Assembly (NCBI RefSeq): GCF_031769215.1 | Contig: NW_026781892.1 | Span: 124,001 to 188,000 of the forward strand | DNA from: Ylistrum balloti | Taxonomy: Eukaryota | DNA: 64,000 bases | Direction of reading: 5' to 3' | Part shown: positions 1-64,000 of the stretch, one piece after another | Layout of the letters: every line of letters begins with the position of its first letter | How positions within the stretch are numbered: the stretch's first letter is position 1 | The notes under the pieces: generated by a model | What the model saw: only the letters and a program-made list of their open reading frames with translations | Databases searched by the model: none | What the model was told of the DNA's origin: nothing | Made by a program: the position numbers and the translations under genes

Positions 1-1620
1 CCACCAATCAACGATGGCGGGAAATGGTACAACGATAAAGAGGACCTCGGACCACCAATAAAGGATGACGGGAAATGGTACAATGATAAAGAGGACCAGA
101 GACCACCAATCAAGGATGACGGGAAATGGTACACCGATAAAGAGTACCGGAGACCACCAATCAAGGATGACGGGAAATGGTACAACGATAAGAGGACATG
201 AGACCACCAATCAACGATGGCGGGAAATGGTACAACGATAAAGAGGACCTGAGACCAATTATCAACAATGATGGGAAATGGTACAATGATAAAGAGGACC
301 TGAGACCACCAATAAAGGATGACAGGAAATGGTACAACGATAAAGAGGACCCGAGACCACCAATCAATGATGAAGGGAAATGGTACAACAATAAAGAGGA
401 CCGGAGACCACCAATCAAGGATGACGGGAAATGGTACAACGATAAAGAGGACCTGAGACCACCAATCAACGATGACGGGAAATGGTACAACGATAACGAG
501 GACCTGAGACCACCAATAAAGGATGACGGGAAATGGTACAACGATAAAGAGGACCTGAGACCACCAATAAAGGATGACGGTAAATGGTACACCGATAAAG
601 GGGACCGGAGACCACCAATCAACGATGACGGGAAATTGTACAACGATAAAGAGGACCTCGGACCACCAATAAAGGATGACGGAAAATGGTAAAACGATAA
701 AGAGGACCAGAGACCACCAATCAAGGATGACGGGAAATGGTACACCGATAAAGAGTACCGGAGACCACCAATCAAGGATGACGGGAAATGGTACAACGAT
801 AAGAGGACCTGAGACCACCAATCAACGATGACGGGAAATGGTACAACAATAAAGAGGACCTGTAACCAATTATCAACAATGATGGGAAATGGTACAACGA
901 TAAGAGGACCTGAGACCACCAATCAAAGATGACGGGAAATGGTACAACGATAAGAGGACCTGAGACCACCAATAAAGGATGACAGGAAATGGTACAACGA
1001 TAAAGAGGACCCGAGACCACCAATCAACGATGACGGGAAATGGTACAACGATAAAGAGGACCAGAGACCACCAATCAAGGATGACGGGAAATGGTACACC
1101 GATAAAGAGTACCGGAGACCACCAATCAAGGATGACGGGAAATGGTACAACGATAAGAGGACCTGAGACCACCAATCAACGATGACGGGAAATGGTACAA
1201 CAATAAAGAGGACCTGTAACCAATTATCAACAATGATGGGAAATGGTACAACGATAAGAGGACCTGAGACCACCAATCAAAGATGACGGGAAATGGTACA
1301 ACGATAAGAGGACCTGAGACCACCGTTCATCGATGATGGGAAATGGTACAACGATAAGAGGACCTGAGACCACCAATAAAGGATGACAGGAAATGGTACA
1401 ACGATAAAGAGGACCCGAGACCACCAATCAACGATGACGGGAAATGGTACAACGATAAAGAGGACCTGGGACCAATTATCAACAATGATGGGAAATGGTA
1501 CAACGATAAGAGGACCTGTAACCAATTATCAACAATGATGGGAAATGCTACGACGATAAAGATGACCGGAAACCACCAATCAACGATGACGGGAAATGGT
1601 ACAATGATAAAGAGGTCCTT
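1..1620. repeat. 51-bp minisatellite (with 50-bp variants), more than 30 copies, runs off the window start
   Basis: ccaccaatcaacgatgacgggaaatggtacaacgataaagaggacctgaga. Confidence 0.97.
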
Positions 1621-4044
1621 TGATAATCAATTAATGATGATTTGAATAGTATGTTGATAGAGGACAGCAGACTATTGATTGATAATGACAGGTTATAGTA
1701 CTCTAATGTATGTTTTCTTCTCAATATCTGTTATAGTTAGATTACTTCAAAAATATTGTTAAACGATTGTCTTATTGTTTAACAAACGTTTAAAAAATAA
1801 TTCTTGTTTTGTTTTAACTGTCTGTGATGAAGGACAAGGCTTGCTGGAGCAACCAAGCGATCAGGAAAATCTTGGCTGCATTAGGTTCACCTGAAAGAGA
1901 AGACTTGATGTCATCAATAGTCAGAGCATTTATCCCAAATGGAAGAATGAAGACATTACATTGATCATGTATTACTATTTACTATAATTAGGGTAAAGAA
2001 TTAAATGTTTTTGATTAGTTTTATTAAGGTTCAGTAAAAAGTGAGAAATTCATGTTTGTACATTATCAGGGAAAATTCAGGGAGATAAAAGCATTTTCAA
2101 CAGTATTTAAATGTTTCCTGTGGCAAATTCGTAAAATTAAAAAAAAAGTTTTGTCTAGAGGAACCCTCCAATTTCTCAATTGTAAAATTTTGAAGTTTGT
2201 TTTTAAGTTCTTGAAAATAAATCCTGTTTCATGTATTAAATGGTGTGGAACTGTTGGTCTCTTTGTGGAAGCATCTGGAATCCTGCTTATTTCGTGAATT
2301 ATTGAATCGGGGAGACAGCTGGGACAGAAATGATGATAAACATGTATATAAATAAAACTCTCTAGGATAGTTGACATTATTGGAATTTTAACATCTGAAG
2401 ATCATTTTCACAATGTTAAAAAGAGCTTGATTCGTATATTTTCTTGGTGAATAGATGAACTCCTCATCTGACCAGGCAAAGAGCAAGGCATCACAGACTA
2501 TAACCCCTATAACCCCACAATAAAGAAGATGGCAAAATGTCAGGAGTTGAATGAATCACAAGAGTGCTGATGAGGATATTCTTAAAATAATGTCTGTACT
2601 CTGACCCAAAACTGATATTATGTTTCTTTATATGAATGTGAAATATGTAAGAAATTCCTCCAGAAGTGAAGACACCAACCTTTTGTTGTTCAAAGTCTGG
2701 TTAGAGATGATGATCGATTAGTGAACATTTTTGAAATATTCTTTATCATTTCATAAATTTGTTTAGAGACAAGATTGAAATATTTTATATGTTGGTTTTG
2801 CCTTTAATTCGTTATTTCAATAACAAATTAAATTTTACCCTTACTACTGGCACACTCTTTCAGACAACTAGGGACTGCTGACAGTGACCATATGACATAT
2901 GCGATTACTTCTTTTCTTCTAAACACGATAACTCTGATGAGGATTTTTTAAAAACTTGATATGCAGCTTTTATGTCGACAATATCTTGAATGACTGACAA
3001 TGGGACCATTTTGATTGTAACACTTCTGGAAATACAATTTGAATTTGATAAAACTTTGTATGCTGCCTTGTATCATTGATATCGAAATTTGGCTGATTTG
3101 ATAGCAACTTGCAGAGATATAGGCCATTGTAATTCAGCTGCTAGAGTGCTGGCATGGATTTCCTGAAAATATTCATGGTGACCTTAACCTTGAAATTAAA
3201 ATTTGTTTCTGATATTGTAATTCATTTGTGTGTGAATTTTGATTGAAATCTCTAGGAAATAGTGCTGCAAGAGCAGTGACTGATTTAAAATGATTGACCT
3301 GTTGACCTTGATGATAGAACCCTGATATACAAACTTGACTCTGGTAAGATGGTCCTTTATAAAAGTGAAATTTGGTCAAAATCCCTAACTAATGTAGCAT
3401 GTACATCCCTATATCCTGACCTTCACTGTGAGGACATCAAAAATTATAGCAAAGACAAAAAGGAACCGGATCCCAGAGGAATCTATGCCCACACAATGAT
3501 GGCATAATCTTATTGGGTTCATATTGGTTTCAGCCATTTGAATTTTTTATGACCAGATCTATTAGGAACCATAATTTATCTTTTTAAAACAATTGAGAAC
3601 CTACATATGAAAGAGCAATCAAAAACTTTCAATAGCAGCAACAAGAATTGGTTTGACACCAAAGACGTTACCTTTGTCCTGTAGCATTGTTGGCTGTTCC
3701 ATAATGGAGGCATTCCTATATCGTTTAGCACAGTTGGAAAAACCTCAAATGAGATTTAATATAAACATATTTTATTTGAATCGGTGATAAACAAAATATA
3801 TACAAGGGACTGGGCACAGTTTGTCCCAAATTATTCCAACCTTTTCCAAAGAACTTCATGGATTTTTGCCGATATACGTTATATCTATAAGAAAGAATAT
3901 AAGCAAATTAATTTACTTACTGTGAAAAATGAAACTGACAAGAAGTCACTTGACCTAGTAAATTATCCACTTATTCATTTGTCTCGGAATATACTAAACA
4001 TAGGCAAAAAGTACAGAAAGCAAATGTAACATCTATAAGTCGTT

Positions 4045-5217
4045 CCTAATAGAGGCAATACACAAAACAGCTGGAGGTGGGACACAAGCCACACTGGCCT
4101 GATTCCACTAGTAAGGCAATACACAAAACAGCTGGAAGTGGGACACAAGCCACACTGGCTGGAGGTGGGACACAAGCCACACTGGCTGGAGGTAGGACAC
4201 AAGCCACACTGGCCCGATTCCACTAGTAAGGCAATACACAAAACAGCTGGAGGTGGGACACAAGCCACCCTGGCCCGATTCCACTAGTAAGGCAATACAC
4301 AAAACAGCTGGAGGTGGGACACGAGCCACACTGGCCCGATTCCACTAGTAAGGCAATACACAAAACAGCTGGAGGTGGGACACGAGCCACACTGGCCCGA
4401 TTCCACTAGTAAGGCAATACACAAAACAGCTGGAGGTAGGACACAAGCCACACTGGCCCGATTCCACTAGTAAGGCAATACACAAAACAGCTGGAGGTGG
4501 GACACAAGCCACACTGGCCTGATTCCACTAGTAAGGCAATACACAAAACAGCTGGAGGTGGGACACAAGCCACACTGGCTGGAGGTGGGACACAAGCCAC
4601 ACTGGCCCGATTCCACTAGTAAGGCAATACACAAAACAGCTGGAGGTGGGACACAAGCCACACTGGCCCGATTCCACTAGTAAGGCAATACACAAAACAG
4701 CTGGAGGTGGGACACAAGTCACACTGGCTGGAGGTGGGACACAAGCCACACTGGCTGGAGGTGGGACACAAGCCACACTGGCTTGAGGTGGGACACAAGC
4801 CACACTGGCCCGATTCCACTAGTAAGGCAATACACAAAACAGCTGGAGGTGGGACACAAGCCACACTGGCCCGATTCCACTAGTAAGGCAATACACAAAA
4901 CAGCTGGAGGTGGGACACAAGCCACACTGGCCCGATTCCACTAGTAAGGCAATACACAAAACAGCTGGAGGTGGGACACAAGCCACACTGGCCCGATTCC
5001 ACTAGTAAGGCAATACACAAAACAGCTGGAGGTGGGACACAAGCCACACTGGCCCGATTCCACTAGTAAGGCAATACACAAAACAGCTGGAGGTGGGACA
5101 CAAGGCACACTGGCGGGAGATTCCACTAGTAAGGCAATACACAAAACAGCTGGAGGTGGGACACAAGCCACACTGGCTGGAGGTGGGACACAAGCCACAC
5201 TGGCCTGATTCCACGAG
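4045..5217. repeat. 61-bp minisatellite with an internal 27-bp sub-repeat of variable copy number
   Basis: gattccactagtaaggcaatacacaaaaca + (gctggaggtgggacacaagccacactg)n. Confidence 0.97.
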
Positions 5218-6699
5218 TAAAATGAACGACAATTGTATTCAATCTTTTATCAACAATAATACTGATCATTATTTGACACAACAGACGTTTTGAAATGTAC
5301 CTCTAGCAAGAATTCCCACTTTTTTTCATTCCAAACAGTCGTGTTTGTATGGAATAATCCATCTTGTCTGTTTTCCACAATATCCTTTATGCTGTAAAAA
5401 AGTACTTTTGTCACGACCAGTCACTGATGCATATCACTAAAACAATAGTGATGCTCGATGTTCTAACACTTCTTATAGATTAGTTGCACAGGATTTACTG
5501 GCATACAATCCATATTGATGTTCTGAAAATAAATTGGTGATGTCTATGTGTTGAACAAGGATGTCTCGAACAATCCTTTACACAATTTTCCTAACCACAG
5601 AAGTTCAAACTAATAGAGTGATGATTCCCCATTTGTAAATTGGCTGCATTGGGTAACTTAAAATTTGGGATGTGGGATCACCTAGGTGAGACCTTGCACA
5701 TATCAAAATGTTACTCTAACACCTGCATAAGGTTTTTTTCTCATGTTTTGCTTACTGGCAATCCCCAGAAAAACCAGTACCCTGAGGCAAATTCACAATA
5801 GCAAAAAGTAAAAAAGTAGCAGGGTTCACATCAGCAGTCACCAATATCACATTTTGTGATTAGAAAATAAAACTGGCAAAAAAAAAGTTAGTTTTTAAGA
5901 TTTTTCCAGTAACAAATTATCACCACTAATTAGGGAAACTCTTATTAAAAATGAATCGAGAATTCAGCTAAAACTGATCGATTGGTGTCTTATCCAGGTA
6001 AATTCACAGCATAATCAACTGTTCTATCATGACCAATAATTCCCTATGACCAGCAGGTTCCCAGCGAACAGTTTTAGACAATAGACTAGGGTCTAAACAG
6101 CTACCCCAGAGCATCTGAAATGATGATAAATGATACAATTATCATTAGCAATCCATCTACTGAAACAAATATTACATTTAACAAACGCCATGTTTAAATT
6201 AAAGGATTTTTATTTAAAAAAAACAAAATCTGGAAAAAAAATTGCAAAAAATGTACCCATCACTGAAGTGAGTACAAAAACAAAGAAAAAAAAAAGGATG
6301 ACATTGTCATCAGTTGTATAAAAATTGTCACATGTAGATGTAGAAATAAAAGGCTAATTAAGAAATTCTCCTGAACATTTATTAAAATATACAGACTGTA
6401 TACTTAAATTGGATATGTTGCTAGAATCATTATCACCGCATCGTGTCAGTTACTCTGAAGCTCAAACTGTCAGGTTAAATAGCAATCTTGACCTCTTGTT
6501 TTATCATGTTGGAGATGCTTATTTGATATAGTTGTTTGATGTACATGGCCTCCTAAACATTGCTTATGAAAATAAGTAGAATTGACGTCACAGGGGAAAA
6601 TGTCGATACCTGTACATCATGCAACACATCAATCACTTTCTTTAATCATTATTTAAAGATTTTCTGTGACCATTTATAGACTTGGAAATTTATGTCTTT

Positions 6700-7300
6700 A
6701 ATGTTGATCATTAATTTCAGACTGGCATAAGACACTGGTCAGCATAAGTTCCATATTGACAAAGCTGACCAATACCCTCAGAATGACGTAGGAAACAGGT
6801 CAGCATTCATAAGTTTTGGTCCGATGTCCACAAGTTGACCTTTACCCTCATTGGTAGAGGAAACAGCTCAGGCCTTATAAATCTTTAGTCTGAAGCCAAC
6901 AAAGTTGACCTTTACCCTCAGATTGGTAGAGGAAACAGCTCAGGCCTCATAAATCTTTAGTCTGAAGCCAACAAAGTTGACCTTTACCCTCAGATTGGCA
7001 GAGGAAACAACTCGGACTTTATAAACCTTCAGTCCAATTTCCACGAAGTTGACAAATACCCTCAGGCTTGCAGGAAAAGGGTCAGCCCTCATACATATAC
7101 AGTCTGATGTCCATGAAGTTTAAAAATACCCTCAGGCTGGCAAAGGTCAGCCCTTATAACTCTTCAGTCCGATGTCAACAAATTTCACCAATATCGTCCG
7201 GCTGCCGGAAGAACAAGTCAGCCCTCATGAATCTTCAGTCCGATGTCCAAAAGATTGACCAATATCCTCAGATTGGCATAGGAAACTGGTCAGCATACAC
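6700..7300. repeat. Degenerate ~70-72-bp tandem repeat (about 9 copies) overlapping the PIGK stop codon/3'UTR
   Basis: gttgacctttaccctcagattggtagaggaaacagctcagg... and variants. Confidence 0.85.
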
Positions 7301-7337
7301 AAGCTTCTGTGTCTGTTCCTCAACACACGTGTCTTTA
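7268..7337 (-). CDS. PIGK: PIGK probable last coding exon ([23 protein letters not shown])
   Basis: ttgttcgacag acceptor, phase 2; KLVYADQFP resembles the KYAEQLP segment of vertebrate PIGK; TGA at 7270-7268. Confidence 0.72.
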
Positions 7338-10300
7338 CTGTCGAACAAGCAAACAAGCTAAATATAACTGAAACAATATGTGTCCTATTGGCCTCCACAA
7401 ACAACAGAAGTCATTCTTAGGGTAAATGCCCTTTGTTGGTAATGTAGAAGGAAGGGAAAATCCTGATACATGTTATAATTATACTTTGTAACAGAATATA
7501 ATGTCACATTACTTACATTTGTAATTTTTATTTCTTAAACTAAATTTAATATGAAATCATTCACTAAGCCACAGCAGTCTGCAGGACAAAACAATTTCAG
7601 TAAATAGTAATCAAACTGTTTGTTTATGTTACTACACTTTACAGTAAAACATAAATGTAGATAATATCTAATCTGTACTGATTTTTCTGATCAATTACTG
7701 ATTCTGAATGGTTTCACTCGTGTTCACGCTAAAGTACCTGCAATGCTGGGTTGTCTCCCCTGTAACATTGCCCAACAGGATTATGTCTGTGAGGAGCTCT
7801 ACATTACGAACACTGCCAAAGAAGTCAGTGAGAAGAACCTTGTCTGGATCCCTAGGGAACAAGTCTGTACGGGTACTCACTGTAGATGAACACTGGGAAC
7901 GAGGACACACCTTCAGCTGTACAAAGAAATGTTCATTATAATAATAATGTGTATTACACTAGAAAAACACTGGGGACACACTCTCAGCTGTACACAATAC
8001 ACTACCATGCTGGTTTCACAATGTATCAAAGGGGTTAGAAATTTAACCTAAGAAAAACCAATCAAATTTCAAGGAATTGATGATGAGAACGATTTCATAT
8101 TATTATCAAACAATCTCTTTAATACATTTGATTCTCGTGATGGGAAACTGAATTAAATCATGAGAATGCTAAATGTATAACATTTGACAAAAAGAACATG
8201 ATGTTTGCTTCTGAGAATACCAGATATGATGTCAATGACCCTATCTTTATGTTTGTGAATGAAATGAGCTTGACTTACAAATTGTCCCATAGTCTTCTTA
8301 CTCTCAGGTTTAGCCGACTCTAGAAACTCTAGTGCGTAGTAAGTATATCTATCAATCACAAATACACCAATGGTCGGGTCTACATGGTGCTGCGAATACA
8401 ATACACAAGGTTGTAACTATCAACAAAACAGACATTATTATAAGGCAAATTATATCATGTTTCCTCTTACAGAATCATTCCTGGATGTTATGTACATATC
8501 CTTGTTCCTCATACACCTTAAGTTAAGTGACAAAATATAATAATAGTAATAGCAACAGTATGGACAAGTGAATAGTAAAATTTTTTAGGCGACCTGTCCC
8601 TTTATTATCAATCTAAATCGAGAACAGTGGTGTAAATTTAGGTGTCCCGATAATCCCTTCGTCCTATGGACACCGAATGCCCTTTATAGCGGACAGAAAA
8701 CCATTCCAAGTTGTTGTATGTAAGATGGTGATTAAAATATAAAAAATGTTTGACATAAATCAAGGTAGGTTTAGCACTCTAAACACTGAGCATTATTTAC
8801 ACTGTATACTGTATACATATATATATATTACTGTATACATATATATATATATAAATATTACTGTATACATATATATATATATATATAAATATTACTGTAT
8901 ACACATATATATATATATAAATATTACTGTATACATATATATATATAAATAAAGTGTATGAGGCCAAGAGAATATGTATGACATGGATCATCCTCGAGAA
9001 AGTGATCAAACAAGGGAGGTAACTCAATTAATAATGTATATCAATTAAACACACAGCCTCATTCACACCCTTAAACACAGACATAAGTATGTGATACATC
9101 TACACCAACCTCAATTCTCCAGGGTTAACATCACTTTCTCTCTCTTCACCCCTGGAACAAGTCATGACAAAATTTAAGGTTCCATATGTGACACCTTGTG
9201 AACAAGTCGAAAAGACAAGCTTGATTCTTTGATGTACATCAAGTGAATCTCGAGGTTGCATAATGGTATATTGTATTGGCTTTGAAGTAGGGCGTCTCCT
9301 TTGTAATATTCAAAAGGAGTGTTTCAGCCTGTGATTGGTCAGCTTTTTCTCCTTGAACCAAACAAATTACTTCACTTGTGCCTTTGATTTTGCCATGATG
9401 TTCCAGGGTGCAGAGAGTGAAAGTAATCGTAACCTCTGGAGTATCCAGGATGCACATGGATATTTCTGCATTATTGCAAACTCATTTACCACCATATCAA
9501 AAAACTTTTGACTTTGACTTTGTCATCTGGCTCTCAGCAAAAAGAGGGACAAACCATTTCTTTATACATGGATAAGATATGGAATTTGATGCTCAATGAA
9601 TACTTCATTAGTACTGCCAAACCAATAGGAATGTCAGCACCTTATTTTCTTTATACTCATAAGTCACTATGATAGTTAGCAAAAGAGAGTGATTTCTATA
9701 AGCCTGATAGGGCCTAGTTGTAAAAATAACCCCACATAACCAACATAAGGATGATATAATGGGATCCATCATTGTACAATATTCTGACAATAAAAATCTC
9801 CATAGTCAATGTCTTAACAATAAACAGGTTGTTTATAAATCATGATGCAGGTGTTATCACGAATGACATGACTATTAGTAACCTACCGATAATGAGTCCT
9901 CTCCAATCTTACTGCTGGCCACAGCCAAGATATTTGGGGAGTAAAACTTGTGAAACATAGACTCTGCTTGGCAGGTGTCAATCATGTAGAACAGCTCATG
10001 GTACCTATGTCACATACACAGCATCATCAGCAAAATGGTGTCAATATGTTATCTAGAAATCCAAATTCATACTCAAGATTTCATAATCTCTGTTATATTG
10101 AACAAGGAAGGATGAGACACAAGTTTGGCTTAAGTATTTCTTGTGCTTATTTATCAGTACATATAGTAATACCCAGCAATAATGGAATAGTCCATAATAG
10201 CAGTACATATAGTAATACCCAGCAATAATGGAATAGTCCATAATATCAGTACATATAGTAACACCCAGCAATAATGGAATAGTCCATAATAGCAGTACAT

Positions 10301-13300
10301 ATAGTAATACCCAGCAATAATGGAATAGTCCATAATAGCAGTACATATAGTAATACCCAGCAATAATGGAATAGTCCATAATAGCAGTACATATAGTAAT
10401 ACCCAGCAATAATGGAATAGTCCAAAATAGGAAGATTATCATTGCAAGATGAGAATTTTTCAATGATAACAAAAGCACATTGTATTAAAAATCTTCAATG
10501 AATGAAAACACTCTGTGATTGCAATATAATTTTCTTTTTCATCAAAATTCTTGACTCAATCTTCTTTGATAAGGATCAGTCAATTAAATTTTTGTTGCCA
10601 GACTTAATTGTTTTAATTCATTTCACATTCTTTTTGAAAACTGATAGCAGTATTGCTTTGATCCACTCTGAAAGTGTTGATTCTGATGTACAGGTTAGTA
10701 GGTCAGATATTAAAGTATTTCTTTGGTGTTCTCTGATATTGTTTATTGTGATATTTAAACAGAGAGCATACAGCATAACATGTCATAACCTACCTCCTCT
10801 TCTGCCACATCTGTTCAAAAGCATCAGCCAACTCTACATTGGAAATTTCCTCAGCATCTTGAAACTTCAGAAAACCATCTCCACCATGACCTGCACAAAA
10901 ACACCAGTCCGACATATAATGATTCAAACATGCACCAATACACCAGACATGTAATGCCATGACCTGCACCAACACATCAGTAAGACATATACTACCATGA
11001 CCTGCACCAAAACACCAGACATGTAATGCCTTGACCTGCCCAAAAACATCAGTAAGGCATATAATGCCATGACCTGCACCAAAACACCAGACATGTAATG
11101 CCATGACCTGCACAAAAACATCAGTAAGACATATACTACCATGACCTGCACCAAAACACCAGACATGTAATGCCATGACCTGCACAAAAACATCAGTAAG
11201 GCATATAATGCCTTGACCTGCACAAAAACACCAGTAAGGCATATAATACCTCGATCTGCATGTAATGCCATGACCTGCACCAAAACATCACTCAGACATG
11301 AAATGCCATGACCTGCACCAAAACACCAGACATGTAATGCCTTGACCTGCACAAAAACATCAGTAAGGCATATAATGCCTTGACCTGCACAAAAACACCA
11401 GTAAGGCATATAATACCTCGATCTGCATGTAATGCCATGACCTGCACCAAAACATCAATCAGACATGTAATGCCATGACCTGCACCAAAACACCAGACAT
11501 GTAATGCCTTGACCTGCACCAAAACATAACTCAGACATGTAATGCCATGACCTGCACCAAAACACCAGACATGTTATGCCATGACCTGCACCAAAACACC
11601 AGACATGTAATGCCATGACCTGCACCAAAATATCAGTCAGATATGTAATGCCTTGACCTGCACCAAAACATCACTCAGACATGTAATGCCATGACCTGCA
11701 CCAAAACACCAGACATGTAATGCCATGACCTGCACCAAAACACCAGACATGTAATGCCATGACCTGCACCAAAACATCACTCAGACATGTAATGCCATGA
11801 CCTGCACCAAAACACCAGACATGTAATGCCATGACCTGCACCAAAACATCAATAAGGCATATAATGCAATGACCTGCACCAAAACACCAGACATGTAATG
11901 CCTTGACCTGCACCAAAACATCAGTCAGATATGTAATGCCTTGACCTTCACCAAAACATCAGTCAGATATGTAATGCCTTGACCTGCACAAAAACATCAG
12001 TCAGATATTTAATGCCATGACCTGTACCAAAACATCAGTTAGACATGTAATGCCTTTACCTGCATGTAATGCCATGACCTGTGTGTATCTGTGGTGATAG
12101 GTGTGTATCTGTGTCGACAGATGTGTATTCTGTGGTGATAGGTTTGTATTCTGGGGTGAAAGGTGTGTATCTGTGGTGATAGGTAGGTATCTGTGTTGAT
12201 AGGTATGTGGTGACAGGTATGTATTCTGTGGTGATAGGTGTGTATTCTGTGGTGACAGGTGTGTATCTGTTATGATAAGTGTGTATTCTGTGGTGATAGG
12301 TATGTATTCTGAGGTGATAGGTTTGTATTCTGTGGTGATAGGTATGCATTCTGAGGTGATAGGTTTGTATCTGTTACAATAAGTGTGTATTCTGTGGTGA
12401 TAGGTATGTATTCTGTGGTGATAGGTATGTATTCTATGGTGATAGATGTGTATTCTGTGATGACAGGTGTGTATCTGTGTTGATAGGTATGTATTCTGTG
12501 GTGGCAGGTATGTATTCTGTGGTGATAGGTATGCATTCTGAGGTGATAGGTTTGTATCTGTTACGATAAGTGTGTATTCTGTGTTGACAGATGTGTATTC
12601 TGTGGTGATAGGTATGTATCTGTGTTGATAGGTTTGTATTCTGTGGTGATAGGTTAGTATTCAGTGGTGAAAGGTGTGTATCTGTGTTGATAGGTATGTA
12701 TTCTGTGGTGACAGGTATGTATTCTGTGGTGATAGGTGTGTATTCTGTGGTGATAGGTATGTATCTGTGGTGATACGTATGTATTCTGTGGTGACAGGTG
12801 TGTATCTGTTACGATAAGTGTGTATTCTGTGGTGATAGGTATGTATTCTGTGGTGATAGGTATGTATTCTATGGTGATAGATGTGTATTCTGTGATGACA
12901 GGTGTGTATCTGTGTTAACAGATGTGTATTCTGTGGTGACAGGTGTGTATTCTGTGGTGATGGGTGTATCTGTGGTGACTTGTGTTTCTGTGGTGACAGG
13001 TGTGTATCTGTGGTGACTTGTGTATCTGTAGTGACAGGTGTGTATCTGTGGTGATGGGTGTATCTGTGGTGACAGGTGTGTATTCTGCAGTGGGTATTTT
13101 ATTGTGGCAATGTGAAGTTTGTCATACCTGTCATATAAACAAGAACGTTACTCCTCTCATCAGTCAGTAGGCGTTTTGATCGAGGTGTACTTGGTGGCAG
13201 TCGTCCTGTGAGAACACGGATGAAGTTTTCAACCGTAACCTGATAAACACAACAAGAAGGGAATTTGATTTCTTCTCAAAAAACATGTAATGAACTTTTC

Positions 13301-15413
13301 TGTTTGTATAATAAACTATGTATTAACAGACAGTCATCTAACTCAGTGCTCCAGATAACTTTTTGACATGTGGGGTTTTCACTCCTACCTTTATAAATTG
13401 AGGGGTTTTTTCACCCCTGCCTTCATCAAGTGTATGGGTTTTTCCATATTAGGGTAACACTGAATTTGTAAACATTTTTGACAGCGCCATATTTGCTATG
13501 CGACTGGTTTATAATCACGATCAAGAAAGCGCTTGTTACGAGTTTCGTTTACTTGATAAGTGTCTGTTTGACTTAGATTATTGAGTTTTCTAACTACGTA
13601 ATATTGGAGCCGGACATTGACGCAGAGTCCGGATTTCGCACGGGTTAATGACGCAAATCTTTTTTTTTTCCTAGCGTGAAATTAGAAATATTGTGCGTGA
13701 AAACGCATTCACGCAGGCTATCTGGAGCACTGTAACTCCTGTATAATTATTGTAGTAAGTCTCAGTACATCTTATATAAACTTTGTAGTAAGACAAAGCA
13801 ACTTAATTCAAATATAAAATCTAGGGTAAAGCACAGCCACCTACTTCATATCCCCTGTAATCCACCTCCACATCATCTCCATATACATTGATTTGCTGGT
13901 TGGCATTATTGAAGACAGTTGCTACAACAAAAAAGAGTTTTTAATCATAATGAGAGAGAACAAAATCACCATCATTAATAAAATATCAGTGAGATGATTG
14001 AACATTTTGACAACTAACTTGACCTATCTAGCAGTGAATTGTGATATACCTACGTGTCCAAGGACTGTGGTAACTGGTGGAGGACTGTGAGGTGTGGATA
14101 ATTGTGAGGTACCCACATGGTGGAAGATTGAGAAGTATATATCTAGTGAAGGATTGTGAGGTACAGACCTAGTGGAGGATTGTGAGGTATGTATCTCGAG
14201 GAGGATTGAGAGGCATCTTCCTGGCTGAGGAAAGTGAGTTACCTTCCTTGCTCTGGATTGTGAGATACCTAACTGGCTGAGGATTTCAAGGTACTTCCAT
14301 GGTCACAGCTTATGTGGTACCTACCTGGTCGTGGATTGCGGGGATTACAGGCCATATCATCAGCTACCATCAGGATAATTTGACTGTTGAAGAAGATATG
14401 CTTTCATATCACATCAAGTATTGAATTCTAATGAAAAGAAGGTAACAACAATACACAGAGATGTATTCAATGATCAAGTGGAATTCAAATTCATTAATAA
14501 ATTTTGGAATTGAAAAAGACAATGAATCATTAATCATCAATTAATCAATATATAACAGTTACAGCTATATTAAGCATTAAATTGATGAAATAAAATTATA
14601 TTGCTGATGGAGATATCCACTGTTAAAGCCATAGATATTTATCATACACAAAAACATGATGAAGCAAATTCAGCATTAATAAGATCAGGCTCAGGTTTTA
14701 CACCCATGGGTAGTTGTATAGTAACATGTATATGGAGACTGACCTGTCAGGGATGCCCAAACGTTTGACACTTCTGTAGATGGACAACACATTAGCCACA
14801 TGGCGGTAGTTGAACCAGAATCTGGAGGTGTCCACAAGCACAGCCCAATTGTTTGTATGGCCACTGGTGAAAAATTCATCCGGATTGACCTGAAATGTTG
14901 AAGTCCTACTAATAACCGGTAGTATTTAATATGAACCAGTTTTTCACGTAAAGTGGAGAAAAATCATGAACTCTTAAGGTTGTTAATTACGAGTGTAAAT
15001 CACAATAATTTATTGAATAAAACAATTATGCATTATCGTTCAAAACTGACAGGAATACGTACCACCCGAAAATATAACTAAGGTACCTAAATACTGGACG
15101 TAAAACGCGTTATTTAATGAATAAATAACTAACTAACTAAATAAAAATACTGGGGACTTATTATATCGTAATCGACCGGGAAGGAAATGTTTTCGTCAAA
15201 TCCGGTAACTTCACAATATCGTCGATACGTTGGCAATCTGAAAAGCGAATTTCTCAAAGCGAATGATTTATTAAACATTAACAATAGCGGAGAGTGCCAG
15301 CACAGAGGAAAGGTTCTTACCGATTCAGAATGTGTATGCAAAATAAACAGTGTCAATAAAATCGCTACTTGGAAATACCGACAGCACCCCGGAACTCGTA
15401 TGGGAGCTGCCAT
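7268..15413 (-). CDS. PIGK: GPI-anchor transamidase catalytic subunit (caspase/legumain-like C13 peptidase), complete 10-exon CDS, about 353 aa
   Basis: Exons assembled by hand with GT-AG boundaries and consistent phases: 15413-15321, 14889-14744, 14383-14325, 13921-13845, 13239-13128, 10890-10794, 10004-9887, 8389-8279, 7916-7738, 7337-7268 (1062 nt). Diagnostic motifs: [32 protein letters not shown], catalytic GHGG and [21 protein letters not shown]. Confidence 0.96.
7738..7916 (-). CDS. PIGK: PIGK exon 9 ([42 protein letters not shown]...)
   Basis: 179 nt, phase 0 to 2; the donor position at 7737 is inferred from phase. Confidence 0.9.
8279..8389 (-). CDS. PIGK: PIGK exon 8 ([37 protein letters not shown])
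   Basis: 111 nt, phase 0, GTAAGT donor. Confidence 0.94.
8810..8950. repeat. (TA)n-rich compound repeat
   Basis: atattactgtatac(at)n units. Confidence 0.9.
9887..10004 (-). CDS. PIGK: PIGK exon 7 ([40 protein letters not shown]; catalytic Cys)
   Basis: 118 nt, phase 2 to 0, GT-AG. Confidence 0.95.
10155..10405. repeat. 46-bp minisatellite, about 6 copies
   Basis: agcagtacatatagtaatacccagcaataatggaatagtccataat. Confidence 0.95.
10794..10890 (-). CDS. PIGK: PIGK exon 6 ([32 protein letters not shown]; catalytic His)
   Basis: 97 nt, phase 1 to 2; 3' end of track ORF 10790-11242. Confidence 0.95.
10885..12080 (-). repeat. ~34/35-bp minisatellite containing the PIGK exon 6 splice acceptor, about 35 copies
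   Basis: Minus-strand unit gtctggtgttttggtgcag|gtcatggcattacat. Confidence 0.95.
12080..13090. repeat. 20-21-bp minisatellite
   Basis: gtgtattctgtggtgataggt variants. Confidence 0.93.
13128..13239 (-). CDS. PIGK: PIGK exon 5 ([37 protein letters not shown])
   Basis: 112 nt, phase 0 to 1, GT-AG. Confidence 0.95.
13344..13732. mobile_element. MITE (389 bp) with CAG-starting TIRs and 5-bp TSD, hAT5-like
   Basis: TIR CAGTGCTCCAGATA (13344-13357) / TATCTGGAGCACTG (13719-13732), flanked by TAACT on both sides; in PIGK intron 4. Confidence 0.8.
13845..13921 (-). CDS. PIGK: PIGK exon 4 ([26 protein letters not shown])
   Basis: 77 nt, phase 1 to 0, GT-AG. Confidence 0.94.
14040..14340. repeat. Degenerate ~26-bp repeat related to the PIGK exon 3 donor junction
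   Basis: ggattgtgaggtacctacctggt-like units abutting the exon end. Confidence 0.65.
14325..14383 (-). CDS. PIGK: PIGK exon 3 ([20 protein letters not shown])
   Basis: 59 nt, phase 2 to 1; contains the Cys that links to PIG-T in orthologues. Confidence 0.93.
14744..14889 (-). CDS. PIGK: PIGK exon 2 ([48 protein letters not shown])
   Basis: tttcag acceptor, gtcagt donor, conserved GPI8 sequence. Confidence 0.95.
15321..15413 (-). CDS. PIGK: PIGK exon 1 (signal peptide [31 protein letters not shown])
   Basis: ATG at 15413, hydrophobic signal peptide, GTAAGA donor, 93 nt, phase 0. Confidence 0.88.
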
Positions 15414-15425
15414 TTTGAAGTATAA

Positions 15426-15494
15426 GAATGTGACATTCTGCAGCTCTGAATTTTTTAGTCAGCTTCTAAAATTTATCTTTAGTTTCGTATTTTT
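15426..15494 (+). repeat. Left terminal inverted repeat (69 bp)
   Basis: gaatgtgacattctgcagctctgaattttttagtcagctt...tttagtttcgtattttt; reverse complement of 31117-31185 with 8 mismatches. Confidence 0.88.
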
Positions 15495-17829
15495 ACTGCG
15501 ATTGCGCATCTCACTCACTTCCGTATGCAAAATTGATTTGCCGCGAATATTTTAAACCGAATACAGTGAAATGTTACGACAGCAATTAATTCCCTGTTGA
15601 TTACCGTGGTAATGCATTTATTACAACGCTATGCTATTGCCAAATTAATGTTTTGTTTAGTTTTATACACCTCATATGGTGTTTGATATTTTACCACAAA
15701 TGAAACCCGCCCACCCACATTTATTTGAATCTTCGCTGGCCATTAAAAAGTCGTAGTTATATTTTCCGTCAGAGTTTGATGCATACATATAGTCATAGTT
15801 TCACTGTTAGAAAATAATAGAATTTGGTTTCCATGAAAGGTGTTCTGTACTGAACGTATGATACATTGTATTATACGTCCCTGGTATTTATTTCATTTTT
15901 TTATTCGTCCTTGTTTCAGTCATCCAGTGTTCTCCTGCCTGGAACCATCACGACCATGGATGACCATTTGTAATCTTTGGTAATCTAAAAAAAAAAAATC
16001 ACAATGGAAACAAACTTGTAATCGTGTTATATCACTGTGACAAGTGAGCTGGCTGGTTCCAATGGCATGACTAAATTTATTTGACAGTTCTACATGGATA
16101 GCCTGAATGTGTGTATTTCATGTTTCTGTGTCATATACATAATAAAATGAAGGAAACCCTATCTCATTACAATAGTATGTTAATTATATTCAAATTGTTT
16201 TAGACATTATGATGTATAGATTCTATGTTATAAGGAAAGGGCGTTAACAATACATTACTTGTCTTCTGACAATAAAAAACTGGAAAAATGAAAGGTCAAC
16301 TGTGAAAAACAGATAAACGGATATCAAAGAATGTCTTCACTGCATTTTTGAGAATGCATAGCAATCTACACAATCCATGTATTGAATTAATGAAAATGCA
16401 TAAACACTCATATAAGATCCATATTACTGACCACAGGTGTTGACATCCTGGGGTTTATACAGAGAGCCTATAGGACTTGCTCATAATGTCAAATATTTGT
16501 ATACTTCTGCAAATAGAAGAGAAATTTTAAAAAGGTTTACATTACTTTCCAAGTTCTAGTTCAAGTTTATTGGATCCTCAGATACATGGAAAAAAGAGTA
16601 AAATAAATGGCTAATAATAATGTATTAATGATACGCATCATCTTTTTAACATTTTACCAATAGAAATAGAGATGAAAAAACAATATAGTTAATATACCGT
16701 GTGTACGTTGGTAGAAGCAACCAATAGCCACTCTATACTGTGCTAATTCATTACCCATGGTCATCAAAAGTTACATATGTAAAAGAGTAGCCACCAGTTC
16801 CATCCACCAAAGTTTTACAGTTTGTCAGACTATTGACAATATACCCAGTATTGAGTATAACATAGAGGAGATAAGAACAGAAAAGTCTTAAGATAGGAGA
16901 TAAAGGAAAATAAAATAGGAAAATGTAAAGAGAACACATGGATATCATAGGAGTATCAGGTAGTGTGGTGGAGAACAGATATAACAAACATACAAATTCC
17001 AAGTTTGTAATATAACTTCAGACAAATACTTAATTCGTAATATAGCACCAAACTAATACTAATCTTCAGACGCATACTAAATTATTAATCTTAACATCAG
17101 AAATCGACCAAATTTGTAATAATAATTTCTGATACTGACTTTGTAATATAACATCATAAAATCACCCCTTTGTCATATAACCAACACTATTGAAATGTAT
17201 ACAATAACACACGTGTATACTATACACGCCTATGAAAACGACGATTTTTTTTATGCTTGTCTTCGACGAAGTTCGAGCGTTTTATTTGACGCTGTCGCCA
17301 TTATAGAAAGGTTATTTTTTTACTGTTTTTTTATTAATTTAAATATAACTAATCAGTCACTGAACAAAAATAAAGTACAACATGCAGTAGCAGATATACC
17401 GACATTTTACCTGTAGAATTTTGACGTCCTGACCGAGAATCGACACGGAAAGGACAACGGTTGGAAAATATACATGTATGACAGTATCAAGGCTTGATAT
17501 TTTCCCCGGTTTTGTAAAATATTCGTCCGTCCATTGTCCATAGTGAATGGATGTGGTTGTCTTGTCGCAGTTTATTTAACCGACCGACAAGGGCAGATCT
17601 TGGCTTGGTTAGACTTTCCGTTATACATATTTTGTCTTTGAGATTTTTACAAAGTTTTTTGTTCTGGAAGACCTTGTGTCGGTCAGAGTATCTGACAAAC
17701 CGCGCAATTATCGTTGTCGTGCCATTCCTTATACCTCCAAGAATATGAGACCTGGATAAATCATCTCGAGTAAGGTTTACTTTGATTTCGCGGGCAATGT
17801 TTATAACTGCATCATGAGTATCGAATGAC

Positions 17830-18344
17830 GATATATCTCCCCTGGGGACAGGGACATTGTGATCAGGGCGGTACGTCTAGAGTACTGCTGTTGGTCTTCT
17901 AGTTCCATTTCGAGTTCTCCTATCTTGGATTTTAGTAAGTTCAATTCTGATGCTTGATTTTGGATACGGTCAATGAGTGGAGTTACGTCGTCATTTACAT
18001 GTTTGGTGACTATACTACTCAGTTGGCTATCATTGTTAATGACAGAATTACACTGCACTTTGTATGAGGGGCTGGATAGTGTGAGTAAGCGACTGTTCAA
18101 TTAAATTAGAGACCATTGTTGCTATGGTTGGAGCAAGCATCTGCGCAAAATCGTGCATGAATCCTGACGTAAACATCGAATCATCATTACTAGTCGATCC
18201 TAGGTCAGCACGCTTATTTTCTACTATCTCGGGGGACAGCGGACTGGACATTTGTTTCCGTTTGTCTTTCAAATGTTCGCTAACAGGGGTTGCAAAAACT
18301 AGGGCCTGCTGTAATACGCAGACACGAATCGTCCTTCGACGCAC
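17830..18344 (-). mobile_element. Non-LTR retrotransposon ORF1 fragment (frameshifted, truncated)
   Basis: ORFs 18048-18344 and 17801-18100: KRKQMSSPLSPE N-terminus, coiled coil, and the ELEDQQQYSRR motif typical of LINE ORF1. Confidence 0.55.
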
Positions 18345-19344
18345 TCATCATAAACTTCTGACTACCATACAAATAAAAGTATATCGAAGTCCGTGCAGTG
18401 CTCAATATTATCGATAATGTCGACGTGACTTTATTTAGAATAGGTCACCTTACACTCAGGTATACAAATCACAAATTTGTCAATATTCAAACTATTGCAT
18501 ATCTTGTACAAAAATTTTTGGTCCAATTACATTAAAAAGTTCCTCATGCACACTTACTAGGTTTCAAATTTCAGAAAAACATTCCTTAATATCCGTAATT
18601 AGAAAAAATTATTACCACCACACAAACACCGGTCAGCTCACTCAGGCCATCACGTTTTCCACGCCCTATCACACCAATAAATTACAAAACAAAAATATAT
18701 CGATATCATCGTCATCAAACTCTTGAAATTTTCATCTTTGCGTCCAATGTGTGTTTTTTTTTAGATAAATTTAAGAACCAGGCTTTCCTGGGGCGCTTTA
18801 TTGTTTCAATAACACAGTGTACACCTGAGCTGTGCGTCAGGCACGTGCAAGAATTTTGCGTCCCAAGATTGTATTGACCAATGAAAACGTTAAAGAAAAG
18901 GGACAAGCAATGAGCTTGGACTATTGTGAAATCTGCTCAGTGCTGCGACAAAATGTTAAGCGTTGGGCACGAGACTGGTCATTCAGAAAACACCTGCTGC
19001 GAAACCGACATGTAAGTGACATTTTTCTCATATATTCATGTACTAAGTGTAAAACTTGAAGAAATAAGAATTCCTTTATGTTTTAAACATACCTTTAAGA
19101 TGTATGTTGTGACTGTAGCGTATACACACACGAGAAATAGTACATGTTTGTCCCTTTGTGCGACCCAGTGTGGCCATACAAATCTTATTGTACTCTTGTC
19201 GTGTTGATATCTCATTCTTTTCACGGGAATAACAGAACATTTGTGAGTTCTTACAGCTAAAGAGAGTCTCGCCATAGTCATGTCGTAGTTTAAATTAAAA
19301 CATTGTGATAACCATGGAAATAATTTGTGAGGGAAATTACTGTT

Positions 19345-20090
19345 TTCTGGTATAACAAAGAAACCTTTTAGTCCTAAGATGTATGAAGCCCCCAGTCCTA
19401 TAAAGGTTAATGGGCGGGGTCATTTCTGCTTTCTTATTTATAACAAAACGAATAGTCCTAAGGGGTAAGGATAGCCACCCCAGTCCTATATAATATTTGG
19501 TTTATTGTTGTTTTACGTCCTATCGACAACTAAGGTCATTTAAGGACGTGCCAGGTTTAGATGGTGGAGGAAGCCGGAGTACCTGGGGAAAACCACCGAC
19601 CTGCGGTCAGTACCTGGCAACTGCCCCACGTGAGCCTCGAACACGCGACCCAGAGGTGGAGGGATATAGTGATTAATGACATTACGCCTTAGCCACTTGG
19701 CCACCGCGACCCCCTATATAATATAATGGGCGGGACCATTACTGCTTTCTGTTATAACAAAACGAATAGTCCTAAGGGGTAAGGATTGCCCCCAGTCCTA
19801 TATAAAGGTTCATGAGCGGGATCATTACTGCTTTCTGTTATAAAAGACTAGTAGTCCTCAGGGGTAATGGAGGCCTCAGTCCTATATATAGGTTTTAGGA
19901 CGCGACCATTACTGGTTTCTATTAATAACAAGAGACTCAGTCCTCAGGGGTAAGGATAATCCTCAGTCCATACATAGGTTTAAGGACGGAACCATTACTG
20001 CTTTCTATTATTACAAGTGTTTAATAGTCCTAAGGGGTAAGGATAGTCCCTTCATTATTGATCCCTGTTATAACAAAGAGACTAACATCC
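19345..20090. repeat. Degenerate ~85-bp tandem repeat interrupted by the SINE
   Basis: ataacaaaacgaatagtcctaaggggtaagg...cagtcctatata...ccattactgctttc units. Confidence 0.8.
19497..19714 (-). mobile_element. tRNA-derived SINE (V-domain-like central motif), full length, 218 bp
   Basis: Minus strand: A-box GGTGGCCAAGTGG, B-box-like GTTCGAG, motif GGTTTTCCCCAGGTACTCCGGCTTCCTCC, A-rich tail; 10-bp TSD TATATAATAT (19487-19496 / 19715-19724). Confidence 0.85.
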
Positions 20091-21645
20091 CTAAGTGTAT
20101 AGACGTAAGTCTCGGCCTCCTGGGGAGGGAGGAGCTGGACACAATATGGGAAAGTGAGTGAATGCTTAAAATCCTAGCCCTCCTATCGTTATTCTGGATT
20201 TATATTGCAGATGTTTTACCCTCGTTTCCAACAGCTGATCAAAATATTCCATATCGAATTAAAAAAAATACGATAATAACAAAAAATTGTAATGGCCACT
20301 CACTGTAATGGTGACTTAGCCAGTCTTTGATACAAATGTCATAAATTTTCTGGTTTTAAGAGTTTCAAGTACTCAACAATGTTTCTTCCGAAATCCATTT
20401 CGATTTATGGCCAACTGCAGGGAGCGGGTGATATATTTCATTTTTTTTTTAGTTTTAGTGTTTGCAGTTTTATTACTGGTGGACATTGTTGAAATTGGTC
20501 ACATGACTGTTTAGGTCCAGGGGCCCCTTGTTAAAGAGAAAACATCCATCAGTTGCTTGTTTTATAATCTTAATAAGCTTCAGTACATGAAAGATAAGGA
20601 ATACAGGCTCAATTAGCATTTGGATTTCCAATTTTTGCAGCTCTGTTTCTGTCAAATTAGTTTAAGCATTCAGTTAGATTTCTTGCAATGATTGCATCAA
20701 CTGAATGAAAGCAGAATTTTATTTGAAATGTAATACTTGTAAAGTTTTGATAAAGATAACTTCAAGAAAAAAATAATTTTGGAAATCAAGAGATTTCAAC
20801 ACAAATCAACAATATTTTACAGATGGATCCTTGAAGGAGCTGACCTGGTGTGGATGTACTAGACCTCACATGGCTGCATTGGATTCTGCATTGGATTGGA
20901 GAATTACGGCTACTGGTTGAAAAAATAATCTGCTACAAAATTGAATCAAGACGACAATGTTGATGATGAAGATTAATGAAGATGATGATTGGGATCAATA
21001 CTACCGGCAGGTGTAATTCGGTGTGTATTCTTTGGTTGAGATTGTGATAATAGACACTAACAGTGTTTCTCTTTAACTGCCCCATCCAATCCAACCCGGC
21101 CATTGTCTATATTTGCAATATTACCGGCAAGTTTGGCCTCTGGTATCGTTTGTTGTGATTCAGTGGGTATTCCTCATAATATTTTACGGCTTAATACTGC
21201 GATGAGCTGACCATGCATGGCTGTACTGGAGCTGTTGTAGCTGATTACCTTCGCCTGGCTGCCCTGGATTGGAGGATCATGGCTGTAGGTTGCAGTGAGG
21301 TACATTTGTACCGAGTTTAGGTTTGTTTTGATTAATTGAATAATTGGTGGGCTTACAAAGGTGTTCAATTTGATCACGATGAATGTCAAATAGTGTGAAT
21401 GTTTTGTTGAAAACTCTTCTAAAATCATTTGTGTGTGATTTTTTTTTTAGATTTTTTGTCGAAATAATCACCATGGTGGTGGATTATCACCGATTTTACC
21501 AAAACTGGTGTGTATTTAGTGTTTTTGTTGATAATCTAAAATAATTGATAATCTTATAATAATGTTTTACAGCTTAATCCAGGGTTGCCCTGGATTGGAG
21601 GGTCGTGGCTGAAGGTTGCAGTGAAGCTTTCTTTACAACATTACA

Positions 21646-22860
21646 CAGCCTGCAAATCAGGCATTCGATTTTTCGTCCATAGCGGCGTTCGGTTATCAAC
21701 GGTTTTATCCCCATCTTTGGTAAGACGGTGTTATTATCAATTAATCAAATATATTCACACTTCTCAGACTTATATATTGCAGGTCCGGCGACAGGTACAG
21801 GCCGACGTCCCTGGAAGTGAACTGGTCGGTCAGGTACATTTTTACCAAAATAGAGGTACGTAGGCTCTCTCTTCTAAACCTGTTGAAGGAATGAAGTCTA
21901 TATTGTGTGTCAGACTGAAGTTCTTACAAGGCTACATTTAGACCCTACTGGGAACTCTAGCAATTGGAGGACTGGACGAAGTTGGTTTTTTCATCAGGTC
22001 CGCTCAAACTGTGTACTTCTCCAACATCGCAAGTTCCTTCGGCAGGTAAATGTCCGTGAGTCGTATACAGATATTTCTCCGAACATGTGGGGATTTCAGT
22101 TGGCACGCATTCAGTGCAGAAATCGTTATTCCATACACACTCATGGGATGAGAATGTTTTGTATGTGGCTTAGCAGGGTTTTCTTGCTTTGAGGGGTTGT
22201 GAAACAGGAGTCGAATACGGTGCGACTCGGCTGATAGATCGACCGAGTTCATAATTCGATTGTGACGAGAGAAGGTATGGTGTTTGTTTGCGCCGAATTT
22301 GAGCTTTTTTCTGTACATGGTGTTCTCTTCCCCTGCGAACAGTGTTAAAGTTGATACAAGCAGCGGAGCTTTGTTTTCAACAATACGCGGCCTGCAAATC
22401 ACAGGCAATCGGTTTTTCGTCCATAGCGGCGTTCGGTTATCGACGGTTTTACCCCCATCTTTGGTAAGACGGTGTTATTATCAATTAATCAAATATATTC
22501 ACACTTCTCAGACTTATATATTGCAGGTCCGGCGACAGGTACAGGCCGACGTCCCTGGAAGTGAACTGGTCGGTCAGGTACATTTTTACCAAAATAGAGG
22601 TACGTAGGTTCTCTCTTCTAAACCTGTTGTAGGAATGAAGTCTATATTGTGTGTCAGACTGAAGTTCTTACAAGGCTACATTCAGACCCTACTGGGAACT
22701 CTAGCAATTGGAGGACTGGACGAAGTTGGTTTTTTCATCAGGTCCGCTCAAACTGTGTACTTCTCCAACATCGCAAGTTCCTTCGGCAGGTAAATGTCCG
22801 TGAGTCGTATACAGATATTTCTCCGAACATGTGGGAATTTCAGTTGGCACGCATTCAGAG
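21646..22860. repeat. Tandem duplication, 744-bp period (about 1.6 copies)
   Basis: 21648 gcctgcaaatcaggcattcg... recurs at about 22390; the duplicated ORFs 21585-21863/22284-22607 and 21905-22192/22649-22882 are near identical. Confidence 0.9.
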
Positions 22861-23290
22861 CAGAACTCGTTGCTGTCATTGAGTTGACCATACCGTGGAT
22901 GGAAAGAACAGAAGCAGCCCATGAGAGGAAGAAAATCCAAGTATGAAGAGCTACTGGCAGAATGCAGGGAGAAAGGCTGGAAAACTTGGAACTTCCCGGT
23001 AGAGATTGGGTGTAGAGGCTTCCCAGCACCGTCTGCTTGGAGAATGCTCAGTGCACTGGGTGTTACCGGCTTCACTAGAAGAAGGGCAGTGCAGCGGCTC
23101 ACCCAGGCAGCAGAGAGGGCATCCTGTTGGGTTTGGATGAAGAGGGACGAGAGTAGCTGAAGACCCACCACCGACACGCAGTGACTGATCACCACTGTGG
23201 ACCCCCTCCCCCCATACTGAGTGTATCGAGTAAGGGGTCGAAACACGCGATGAAGGATGGCCTCGGCTGAGGACGTCGGCGGTGTAGCAG
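22855..23290 (+). mobile_element. 5'-truncated HERO/R2-clade non-LTR retrotransposon (restriction-like endonuclease C-terminus plus 3'UTR)
   Basis: VAVIELTIPWMERTEAAHERKKSKYEELLAECREKGWKTWNFPVEIGCRGF...AAERASCWVWMKR*, followed by a 3'UTR with gtcgaaacacgcgatga. Confidence 0.8.
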
Positions 23291-24597
23291 CAATTCCATC
23301 TAGCTGGTTGTACGTACCAGAACTGAGGTAAAGATAATTAACAAACCAGTTCTTGAGACAATGATGAATGGTAACTCTTTCCTACACCAGGGAAGATCTG
23401 AAAAAGATCCAAGGACATAAGAACCTATAACTGACCACCTTAGGCCGGAGGATCTCGACTGAAGGAAAGATTGTGAATATGACAATGATATACCCCTTGT
23501 ATAGACTACTGATATTAACACCCGTGGTGTAATTTGATGTAACACAAGTAAAAATGATGCTGCAGAAATATATTTGAATTAATGTGATTGTAATTATTGT
23601 AGGTGAAATAAAATGTCCGGTGGAAGGACTGAAATCTCAAATCCCGTGTCGGCGAGTCACACTTGGCACGTTAAATAGAACAGGCTAGTTAGGTATATAA
23701 TAGTTGTAGTGGTAGGTTAGGAATTCTGTGACACTCCAAATAATATATATTTTTTTCTCCCTTTCTTAAAGACAAATTGTTTTGGGCTCCAATCTTTGTA
23801 ATAAAACAAAATCGGTTATATCATTTCTGTGAGAAATTGTAAAGCACTAAAATTAAGCAATGGCAGTTTGCCTATAATTTTGCCTCTCCTTCTAATAAAA
23901 AAATCTTCTGTATTTGTTTGGGTTTGCATGAAACTGAAATGATATCCATGTTTGCTACTAAAAAAGCATGCCATGTAGTAAAACTTTTGAAATTAATAAA
24001 TCAAAAATAGTACCGGTTATATCTCTGTCTTCGACATTGCGTAAGCAGTGAAATAGATTGAATTCAACGTGATCAATGTCACAATGTCATAGGTCAAATA
24101 ATGGCAAATGTTTTATTTCTTTAAAACTTTAGAATACTTACAATGTTATAGATAATTACAGAATTATTTGGGCAGCAAATGTGATAAAAAAAACTCGCAT
24201 CAAGTACAGGCATATGCTGCACTGCAATCGGGTTTCAGTAAAAGGAAAATTAGGAACCCAATTTACAAATGCAAAAAAAGTTCTGAAATATTTGTTAAAT
24301 TCATATTGAGATAAGAATAGAATATTATTTATTTTAGAACAGATTAGATGAATAAAACTTTTTTTTTTAATGTTGCTTTTTTTTGCTAGCTTAAAGTAGT
24401 GGTCCTTTAATGAGGAGGCCTCCACGTGGCAAGGACTGGAAACAGCTTACACTCATTATTGTTAGTAGGCTGGCTGACATCCTCATGCAATATGTTGAAT
24501 TTTAGGAACAATTATAAATCATGCTTTTTATTTATTTTCAAAAGTTTTGCATGATACATAAGAAAAACAAGAAATGACATGCATACCAACATTCACG

Positions 24598-24651
<54 letters not shown>

Positions 24652-24763
24652 CAATCAATTCATCATCATCATTCTCCATCCATTCATCATCATCCATCAA
24701 TCCATTATCCTTAATCAATCCATCATCATCCTCATCCTCAATCAATCCATTATCCTCCATCCA

Positions 24764-24810
<47 letters not shown>
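24598..24810. repeat. (CAT)n compound trinucleotide microsatellite
   Basis: Two long CAT runs with a degenerate middle. Confidence 0.97.
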
Positions 24811-25167
24811 GAATGTCCATTGGTTCTATAAAGTTAGATATATCATTTCCAGCATCACAACAATGTAAGTAGTTTCTATAGACATGAAATATTGGGATAC
24901 ATTTCACCCGAGGATGAATTGCTTCATACATCGAACACCAGACTGATAAGTTGCAGTTGAGAAAGGAATTAAATTAGCTGGTTTTTCATGCTGTTGGTCT
25001 AAATAGAATGAAACGACACCAAAATGGTATACTCTTTACTTTGAATTTCAGGTAATGTTTTCAATAGTAGATATTTCTGCTTCAGGAATCATGGTTTTAT
25101 TTCAGGAATTACATCCTTTACCAACAATCAATACACACAGCATTCATCATACATATTTCGATAGTTT

Positions 25168-25560
25168 TAACAAGAGGCCCATAGGACATGTATCACTCAC
25201 CTGGCTATATAATATGCCTACAGGTTGGATACTTGAATTATTTCCCATAGAGGTTAATTCTTATATTGTAACTGTCTTTCTCTTTTAATGCCCAGTAAAA
25301 GTTTATAGTTATTGGGCTGGGATCTCAACTGTTTTAAAGATAAGAAACAAGAAAGTAAGTCCCTAGAGGTGTGCCACATCCAAGGGTCAGTTCTTACATC
25401 ATGAATGTATTATATCACTTGATGCCAAGCAATTAGATATATGGTTATGGGTTGGGATTTAAAACTGTTTCAAAGATATAACCCTGAAACTAAGTACCGA
25501 TGGGTGGGGCCAGACCTAAGTGCTATTTCATGATTGTGTTTATGTTACACAATAAGGTAT
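25168..25560 (+). mobile_element. Degenerate bivalve-type interspersed repeat (Helentron/HINE-like terminus)
   Basis: aacaagaggcccataggacatgtatcactcacctg; a related copy starts near 29186 with similar downstream sequence. Family assignment is from recalled terminus motif only. Confidence 0.4.
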
Positions 25561-28500
25561 TGATATTTATATATCAATTTATTCAACTTATTGTAGGATT
25601 AGTATCGGGAAGTAGGACACTGTAGCTAAGTCATGGTTCTGTAGTAGATCAATTAAATAGGCTAATTATTATTGGTGATAGGCGAGGAGTGCAGTAGCTC
25701 AGGGTTTGTAGAGCATGTGGTGTAAATTATACTATCAGGCGGAACGGGCGTAGCTTCCTTGATAATCAAACTTATGCAATTGCCCATTCGGACAGTGACC
25801 ACTAGGTGTTAAGAGTAATTATCAAGGGCTATTTCCAGTAACAAACTAAGTAGGGGGAATCTCAACCTCGCACCTCGAGCATGGATGGTTATACTTCAAC
25901 AATCAAATCAGCTTGCAACAAGTGAAGTCCATATAAGGGGATCGCGGGACATAATCGGTCAAGATGAGATAAATAGAAGCTAGATTCTGGGGATAGGACA
26001 GAAGGGGTTTGGACACCCGACTGCACGGTCATAGATGGCTTAGAGAAGGGATTGGGACACCCCAATAGATGGGCCCTAGGTAGCCCACCAGACAAGCTCC
26101 CATACAGGTTATACCATGATGGCTTGTATAAGGAGTGGTTATGTTAGTATATACCTAGAAGTACTGTTTTTATGCAAGGACAGTTTTGATACAGAGACTG
26201 TTTTATGAGACACAATGCGAAGTGGAGTGAATATATGTGTATGTTGATGAGATGTTGCCTTTGTACATGACTATTAACATCTAAATAGACATGACTATTA
26301 CCAACAGTTATGTGTTACGCCACTGTGTTACAGTTTATCGCTTGATGCCCATCAATGCTATGTGCATATGGTCATGGGAGCAGAATTTTGACTGTTTCAG
26401 AATTTAAGAATTAAACCTCACCCCAAATAATATTTCAGACCTAATTTGGTTGAAATCTTGGGTTTTAAGCAGGAGTCGTGTTTTAAAGGAAAAGTTTACA
26501 CATGGCAATTGACAATGCACGATAGCAATAGGTCATCTGTACCCTTTGGGTAAATATAAATTATTAAGTATTGTCTAAATATAATTATAGTCACTATGAT
26601 AGTAAGATTCTCTTCCAATTAATTTTCCACGAAACCTAGGTAACTTGCAATCATCAATAATAATGACATTTTGGAAACATTTACTTCACAAATTCCTTAC
26701 AAAATTCTGCTTCACATTAAATAAAACACTATAAATTTCCACGTATAGTGCACACCTTTTCTTAGTTTAAAGTGTTTTGTCGAAAAGGGGGTGCATACTC
26801 CACAGGAATATGCCATTCTTAGGGTTATTCTCGAGTTCTCTGATCCGCCATATTGGACTACCCCCTTCACCCAGTTAGAGGCATCTGTCATATATGATAG
26901 ACTGAAGATAAAAACAAAGAATAAAACAAATTTTGAATGTTTTAATGCAAATAAGTTTCATTATTATTTATATAAAGCTAAGTAACAAAAAGTTTTAAAT
27001 TTTATCAGAACAGGTTCAATAGTACTTACGACTTGCACAAATGGAACAGTAGACCGATAAATCCATACAGCACCAAGTAATTATAAGCAGTTTTTAGTAC
27101 TGAAGTCGCTTAACACAGTCACAGATCACTTAACAAAAATCCTTCAAATTCCTCATCATCGTCACTGTTAAAGAAGGATGCCACATCAAAGTTTGCCTCT
27201 ATAGTATTTTCATTGTCGTGTTAAAAGAGGTCGTCATCCATCATCCTCCAAGTCAACATCAATGGTGGGTCCACTATCATGGGTCATCTGTTCACAGAAC
27301 GTCCAATCCCATTGCTGCTTTGAAAGTGGTGACCTTATGACCTCTCTGAATCTGCATCTGTAAAACAATTTCATCTCACATTCATTTATTAGATATTTGA
27401 CTAAAAACTTAAGTATTTTTATCTTAACAACATAAATCAAATGAACTTCTACCATATATGACGGTAAGATGGAATTTGTTTTTCTTATGTTGGGAACATC
27501 AAAAAAGCCTCGAGAAAATTTCTAATAAGCTAAGGTATTTCTTTATGCATGTACAGACCATCCTGCAAAAGATACCAGTATTCCTGTAACCAAACCTGCC
27601 AATGTTCTAGAGGTAAGCTATCAATGGTTTCCTGTACTTTATCTATTAAATACAAATGAATACAATAACCAATGATAAGAAAAGTATGTACATGTGTATA
27701 TCATATGTGTATATCAAGATCAAAAGGTATTACCCTGCATCTTCGCAAAAACGTACATTAAAATTCCATATAATAGCAAAAATATCAAAGGAGATATACA
27801 ATGTTTCAAAATATACAGAGAGAGTGTGAAGCATCATGAATGTCTACCAAAAGCATAATTACCTATCAATGGTTTGTTTAGACATCAGGATAATACAGCA
27901 TTGTTTTAACTGAAAATTTTTTACACAGGACACCTTAAATGTTGGAGAAAACTATATTTGAATATGTTAAATTAGTTTTTTGAACATGGATCTTTTGTTT
28001 TGATAATCTGTGGAATCCTCGGGTATGCTGCATTTGTTCAAATGCACAATCTATGCATTCTAACATACCATCAGCACATCAATTATGTCAGGCTAGTGTG
28101 AATCAGATGTGGGATAAATATGATTAAGCTTTATTTGACTCCTGTATGCTGAAGATGACCCTGGGGCCATGAAATTCACAACTTTGGTAAGCACTTTAAG
28201 ATGCTTTCAGTTATGAAAAGTGTTTGATTCTACAATACCTGGGTGCTGAGAAGAAGACTTTAGAAATCGGAGTCAATTTGACCCCACCCTTCAGGGCCCT
28301 GTAGGATAGGGACTGTATAATTCACAATTTTTGTTCATCTTAGGCCAGGAAAGGTTACTGCAAAGGTGATAGCAATAGGTCACCACGAGGCCCAATAATT
28401 CAAATGACCTAACTAAAGGGAATCTAGATATAAGTAAGAGAAATATCCCTATATTACTTCAAAAAATGATAGCAAGGATTGTTTATGGATGAACAGACCT

Positions 28501-28704
28501 GAGATTAAGGGCAATTTTAACAGCTCACTATCTAATGATGGGCTAGAAATGTCTAAATGTTTACACCTGAAGCCTGAGGAACATCATTTAGACAAGATCA
28601 TAAAATATGACAACAGTGTCTGCAATGACTTGATATTTAATACAAACATACTTTAACACTTTAACTGTCTGCTATGCAAATCATACTGAAGACTGAACTT
28701 GTTT

Positions 28705-28858
28705 CAGGGCTCTCGATCTGCCAGATTTGGGGCCAATAGTCGGCCCCATTCCCAGTGCAAAATAGTATCTTTTTTCCCAATTATAAGGAAAACGCCATTA
28801 TTTTTCCCAATTCTAAGGGCCCCGGGCCCCAGTCCCAAAATGGGGTGTGAGAGCCCTG
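28705..28858. mobile_element. MITE (154 bp) with CAG-starting TIRs and 5-bp TSD
   Basis: TIR CAGGGCTCTC / GAGAGCCCTG, flanked by TGTTT on both sides. Confidence 0.7.
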
Positions 28859-30599
28859 TGTTTTAGCTGGATCCAAATAGCTGTCCATCTGTGTAACTGG
28901 TGTGCTGAAGACCATGATGATGGGATCAAAATAGAGTGATTTGATCACAGGGTCATGTGTTGTCCATTGTCTACCTGAAAAAGAGACAAGTGAATCATAA
29001 ACAACATTAAAAATCAAAACAGATAGTACTGATTGAGAATATAAATAAAACAAATTGCTTGAATAACCGTGTAACTATATATTTACCTTTGATATTACCA
29101 AATGCATTAGAGATTACATTAATTTTTGCTTAACAACAATGATCTGATCACAGCAGCTGCACTGTACAGTAAGTAGTACACTAAGAACAAAGGTCCCATA
29201 GGCCTGTATTACTCACCTGGATCTTAAAGCCCAGTAATGGTACACATGCCTTTAGGTTGGGTATTTCAAATATTTCTAAATTAAAACTCAATCAATTAAA
29301 CCCTTTCATGTCGAAAGACCAATGAGTAAATTCTTGTATCATTACTGTCTTTCTCTTTTGATGCCAAGTAAGAGTTTATATGGTTATTGGGTTGGTATCT
29401 TGGCTATGTCAAAAATATGACCCAGAAATAATGTCCCTAAAGGTGTGCCATACTTAAGAGGACATTCTTGCATAACAAATGTGTTGATCTCTTGATATCA
29501 ATAAATTCTATATATATAATGTTATGAGGGAGATTTCCACCATTTTAAAGGTATAACCTAAAAATTAAGTTCAGAGTTCTTCATCATAAATGTGTTTATC
29601 TCTTAATGCCCAACATGGTATCTATAGATATGGGATGGGGATCTCAACTGTTTCAATAATATAACACAGAATCTGTCTCAAGGTGTGGAGCCAGGCCCAA
29701 GGGCCAATTTTAAATGACTTACTGAATCAAAACATAGGAAATCGAGCAATAATAAGATAGCCCTCTGACAGCCATTTTGTATAACTGATGAGATAAAATA
29801 AATGACTTATGATGTATTTTACAAATCTTCAATGAAATGAAAATGAAATGAAATGTTTCATCACTAACTTGCTTATTTTGCAAGTATATGTAAAAATATA
29901 AGTGAAAATATCACAATAAAATGACATTTTTGCTCTTTTGCCAATATTCTGTTTTAATTGACAGAAAAATTTCAGAACATACCAGTAAATACATAGAGAG
30001 AATTCAAGCTCCATGTAGATCTGAATTATGGGAAAACTTAAAAATGGCATATGACATTATATACTTGGTTAGAACTTAAGCTCAATGTGGAGTTAAACAA
30101 CTCTAAACATGGCGCAAGTTATCAATTTAAGTCCAGTTAACAGAAGTAAACTGCAGGTGGAAATAAGAATTTAAACTGTTTGTTGGAATGGCCATACAGA
30201 GATATAAAAACATTCCAAACTTGGTTTATGACGACAACTTATAAAGTTCCAAGCTAACCAGAAATTTAACATGCTGCAATTAATCAATAAATTCAAGTTA
30301 ACTGTATTTAAACTGTATGTGAAATCTGTTTGGTTATTATAGATATTCTGTTTTGTTATGATTGGTTTTTGTATTTGATGAGAAATTAACACTGATGTGG
30401 AGTGTTACACAAAAACTGAAGATTTTTCTAATTATATTGACATTTCAATTATCTTAACCATCTGACACATGTTTTCAGAGTATGATTTAGATGTGTGAAA
30501 ACTGCTTCTGACTTTTAACTAAAAGGTATAGAAATTATTTTATGGATCCAAATATGCACTAAAAATATCTCATTTAAACTAAATTTAGAAACAGATTGG

Positions 30600-30809
30600 T
30601 CATGTCAACAATAATTCAAGTTGTTTTCCTATATTATCTACAGTAATTTTATCTTTAAATGTACGCAAGGCAGCCAGGACCTCGTATATGCAGTCAACTA
30701 TACAACCACTTCTCCAAAGAAATTTGGATACTGTGGTGCCACAGATCAACTCATCATTATCATTCAATTGCCTTATATGCGAGGATCCTACAACTGCTAT
30801 CCTAACCAT
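30600..30809 (-). pseudogene. SGNH/GDSL hydrolase-like gene fragment inside the putative MULE
   Basis: MVRIAVVGSSHIRQL resembles SGNH block I (GxS-H) and FLWRSG resembles block II; block III is missing; preceded by a short intron-like gtacgt...ttaag. Confidence 0.35.
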
Positions 30810-31116
30810 ATTTTCAGAACAAAATCTGCTTTTGAATTGGCTTAACAAACGAGAAATAGAATGTTTTACGTACCCACGTGCTTGTAGACCGGCGTGAAAA
30901 GAAGTTTCAAACTTTCGAAATACTTTAATTTCGTTCGGGGAGTATGTCTCGGGATCATAGCAGTTACTTTTAAGGTACGTTTATACCAGGTTTCTGCAGT
31001 GTTCTGATAGGCAGGCTTGAAATTTACGTTATTTGTATGATTAAAATGGTAACCGCATGTGGCATTAAGTGAAAAAAGTATTAAGTATTGTAAACTGTAT
31101 AGTACATTTTAGTGGA

Positions 31117-31185
31117 AAAAATACGAAACTAAATAATAATACTAAAAGCTGACTAAAAAATTCAGAGCTGCACAATGACACATTC
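31117..31185 (-). repeat. Right terminal inverted repeat (69 bp)
   Basis: Includes a 27-bp perfect match aagctgactaaaaaattcagagctgca (31146-31172) to the reverse complement of 15439-15465. Confidence 0.88.
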
Positions 31186-31577
31186 GAAGTATAGTATATA
31201 TCACTCCGCGTATTTCAGTTTCCAGCAAACCTGCACTTTTTCTTATATTCTTTTTCTTTATTTCAAGTAAGATAACAAGTATTCAGAACTATGCCCAAAA
31301 ATGCGATACGCTGAATATAAAACAGTAGTATTGCACCTCTTATTACTTTATGAATCATTAAAAAATCAAGAACTTATTTTTCAGTATATGTGGCACACCG
31401 GAAGAAGATAAGTCCGCCAATTTTTGTTGTCCTTGGATACAGGCTGTTCTGTGCAGGTGCCCCATGAGAGTCTAAGTTGGAAAGTGATTTCCGACAATTC
31501 ATTTTACCAAACCGTAGAAAACAACCGACAAGATACCACGCAAAAAAGACTCGTACATTCGTGTCCGTAGTGGCAAG
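31186..31577. promoter_or_regulatory. AK5 proximal promoter/5'UTR; probable remnant of the PIGK-AK5 bidirectional promoter
   Basis: Lies between the right TSD and the AK5 ATG. Removing the element leaves 395 nt between the two divergent start codons. Confidence 0.5.
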
Positions 31578-31637
31578 ATGACTACGGATGATGCGAAATC
31601 CTATCTGTCAAAAAGACAGATCCCTCGACTCTTTGAG
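31578..31637 (+). CDS. AK5: AK5-like exon 1 (MTTDDAKSYLSKRQIPRLFE)
   Basis: aagATG start, GAG|GTGAGT donor, 60 nt. Confidence 0.92.
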
Positions 31638-34600
31638 GTGAGTCTCGCTTTTTTGTTGACAAATGTTGTTTTCTTCTGATTCCATGGAGCGCAATGTCAG
31701 AAGTTAATAAGGCGATAATATTAAGTGTCTGTTTTCTTCCAATAAACGAAGAATTTACCACATTTTATGAAAATAACAGATACTGGATGTTGTCAAACTA
31801 CGACAAAGATGTAGGCCCAGTACAATGTATCACGATTTAAGGCGATTAAAAAAATTAATCTTATTTAAGAAATCTAACACGACCTTTACATGTTGTGTAA
31901 TAGTAACAATGATAAGTCATGACATTGAAAAGCAGTTATAAGTATTCAGGTGGCAAAGAAACACAGACAAAATTTAAATGATAATTTAAACGAAATGCTG
32001 AACAATATTGATAGATAAAATCAGCTTTGACAAAATAATAAGTGTTGGGTCAGTCAACAATGTATGGTATACCTCAGCTGGTGAAGCTTTAATTCCAAAT
32101 TCCTTGAATTACTGGTATCAGCCTTCTCAAGCTGTAGAGACCAACAGAAGGCTCTTCAATTTGTTCACACTGTAGCTGAGACTCATCAAAGCTACACATT
32201 CTAAATCAAGTTAAGACAAGAAGAAAAAAATCACACCATCCTCCTTCTCTTTCTCTGTTGTAATGTTCATTTTAATTTTAGGACTCTCTCTACTGTAACT
32301 GTTACAGTTAATTGTCCTCTCACTGCTGTAACTATCATTAAATAGAACTGTCCTCTCTCTCTGTACTGTAATTATCTTTGTATAGGACTGTCCTGTCTGC
32401 TGTAACTATTATTACTGTTCTGTTTCTATTGTAGCAATCATTATATAGGACTGTCCTATCTCTACTGTGACTATCTTTGTATAGAATTGTCCTATCTCTG
32501 CTGTAACTATTATTGTATAGAACTTTCCACTCTCTCTGTACTGTAACAAACGTTGTATAGAACCGTCCCCTCTCTACTGTAACAATCATTGTATAGAACC
32601 GTCCCCTCTCTACTGTAACAATCGTTGTATAGAACCGTCCTCTCTCTATAGTAACAATCATTGTATAGAACCGTCTCCTCTCTACTGTAACAATCATTGT
32701 ATAGAACTGTCCTCTCTCTACTGTAACAATCATTGTATAGAACCGTTCTCTCTCTACTGTAACAATCATTGTATAGAACCGTCCCCTCTCTACTGTAATA
32801 ATCATTGTATAGAACCGTCTTCTCTCTACTGTAACAATCATTGCATAGAACTGTCCCCTCTCTACTGTAACAATCATTGTATAGAACCGTTCTCTCTCTA
32901 CTGTAACAATCATTGTATAGAACCGTCCCCTCTCTACTGTAACAATCATTGTATAGAACCGTCTTCTCTCAACTGTAACAATCATTGTATAGAACTGTCC
33001 CCTCTCTACTGTAACAATCATTGTACAGAACCGTCCTCTCTCTACTGTAACAATCATTGTATAGAACTGTCCTCTCTCTATAGTAACAATCATTGTATAG
33101 AACCGTCCTCTCTCTACTGTAACAATCAATGTATAGAACCGTCCTCTCTCTACTGTAACAATCATTGTATAGAACCGTCCTCTCTCTATAGTAACAATCA
33201 TTGTATAGAACCGTCCTCTCTCTACTGTAACAATCATTGTATAGAACCGTCCCCTCTCTACTGTAACAATCATTGTATAGAACCGTCCTCTCTCTACTGT
33301 AACAATCATTGTTCAGAACTCTCCTAACTTCATTGTGTGGAAGTATACTGGAATCAGGTTGTTTGTCCATCTGTAGATGCAACAATATGCTGACTAGTCG
33401 ACCTAAACCACTGAATTGATTTAAACAATGTCTGCTGGTTATAATCCTTATACAATGTAGATGTACATAATGTGTACGAGGTTGAGTCACCTTTTTTGGG
33501 AAAGTTATACCCCCTTTGGGACTGTAATGATTTCCAGCTACTCCTCATATATACTAATGAGTGGATTTCAATGAAATACACTGGCTTTAATCTTTAAACA
33601 TGACAGATATTTTTAATCTATAACAGGTTGCGTTATCTCCCCTTTATGGAAGTGTATGCCCCCTTTGGATTGAGTTATCCCCCCCTTTTCAGAAGCTTGC
33701 ACTCCTTTGGGAACTCAGTGATGTACCAGTTACTCCTAAAACTACTTAATTGATTTCAATGAAATTTGATGGCAATACTCCTTGTACATTGTAGCTATGT
33801 GTATCCTATACCAGGTTTAGTTGTTTCTCTTTTTCACAAAGTTATGCCACTTTGAAATATTTTTGACATTTCTAAAAGACTTTTTAACATGACATTGCAA
33901 ATATTTTATGTTATTGGGTGATAAAATAAAAAAATTAGCTAATGAAGGGTAAGAGTTGGCCCCCAGAGGTCAGATCTAATTTTCTCTACTGTCTATACTC
34001 AGTATTGTTGGTGTAGTACATAAATGCAAGTGTTTCGGGTATGGGAAGATAAGGAGTTCATTTGAGAAACACTTGCTGTTCTAAAATGACCAAAAATGCA
34101 TTAGATATATGGGTGCATGGGTGTCATTCTTTGGGATAATTAATCATAACTTGCTGAACCTTAAGTACTGTAAATTTTTAATTGTAGTCGTTGATGACTG
34201 GTTTGATGTACCATCGACCAACAGACCACATCAAATACCTGATAGATTGTCTTCAGAAGGTTCAGGAAAAGGGAGGAAACAACATCACATGGAGTGCCTT
34301 TGTAGACATACGGCGAACCAAGACACCACTTCCCCCTATCACACCTCCAGACGGAAAGAAGAGACGGTCTAGACCATCATCTAGACAGAAGGAGCCATCC
34401 AAGATAGGTAATTCTCACCCTAGTTCTTGTGATCACATGCCTCTTATGGGCAATAATTGTTTTCCTTATACTGCCGATATATTCAAATATTTCAAGTAAT
34501 GTTTAAAAGGACAAATCGCAACATTTAAAAATTGATAAAATTGTAGTTCAATTAGATGAGAACATTGTGTATCATTTAAATATGTTAACATAAAACACCA

Positions 34601-37600
34601 ACAAGGCAAATAAACTTGATTATTGCTAACGTTTTCAAGCCGTGTCTCGGCTATCTTTACTGTCTTGGTAACAACATTATGACGTAATATAAACAATGAT
34701 ATATAAGGGGAGATAATAATGTTATTAATATTTTTAAGGCGTAACGACACTAATTAATTAGCATTTAGTGGGTGCTTGAAGAGTTTGACAAACATGTCCT
34801 CTTTGCATAGTCTCTTTGTTGTACTTGAATCGGACATCTTATGGAAAGGGTACACCCAGAACAGTCCCTTGCCACAAGTTTCTAAATGTGTTCTGAGTGG
34901 AATTTTACGAGTTGCGGGTGTACGTATCTGTTGCCTATGGACGCGAATTCTTTCTGATAGTGCATTACCCATTTGTCCAATATAGTTTTCATGGCAAGTA
35001 GCGCAGATAATACAATAAATAAAATTCTTGCTTTTGCAAGTCAAGTCACTGTTTGCCTTAATTGTTTTGCCGTTTTTTAAAGTTAAACAGTGTCCTTCTT
35101 GTATGTACTGGCAGGTTCCACACCTCGTTTTCCTGCATTTCGACACTGTGTAGTCGCACTGTTCTGCAACGTTGAACTTTGCCCTAGTCAAAATTTTCTT
35201 TAGGTTTTCAGGTTGCCAGTTGCTTTGTAAAATATTTGATACTTTAACTAAATTGTGCATTTTTGAACTTTTGTGTAATGGAGGAATTGAGTCCTTTGCT
35301 GCTTTCACCATGTTGTTGTGGCATGGGTTATGTGTCAGTACAAAAGGTATAGTGTTTACGTCTGACGGTGTGACTTCAATTTTTCTAAGTTCCTCTACCG
35401 GTACAGCGTCGGCGCGTTCAATGCTCCTCGTTATTAACTCGGATGGATAATGTTGTTTTATCAGAAACGTTTGAAGTTCATTCAGCCTCTGTTTGCATTT
35501 ACCGCTGTCTATCACAATTGCACATACACACCTTGCTTAGCAGAACGGTATGTTTCTTTTTGTATGTGTTGGATGACAGGACCGGAAGTCTAGATACTGG
35601 TGTGTGTCTGTCGGCTTCTAGTAAATATCAGTTGTGATATACTTGCCAGACTTTTGTACAAAGACATCTAGGAATGGTAATTCCGAGTCGTTATATTCCA
35701 TGGTAAACTGGATAGATGGGTTGATGCTGTTCAAGATGTTCTGGAATCTAGATAGATCATCTTTGGTCTTGGTCCATATGATCCAAGTACCTTTTCCAAC
35801 ATCTCCGTATATACTGACTGAATGATTCACTATAGCTTGTCCGCAAATTGTCATGTAACTGTTGTAACTGGGTGTACCCTTTCCAGAAGATGTCCGTTTC
35901 AAGTACAACATATATACATAGATATATATAGATAGTTGAAAAAAGTCAAATCAACACGACAAATGTATATATATCTATATACAGGTCAAGAGTACTTTTG
36001 GTTGGATGATGGAACAGGTACAGTTTGATGTGAAAACTACCTATGTGCTGTAACTTGCCACAATTGTCTTTATTTTCACTGACCTGTGTGTATATTGTAC
36101 ACCTTGGACTCTTACCGGATGAATTCCTAACATTAATCACAAACATTTTTGTGAATCACCTTTAGTCCTATAACAAATATGTTATCTATATTACAATACA
36201 GTAACATGATTGACATGGAAATATATGTTAAAGTTTGATGAAACAACTTTTAAGGCCACCTGAGACAAAGACTCATCGTGACCAGTTGCAGTCACTTTTC
36301 ATCCAGCATCATATGCTGTGCATTGTCTGTCATGCATTTTTTCTAAATTCTTCTGAAAAACAAATCCCTGAACAAATATCAATGAGATATTGCAGAAACC
36401 TTCCGTGGCCAAAGGTTAACTAAAACAGGGGCTGGATGGGTGGGGCGTAGTTTGATTGAGTTTGCTTCCAAAAAATCTTCTTTTCAAGATCCATTTATGG
36501 TAGAATCAATACATGTCATGTATGGAAGGGTCTTATTAAACATACTTTGCCAAAATTATGAGTAAGATGACTGCGGGTCTCACATTTTTTTTTCTTGGGT
36601 AAGAGGTAAAATTTAGTTATTTATCAAAGAAAACATAAATTGAACATAATTTCTTGTAATCAAACATGGTTAGAATCCTTAACATGGGGTAGCTGTTAAT
36701 GTTATGCATAGTTTACACAAGTTATCATACTTTGTTAACAAAATCATTTCTATGACAAATGTTGCAACAACAGCATCTATAGAACGCAGGGGACCATTAA
36801 GGACCTTGGGCCTCGTGTTTTAAAGCAAATATGAGCTGGTGAGGCCATTGACTATAGTACATCATGTATTATCAAGTGCATAGAGTTAACATCTGTTACG
36901 TTCATTTCAGGTCCATTGAATAAGTAACAGAGTATGTTGTTACAATAAGATACATATAACTGCACACATCGTCCATTAAAACCCAGAGAGAAAGTTGAAA
37001 TAATTTTTTTTTTGTAAAATCCAATTTAATTAGAACCAGCGAGCATAATTTCCCCAAAGTTAGCTCAGGGGCTGATAGTGAGCATTTACTGAGCTTTATA
37101 GCTCTTGTATGATGTAGTTTATACAAATAAATTTAAACCACAAAGATTTATGAAAAATTTCACCTAGTATATTTTTACAACTCCTAAATGACCATCATCA
37201 GTTTGATGAATACCATAAACATGACACATGTTCTATATTGAGTCATACAGCTAGACACATCATTTACATCAAATTTATTGATGCATGAAATATGATTTAA
37301 AGTCCACCATCTTTTTCATAAATACTGCTTGAACATGTATTTTAAAATTGAAACCGTTCTGTGAATTGTAGTGTATTGATTATGTTAGATGGTGTCGTCA
37401 TGGTAACGACTTGCTGATCGGTCCAAGTAATTACCAATAATTACATTTGTATGTAATTCACTCGAGCTAAACTCTCAGATATTTTCTAATGAATATTGTT
37501 CCATGTATTTTGCCATTATTACCCGATACAGGACGCTAATAAAGAACCAACAGCGGGAGCTTTAAGTTGTTAATGAGGTTTGAAATCAATACCAGAACAC

Positions 37601-40600
37601 CATGGTGTTTGTTTGGATGTTACTTTGAGATTTACCTGAGCTAGCTATATATAGCACACTGCTGGGTGTTATTCTCTCACAAAGTAATCAGGTCAGTGTA
37701 CATAGCATCCCTAACATTAACCATTTAGAGCTGCTCAGGAGTAAACCTCCATTACACAGTATATCACAAGGGTTCACTACACAATAGCCCTCTGGTGATG
37801 ACCATCAGAGTTAACCTCCACTACACAATAGTCTTCTGGTGATGACCATCAGAGTTAACCTCCACTACACAATAGTCCTCTGGTGATGACCATCAGAGAC
37901 CTCCACTACACAGTAGTCCTCTGGTGATGACCATCAGAATTAACCTCCACTACACAATAGTCCTCTGGTGAAGACCATCAGAATTAACCTCCACTACACA
38001 ATAGTCCACTGGTGATGACCATCAGACTTAACCTCCACTACACAATAGTCCTCTGGTGAAGACCATCAGACTTAACCTCCACTACACAATAGTCCTCTGG
38101 TGAAGACCACCAGACTTAACCTCCACTACACAATAGTCCTCTGGTGAAGACCATCAGACTTAACCTCCACTACACAATAGTCCTCTGGTGATGACCATCA
38201 GAGTTAACCTCCACTACACAATAGTCCTCTGGTGATGACCATCAGAGTTAACCTCCACTACACAATAGTCCTCTGGTGATGACCATCAGAGTTAACCTCC
38301 ACTACACAATAGTCCTCTGGTGATGACCATCAGACTTAACCTCCACTACACAATAGTCCTCTGGTGATGACCATCAGAGTTAACCTCCACTACACAATAG
38401 TCCACTGGTGATGACCATCAGACTTAACCTCCACTACACAATAGTCCTCTGGTGAAGACCATCAGACTTAACCTCCACTACACAATAGTCCTCTGGTGAA
38501 GACCATCAGAGATAACCTCCACTACACAATAGTCCTCTGGTGAAGACCATCAGAGTTAACCTCCACTACACAATAGTCCTCTGGTGATGACCATCAGAGA
38601 CCTCCACTACACAATAGTCCTCTGGTGAAGACCATCAGACTTAACCTCCACTACACAATAGTCCTCTGGTGAAGACCATCAGACTTAACCTCCACTACAC
38701 AATAGTCCTCTGGTGAAGACCATCAGAGACCTCCACTACACAATAGTCCTCTGGTGATGACCATCAGAATTAACCTCCACTACACAATAGTCCTCTGGTG
38801 ATGACCATCAGACTTAACCTCCACTACACAATAGTCCTCTGGTGATGACCATCAGACTTAACCTCCACTACACAATAGTCCTCTGGTGAAGACCATCAGA
38901 CTTAACCTCCACTACACAATAGTCCTCTGGTGATGACCATCAGACTTAACCTCCACTACACAATAGTCCTCTGGTGATGACCATCAGAATTAACCTCCAC
39001 TACACAATAGTCCTCTGGTGATGACCATCAGAATTAACCTCCACTACACAATAGTCCTCTGGTGATGACCATCAGAATTAACCTCCACTACACAATAGTC
39101 CTCTGGTGATGACCATCAGACTTAACCTCCACTACACAATAGTCCTCTGGTGATGACCATCAGAGTTAACCTCCACTACACAATAGTCCTCTGGTGATGA
39201 CCATCAGAGACCTCCACTACACAATAGTCCTCTGGTGATGACCATCAGACTTAACCTCCACTACACAATAGTCCTCTGGTGATGACCATCAGACTTAACC
39301 TCCACTACACAATAGTCCTCTGGTGATGACCATCAGACTTAACCTCCACTACACAATAGTCCTCTGGTGAAGACCATCAGAGTTAACCTCCACTACACAA
39401 TAGTCCTCTGGTGAAGACCATCAGACTTAACCTCCACTACACAATAGTCCTCTGGTGATGACCATCAGACTTAACCTCCACTACACAATAGTCCTCTGGT
39501 GATGACCATCAGAGTTAACCTCCACTACACAATAGTCCTCTGGTGATGACCATCAGAGTTAACCTCCACTACACAATAGTCCTCTGGTGAAGACCATCAG
39601 AGACCTCCACTACACAATAGTCCTCTGGTGAAGACCATCAGAGTTAACCTCCACTACACAATAGTCCTCTGGTGAAGACCATCAGAGTTAACCTCCACTA
39701 CACAATAGTCCTCTGGTGAAGACCACCAGACTTAACTTCCACTACACAGTAGTCCTCTGGTGAAGACCATCAGAGACCTCCACTACACAATAGTCCTCTG
39801 GTGAAGACCATCAGAGTTAACCTCCACTACACAATAGTCCTCTGGTGAAGACCATCAGAGACCTCCACTACACAATAGTCCTCTGGTGAAGACCATCAGA
39901 CTTAACCTCCACTACACAATAGTCCTCTGGTGAAGACCATCAGACTTAACCTCCACTACACAATAGTCCTCTGGTGAAGACCATCAGAGTTAACCTCCAC
40001 TACACAATAGTCCTCTGGTGAAGACCATCAGACTTAACCTCCACTACACAATAGTCCTCTGGTGAAGACCATCAGAGTTAACCTCCACTACACAATAGTC
40101 CTCTGGTGAAGACCATCAGACTTAACCTCCACTACACAATAGTCCTCTGGTGATGACCATCAGACTTAACCTCCACTACACAATAGTCCTCTGGTGATGA
40201 CCATCAGAGTTAACCTCCACTACACAATAGTCCTCTGGTGATGACCATCAGAGTTAACCTCCACTACACAGTAGTCCTCTGGTGATGACCATCAGACTTA
40301 ACCTCCACTACACAATAGTCCTCTGATGAAGACCATCAGAGTTAACCTCCACTACACAATAAGTTTCTGTTGAAGACCACCATTTTTTTACCTGTCTCTG
40401 AGGAAATTGTATTGATATTCTTTCAAGACTAATTATTGTCAGTAAAAATTTACAGGATTGATCAGTCATGTTATCTATGACTGATTACAAGAATGTTTTG
40501 TCATATTTAGTTAAAAAAAAGTCTCTGAAACTACACCCAAAATTTTATGGTTAATATACCATAAAAAATGTTTGTGACATTGTATACTATTAACTAAACA

Positions 40601-43600
40601 TTCAAGGGGAGTAACTCTCTTCAGCCTGCATATTCACATACATTTTCAAATAACAATAATAGTGACGCAGAATTGTTTTCCTCTTACAGAGAAGCAGCAG
40701 AGTTTTGAGGAGAAGAAAGCATCACCCTTACCACCCATCACTAAGAATGTTGATGATGTGCCTGATGTTCCTATCACACTTATTATAGGTAGGTAATCTG
40801 TCAGTTGTGACAGGACTAGAACAAATACTTATCATCTCAAATATCAATAATGAGAATGTAAGTTTTAGTGTTAATCTTGTACTCCCTTAAAGTCCTGTAG
40901 AATCTGATAGTATAATATACCTTAAACCCGGTAATCAAACCTTCAATAATGATTACCTTAAGTCCTAATAGTCTCAGGGATGATATCTGTTATTGGTGGA
41001 CATGATACCTGATAAATTACCTACATATGTGTCCACTTTGCCTCTACGAAGTACTAACAGCTTATTTGTCGATGAGACTGTAAATGATACTGGTCTACAT
41101 GTATGGTGATGTCACCAGGCTTTTGTCAGTGTTCAATTTTTAGGCTGTTCCCATAACTGGCTTTACTCCATGGCTTGTAGCTTTTCTCACTTTAAAACCA
41201 CATACCTATTCAATATTGTATTGAAGATAATGTAGAGATATATGATACAGTGTTTTCCTCTGGACTACCTTCCATGATAACCACTTGGTTTAATAATCAA
41301 CTGACCAAGTAATAGCTGTCTAATTTGGATGATGCACTATATATCATTACTCCTTTGTTGATTCTCTGATACCCCTAGTTGTAACCCCTAATTACTGATA
41401 CCCCTAGTTGTAACCCCTAATTACTGATACCCCTAGTTGTAATCCCTAATTACTGATACCCCTATTTGTATCCCCTAATTACTGATACCCCTAGTTGTAA
41501 CCCCTAATTACTGATACCCCTAGTTGTTACCCCTAATTACTGATACCCCTAGTTGTAACCCCTAATTACTGATACCCCTAGTTGTAACCCCTAATTACTG
41601 ATACCCCTAGTTGTAATCCCTAATTACTGATACCCCTATTTGTATCCCCTAAATACTGATACTCTTAGCAGAAACTTCTAATTAATGGCTTTTCTGTAAT
41701 GACAGGTGGCCCAGGCAGTGGAAAACTCACTCAAGTTAAGTTGTTACAGCAGACATACCCAGGATGGGTACATCTGTCCATGGGAGACCTCCTGAGGGCA
41801 CAGATCACTGAAAAGGGATCGGCAGAGGACAAGTGGGATATGATTGGAGATCTTGTCAATAGAGGAGAGATGGCTCCAGAGGTAAAGGGTTAGGGTGAAA
41901 TTCATTACAATGTTAGACAATAGAGTCTCCTTACTCATCACACTTTTTAAAGGAAATCTTCAGTTGAAGGATTGCTTCTTTTTTATGATTCAAACAAATA
42001 TTAGAAATAATAAAGAAAAAAAATGTGTTACCATGGTTCATGGATTGAAAGTTCAATAACTGCCTGTGTCATGATATAATCTTATGAAAATACAGAAAAA
42101 CTCACTGATATGCCCATCCCAAACTTAAGCAAGACTATACCAGACAAATTTTTATGTATATGCTTCACACCTGACCTGATAATTAACACAGCAACTCCAC
42201 AAGAATCTTGAGTGTGTCAGATTCAGCAGTGAAGTAAGGGTTAATTATCTTGACAGGTTTTAGTTGTCCTCAATAGTGTTAGAGATGATCTGGTATAATG
42301 TGGTACTTCTACTGAAAATAAAATGTAATTCAAGGGAGATAATTTACATAATTATTTGTACATATAACTCAAGGGAGATAATCTGTGTAAAGCTGCTGTT
42401 ATTGATGATCAGTAGCTATAGCTCCAGAGAGGTAATCTGTGTTATTGATGACTCAGTAAGTGTTTTTCAAGAGAGATAATATATTTGATAACTAATGATG
42501 ATCTGTTAAGCATGTAGTTTTAATGTTTATATATTTAACTCCAGGTTGGTTATGCGAAAAGAAAAGTGTTGTGTATTTAGTAATTAGCCGAGCTTCTGGT
42601 GACACAATGTTATATCTGATAGTGTACTTCCAAAGTTCAACACCATTTACTGACCATACTGTGTTGATGAGCTGGTAAATTAAGTATACTAAAGATCGGT
42701 ATCAATAATTGTCTACATTTTAATGTTTACAGGAGATCACAGCAGACCTCCTCCTCACCAGCCTAAAGAGTCATCCCAAAGCCGAAGGTTTCATACTGGA
42801 GGGTTACCCCCGTACAATCAACCAGCTTAAGCAGTTTGACAAAATTGTAAATTTATTTTCCTTTTTATCCCAAACTTTTGATCTCACTGTTAACATATCT
42901 ATAAATTTGTCAAGTATATATAATCATCAGTCTTTGGTCTTTGACGTGAGGTGTGTATAAATATATGATATAAATACACCAGTTTTAGATATTTTTCTTG
43001 TTCCTTGTAAAAGACCTTCATCGTCCATCGGCCAAGACACTTTACACTGTTGTTCCTGATTTTTGTTTGTAACTTTGTCTGTGTTTAATATTCTATGTTA
43101 TGTAACTTTTGTAATATTTTGTGTCTTGATAAAGAAGCAGATTGCTGTTAAACTTTCCCTGTCTGTACAGTAGTTATCACTACATTGATCACATACTGAT
43201 CAGTAAAGTATAAGTGCTTTCATTACAAATCTCCTGATGCTTTACAAATATGTGTAAATGATCAGAAGTGTTTTCATTTTAATTATTTTCCTATATATGA
43301 ACTGGACAATGAGAATTTAAACTCGATCTCTGATATATTGTAAAGAATTTTGGACTTCATGACAAATTTAAATGTCAAGGTAGAAACAAGAAACACAAAG
43401 TTCATCAGAACATACATTCAGCCCGCTTTTATATGTCTTTATGTTAAGTATGTATGTTGTACAGGTGGGTCGTCTATCTATTGTGTTTCTGTATGTTAAG
43501 TATGTATGTTGTACAGGTGGGTCGTCTATCTATTGTGTTTCTGTATGTTAAGTATGTATGTTGTACAGGTGGGTCGTCTATCTATTGTGTTTCTATTGTG

Positions 43601-46600
43601 TTTCTATTGTGTATGTTAAGTATGTATGTTGTACAAGTGGGTTGTCTATCTATTGTGTTTCTGTATGTTAAGTATGTATGTTGTACAGGTAGGTCGTCTA
43701 TCTATTGTGTTTCTGTATGTTAAGTATGTATGTTGTACAAGTGGGTTGTCTATCTATTGTGTTTCTGTATGTTAAGTATGTATGTTGTACAGGTGGGTCG
43801 GCTGGATATGTCCTTTATGTTGGACTGTGACGAACACTGCTGTACACAAAGGCTGCTACAGCGGGGCCAGAAGGAGGAGAGACTGCACGACAATATAAAT
43901 GCGATACAGCGCCGTCTCACAGCATTCAAATGTAACACATTGCCTGCAGCCAAAGTTCTGGATGACAGAGGCAAACTCTTTGTGGTAAATAAAAACAAAA
44001 AGCATTGATGATTTCTCACATCGTAACCATTTAATGTTGATATATATTTGTAATTATTTAATGAAATTACTTACATTCTGGCGCCCCGTTATCTGTGTCG
44101 GTCATTGATTAGAGAATGGTCAATGTAAAGTTTTTGTCATGAATATTAAAGGGTTTTCTAGAGGCATCAGTATTTCCTTCAAATGTACTTGATCTATTCA
44201 CATTTTATCTAGGTTTGGGTTGTGTAGAGGTGAGTTATGTACCTTTGCTGACTCAAGGTTTTGGTGTTGAGGTGAGTTATGTATCTTTGCTGACTCAAGG
44301 TTTGGGTGTTGAGGTGAGTTATGTATCTTTGCTGACTCAAGGTTTGGGTGTTGAGGTGAGTTATGTACCTTTGCTGGCTCAAGGTTTGGGTGTTGAGGTG
44401 AGTTATGTATCTTTGCTGGCTGAAGGTTTGGGTGTTGAGGTGAGTTATGTATCTTTGCTGACTCAAGGTTTGGGTGTTGAGGTGAGTTATGTATCTTTGC
44501 TGACTCAAGTTTTGGGTGTTGAGGTGAGTTATGTATCTTTGCTGGCTCAAGTTTTGGGGGTTGAGGAGAGTTATGTATCTTTGCTGACTCAAGTTTTGGG
44601 TGTTGAGGTGAGTTATGTATCTTTGCTGGCTCAAGTTTTGGGTGTTGAGGTGAGTTATGTATCTTTGCTGGCTCAAGTTTTGGGTGTTGAGGTGAGTTAT
44701 GTATCTTTGCTGACTCAAGTTTTGGGTGTTGAGGTGAGTTATGTATCTTTGCTGACTCAAGTTTTGGGTGTTGAGGTGAGTTATGTATCTTTGCTGGCTC
44801 AAGTTTTGGGTGTTGAGGTGAGTTATGTATCTTTGATAACTCAAGGTTTGGGTGTTGAGGTGAGTTATGTATCTTTGCTGACTCAAGTTTTGGGTGTTGA
44901 GGTGAGTTATGTATCTTTGCTGGCTCAAGTTTTGGGTGTTGAGGTGAGTTATGTATCTTTGCTGACTCAAGTTTTGGGTGTTGAGGTGAGTTATGTATCT
45001 TTGCTGGCTCAAGTTTTGGGTGTTGAGGTGAGTTATGTATCTTTGCTGGCTCAAGTTTTGGGTGTTGAGGTGAGTTATGTATCTTTGCTGACTCAAGTTT
45101 TGGGTGTTGAGGTGAGTTATGTATCTTTGCTGACTCAAGTTTTGGGTGTTGAGGTGAGTTATGTATCTTTGCTGACTCAAGTTTTGGGTGTTGAGGTGAG
45201 TTATGTATCTTTGCTGACTCAAGTTTTGGGTGTTGAGGTGAGTTATGTATCTTTGCTGGCTCAAGTTTTGGGTGTTGAGGTGAGTTATGTATCTTTGATG
45301 ACTCAAGGTTTGGGTGTTGAGGTGAGTTATGTATCTTTGCTGACTCAAGTTTTGGGTGTTGAGGTGAGTTATGTATCTTTGCTGACTCAAGTTTTGGGTG
45401 TTGAGGTGAGTTATGTATCTTTGCTGGCTCAAGTTTTGGGTGTTGAGGTGAGTTATGTATCTTTGCTGACTCAAGTTTTGGGTGTTGAGGTGAGTTATGT
45501 ATCTTTGCTGACTCAAGTTTTGGGTGTTGAGGTGAGTTATGTATCTTTGCTGGCTCAAGTTTTGGGTGTTGAGGTGAGTTATGTATCTTTGCTGACTCAA
45601 GTTTTGGGTGTTGAGGTGAGTTATGTATCTTTGCTGACTCAAGTTTTGGGTGTTGAGGTGAGTTATGTATCTTTGCTGACTCAAGCTTTGGGTGTAGAGG
45701 TGAGTTATAAGTTGTTGCTGACTATGGATTTGGGTGTAGAGGTGAGTTATAAGTTGTTGCTGACTATGGATCTGGGTGTAGAGGTGAGTTATAAGTTGTT
45801 GCTGACTATGGATTTGGGTGTAGAGGTGAGTTATAAGTTGTTGCTGACTATGGATTTGGGTGTAGAGGTGAGTTATAAGTTGTTGCTGACTATGGATTTG
45901 GGTGTAGAGGTGAGTTATAAGTTGTTGCTGACTATGGATTTGGGTGTAGAGGTGAGTTATAAGTTGTTGCTGACTATGGATTTGGGTGTAGAGGTGAGTT
46001 ATAAGTTGTTGCTGACTATGGATTTGGGTGGTGTAGAGGTGAGTTATAAGTTGTTGCTGACTATGGATTTGGGTGTTGAGGTGAGTTATAAGTTGTTACT
46101 GACTATGGATCTGGGTGTAGAGGTGAGTTATAAGTTGTTGCTGACTATGGATCTGGGTGTAGAGGTGAGTTATAAGTTGTTGCTGACTATGGATCTGGGT
46201 GTAGAGGTGAGTTATAAGTTGTTGCTGACTATGGATCTGGTTGTATAGGTAATTCTTTAGGTTTCTTTTGACCTTATGTCCATTTCCTGATATCCCTGTA
46301 AGATTTGATTGAAACATTAGATTTGTTTAGAATATTCAATAAGTTTGTATCAAATCTGATTTGATGTTATTCTAAAAAAAACAAAAAATGTTATACCAGC
46401 TTCACTTAAATAGTGTGTCATTTTGGGGCGAGTGTGTTTTGTTGATTTAAGTTTTTAACTACTTATCTCTGGGGAAGAACTTCAGTAACAAATCATCATC
46501 TTCATACAACCCTGATGGTTGTGAAGATGTAAAACCGAAAAACAAGAGAATATCACTATATTATCATTAACATGAAGAGTAACACATTCTATCAGTGTTT

Positions 46601-49600
46601 CAGACTTTAATACAAAAATGAGGGCCATTCAACTGTTATATTTAACAAGAAAAAACAGTGAACATATGTTTAGCATTGATTGACTTGCACTGATATAAGA
46701 TTGCTTAGAAATCTTTGATATGTCCTTTCAGAAAGAAATCAATTAAATTTCTTGATTTTATGTGGATTCATAATTAAGGTATTTGAATAAAGCACACAAA
46801 AACTGGGTATGAGTCAATGCTTGAAAATCGGCCCATCCCCTATTTTTCTTATTTTCAGTACAAAGGCTCACAATGGGAATACGCCCACTTTTTAAATGTC
46901 CAATTAACCATGAAAAGGCGAGAATTAAGTTGTAAAAACAGCTTTTTCTTTAAACAAAAAAGAAAGAGAAAAATATGTTTTCTGATGAAAAATAATCTGC
47001 ATTTGATCTTTGACTCAGACTAGAGTGACAGTGAGACGCCATGCTGTTAATTATAGATCTACCATTGGGGATTTTATAGAGCGACATTATGACTAACTAT
47101 GTGGACACCAGACATAAACACACGGTGAGACACCATGCTGATAACTATAGATCTACCACTGGGGACTATGTGGACACCAGACATAAACACACGGTGAGAC
47201 ACCATGCTGATAACTATAGATCTACCACTGGGGACTATGTGGACACCAGACATAAACACACGGTGAGACACCATGCTGATAACTATAGATCTACCACTGG
47301 GGACTATGTGGACACCAGACATAAACACACGGTGAGACACCATGCTGATAACTATAGATCTACCACTGGGGACTATGTGGACACCAGACATAAACACACG
47401 GTGAGACACCATGCTGATAACTATAGATCTACCACTGGGGACTATGTGGACACCAGACATAAACACACATTACCAAGTAGAGAAATATATACACCAGGTA
47501 GTAAATATAGAAATGAAAAACCTTGTCTCTAATATTGTAGATAAATGGAGATAGAGACATCAAAGAGGTGGCATTTGAGCTGAAGCAATATTTCACAAGA
47601 TCTATCTTTGGAGACAAAAATGGAAAGAAGCTGGGTGAGTCCATCAAATATATTTCAGAATTGTCATGATCAGAATCTGATCTTCAATTGGGGATGGTTT
47701 GTCTGAGTCATCAACTGGCAAGTATCAGAAAAGTCTGAGATACACCTGGTCTGTATAACTCAGGTCTGACTGAGATACACCTGGTCTGTATAACTGAGGT
47801 CTGACTGAGATACACCTGGTCTGTATAACTCAGGTCTGACTGAGATACACCTGGTCTGTATAACTCAGGTCTGACTGAGATACACCCGGTCTGTATAACT
47901 CAGGTCTGACTGAGATACACCTGGTCTGTATAACTCAGGTCTGACTGAGATGCACCTGGTCTGTATAACTCAGGTCTGACTGAGATACACCTGGTCTGTA
48001 TAACTCAGGTCTGACTGAGATACACCTGGTCTGTATGACTGAGGTCTGACTGAGATACACCTGGTCTGTATGACTCAGGTCTGACTGAGATACACCTGGT
48101 CTGTATAACTCAGGTCTGACTGAGATACACCTGGTCTGTATAACTCAGGTCTGACTGAGATACACCTGGTCTGTATAACTGAGGTCTGACTGAGATACAC
48201 CTGGTCTGTATAACTCAGGTCTGACTGAGATACACCTGGTCTGTATAACTGAGGTCTGACTGAGATACACCTGGTCTGTATAACTGAGGTCTGACTGAGA
48301 TACACCTGGTCTGTATAACTGAGGTCTGACTGAGATACACCTGGTCTGTATAACTGAGGTCTGACTGAGGTCTGACTGAGATACACCTGGTCTGTATAAC
48401 TCAGGTCTGACTGAGATACACCTGGTCTGTATAACTGAGGTCTGACTGAGATACACCTGGTCTGTATGACTCAGGTCTGGTGGTATGTATGGAATTAGTA
48501 TTATGTAGAGAGCTACTTTAAAATGCTTAGAGTATAAGTGTAAAATCTGGCATGTGATTGTTACCATTAAGTTTGCTATGAGACATAATGTTGGACATGA
48601 AGTTAGACCTGAAAGCAGGGCAAGAACTAAGTGTGAGAAGACTTAGTCATGCTTCTAGACTGTTTTCCAATCCAGTTGATATATCTATCAATAGAATTTG
48701 TTTAAATAAAGTGTGAAACTCAATCTGAATGGTAAATGAAGAACTAAAGTGTGAAGTTATACCTTAAAGCTGACACTAACCTGAAGATTGAAACAAAAAC
48801 TAAAGGACGAAAGACTTGTTTACTTGTGAGATCTTGCATGCTTTGTTTTAAATGAGTAAAACTTGTCATTCTTGCTTTTCAGGAACACCTACTAATTTTG
48901 TAAACAGCAGTATTTTAGAATATTCCTTTTCAGATATTTTCCTGCTTTGTAACGAGAAAACAGATATTATTTCATTTTTTTGCTTTTTGATGAATGTAAA
49001 GAGTTGTAGCTGTCTGAAGCTGGATTGTGAACAAGACAAGTAGAGAAATCTATTTTATTCTTCTATCATCTTGACATTTCATGGTTTATTGTAGATAAAC
49101 CTGTTTTGTTCTAACATTGTAATTCTTAATGATTTATTGTAGATAAACCTTTTATTTATTCATCCTAATACTTCATGTCTTATTGTAAATAAACCTATCA
49201 TTCTCACATCCTAATATTCATGTCGTACTGTAAATAAACCTATCATTCTATCATCCTAACATTCATGATTTGCTGTAGATAAATGTATTATTCTATCATC
49301 CTAACATTCATGATTTGCTGTAGATAAATGTATTATTCTATCATCCTAACATTCATGATTTGCTGTAGATAAATGTATTATTCTATCATCCTAACATTCA
49401 TGATTTGCTGTAGATAAATGTATTATTCTATCATCCCAACACTTCAAAATTTACCTGATATGACTCATTAATTACTTTCTCAACACATTCTTTCCTCCAA
49501 ACAGGTGTCCCTCCACCACAAATATATACTAATTAAGTCACACTGATTCCCTTTTTCGCGGCATAATGATGAACTCTGCCCGTGTTTTTGCGATTTCTAT

Positions 49601-52600
49601 ATGTGTAAGTGTCCCTGCCTACTCGCTAAAAGTTTTAGATTTAAAAGAAGCAATCAGTTTGGACAGAAGCTTTTCTGAAGGCTGTGGAAGATTCCAAGTT
49701 TTAAATGGACACAATTAGAGGTGTGTAAAAAAGTGTGAATTTTTATTTTAAAGTTTAATTATTTAAATTTAGCATGCTATGAAGGAATCGTAACTAACCA
49801 CCTCTAGATAAAGTTCACGTAAACACCCTGATGTTGGACCATCCAGCTTCTCAGGAGTATAGATCTGTTCAAAATGGTCTTAACAGATTACACTCATATT
49901 TATATCAAAATGTTAATTTAAAGTGATTCATCTGAGTCAGTCAAAATCAGAGGGTCGATGTTACGCTTGACCACGGTAGATATTTCTAGCACACATGTCA
50001 ATTTCTTTTACAAAGGGCATGGTAGAGTGTTTCTCATTGTAAAATTGGACCTAAATCTTTGTATTCAATAACTACAATCTAAAGGCAATCTGAGTTATAC
50101 AGATCACATTTATACTTGTTGTATAAATGTGATCTACTACATTATACAGTTACTAAATAATTATAGATGTTACCCTAAACATTGAACTAGAGGATTCTAT
50201 GTAAACACCTGTAATCACACTCTAACCTGTTTCACTACATTTGCCTGTCATTTTTCCTATCATTGGCTTTACTGTTTTTCATAACCAGATCCTCATTATA
50301 CATCTATATGATTACGTCATTAATAGGAAGACATGAGTAGTTAATAAAATCAAGTTTTATTTCCTCTACAGAACCACCACGATCCAATATTCCTAATCCC
50401 CCTGAAGATGCAGTTCCCACAGCGGCCACTTACGAACGTCCATCTGAGGCTATAGAACGAACAAAATCACAGATGAAGGCCAGTATGATAGTTGTCAGAG
50501 ATGCACCAGAAATAGTGATTAAAGATGAAGGAAGAAAGCCAGATTTACCCACCTGTCCCATCATAGTTCTCGCAGGTAATGAAGATATGATAATAATTAC
50601 AGTAAGGAGGTTATTTAAACGGTTCCTGTCTGATCACAGTCATTACTGGTGATGAAGTTAAGGATTCCTGACTGATCATAGTCATTACTGGTGATGAAGT
50701 TAAGGATTCCTGTCTGATCACAGTCATTACTGGTGATGAAGTTAAGGATTCCTGTCTGATCATAGTCATTACTGGTGATGAAGTTAAGGATTCCTGTCTG
50801 ATCACAGTCATTACTGGTGAGGAAGTTAAGGGTTCCTGTCTGATCACAGTCATTACTGGTGATGAAGTTAAGGATTCCTGTCTGATCACAGTCATTACTG
50901 GTGAGGAAGTTAAGGATTCCTGTCTGATCATAGTCATTACTGGTGAGGAAGTTAAGGATTCCTGACTGATCACAGTCATTACTGGTGAGGAAGTTAAGGA
51001 TTCCTGTCTGATCACAGTCATTACTGGTGAGGAAGTTAAGGATTCCTGTCTGATCACAGTCATTACTGGTGATGAAGTGTAGGATTCCTGTCTGATCACA
51101 GTCATTACTGGTGATGAAGTTAAGGATTCCTGTCTGATCACAGTCATTACTGGTGATGAAGTTAAGGATTCCTGTCTGATCACAGTCATTACTGGTGAGG
51201 AAGTTAAGGATTCCTGTCTGATCATAGTCATTACTGGTGAGGAAGTTAAGGATTCCTGACTGATCACAGTCATTACTGGTGAGGAAGTTAAGGATTCCTG
51301 TCTGATCACAGTCATTACTGGTGAGGAAGTTAAGGATTCCTGTCTGATCATAGTCATTACTGGTGATGAAGTTAAGGATTCCTGTCTGATCATAGTCATT
51401 ACTGGTGATGAAGTCATTACTGGGATTCCTGATTCCTGTCTGATCATAGTCATTACTGGTGATGAAGTTAAGGATTCCTGACTGATCATAGTCATTACTG
51501 GTGATGAAGTTAAGGATTCCTGTCTGATCATAGTCATTACTGGTGATGAAGTTAAGGATTCCTGACTGATCATAGTCATTACTGGTGATGAAGTTAAGGA
51601 TTCCTGTCTGATCACAGTCATTACTGGTGATGAAGTTAAGGATTCCTGTCTGATCATAGTCATTACTGGTGAGGAAGTTAAGGATTCCTGTCTGATCACA
51701 GTCATTACTGGTGAGGAAGTTAAGGATTCCTGTCTGATCACAGTCATTACTGGTGAGGAAGTTAAGGATTCCTGTCTGATCATAGTCATTACTGGTGATG
51801 AAGTTAAGGATTCCTGACTGATCATAGTCATTACTGGTGAGGAAGTTAAGGATTCCTGACTGATCATAGTCATTACTGGTGAGGAAGTTAAGGATTCCTG
51901 TCTGATCACAGTCATTACTGGTGATGAAGTTAAGGATTCCTGTCTGATCACAGTCATTACTGGTGAGGAAGTTAAGGATTCCTGTCTGATCATAGTCACA
52001 GTCATTACTGGTGATGAAGTTAAGGATTCCTGACTGATCATAGTCATTACTGGTGATGAAGTTAAGGATTCCTGACTGATCATAGTCATTACTGGTGATG
52101 AAGTTAAGGATTCCTGTCTGATCACAGTCATTACTGGTGATGAAGTTAAGGATTCCTGTCTGATCACAGTCATTACTGGTGAGGAAGTTAAGGATTCCTG
52201 ACTGATCATAGTCATTACTGGTGAGGAAGTTAAGGATTCCTGTCTGATCACAGTCATTACTGGTGATGAAGTTAAGGATTCCTGTCTGATCACAGTCATT
52301 ACTGGTGAGGAAGTTAAGGATTCCTGACTGATCATAGTCATTACTGGTGAGGAAGTTAAGGATTCCTGACTGATCATAGTCATTACTGGTGATGAAGTTA
52401 AGGATTCCTGTCTGATCATAGTCATTACTGGTGAGGAAGTTAAGGATTCCTGTCTGATCACAGTCATTACTGGTGATGAAGTTAAGGATTCCTGACTGAT
52501 CATAGTCATTACTGGTGAGGAAGTTAAGGATTCCTGACTGATCACAGTCATTACTGGTGAGGAAGTTAAGGATTCCTGACTGATCATAGTCATTACTGAT

Positions 52601-55600
52601 GATGAAGTTAAGGATTCCTGACTGATCATAGTCATTACTGGTGAGGAAGTTAAGGATTCCTGTCTGATCACAGTCATTACTGGTGATGAAGTTAAGGATT
52701 CCTGACTGATCATAGTCATTACTGGTGAGGAAGTTAAGGATTCCTGACTGATCACAGTCATTACTGGTGAGGAAGTTAAGGATTCCTGACTGATCACAGT
52801 CATTACTGGTGATGAAGTTAAGGATTCCTGACTGATCATAGTCATTACTGGTGAGGAAGTTAAGGATTCCTGTCTGATCACAGTCATTACTGGTGATGAA
52901 GTTAAGGATTCCTGACTGATCATAGTCATTACTGGTGAGGAAGGTAAGGATTCCTGACTGATCACAGTCATTACTGTGAGGAAGTTAAGGATTCCTGACT
53001 GATCATAGTCATTACTGGTGAGGAAGTTAAGGATTCCTGACTGATCACAGTCATTACTGGTGAGGAAGTTAAGGATTCCTGTCTGATCACAGTCATTACT
53101 GGTGATGAAGTTAAGGATTCCTGACTGATCATAGTCATTACTGGTGAGGAAGTTAAGGATTCCTGTCTGATCATAGTCATTACTGGTGATGAAGTTAAGG
53201 ATTCCTGACTGATCATAGTCATTACTGGTGATGAAGTTAAGGATTCCTGTCTGATCACAGTCATTACTGGTGATGAAGTTAAGGATTCCTGACTGATCAC
53301 AGTCATTACTGGTGATGAAGTTAAGGATTCATGTCTGATTGTTGTACTATCCTACAGAAGTTATGTATAAGACGCCTGTCCTATCATAAGGAAGTTATAT
53401 ACAGAGGAATTAACAATTATACCTTGCTGATATCATATCTTTATAGATATATACTGATCATTACTGTGACTGTTCAGTTTTCTGACCTTACATGTTACAG
53501 GTGGACCAGGTAGTGGAAAAGGTACCCAAGCTAAGATGATCACTGAGCGCTACCCGGGAACAGTCCATATATCTATGGGGGATATTCTCAGGACAGAGAT
53601 CAGTCAAAATGGCACAGTGGATGAGAAATGGGGAATGATTAGCTCCTTAGTACAAAAAGGAGAAATGGCACCAGAGGTAAGGAAGGGAGACAACTCTGTT
53701 TCCAGATGAGCTTGGAACTTGATTTACTGTGTGAGGATACAAATAAAATTCATTTGTCAGTTTATGGACAGTTTTGGTATTATATATGAAAACACCATAG
53801 ATTGTAAATTAAAAACAGTGATAAAGTTGTAATAAAGACAATGAACATGTCTTTCGTTTGCAGGAGGTGACAGTAGATCTACTTAAAACTAACTTAGCAA
53901 AACACAAGGACGCATCAGCCATTATACTTGAAGGCTATCCTCGCGACAAGTCACAGGTGGAGGAATTCAATAAATATGTAAGTATATTTACACAGATCTC
54001 AATATATACACAGCTGAAAAAAGCAGATTATTGAAAAAGTATGTAAAGGTGTACAGAAAGGTAACTTTATAAACAAGATTAAAGAACTTGAAAGATAAGT
54101 ATGACTATTACATATGTGATGCTCAAGTCCTTGGTCACCATCTGTCCCTGACCTGTTGCCAGGTAACCGACAACAGGATGTCTTTACCATGGCATTTAAC
54201 TTAACCTAATTCTATCACTAATTTGTTGACCATGTTCTGGGATAAATGTGTACACCTCAAAATGTATGTCATAGAATAATTAATCAAAGTTTAGTCGTAA
54301 ATAACAAACATGATCACAACAACCAGAAGACCTTGATTTCACATTGGATTTGTGTGTTCTGGTGACTGTCAAGGTCACTGAGCCTCACGTCACATTGATG
54401 TGTTCTGGTTACTGTCAAGGTCACTGAGCCTCGTGGCACATTGATGTGTTCTGGTTACTGTCAATGTCACTGAGCCTCACGTCACATTGATGTGTTGTGG
54501 TGACTGTCAAGGTCACTGAGCCTCACGTCACATTGATGTGTTCTGGTGACTGTCAAGGTCACTGAGCCTCACGTCACATTGATGTGTTCTGGTGACTGTC
54601 AAGGTCACTGAGCCTCACGTCACATTGATGTGTTCTGGTGACTGTCAAGGTCACTGAGCCTCACGTCACATTGATGTGTTCTGGTGACTGTCAAGGTCAC
54701 TGAGCCTCACGTCACATTGATGTGTTCTGGTGACTGTCAAGGTCACTGAGCCTCACGTCACATTGATGTGTTCTGGTGACTGTCAAGGTCACTGAGCCTC
54801 ATGTCACATTGATGTGTTCTGGTGACTGTCAAGGTCACTGAGCCGCATGTCACACTGATGTGTTCTGGTGACTGTCAAGGTCACTGAGCCGCATGTCACA
54901 TTGATGTGTTCTGGTGACTGTCAAGGTCACTGAGCCCCATGTCAAATTGATGAGTTTCGGTGACTGTCAAGGTCACTGAGACTGATGTCACATTGATGTG
55001 TTCTGGTGACTGTCAAGGTCACTGAGCCTCATGTCACATTGATGTGTTCTGGTGACTGTCAAGGTCACTGAGACTGATGTCACATTGACATTAAAAGGTC
55101 ATGATTGTGAGACTAAGGTGTTAATACTTTGGCTTTGATGATGGTGTCTTCATTTTATATTTTGCTCAAAAAAATAAAAAAAACTTTGTATAAAGTTAGA
55201 TCAATACATCCATCTTTTACAAAACATCTCCCTGATTTTATGGTCCAGCAACTCTGAAATTTATTTTCTTGTATAGTGTTATTGATGTACAGAGATCTAA
55301 ACCCACCAAATAGACAATAGGAGTTTTAATCTTCTGTGTATTTTTGGACAGAACTGAAGATTTCTATAAATGACTACAAAATCTTCATGACTTTTCCCTA
55401 TTCACTTTAGATCCTTTTGCAGTCATATTAAAACAAGTACTTTAAAATATTGCATTAGTTTTCCTCTCCGTCCTCAGGAAGAGTGATACTATTGGGATGT
55501 GAATGTTATATTTGAAAGATTTTTTAGAATTTAACAATTCATAAAATTTTTACTTGTTTTACAATGCATCAGTGTATAAACTCGACAATACCTTGGAAAA

Positions 55601-58600
55601 GAACTAGATTTTAGACTGGAGTGTATTTTGTAGTTTGCTGATACTCTACCAACAGACCTTAAGACAGGCAAGACATAATTACCCATAATTATTGTTCTTT
55701 ACACTTTCTTACCAATGTTTCCTTCTAAATTGTAGATTGGAGGACTAAACTTTGTGCTGTTGGTAGACTGTGATGAATATTACATGCAGAAAAGACTGGT
55801 CGACAGAGGGAAGGAGAAAGACCGAATTGATGATAATCTCAACGCAATCTCCAGTAGAATTTGCTTCTTCCGTAATAATACACTACCTATTTTAAAACAC
55901 TTTGATGACAATGGCAAGCTTGTTGTCGTAAGTTGTTTAGAAATTTGTCCTATTTGATATGTATGTGAAGTGGATGTATGTGATCAAAGTATTTAAAAAA
56001 CTGAAAATTTTATTTTTTTAAAATCAAATGTTGAATGCCAGCACATAAAATAAAAAAACAGGTTATTATGCTTTTCCAGTAATTCATTACAATTGTCTTT
56101 TGTATGCTATTATTAGGATCTTAGAACATCAGCATACAAGTTATTTCAACTTATCAATAACAGTTTTAACTCGTAGTTGTCGTCTATAACGTGACTGAGA
56201 AGTAATGTTGGGTCATTGATTTTACAGCTGCATGGTGACAGAGATAGCCAGGCCTTGTTCTTTGATGTATCCTGTGTGTTAGATAGGGCTTTCTTCGGTG
56301 ATAAGTTACAGCAGCCTGTAAGTATTATATCAAATAAATACAGAACAATTTTTATATCAGAAGTTCGAACGATGAAAATATTGGGACATCAATTCTTTAT
56401 TTGATACCGCAATCACAGAACAGTTTTCTTCATGTTGTTATGTAGTTGCAGCTTTGTCCATCTGATAGATAGATAGGTAAATAGATCTTGATAAGGAGAA
56501 GTGCAGAGTACAAGAACCATAACTCTCTTTTACATAATTTAGGAGTTATTGAAACATGGTGTATACATTGGTCATACTAAGAGAATGTGCAGTATCCAAA
56601 ATTCAGGGCCTCAAACCTCTTACTTACAGAATTAATGCTCTATGAATCAATTTTGTGTCTAATAAAGTCTTTTTCAGGGAGAATTCATCAGGTTCACTGA
56701 TACTTTTGTTATTGTTAGCCCCCTACAAAACCTGACATTATAAGGACCCTGCCTTTATACATTGAAAACAAATCTTACTCTGTGAGAACAAAATGGATAC
56801 AGAAGACAATCATGTCCTGTCCTGTGATAATGTTGACAGATGTTTAGTGTACAAAACTAATGAATTTGTGAGTATCCTACTCAGTGATGCCTGGTAATAG
56901 ACCATGACCTAATTCCACACCAAATCTGTTGTGATGCAATCATCAGCATAGCAAGGAATAGTAATCGTAAGCACATAGTTTATTGTCTGGAGGACTCTCT
57001 TATCTTATGTCAAACTTGTAGCTGAAGACTTGAACAACACAAAACAGTAGTGACAAACAAAATCTTCTGTACAGGTAGGGGGGCAGTAAATAGGTAGTGG
57101 GGGACCTAGTATACAGATAGTGAAGGACCTAGTATACAGGTAGTGGGGGATCTAGTATACAGGTAGTGAGGGACCTAGTATACAGGTAGTGAGGGACCTA
57201 GTATACAGGTAGTGGGGGATCTAGTATACAGGTACAGGTAGTGAGGGACCTAGTATACAGGTAGTGAGGGACCTAGTATACAGGTAGTGGGGGACCTAGT
57301 ATACAGGTAGTGAGGGACCTAGTATACAGTTAGTGGGGGACCTAGTATACAGGTAGTGGGGGACCTAATATACAGGTAGAGAGGGACCTAGTATACAGGT
57401 AGAGAGGGACCTAGTATACAGGTAGTGGGGGACCTAGTATACAGATAGTGAGGGACCTAGTATACAGGTAGTGGGGGACCTAGTATACAGGTAGTGAGGG
57501 ACCTAGTATACAGGTAGTGGGGGACCTAGCATACAGGTAGTCAGAGACCTAGTATACAGGTAGTGGGGGACCTAGCATACAGGTAGTGGGGGACCTAGTA
57601 TACAGGTAGTCAGAGACCTAGTATACAGGTAGTGGGAGACCTAGTATACAGGTAGTGAGGGACCTAGTATACAGGTAGTGGGAGACCTACTATACATATA
57701 GTGGGGGACCTAGTATACAGGTAGTGGGGGGCCTAGTATACAGGTACTGGGGGACCTAGTATACAGGTAGTGGGGGACCTACTATACAGGTAGTGGGGGC
57801 CTAGTATACAGGTAGAGGGGGACCTAGTATACAGGTAGTGGGGGACCTAGTATACAGGTAGTGGGGGATCTAGTATACAGGTAGTGGAGGACCTAGTATA
57901 CAAGTAGTGGGGGACCTAGTATACAGGTAGTCAGAGACCTAGTATACAGGTAGAGGGGGACCTAGTATACAAGTAGTGAGAGACCTAGTATACAGGTAGA
58001 GGGAGACCTAGTATACAGGTAGTCAGAAACCTAGTATACAGGTAGTCAGGGACCTAGTATACAGGTAGTTGGAGACCTAGTATACAGGTAGTGGGGGACC
58101 TAGTATACAGGTACTGGGGGACCTAGTATACAGGTAGTGGGGGACCTACTATACAGGTAGTGGGGGCCTAGTATACAGGTAGAGGGGGACCTAGTATACA
58201 GGTAGTGGGGTACCTAGTATACAGGTAGTGGAGGACCTAGTATACAGGTAGTGGGGGACCTAGTATACAGGTAGTGGGGGACCTAGTATACAGGTAGTGG
58301 GGGACCTACTATACATGTAGTGGGAGCCTTGTATACAGGTAGAGGGGGACCTAGTATACAGGTAGTGGAGGACCTAGTATACAAGTAGTGGGGGACCTAG
58401 TATACAGGTAGTGGGGGACCTAGTATATAGGTAGTCAGAGACCTAGTATACAGGTAGAGGGGGACCTAGTATACAGGTAGTAAGGGATCTAGTATACAGG
58501 TAGTGAGGGACCTAGTATACAGGTAGTGGGGGCCTAGTATACAAGTAGTGAGGGACCTAGTATACAGGTAGTGGGGGACCTAATGTACAGGCAGTGGTGG

Positions 58601-60696
58601 TGGTGTAGTTAGGTGTATTACGGTACAGTGATACAGTAATATTAAGTCTGAGTGATAGGTTTACTTGTTACAGTGTGGTGGTGTAGTTAGGTGTATTACG
58701 GTACAGTGATACAGTAATATTAAGTCAGGGTGATAAGTTTACTTGTTACAGTGTGGTGGTGTAGTTAAGTGTATTACGGTACAGTGATACAGTAACAATA
58801 AGTCAGGGTGATTAGGTTTTTACCTGCTACAAACACTTACTCAGCAGCTTGGTCCATTTACATGTCAGATGTGAAGGGAGTGATCAGTGTTTTTATCTGA
58901 GGGAAAATTTATCCTTTGTGTAAATTATACATATATACCTTGTGGATAATGGCAGTAAGTAAACAGTCATTTTGTGTTAAAATTCATTTATTGTGACATT
59001 AACCTGTCATGAATAGGGTCTGAGAAATGTTTCATCTGTTATCACTGCTTTACTCTAGTTGTGTGACTTATGCCTATGATAGTTTGATTCATCATCAGGA
59101 ATACTTGTTAGTGTTGAAAATTACTGTAATACCGTTTCGCTTGTTAGGGTATTTTGATTTATTGTCGAGAATCAATTTTCAGTGCTGTGTAGTTGAGATG
59201 TTTAAATGCTGTGATTGTTCGTAAAATCTTTGACCTTAGAACCTAATGATGTTCGTTTCTATTCAAACGACAACATTTCATATTAGATGTTCTTTTCTTC
59301 ATGAAGATGCCAGCAGTTTTTTTTTGTTTTTTTTTTTGTGAAATGGTTTGGACACTGGATGAACTGACAAATTTCGATAACTAACTATCTTCCCTGAAAA
59401 ATCTTCTCCATTCAGATGCCTTTAAGAGACAAATGTGATGTCATTATCGTGTATAAATTTCTGTATAGATTTCTGTATAAATTTCTGTATAGATTTCTGT
59501 ATAAATTTCTGTATAGATTTTCAAACGTTGTATGACTTTTATTTACACATTATTTGTGACCTTGTAATGAAGGATGGCTATCCTATACAAACAGGTTGTA
59601 CATATTCATCTATTTCCTGTTTGTGATCCTATCCCTCCACAGTAAAATGTTGACATATCAGGCCCTCACATATAATGATTAAGATGACTGTAAAATCACT
59701 TTTTTAGTGGGACTTAATTTTCATGGTTTTCCCTTAAACTGTGGACACTTATTTCCATGGATAGATATAACTCAATAAATTTACTTCTACTTATTTCAAC
59801 AACTTGTTGATGTATAAATTCCATGAATTAAGAGTACCCACAAAATTAATGAAAATAAATTCCCCACAAAGAATAATAATTCTGCAGTAATTTGTTGTGA
59901 ACAATCATTATGTACTGGCACTACCACAAAGTCACTTTAATCAATACACTACCACAGTTACTGGGCACTACCACCTAATGACTTTAATCACATGCATGGT
60001 TCTTCGGCGAATATTATATGTGTAATATAACTCATTGAGATGTCAGATTTAGATAATTAAATGAAGTCACACACTGCAGTTTGATGTAACAATGCAGACC
60101 ATAGATATATCGCCAAAATGATATCAAGTTTGAAGTGGAGTGTTCGTTTTCTACTTGTTTGAATGCTTGATCTTGTGATAAAAAGGACCTGAAATTTTGA
60201 TATGTAAACAACTTTTTATGCTCCCCAAAATTTTTCAGGGGAGAATCTAGTCACCACCTTGTTCATCCATCTTTCTGTTTGTCCTTTTGTGTCGGAAATA
60301 TAACTTTGCTTACACTTAAGCAAGGATTGTGAATCTTTGTATTTTTTGGTCCTCGACCCTTCAGTTACAGAGTTACTGCCCTTTATTATAATTTTTTGCC
60401 AGGAGCATAACTTTGCTTGCATTTAAACTACAATAATATGTACAATAGGTGTACATTGGTCATATTAAGTGAATGTGCAGTATACCAAATTCAGGGCCTG
60501 CAACTTCTTAATTACATAATTATTGCCCTTTGCTGAAATTAAAAATACTTATACCTGATTAATAGATCTGGTATGAAATGTAAGACCTTGTATTACATAC
60601 TTGGTCATCCTAACATAAGAAATCTCACCAGACTTTACCAGGTTGACTTAAACTTGTCTTTTGTTTATTGACAGGCTCCGACATCTGAAGGTCAGG
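31578..60696 (+). CDS. AK5: Adenylate kinase 5-like protein: N-terminal RIIa/DPY30-type dimerisation domain plus at least two AK domains; partial, 584 codons in window, no stop reached
   Basis: Exons with consistent phases: 31578-31637, 34188-34407, 40690-40788, 41706-41881, 42733-42846, 43793-43984, 47541-47634, 50372-50575, 53501-53676, 53864-53977, 55736-55927, 56228-56317, 60675-60696. N-terminus MTTDDAKSYLSKRQIPRLFESLMTGLM matches the AK5 type. P-loops GGPGSGK, EGYPR motifs. Confidence 0.93.
32285..33312. repeat. 36-bp minisatellite (AK5 intron 1), decaying to the left
   Basis: ctactgtaacaatcattgtatagaaccgtcctctct. Confidence 0.96.
34188..34407 (+). CDS. AK5: AK5-like exon 2 (SLMTGLMYHRPTDHIKYLIDCLQKVQEKGG...KEPSKI)
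   Basis: 220 nt, phase 0 to 1; dimerisation-docking domain. Confidence 0.92.
34754..35911 (-). mobile_element. Penelope-like element fragment: RT C-terminus plus GIY-YIG endonuclease, antisense in AK5 intron 2
   Basis: SINPSIQFTMEY..ELPFLDV (RT thumb), PTDTHQYLDF, then CRKTRCGTC and NFIYCIICATCHENYIGQ...RIRVHR; frameshifts and stops present. Confidence 0.85.
37394..37407 (+). promoter_or_regulatory. Candidate RFX X-box (GTCGTCATGGTAAC) in AK5 intron 2
   Basis: 14-bp match to the GTYNYYATRGNAAC pattern; motif match only. Confidence 0.3.
37785..40345. repeat. 44-bp minisatellite (41-bp variants), about 58 copies, AK5 intron 2
   Basis: cctccactacacaatagtcctctggtgatgaccatcagagttaa. Confidence 0.98.
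40690..40788 (+). CDS. AK5: AK5-like exon 3 (EKQQSFEEKKASPLPPITKNVDDVPDVPITLII)
   Basis: 99 nt, phase 1 to 1; ends in the beta-strand before the P-loop. Confidence 0.88.
   Translation, partial: RSSRVLRRRKHHPYHPSLRMLMMCLMFLSHLL
41368..41665. repeat. 29-bp minisatellite, about 10 copies, just before AK5 exon 4
   Basis: gatacccctagttgtaacccctaattact. Confidence 0.95.
41706..41881 (+). CDS. AK5: AK5-like exon 4 (domain 1 P-loop GGPGSGKLTQ...GEMAPE)
   Basis: 176 nt, phase 1 to 0. Confidence 0.95.
42733..42846 (+). CDS. AK5: AK5-like exon 5 (EITADLLLTSLKSHPKAEGFILEGYPRTINQLKQFDKI)
   Basis: 114 nt, phase 0. Confidence 0.94.
43435..43800 (+). repeat. 52-bp minisatellite containing the AK5 exon 6 acceptor, 7 copies
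   Basis: gtatgttaagtatgtatgttgtacag|gtgggtcgtctatctattgtgtttct. Confidence 0.95.
43793..43984 (+). CDS. AK5: AK5-like exon 6 (VGRLDMSFMLDCDEHCCTQRLLQRG...GKLFV; domain 1 LID)
   Basis: 192 nt, phase 0; same length as exon 11. Confidence 0.92.
44213..46245 (+). repeat. 42-bp minisatellite, about 48 copies in two sub-families, each with GAG|GTGAGT
   Basis: gtgagttatgtatctttgctgactcaagttttgggtgttgag, then gtgagttataagttgttgctgactatggatttgggtgtagag. Confidence 0.98.
47093..47468. repeat. 69-bp minisatellite, about 5.5 nearly identical copies
   Basis: gactatgtggacaccagacataaacacacggtgagacaccatgctgataactatagatctaccactggg. Confidence 0.96.
47541..47634 (+). CDS. AK5: AK5-like exon 7 (INGDRDIKEVAFELKQYFTRSIFGDKNGKKL)
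   Basis: 94 nt, phase 0 to 1, GTGAGT donor. Confidence 0.9.
47735..48478. repeat. 35-bp minisatellite, about 21 copies
   Basis: ctgagatacacctggtctgtataactcaggtctga. Confidence 0.97.
49180..49440. repeat. 45-bp minisatellite
   Basis: ttctatcatcctaacattcatgatttgctgtagataaatgtatta. Confidence 0.88.
50372..50575 (+). CDS. AK5: AK5-like exon 8 (linker EPPRSNIPNPP...DLPTCPIIVLA)
   Basis: 204 nt, phase 1 to 1, strong polypyrimidine tract. Confidence 0.9.
50620..53335. repeat. 42-bp minisatellite, about 65 copies, filling AK5 intron 8
   Basis: gattcctgtctgatcacagtcattactggtgatgaagttaag. Confidence 0.98.
53501..53676 (+). CDS. AK5: AK5-like exon 9 (domain 2 P-loop GGPGSGKGTQ...GEMAPE)
   Basis: 176 nt, phase 1 to 0. 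Confidence 0.95.
53864..53977 (+). CDS. AK5: AK5-like exon 10 (EVTVDLLKTNLAKHKDASAIILEGYPRDKSQVEEFNKY)
   Basis: 114 nt, GTAAGT donor. Confidence 0.94.
54340..55088. repeat. 46-bp minisatellite, about 16 copies
   Basis: cacattgatgtgttctggtgactgtcaaggtcactgagcctcacgt. Confidence 0.96.
55736..55927 (+). CDS. AK5: AK5-like exon 11 (IGGLNFVLLVDCDEYYMQKRLVDRGKEKDRIDDN...GKLVV)
   Basis: 192 nt, GTAAGT donor. Confidence 0.94.
56228..56317 (+). CDS. AK5: AK5-like exon 12 (LHGDRDSQALFFDVSCVLDRAFFGDKLQQP)
   Basis: 90 nt, phase 0, GTAAGT donor; paralogous to exon 7. Confidence 0.9.
57070..58580. repeat. 23-bp minisatellite, about 65 copies
   Basis: ggggacctagtatacaggtagtg. Confidence 0.97.
58595..58815. 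repeat. 78-bp tandem repeat, 3 copies
   Basis: gtgtagttaggtgtattacggtacagtgatacag recurs at 58603, 58681 and 58759. Confidence 0.9.
60675..60696 (+). CDS. AK5: AK5-like candidate micro-exon 13 (APTSEGQ)
   Basis: ttttgtttattgacag acceptor, G|GTAAGT donor, 22 nt, phase 0 to 1, fits after exon 12. Confidence 0.65.
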
Positions 60697-61314
60697 GTAA
60701 GTGATTTATATTACCATTGGCTCTGTGACAAATATACCTACATTACTAAACAAATATACTTATAAATCAGGTGCATGTTACCTACCTATATATACTGAAT
60801 GATTCCTAACATTGAAATAACATGTATTAGAGCCTTAGTATGGATGGAAATACCTTGAGCTTAATTCTTTGTTTTCAAATGCTTAGAATTCTGAAGTATG
60901 TTAAGCTGAGATCTTCCTTACATGTTAGTACTAAAAGCAACAGTACGTGACTGAATGTCAGGACTTTTTGTTAGTCTAATGACTTTGGAGAGGTTTTGTT
61001 AGTCTAATGACTTTGCCTCAGTGTAGCTGACCTGGCATGTTGCTACTAATATTTGAAGAAGCTTCAGACGTTCCTAGATTTAAGGCAGTGTGGGGTAATA
61101 CACAGTAGTCACAGCTGCCATGCTTTATCTAGAATAAGATGGGAGGGATAAAGTGATAACTTCAGAGAGGTGGGCTTATAACAGGACAATGACAAAGCAT
61201 TGGCTGTAAATCCCACTAAAACTTACATAGGCTTATTAACAAGCTGGGCTTATTGAAATATTAAAACATTTAATATCTGATATAATGAATTGGTCACAAA
61301 TAGCAGAGAACAAC

Positions 61315-61425
61315 AGTAGGTATCAGTTATTGACCAGTGGGTGTCAGTTATCGACCAGTGGGTGTCAGTTATTGACATGTGGGTGTCAGTTATTGACCAG
61401 TGGGTGTCAGTTATTGACCAGTCCG
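61315..61425. repeat. 21-bp repeat, about 5 copies
   Basis: gtgggtgtcagttattgacca. Confidence 0.88.
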
Positions 61426-61479
61426 GATATACAGTGTGATCAGGAAACTTCTTATAAACTCATGTAAATAATCAATATT

Positions 61480-62240
61480 ATGTTGTATAGTGTTACCTGT
61501 CTATAAGGTACTCTGTATACCATACAAATATCCACTTTATAGTGTTATCTGTCTATAAGGTACTCTGTATACTATACAAATATCCACTTTATAGTGTTAT
61601 CTGTCTATAAGGTACTCTGTATACTATACAGATATCCACTGTATAGTGTTACCTGTCTATAAGGTACTCTGTATACTATACAAATATCCACTTTATAGTG
61701 TTATCTGTCTATAAGGTACTCTGTATACTATACAAACCTGTCTATAGGGTACTCTGTATACTATACAAACCTGTCTATAAGGTACTCTGTATACTATACA
61801 AACCTGTCTATAAGGTACTCTGTATACATGTCTATAAGGTACTCTGTTTACTATACACACCTGTCTATAAAGTACTCTGTATACAATACAAACCTGTCTA
61901 TAAGGTACTCTGTATACTATACACACCTGTCTATAAGGTACTCTGTATACTATACAAACCTGTCTATAAGGTACTCTGTATACTATACAAACCTGTCTAT
62001 AAGGTACTCTGTATACTATACAAACCTGTCTATAAGGTACTCTGTATACCATACAAATATCCACTTTATAGTGTTATCTGTCTATAAGGTACTCTGTATA
62101 CTATACAAACCTGTCTATAAGGTACTCTGTATACTATACACACCTGTCTATAAGGTACTCTGTATACTATACACACCTGTCTATAATGTACTCTGTATAC
62201 CATACAAATATTCCCTGTGTAGTGTTACCTGTCTATAATG
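61480..62240. repeat. Compound 33-bp/~52-bp minisatellite
   Basis: ctgtctataaggtactctgtatactatacaaac. Confidence 0.94.
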
Positions 62241-62664
62241 TATTCTGTAGAATCTGGAAACTTTTTCATGTGATCAGCATCACAGTAAATACACTTCATT
62301 CTCCTAGCAGATTTGCTGGTAAATTTCCCAGGCTAGAATATATATACATTATGCTAGCGAGAGACTCAAAAGCTGTCTGTTAAATTAAGCTTCAAAGCAC
62401 AACAGACATATAGTCAAGCTTATTCTTCATTAACTCAACCACTGAACAAACCCCAGTAACATAGAATGAGCCATTACAAGGATCCTGTCTCCTATTATCA
62501 GGTAAGGTGATATCTCTTAAGATGTCATGACTTGTGATAGCAACAAGGCATTCTTTCTCCTGAGCACATCCTAGTGAGATGTAGATCTAGTCTGGCATTT
62601 TGAGAAACCTGTTAGTTTAGCAAGAAAGAAAACATCACTGAAGCCCTTCTCTCTATCCACCAAT

Positions 62665-64000
62665 CACTACTGTACCCCAGTCAGTAAGGTTACACTCACT
62701 GGAGCCCCAAACCCCCTCCCTCCTCACCCACTACTGTACCCCAGTCAGTAAGGTTACACTCACTGGAGCCCCAAACCCCCTCCCTCCTCACCCACTACTG
62801 TACCCCAGTCAGTAAGGTTACACTCACTGGAGCCCCAAACCCCCTCCCTCCTCACCCACTACTGTACCCCAGTCAGTAAGGTTACACTCACTGCAGCCCC
62901 AAACCCCCTCCCTCCTCACCCACTACTGTACCCCAGTCAGTAAGGTTACACTCACTGGAGCCCCAAACCCCCTCCCTCCTCACCCACTACTGTACCCCAG
63001 TCAGTAAGGTTACACTCACTGGAGCCCCAAACCCCCTCCCTCCTCACCCACTACTGTACCCTAGTCAGTAAGGTAACACTCACTGGAGCCCCAAACCCCC
63101 TCCCTCCTCACCCACTACTGTACCCCAGTCAGTAAGGTAACACTCACTGGAGCCCCAAACCCCCTCCCTCCTCACCCACTACTGTACCCCAGTCAGTAAG
63201 GTTACACTCACTGGAGCCCCAAACCCCCTCCCTCCTCACCCACTACTGTACCCGAGTCAGTAAGGTAACACTCACTGGAGCCCCAAACCCCCTCCCTCCT
63301 CACCCACTACTGTACCCCAGTCAGTAAGGTTACACTCACTGGAGCCCCAAACCCCCTCCCTCCTCACCCACTACTGTACCCCAGTCAGTAAGGTAACACT
63401 CACTGGAGCCCCAAACCCCCTCCCTCCTCACCCACTACTGTACCCCAGTCAGTAAGGTTACACTCACTGGAGCCCCAAACCCCCTCCCTCCTCACCCACT
63501 ACTGTACCCCAGTCAGTAAGGTTACACTCACTGGAGCCCCAAACCCCCTCCCTCCTCACCCACAACTGTACCCACTAGTCAGTAAGGTAACACTAACACT
63601 CACTGGAGCCCCAAACCCCCTCCCTCCTCACCCACTACTGTACCCCAGTCAGTAAGGTAACACTCACTGGAGCCCCAAACCCCATCCCTCCTCACCTACT
63701 ACTGTACCCTAATCAGTAAGGTAACACTCACTGGAGCCCCAAACCCCCTCCCTCCTCACCCACTACTGTACCCCAGTCAGTAAGGTAACACTCACTGGAG
63801 CCCCAAACCCCATCCCTCCTCACCTACTACTGTACCCTAATCAGTAAGGTAACACTCACTGGAGCCCCAAACCCCCACCCACCACACCCACAACTGTACC
63901 CCAGTCAGTAAGGTTACACTCACAGGAGCCCCAAACCCCCTCCCTCCTCACCCACTACTGTACCCTAAGGAGCCCCCAGCCCCAAACCCCCTCCCTCCTC
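62665..64000. repeat. 64-bp C-rich minisatellite, at least 20 copies, runs off the window end
   Basis: cactactgtaccccagtcagtaaggttacactcactggagccccaaaccccctccctcctcacc. Confidence 0.97.

What the first reader, a model, noticed from the sequence alone, without database searches (positions are those of the whole stretch)
15417..31194. A 15.8-kb Mutator-like element appears to have split a compact PIGK/AK5 bidirectional promoter
Seen in sequence: 69-bp ungapped inverted repeats (61/69 identical, G-terminal) at 15426-15494 and 31117-31185. They are flanked exactly by GAAGTATAA / GAAGTATAG (8/9). Deleting the element plus one TSD copy leaves only 395 nt between the divergent PIGK and AK5 start codons. 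Established: 9-bp TSDs with long TIRs characterise the Mutator/MULE superfamily, and Mutator favours 5' gene ends. Inference: the whole intergenic region is one very large, transposase-less MULE carrying cargo and nested TEs, something like a Pack-MULE in an animal.
Basis: partly seen in the sequence, partly recalled or inferred. Interest (0 to 1): 0.92.

Follow-up and report, generated by a model that had tools for sequence, protein, structure and literature searches.

The report
Old transposon between PIGK and AK5
A 15.8-kb transposase-less DNA transposon, probably Mutator-like and full of other repeats, sits 12 bases upstream of the start codon of the essential gene PIGK; the insertion is real but old, is present in every sample examined, and is an ordinary kind of event.

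Summary
The 69-nt inverted repeats (61/69) lie at 15426-15494 and 31117-31185. They are flanked exactly by GAAGTATAA / GAAGTATAG. Removing the element plus one flank copy leaves 395 nt between the divergent PIGK and AK5-like start codons.

Public contigs show that the repeat and its subterminal DNA are multi-copy in this genome. So this is a real transposon family, and one insertion event explains the matching flanks (chance about 2e-4).

Four samples from two organism labels all carry the filled site, with no branch at the right junction. The insertion looks fixed and old; other copies are about 88% alike.

Forty interior ORFs gave no transposase and no host-gene domain. The interior contains retroelement fragments and a very abundant 154-bp MITE. 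"Nested TEs" is supported. "Cargo / Pack-MULE" is not.

The Mutator assignment rests only on target-duplication length, repeat length and a terminal palindrome like that of the mosquito MULE Muta1. No autonomous partner could be sought, so Merlin and similar superfamilies remain possible.

"Split promoter" overstates the geometry: AK5 keeps 383 nt of the old spacer and PIGK keeps 12 nt. PIGK probably starts transcription inside the element's CpG-rich left end, but no RNA data were available.

The scan had not noted this repeat elsewhere. This is a new member of a known kind, of modest interest.

The parts
15417..15425 (.). Left target-site duplication, GAAGTATAA
   Evidence: Abuts TIR-L exactly and matches the right copy at 8/9.
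15426..15494 (+). Left terminal inverted repeat (TIR-L). Its first 13 nt, GAATGT-G-ACATTC, form a perfect palindrome.
   Evidence: Chance of the palindrome about 3e-4.
15426..31185 (.). Whole element, 15,760 bp: non-autonomous TIR DNA transposon, MULE-like
   Evidence: TIRs plus TSD. No ORF longer than 226 aa and no Pfam transposase in 40 ORFs. The right 4.5 kb is multi-copy in four runs.
31117..31185 (-). Right terminal inverted repeat (TIR-R)
   Evidence: Summed contig depth over its part of the bin is roughly 37-62 times that of the unique flank.
31186..31194 (.). Right target-site duplication, GAAGTATAG
15321..15413 (-). PIGK exon 1 (ATG at 15413, 31 codons, donor GTAAGA at 15320). Only 12 nt separate the ATG from TIR-L.
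31195..31577 (.). What remains of the pre-insertion PIGK/AK5 spacer, 383 nt, all on the AK5 side
   Evidence: Unique-depth contig in all four runs.
31578..31637 (+). AK5-like exon 1 coding part (MTTDDAKSYLSKRQIPRLFE, donor GTGAGT)
15426..16000 (-). CpG-undepleted left end of the element (CpG o/e 1.07-1.55; window median 0.26), with an ETS-like CGGAAGTG on the PIGK strand near 15508-15521. Candidate present-day PIGK promoter.
   Evidence: The promoter role is inference only.
30501..31185 (.). CpG-undepleted right end of the element (o/e 0.79-0.86), continuous with the AK5 5' region
30818..31147 (.). Subterminal region shared with at least one other genomic copy: a 335-nt contig with 40 substitutions and 9 gaps, about 88% alike, seen in X1, X3 and X5
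   Evidence: records 6, 15 and 30.
28705..28858 (.). Nested 154-bp MITE with 10-bp TIRs (CAGGGCTCTC / GAGAGCCCTG) and a 5-bp TSD TGTTT (28700-28704 and 28859-28863). Very high copy.
   Evidence: Sequence. Loose ends fall exactly at 28705 and 28858 in all four runs, and depth is about 1800-2600 times that of the flank.
28157..28364 (.). Truncated copy of another abundant repeat (summed depth about 200 times the flank)
   Evidence: depth table, and loose ends with a consensus at 28157, 28190 and 28364.
17490..18344 (-). Frameshifted LINE ORF1-like fragment (coiled coil plus an RRM-like part)
   Evidence: ORFs. Atlas feature hits at 0.90-0.94, including Transposase_22 clusters. No Pfam hit.
21618..22871 (+). 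Two 512-bp direct repeats, 96% identical (21618-22127 and 22360-22871); part of a nested retroelement remnant
22888..23157 (+). Peptide 67% identical to an ORF lying directly downstream of RVT_1 ORFs on another contig; a retroelement C-terminal fragment
19336..20050 (.). 86-bp tandem repeat array plus a diverged outlier copy

Best explanation
The 15,760 bp at 15426-31185 are one non-autonomous cut-and-paste DNA transposon with 69-bp imperfect terminal inverted repeats.

It integrated once into the short spacer between the head-to-head PIGK and AK5-like genes. The site was 12 nt upstream of the PIGK ATG, and integration duplicated a 9-bp (or 8-bp) target.

The element belongs to a low-copy, diverged family. 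There are roughly ten copy-equivalents of the subterminal DNA and several tens of the TIR, at about 88% identity. The element is old: it is present, with no empty allele seen, in four samples from two closely related organism labels.

Its size is at least partly due to other repeats inside it: a very abundant 154-bp MITE with its own TSD, LINE and RT-element fragments, and tandem repeats. It does not come from captured host genes.

By TSD length, TIR length and a terminal palindrome, the most likely superfamily is Mutator (MULE), at about even odds. The family would be moved in trans by a transposase encoded elsewhere.

Shown: TIRs, TSD, multi-copy status, filled site in all samples, absence of recognisable coding capacity, nested repeats.

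Inferred: the superfamily; that nested insertions account for the bulk of the length; and that PIGK, whose exons are intact, now initiates transcription within the CpG-rich left end of the element.
For: - TIRs: 61/69, with exact ends. None expected by chance.
- TSD: 8/9 at fixed positions, P about 2e-4.
- Filled site: in each of X1, X3, X4 and X5, one contig runs from 31140-31143 inside TIR-R across the junction to 32497 with 7-9 differences (in X5 as two abutting contigs, records 31 and 32). The flank depth equals that contig's depth, so there is no branch at the junction.
- Multi-copy: interior 26600-31130 has summed depth 80-500 against 20 in the flank (X1). Another copy of 30818-31147 is 88% alike. 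The TIR part is at roughly 37-62 times flank depth.
- No coding capacity: no Pfam family above cutoff in 40 interior ORFs of 72 aa or more. No Rfam family and no tRNA.
- Nested repeats: the MITE with its own TIR and TSD, the LINE ORF1-like fragment, and the RT-linked peptide.
- MULE features in the literature: TSD 8-11 bp and TIR 14-500 bp; Spectre has 74-bp TIRs with an 8-bp TSD (PMC6446971). Muta1 makes both 8- and 9-bp TSDs and has a terminal palindromic motif (PMC5225508).
- PIGK is intact, with its catalytic His and Cys.
- CpG o/e of 1.1-1.5 extends about 575 nt into the left end.
Against: - No transposase, and no autonomous relative, could be examined, so the superfamily is unproven.
- No second copy was seen with both ends and its own TSD.
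- The summed contig depth is, by the tool's own warning, not a true copy number.
- There are no subterminal short repeats of the kind many MULEs carry.
- The TIRs differ at 8 of 69 positions and the TSD at 1 of 9, so part of the argument rests on decayed signals.
- No RNA run was found, so the promoter statement is untested.
- It is not known how much of the 15.8 kb was present at the time of insertion.
Confidence: 0.7

Rival explanations
1. The same single TIR-transposon insertion, but the family belongs to another superfamily with 8-9-bp target duplications. Candidates are Merlin (8-9 bp), or hAT, P or Zisupton if the true TSD is the 8-bp GAAGTATA plus one stray base.
For: - The flanks can be read as a perfect 8-bp repeat plus one extra A on the left.
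- No transposase is available to decide.
- Repbase classifies non-autonomous elements only by TSD length plus matching terminal bases to an autonomous element (PMC4455052). That test could not be run.
- Unchecked first-stage notes report hAT and P elements in this genome.
Against: - From established knowledge, hAT ends usually start with C/T-A-G/A and P ends with CA. Here the end is GAATGTG.
- The 8-mer does not fit the hAT nTnnnnAn target pattern on either strand.
- A 69-bp TIR with a terminal palindrome, and a TSD readable as either 8 or 9 bp, is what the animal MULE Muta1 shows.
Confidence: 0.22
2. Not one element: two separate, truncated copies (or solo ends) of the same family happen to face each other in inverted orientation. 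The DNA between them is ordinary intergenic sequence plus unrelated repeats, and the flank match is chance.
For: - The TIR is present in tens of copy-equivalents, so two independent ends in 16 kb are not impossible.
- Nothing but the 69 nt is shared between the two ends.
- The interior is a patchwork of different repeats.
Against: - An 8/9 match of the 9 nt abutting the exact outer ends has probability about 2e-4.
- Removing the segment restores a compact 395-nt head-to-head spacer with the PIGK ATG next to it.
- No other copy of the TIR lies in the 64-kb window.
Confidence: 0.05
3. A Pack-MULE-like or composite element: two family ends mobilised a large block of captured host DNA, so the cargo moved as a unit.
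For: - The large size without a transposase.
- MULE derivatives commonly carry heterogeneous internal sequence.
- Pack-TIRs exist in animals (PMC8277862).
Against: - No host-gene domain in 40 interior ORFs.
- The one interior ORF searched for relatives, 30603-30980(-), found none.
- The 4.5 kb that could be checked is all multi-copy repeat DNA, including nested elements with their own TSD.
- Animal Pack-TIR captures are small, with a median of 224 bp.
Confidence: 0.05

Closest known systems
Non-autonomous derivatives of animal MULEs, e.g. Muta1 of Aedes aegypti (PMC5225508) and Spectre of aphids (PMC6446971)
   Same: - Long TIRs (Spectre 74 bp, here 69 bp).
- TSD of 8 or 9 bp.
- A palindromic motif at the very terminus (Muta1).
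- Transposase-less derivatives with heterogeneous interiors.
- Insertion near genes.
   Different: - Muta1 TIRs are 145 bp with 12-bp subterminal tandem repeats; none were found here.
- Those derivatives are small; this one is 15.8 kb.
- Those families have a known autonomous member; here none could be sought.
Maize Mu insertions in promoters and 5' UTRs, including Mu-suppressible alleles such as hcf106::Mu1, where transcription starts from the TIR (from memory; not checked in a paper here)
   Same: A Mutator-type element a few bases upstream of a start codon. The gene can stay functional if the element's end supplies an outward-reading start site.
   Different: That is a plant case with a 1.4-kb element, genetically demonstrated and polymorphic. 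This is an animal case with a 15.8-kb element that looks fixed, and there is no transcript evidence.
Pack-MULEs and Pack-TIRs (rice; 370 Pack-TIRs in 100 animal genomes; Ssk-FB4 in Drosophila; PMC8277862)
   Same: TIR-bounded, transposase-less elements with a foreign interior.
   Different: The defining feature, a captured non-TE host fragment with an identifiable parent, was looked for at the domain level and not found. The interior here is other repeats.
Merlin superfamily elements (8-9-bp TSD; from established knowledge)
   Same: TSD length; occurrence in invertebrates; TIRs that can be tens of bp or longer.
   Different: No transposase or terminal-sequence comparison was possible. A terminal palindrome has been described for a MULE, and I know of none for Merlin.

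Membership tests
Mutator / MULE superfamily | Target-site duplication of 8-11 bp, commonly 9 | tested here: met
   9 nt with 8/9 identical, or 8 nt perfect, abutting both TIR ends. Range taken from PMC6446971 and PMC5225508.
Mutator / MULE superfamily | Long terminal inverted repeats (14-500 bp, often more than 100) | tested here: met
   69 nt, 88%.
Mutator / MULE superfamily | MULE DDE transposase in the element, or in an autonomous relative sharing the termini (Repbase rule: same TSD length and terminal positions 1-11 with at most 1 mismatch) | not testable with these tools
   No transposase domain in 40 interior ORFs. The host genome cannot be searched. Metagenome pattern scans gave 0 hits. 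The rule is from PMC4455052.
Mutator / MULE superfamily | Several family copies, each with its own TSD of the same length | tested here: inconclusive
   Multi-copy status of the TIR and subterminal DNA is shown. The flanks of other copies were not listed, because the loose-end table was truncated.
Pack-MULE / Pack-TIR | Interior contains a captured non-TE host gene fragment with a parental copy elsewhere | tested here: not met
   No host-gene Pfam domain in 40 ORFs. The checked interior is repeat DNA. A nucleotide search for parental copies in the genome was not possible.
hAT superfamily | 8-bp TSD fitting nTnnnnAn, and short TIRs starting C/T-A-G/A | tested here: not met
   GAAGTATA fits the pattern on neither strand. 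The TIR starts GAATGTG and is 69 nt long. The consensus itself is from established knowledge, not from a tool.
Merlin superfamily | 8-9-bp TSD plus an IS1016-like transposase in autonomous members | tested here: inconclusive
   The TSD length fits. The transposase is not testable.
Bidirectional promoter (head-to-head gene pair less than 1 kb apart) | Divergent start sites within about 1 kb in the pre-insertion state, with shared regulation | tested here: inconclusive
   The reconstructed ATG-to-ATG spacing is 395 nt. No transcription start data were found, and no empty allele or alignable orthologue was found.

The most novel reading that the evidence does not exclude
After the insertion cut PIGK off 12 nt upstream of its ATG, the element's own left end took over. 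This is the TIR plus about 0.5 kb of CpG-undepleted subterminal DNA carrying an ETS-like site. It became the sole promoter of an essential housekeeping gene and was fixed in at least two closely related taxa. That would be an animal counterpart of the outward-reading Mu TIR promoters of maize.
Probability: 0.35. Interest if true: 0.5.

Novelty: new member of a known kind. Interest (0 to 1): 0.27.

Why it matters
This is a clean, datable example of a large non-autonomous DNA transposon fixed in the 5' region of an essential gene in an invertebrate.

If transcript data show that PIGK now starts inside the element, it would document promoter replacement by a DNA-transposon end in an animal. It would also show how an ancient head-to-head gene pair can be pulled 16 kb apart without loss of function. 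PIGK and AK5 are neighbours in human too.

As it stands, it mainly adds one uncharacterised TIR family to the repeat catalogue of this genome.

Tried and rejected
- **Other copies of the TIR.** None in the window. Two exact-pattern scans of metagenome contigs gave 0 hits. Earlier notes searched by sequence and by words gave nothing.
- **RNA evidence for the PIGK start site.** No RNA run holds the locus.
- **Empty site in relatives.**
  - An exon-2 search of 1.8 billion representatives was followed by contig look-ups.
  - These returned only distant PIGK loci: exons 70-83% identical at the DNA level, introns and upstream DNA not alignable, and no AK5 exon in the 1 kb upstream.
  - A full-length search seeded with a bird PIGK returned only vertebrates.
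- **Exact look-ups of two window ORFs at the left junction.** Not on record.
- **Relatives of the subterminal ORF 30603-30980(-).** None found. Its weak Sulfotransfer_2 hit (E=0.018, below cutoff) was discarded.
- **Structured RNAs or tRNA-derived SINEs in 14000-33000.** None.
- **Subterminal short repeats shared by the two ends.** None.
- **Whole-window direct-repeat scan.** It only returned intronic minisatellites.
Full report
**1. The observation**

Positions 15426-15494 and 31117-31185 form a 69-nt ungapped inverted repeat with 61 of 69 positions complementary. A local alignment of the inner 400 nt of both ends shows that the similarity stops at 69 nt.

The terminal 21-, 23- and 40-mers occur only at these two places in the 64-kb window, with zero expected from dinucleotide-preserving shuffles.

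The nine bases abutting the outer ends are GAAGTATAA (15417-15425) and GAAGTATAG (31186-31194). The positions are fixed by the repeat ends, so an 8/9 match has a probability of about 1.6e-4 from composition and 2.6e-4 empirically in this window.

The first 13 nt of the left arm, GAATGT-G-ACATTC, are a perfect palindrome (chance about 3e-4). The right arm keeps 4 of the 6 pairs.

**2. The neighbours**

*PIGK (minus strand).* Left of the element lies PIGK.
- Exon 2 matches the human GPI transamidase chain 7w72_K at E=5e-24.
- Seven exons align to a bird PIGK at 58-83% identity. The catalytic GHGG and DTCQ motifs are intact.
- Exon 1 is a 31-codon signal-peptide-like segment. Its ATG is at 15413 and it ends at a GTAAGA donor.

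*AK5-like gene (plus strand).* This gene lies to the right of the element.
- The ATG is at 31578 and exon 1 ends at GTGAGT.
- The N-terminal part is RIIa/Dpy-30-like. This is a weak atlas lead of 0.77, though from memory it is very similar to the human AK5 N-terminus.
- There are two AK1-type adenylate kinase domains.

*Spacing.* The ATGs are 16164 nt apart. Removing 15426-31194 leaves 395 nt.

PIGK and AK5 are also adjacent in human, at 1:77.09-77.22 Mb and 1:77.28-77.56 Mb (table in PMC13163323). Their divergent orientation there is from my memory.

**3. Is it a transposon family, and is the site polymorphic?**

It used Logan contigs of three samples of organism A and one of organism B.

*Right junction.* In each of the four runs, one contig starts inside the right TIR (31140-31143). 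It crosses the junction at 31185/31186 and continues to 32497 with only 7-9 differences. In X5 this path is two abutting contigs, records 31 and 32.

The flank depth (20.5, 14.9, 31.7, 8.4) equals that contig's depth. So the assembly graph has no branch at the junction. All four samples carry the filled site, and no empty allele was seen.

*Interior.* Inward of about 31143 the contigs shatter. The summed depth rises to 80-500 in X1, several-fold to 25-fold above the flank.

A 335-nt contig that is about 88% alike covers 30818-31147 in X1, X3 and X5. This is another copy of the subterminal region.

*Rough copy estimates.* By my arithmetic, the TIR part of the junction bin is at roughly 37-62 times flank depth. 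The subterminal 200 nt are at about 9-13 times.

The tool warns that summed depth is not a copy number, so these are only rough copy-equivalents. They still show that the TIR and its neighbourhood are repeated in the genome.

*Age.* The flank contig does not break within the outermost 43 nt of the TIR. So no other copy shares exact 31-mers there. This fits an old, diverged family rather than a recently active one.

Organism B's contigs also contain near-identical interior pieces: 30007-30210 with 2 differences and 30539-30768 with 1 difference. The insertion therefore predates the split of the two labels, or they are one population.

**4. What is inside**

There is no ORF longer than 226 aa stop-to-stop. 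Forty ORFs of 72 aa or more gave no Pfam family above cutoff: no transposase, no zinc finger, no host-gene domain. No Rfam family or tRNA was found.

Recognisable pieces are other repeats:
- **MITE, 28705-28858.** 154 bp, with 10-bp TIRs (CAGGGCTCTC / GAGAGCCCTG) and its own 5-bp TSD TGTTT. Its ends coincide with the loose ends of hundreds of contigs in all four runs. Its depth is about 1800-2600 times that of the flank.
- **Abundant truncated repeat, 28157-28364**.
- **LINE ORF1-like fragment, 17490-18344, minus strand.** It is frameshifted.
- **Two 512-bp direct repeats**, 96% identical.
- **Retroelement peptide, 22888-23157.** It is 67% identical to an ORF lying directly downstream of RVT_1 ORFs on another contig.
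- **86-bp tandem array and a CAT microsatellite**.

"Nested TEs" is therefore supported. "Cargo" in the Pack-MULE sense is not.

How much of the 15.8 kb was present when the element inserted cannot be told. Only the MITE has a demonstrable TSD of its own.

**5. Superfamily**

- MULEs have 8-11-bp TSDs and TIRs of 14-500 bp. The aphid MULE Spectre has 74-bp TIRs with an 8-bp TSD (PMC6446971).
- The active mosquito MULE Muta1 makes both 8- and 9-bp TSDs. It has a palindromic motif at the very terminus of its TIR and many transposase-less derivatives with heterogeneous interiors (PMC5225508).
- The present element matches on TSD length, TIR length and the terminal palindrome. The 8-versus-9 ambiguity of its flanks is also what Muta1 shows.
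- It lacks the subterminal tandem repeats of many MULEs.
- Repbase assigns non-autonomous elements by TSD length plus identity of terminal bases 1-11 to an autonomous element (PMC4455052). That test needs the genome and could not be run.
- hAT is unlikely: the target and the terminal bases do not fit its known consensus.
- Merlin (8-9-bp TSD) cannot be excluded.

I put MULE at about even odds and "some cut-and-paste TIR transposon inserted once" at about 0.9.

**6. The promoter claim**

The geometry is as stated, but "split" is generous. The cut lies 12 nt from the PIGK ATG, so 383 of the 395 nt stayed with AK5. PIGK lost essentially all of its upstream DNA.

PIGK looks functional and the insertion looks fixed. 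So PIGK must do one of two things. It may start transcription inside the element. Or it may be transcribed from the old promoter across 15.8 kb and spliced.

Soft evidence favours the first option:
- CpG o/e is 1.07-1.55 over 15001-16000 and 0.79-1.19 over 30501-32000. The window median is 0.26, and values just inside the element ends are 0.09-0.25. CpG-undepleted islands therefore extend about 0.6 kb into each end of the element.
- An ETS-like CGGAAGTG lies on the PIGK strand about 100 nt upstream of the ATG.

If transcription starts further inside, the TIR end contributes an out-of-frame upstream ATG 24 nt before the real one. This can be read from the sequence.

No RNA run holds this locus, so none of this is tested. 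The family's ends may simply be CpG-rich in all copies.

**7. Comparison and novelty**

DNA transposons in promoters and 5' UTRs, large non-autonomous elements swollen by nested insertions, MULEs in animals, and Pack-TIRs in animals are all documented. The Pack-TIR record is 370 in 100 genomes, plus a Drosophila Pack-MULE (PMC8277862).

This is a new, uncharacterised family member of a known kind. The only potentially notable point is promoter replacement at an essential gene within a conserved head-to-head pair, and that remains an inference.

**8. Limits**

- Only the right junction was laid on reads.
- The loose-end and piece tables were truncated, so flanks of other copies were not seen.
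- The host genome and close relatives were not searchable with the tools given.
- Orthologous loci retrieved were too distant to align outside exons.
- Earlier notes of this scan held nothing on this repeat elsewhere. One sibling note on this window (s1-240661) proposes the TIR-as-promoter idea, which I could only address indirectly.

Noticed in passing
window 28700-28863: A complete 154-bp MITE with 10-bp TIRs (CAGGGCTCTC / GAGAGCCCTG) and a 5-bp TSD TGTTT. Its summed contig depth is about 1800-2600 times that of unique DNA in four runs. A hAT-like terminus with a 5-bp rather than 8-bp TSD echoes an earlier unchecked note on this genome (s1-262787).
   Followed up: partly
window 1-15413 (-) and 31578-56000 (+): PIGK and an AK5-like gene lie head to head here. 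They are also adjacent in human (1:77.09-77.22 Mb and 1:77.28-77.56 Mb, PMC13163323). This looks like ancient conserved microsynteny between an invertebrate and vertebrates. The human orientation is from memory.
   Followed up: partly
window 15414-15450 (- strand): The end of TIR-L places an ATG 24 nt upstream of, and out of frame with, the PIGK start codon. The resulting uORF of 23 codons overlaps the real ATG. It matters only if transcription starts further inside the element.
   Followed up: no
window 15001-16000 and 30501-32000: CpG observed/expected of 0.8-1.5, against a window median of 0.26. These islands at the two gene starts reach about 0.6 kb into each end of the element. A third CpG-rich patch at 17001-18500 covers the LINE ORF1-like fragment.
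   Followed up: partly
window 1-1700, 3978-5250, 10056-13150, 32521-33324, 37680-39300, 44100-46250, 47080-47530, 50490-52080, 61640-64000: Introns of both genes are packed with long minisatellites, with periods of about 42-44 nt among others. They generate long spurious ORFs.
   Followed up: no
window 21618-22127 and 22360-22871: Two 512-bp direct repeats, 96% identical and 232 bp apart. They lie next to a retroelement C-terminal peptide. They may be LTR-like or split-direct-repeat ends of a DIRS/Ngaro-type remnant.
   Followed up: partly
L002/L003 (Logan contigs SRR26065862 / SRR26065861): A distant species has a compact PIGK with at least five exons within about 1.8 kb. No AK5 first exon was recognisable in the 1 kb upstream.
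   Followed up: partly

Follow-up and report, generated by a model that had tools for sequence, protein, structure and literature searches.

A 15.8-kb transposon-like element 12 nucleotides from the PIGK start codon separates PIGK from its head-to-head neighbour AK5 in a bivalve genome

PIGK, AK5 and the element between them

The window analysed here, a stretch of 64 kb containing no N, carries two genes in head-to-head orientation, PIGK being encoded on the minus and AK5 on the plus strand. The identity of PIGK rests on its exon 2 (14744-14889, minus), which matches residues 31-84 of the human GPI-anchor transamidase (E 5e-24) and aligns from position 1 of the Pfam Peptidase_C13 family, whose domain starts here. 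The coding part of exon 1 (15321-15413, minus), delimited by the sequence and by a spliced contig described below, comprises 31 signal-peptide-like codons and ends in the donor CG/GTAAGA; a word search with its 94-aa reading frame gave no match. It is followed, also on the minus strand, by exon 2 after an intron of 431 nt, by exon 3 (14325-14383) and by exon 4 (13845-13921). The exons with the catalytic His and Cys are present in the window with the reading frame unbroken, and the gene looks intact. Two features identify AK5: an N-terminal exon whose coding part of 20 codons (MTTDDAKSYLSKRQIPRLFE; 31578-31637, plus) opens at 31578 with the ATG, and, downstream of it, two adenylate kinase domains.

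The PIGK start codon lies at 15411-15413 (minus). It is the first in-frame ATG after a stop at 15459-15461, which falls within the inverted end of the neighbouring element, so that a longer PIGK reading frame is impossible. The initial annotation was right to take this ATG as the genuine start: it is backed by the upstream stop, by the 31-residue signal-peptide-like exon 1 and by the contig that joins exons 1-4. The peptide that it opens, MAAP or MSAP, is common to the six related assemblies considered below.

Repeats of other kinds are found in and around the two genes. Minisatellite arrays are many and long (1-1700, 3978-5250, 10790-13100, 32521-33324, 44143-46245, 50672-52030 and 61647-64000) and yield long spurious reading frames within and around both PIGK and AK5; one array adjoins the exon with the catalytic His of PIGK. 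In one of the related assemblies (L002:2239-10070) PIGK intron 1 measures ~7.7 kb, as against 431 nt in the window, and includes a mariner-type fragment (an HTH_48 match); in that lineage transposons have accumulated in the first intron and not 5' of the gene.

The element occupies 15426-31185 (15,760 nt) and is bounded by inverted ends of 69 nt (15426-15494 and 31117-31185), which match at 61 of 69 positions and differ at the other eight (12%). A 26-nt core common to both ends occurs in the window at these two places only, against none expected from shuffled sequence. The ends are flanked by a 9-bp target-site duplication identical at 8/9 positions, with the gene-side copy GAAGTATAA at 15417-15425 and the AK5-side copy GAAGTATAG at 31186-31194, the latter retaining the base found in the relatives at -12. 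Between the gene-side copy and the start codon stands only a 3-nt spacer, ttt (15414-15416), which agrees with the initial annotation in placing the ATG 12 nt from the element. In each of three public sequencing runs, 5-6 contigs with unlike flanks start at exactly 15426, and the left ~2.3 kb of the element has a depth 3-8 times the single-copy level; in two of the runs, X1 and X3, contigs entering from PIGK stop at 15455; the element is thus one copy of a family and its left boundary is exact. Other genomic copies, seen in the read contigs, are at least 90% alike to the left inverted end, and the likeness of the two ends is hence a property of the family. Selection holding both ends alike, as had been suggested, is not borne out, the 8/69 differences between them being no fewer in proportion than the 1/9 in the duplication.

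The interior is mosaic, and no transposase can be recognised in it: Pfam searches with 54 of its reading frames of at least 60 aa, the 10 largest first, returned noise only. The element is a non-autonomous or decayed DNA transposon. The label 'Mutator-like', which it had been given, draws on the 9-bp duplication as its sole basis: this length falls in the ~9-11 bp range of the Mutator-like elements (MULEs) and fits Merlin elements (8-9 bp) as well. The 69-nt inverted repeats of a multi-copy family also agree with a MULE, whereas a DDE transposase was found in none of the 54 frames of the interior. MULEs are present across molluscs (PMC10294476). The interior further contains an internal duplication (21552-22879) of two near-identical segments of ~300-340 nt, corresponding to the reading frames at 21552-21860 and 22266-22604 and their neighbours; a 226-aa reading frame without a family match adjoins it on the opposite strand.

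The arrangement in related bivalves and the conserved start-codon core

Six related bivalve assemblies (L001, L002, L003, L007, L008 and L009) were recovered by word searches in which the queries were the reading frames of exon 2 of PIGK and exon 2 of AK5; the contigs were taken from them with their flanks. PIGK and AK5 lie head to head in all six and no insertion is present, the two ATGs being 330, 334, 342, 354, 332 and 333 nt apart, respectively. In the window the distance is 16,164 nt, of which 395 nt are left after subtraction of the element together with a single duplication copy. If a bidirectional pair is defined as divergent genes less than 1 kb apart, the pairs of the six relatives qualify and that of the window does not. 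The remainder of the ancestral intergenic promoter is found at 31195-31577 and holds AAGGACAACAAA (31423-31434, minus) and CCGGAAG (31398-31404). These belong to a conserved block, made up of AAGGACAACAAA and, after it, the ETS-like (A/C)TTCCG(G/C), which in L001-L003 stands 186-234 nt 5' of the PIGK ATG and in L007-L009 at an equal distance from the AK5 ATG instead. In the window the block (31398-31434) is on the AK5 side, ~16 kb off the PIGK ATG. The insertion-free relatives with their compact spacing and the stranding of this block both indicate that the element split a conserved, compact bidirectional promoter, and they uphold the earlier claim that PIGK has been severed from its ancestral upstream DNA.

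Two further candidate signals in this region were rejected: a CCAAT box at 31415, which is absent from the relatives, and the native TATATA at 31195-31200, whose distance from the ATG is too short for it to set a start site. Beside the native upstream DNA, the AK5-side target copy (31186-31200) keeps an initiator-like CTATACT that points into the right inverted end; should the old promoter still be firing toward PIGK, its transcripts would enter the element. As for the age of the pairing, PIGK and AK5 are head-to-head neighbours on human 1p31 too, and a literature search finds the two names recurring jointly in 1p31.1 association papers; on these grounds the pairing may be very old.

What stays on the gene side is a short native core spanning -12 to +12 around the ATG (15402-15425, minus), delimited by an alignment of seven assemblies, the window included. 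It comprises CAAAATGGCAGC over the start codon and TTATACT, an initiator-like match whose A falls at 15423. The pattern CAA.ATG.C.GC.CCC is invariant in 7/7 assemblies. The proteins start with MAAP or MSAP and the rest of the signal peptide is unalignable across assemblies; that the first four codons are conserved could be due to a constraint on the protein instead. At the DNA level, CAAAATGGCAGC agrees at 10 of 12 positions with SAASATGGCGGC, the mammalian consensus of the TISU element as given in PMC3177215, and the relatives agree at 10-11 of 12, with L001 at 11; among the 2624 ATG triplets of the window only five (0.19%) score at least 10/12. In mammals TISU includes the start ATG, lies no more than 30 nt from the start site, is associated with leaders whose median length is 12 nt, and acts both in transcription, via YY1, and in translation (PMC2518114, PMC3177215). 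Position 10 of the motif varies among the bivalves (G/T/A), and a T at position 8 in L002, L008 and L009 disrupts the CCAT core; this variation weakens a reading of the motif as a YY1 site.

The second part of the core, an initiator-like CTAYTTY (pattern YYANWYY, with the A at -9 or -10), is present in four of five lineages and absent in L007. The target site of the insertion in the window coincides with this sequence, TTATACT being its gene-side copy. Hence, the insertion struck the probable start site, with the duplication leaving one initiator-like copy beside the ATG. Taken together with matches within the element, the candidate motifs at the PIGK start are ATGGCAGC, TTATACT, a TATA-like run and ACGGAAGTG.

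The insertion in other individuals and the spliced PIGK transcript

Contigs of public runs were placed on 13150-19100 of the window. In a k=31 graph such contigs break k-1 = 30 nt after entering a repeat, and those of run X1 (14564-15455) and run X3 (13150-15455) enter from PIGK and stop exactly 30 nt inside the inverted end. They concern the left junction only and carry 30 letters on the repeat side, against the 31 required for a bridge call. Their depth is about that of the unique flanks (17.6 vs 16.9; 14.6 in one contig), and no branch corresponding to an empty site is listed at the junction among the X1 and X3 contigs. From this full-depth, unbranched entry into the inverted end it follows that the insertion is shared by other individuals and looks homozygous in both. 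Since X1 and X3 lack a 394-bp element that the window possesses, they are individuals distinct from the reference; with the latter, the carriers of the insertion are three animals under two organism labels. For run X5 no contig crossing the junction is listed, and a contig on the inverted end has a depth of 4.4 vs 10.5. The divergence of the inverted ends and of the duplication (8/69 and 1/9) suggests that the insertion is not recent.

The 394-bp element is located in a PIGK intron (13339-13732), has perfect 13-nt inverted ends (CAGTGCTCCAGAT) and stands at ~750 times the single-copy depth. It is cleanly absent from X1, X3 and X5, where position 13338 is joined to 13733; the insertion is thus polymorphic, and the miniature element to which it belongs has a very high copy number.

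A search for runs on record as RNA found none holding this stretch. In run X6, whose label reads 'DNA?', a contig of 380 nt (record 25) joins 15416-15319, 14887-14744, 14383-14325 and 13921-13843, is identical to the window and has every joint at a GT..AG intron. A spliced PIGK contig with no depth over the introns marks X6, despite its label, as a cDNA or RNA run, and X7-X9, small runs related to it, are probably similar in kind. Thus, as the initial annotation presumed, PIGK exon 1 with this ATG is still transcribed, and it is spliced to exons 2-4.

The 5' end of the contig falls at 15416, 3 nt before the ATG, and carries no loose letters; it is the end of a contig and not a start site. The contig fails to reach the inverted end by 10 nt and includes neither letters of that end nor an upstream exon, and the depth of X6 over 15538-19100 is zero, which at assembly depth leaves no outward transcripts from the first 3.7 kb of any copy of the element. 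Given the mean word depth of 9, a long leader would have assembled further, and a very short leader is the simplest reading. This argument is independent of whether the animal carries the insertion, its genotype not being shown by the contig. A trans-spliced leader or an acceptor at 15416 was considered and rejected: the site has no AG and the contig no extra letters. The transcription of exon 1 despite the severed upstream DNA points to initiation at the end of the element or immediately beside it.

Initiation of PIGK and comparison with known systems

It had been held that PIGK transcripts must start either inside the element or on its far side. The loss of the old upstream DNA, from which that choice was derived, stands, but the choice omitted a third option: a core on the gene side that the insertion spared. 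The site of initiation and the sequences driving it are inferred, and at a probability of about one half our preferred reading is that PIGK starts within 10-20 nt of its ATG, with the spared core driving transcription and the inverted end serving as neutral or helpful upstream DNA. By this account, a DNA transposon generating a 9-bp duplication would have entered the compact PIGK/AK5 bidirectional promoter at about the PIGK start (-4 to -12). In this group of bivalves the PIGK core would be very small, consisting of the TISU/YY1-like element over the ATG and, in most lineages, CTAYTTY at -9/-10; it would have stayed on the gene side, with the duplicated 9 bp restoring the initiator-like part beside the ATG. 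Initiation may then occur at ~15423 in the 12-nt spacer or at ~15431 in the tip of the inverted end, and the resulting very short leader would bypass an upstream ATG at 15436. The inverted end, now occupying -13 to -80, may act as a minimal or permissive upstream promoter, and the ancestral ETS-type block, presumably activating, lies 16 kb away on the AK5 side. A start site in the 12-nt spacer, which in the terms of the initial annotation speaks against the inverted end as the promoter, is plausible because the conserved core is on the gene side and partly within the duplicated 9 bp.

A different division of labour, to which we give a markedly smaller but still appreciable chance, would have the inverted end supply both promoter and start, in the manner of the outward promoters of maize Mu elements. 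Everything 5' of -12 is indeed element DNA, PIGK is still expressed with a short leader, and the inverted end offers motifs at suitable spacings: an outward-reading TATA-like TAAAAAATT (15449-15457, minus), known by motif match only, 26-34 nt 5' of the initiator-like A at 15431 and that at 15423, the former belonging to a second initiator-like match, TCACATT; and perhaps, as a lead noticed post hoc, an ETS-like ACGGAAGTG just within the element (15516-15524, minus), ~105 nt 5' of the ATG. The sequence CGGAAGTG (15523-15516) occurs once in the 64-kb window, both strands counted. There is also the precedent of maize, where 20 of 33 Mu insertion alleles gave outward transcripts starting in Mu (bioRxiv 10.1101/2023.06.05.543741). 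Against these stand the spliced contig, which carries no letters of the inverted end, and the lack of any X6 contig on that end or the next 3.7 kb. The motifs are weak, after-the-fact matches in AT-rich DNA, as judged from the letters. A start 5' of 15436 would moreover include the out-of-frame ATG at 15434-15436 (minus), which opens a 23-codon frame overlapping the PIGK ATG; the two inverted ends are not unusually alike, and membership of the Mutator group is only putative.

The spliced contig bears on two further explanations. One, which we regard as unlikely, is that the insertion is a weak or null allele segregating in the population and that the PIGK mRNA comes from an insertion-free allele or a second copy of the gene. 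It gains from the silence of the X6 contig on the genotype of its animal, from X5 with no listed junction contig and a depth of 4.4 vs 10.5 on the inverted end, and from the polymorphism of the 394-bp intronic element among the same samples, which implies that transposons are active in the population; it has to contend with X1 and X3, whose contigs cross the junction unbranched at full depth, with three carrier animals under two organism labels, with divergence of the ends and duplication (8/69 and 1/9) that points to an old insertion, and with an intact reading frame and catalytic exons. The other, a start at the old promoter beyond 31186 with the element removed as a 15.7-kb intron, had been proposed on the strength of a donor at ~30872 and an acceptor at 15438. 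A GT in good context does exist at ~30872 on the minus strand, as does an AG at 15438-15439; the tract before that acceptor is nonetheless purine-rich, the resulting exon would open with the out-of-frame ATG at 15436, the relatives have no intron at this place, and the spliced contig ends at 15416 with neither this acceptor nor an upstream exon. We accordingly disfavour such far-side initiation and consider it very improbable.

The case amounts to a natural experiment on the minimal DNA needed 5' of the start codon of an essential gene: a promoter architecture kept in at least five bivalve lineages has been split, and yet the carriers are alive, apparently with the insertion on both chromosomes, and PIGK is spliced normally. 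It bears on TISU-type cores outside mammals, on outward promoters in the ends of animal transposons, and on whether an ETS block can act over 16 kb. More boldly, and only tentatively, one may suppose that the essential gene has lost its upstream promoter altogether and works through an initiator rebuilt by the duplication together with the TISU-like element, or through an inverted end turned promoter. If the former is true, TISU-type core promoters exist in molluscs and suffice there; if the latter is true, the locus is an animal counterpart of the outward promoter of maize Mu. On present evidence, the PIGK insertion is instructive as a case of event types already known; it is not a new kind.

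Three known systems offer comparisons. In the maize Mutator insertions (hcf106-mum1, UniformMu) as at this locus, a gene whose expression persists has at its 5' end a DNA transposon marked by inverted ends and a duplication of 9 bp; the role proposed for the element's end is that of a minimal promoter working with signals of the gene itself. The locus differs in being an old, apparently fixed or common insertion of 15.8 kb in an animal, with no MULE transposase found in the element and no transcript seen to start there, and in that the core of the gene apparently survived. The TISU genes of mammals are alike in having an ATG-containing motif (matched here at 10/12, and at 11/12 in L001) in a housekeeping gene with evidence of a very short leader, and the native PIGK promoter of the relatives likewise lacks a canonical TATA box; unlike in the TISU genes, the YY1-binding positions vary among the bivalves, and the function of TISU and YY1 is known from mammals only. 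Finally, the compact bidirectional promoters of housekeeping genes, of the ETS/GABP type, resemble the arrangement of the relatives, with 330-354 nt between the ATGs and (A/C)TTCCG(G/C) beside AAGGACAACAAA; in the window, by contrast, 16.2 kb lie between the two genes and only AK5 has kept the conserved block beside it.
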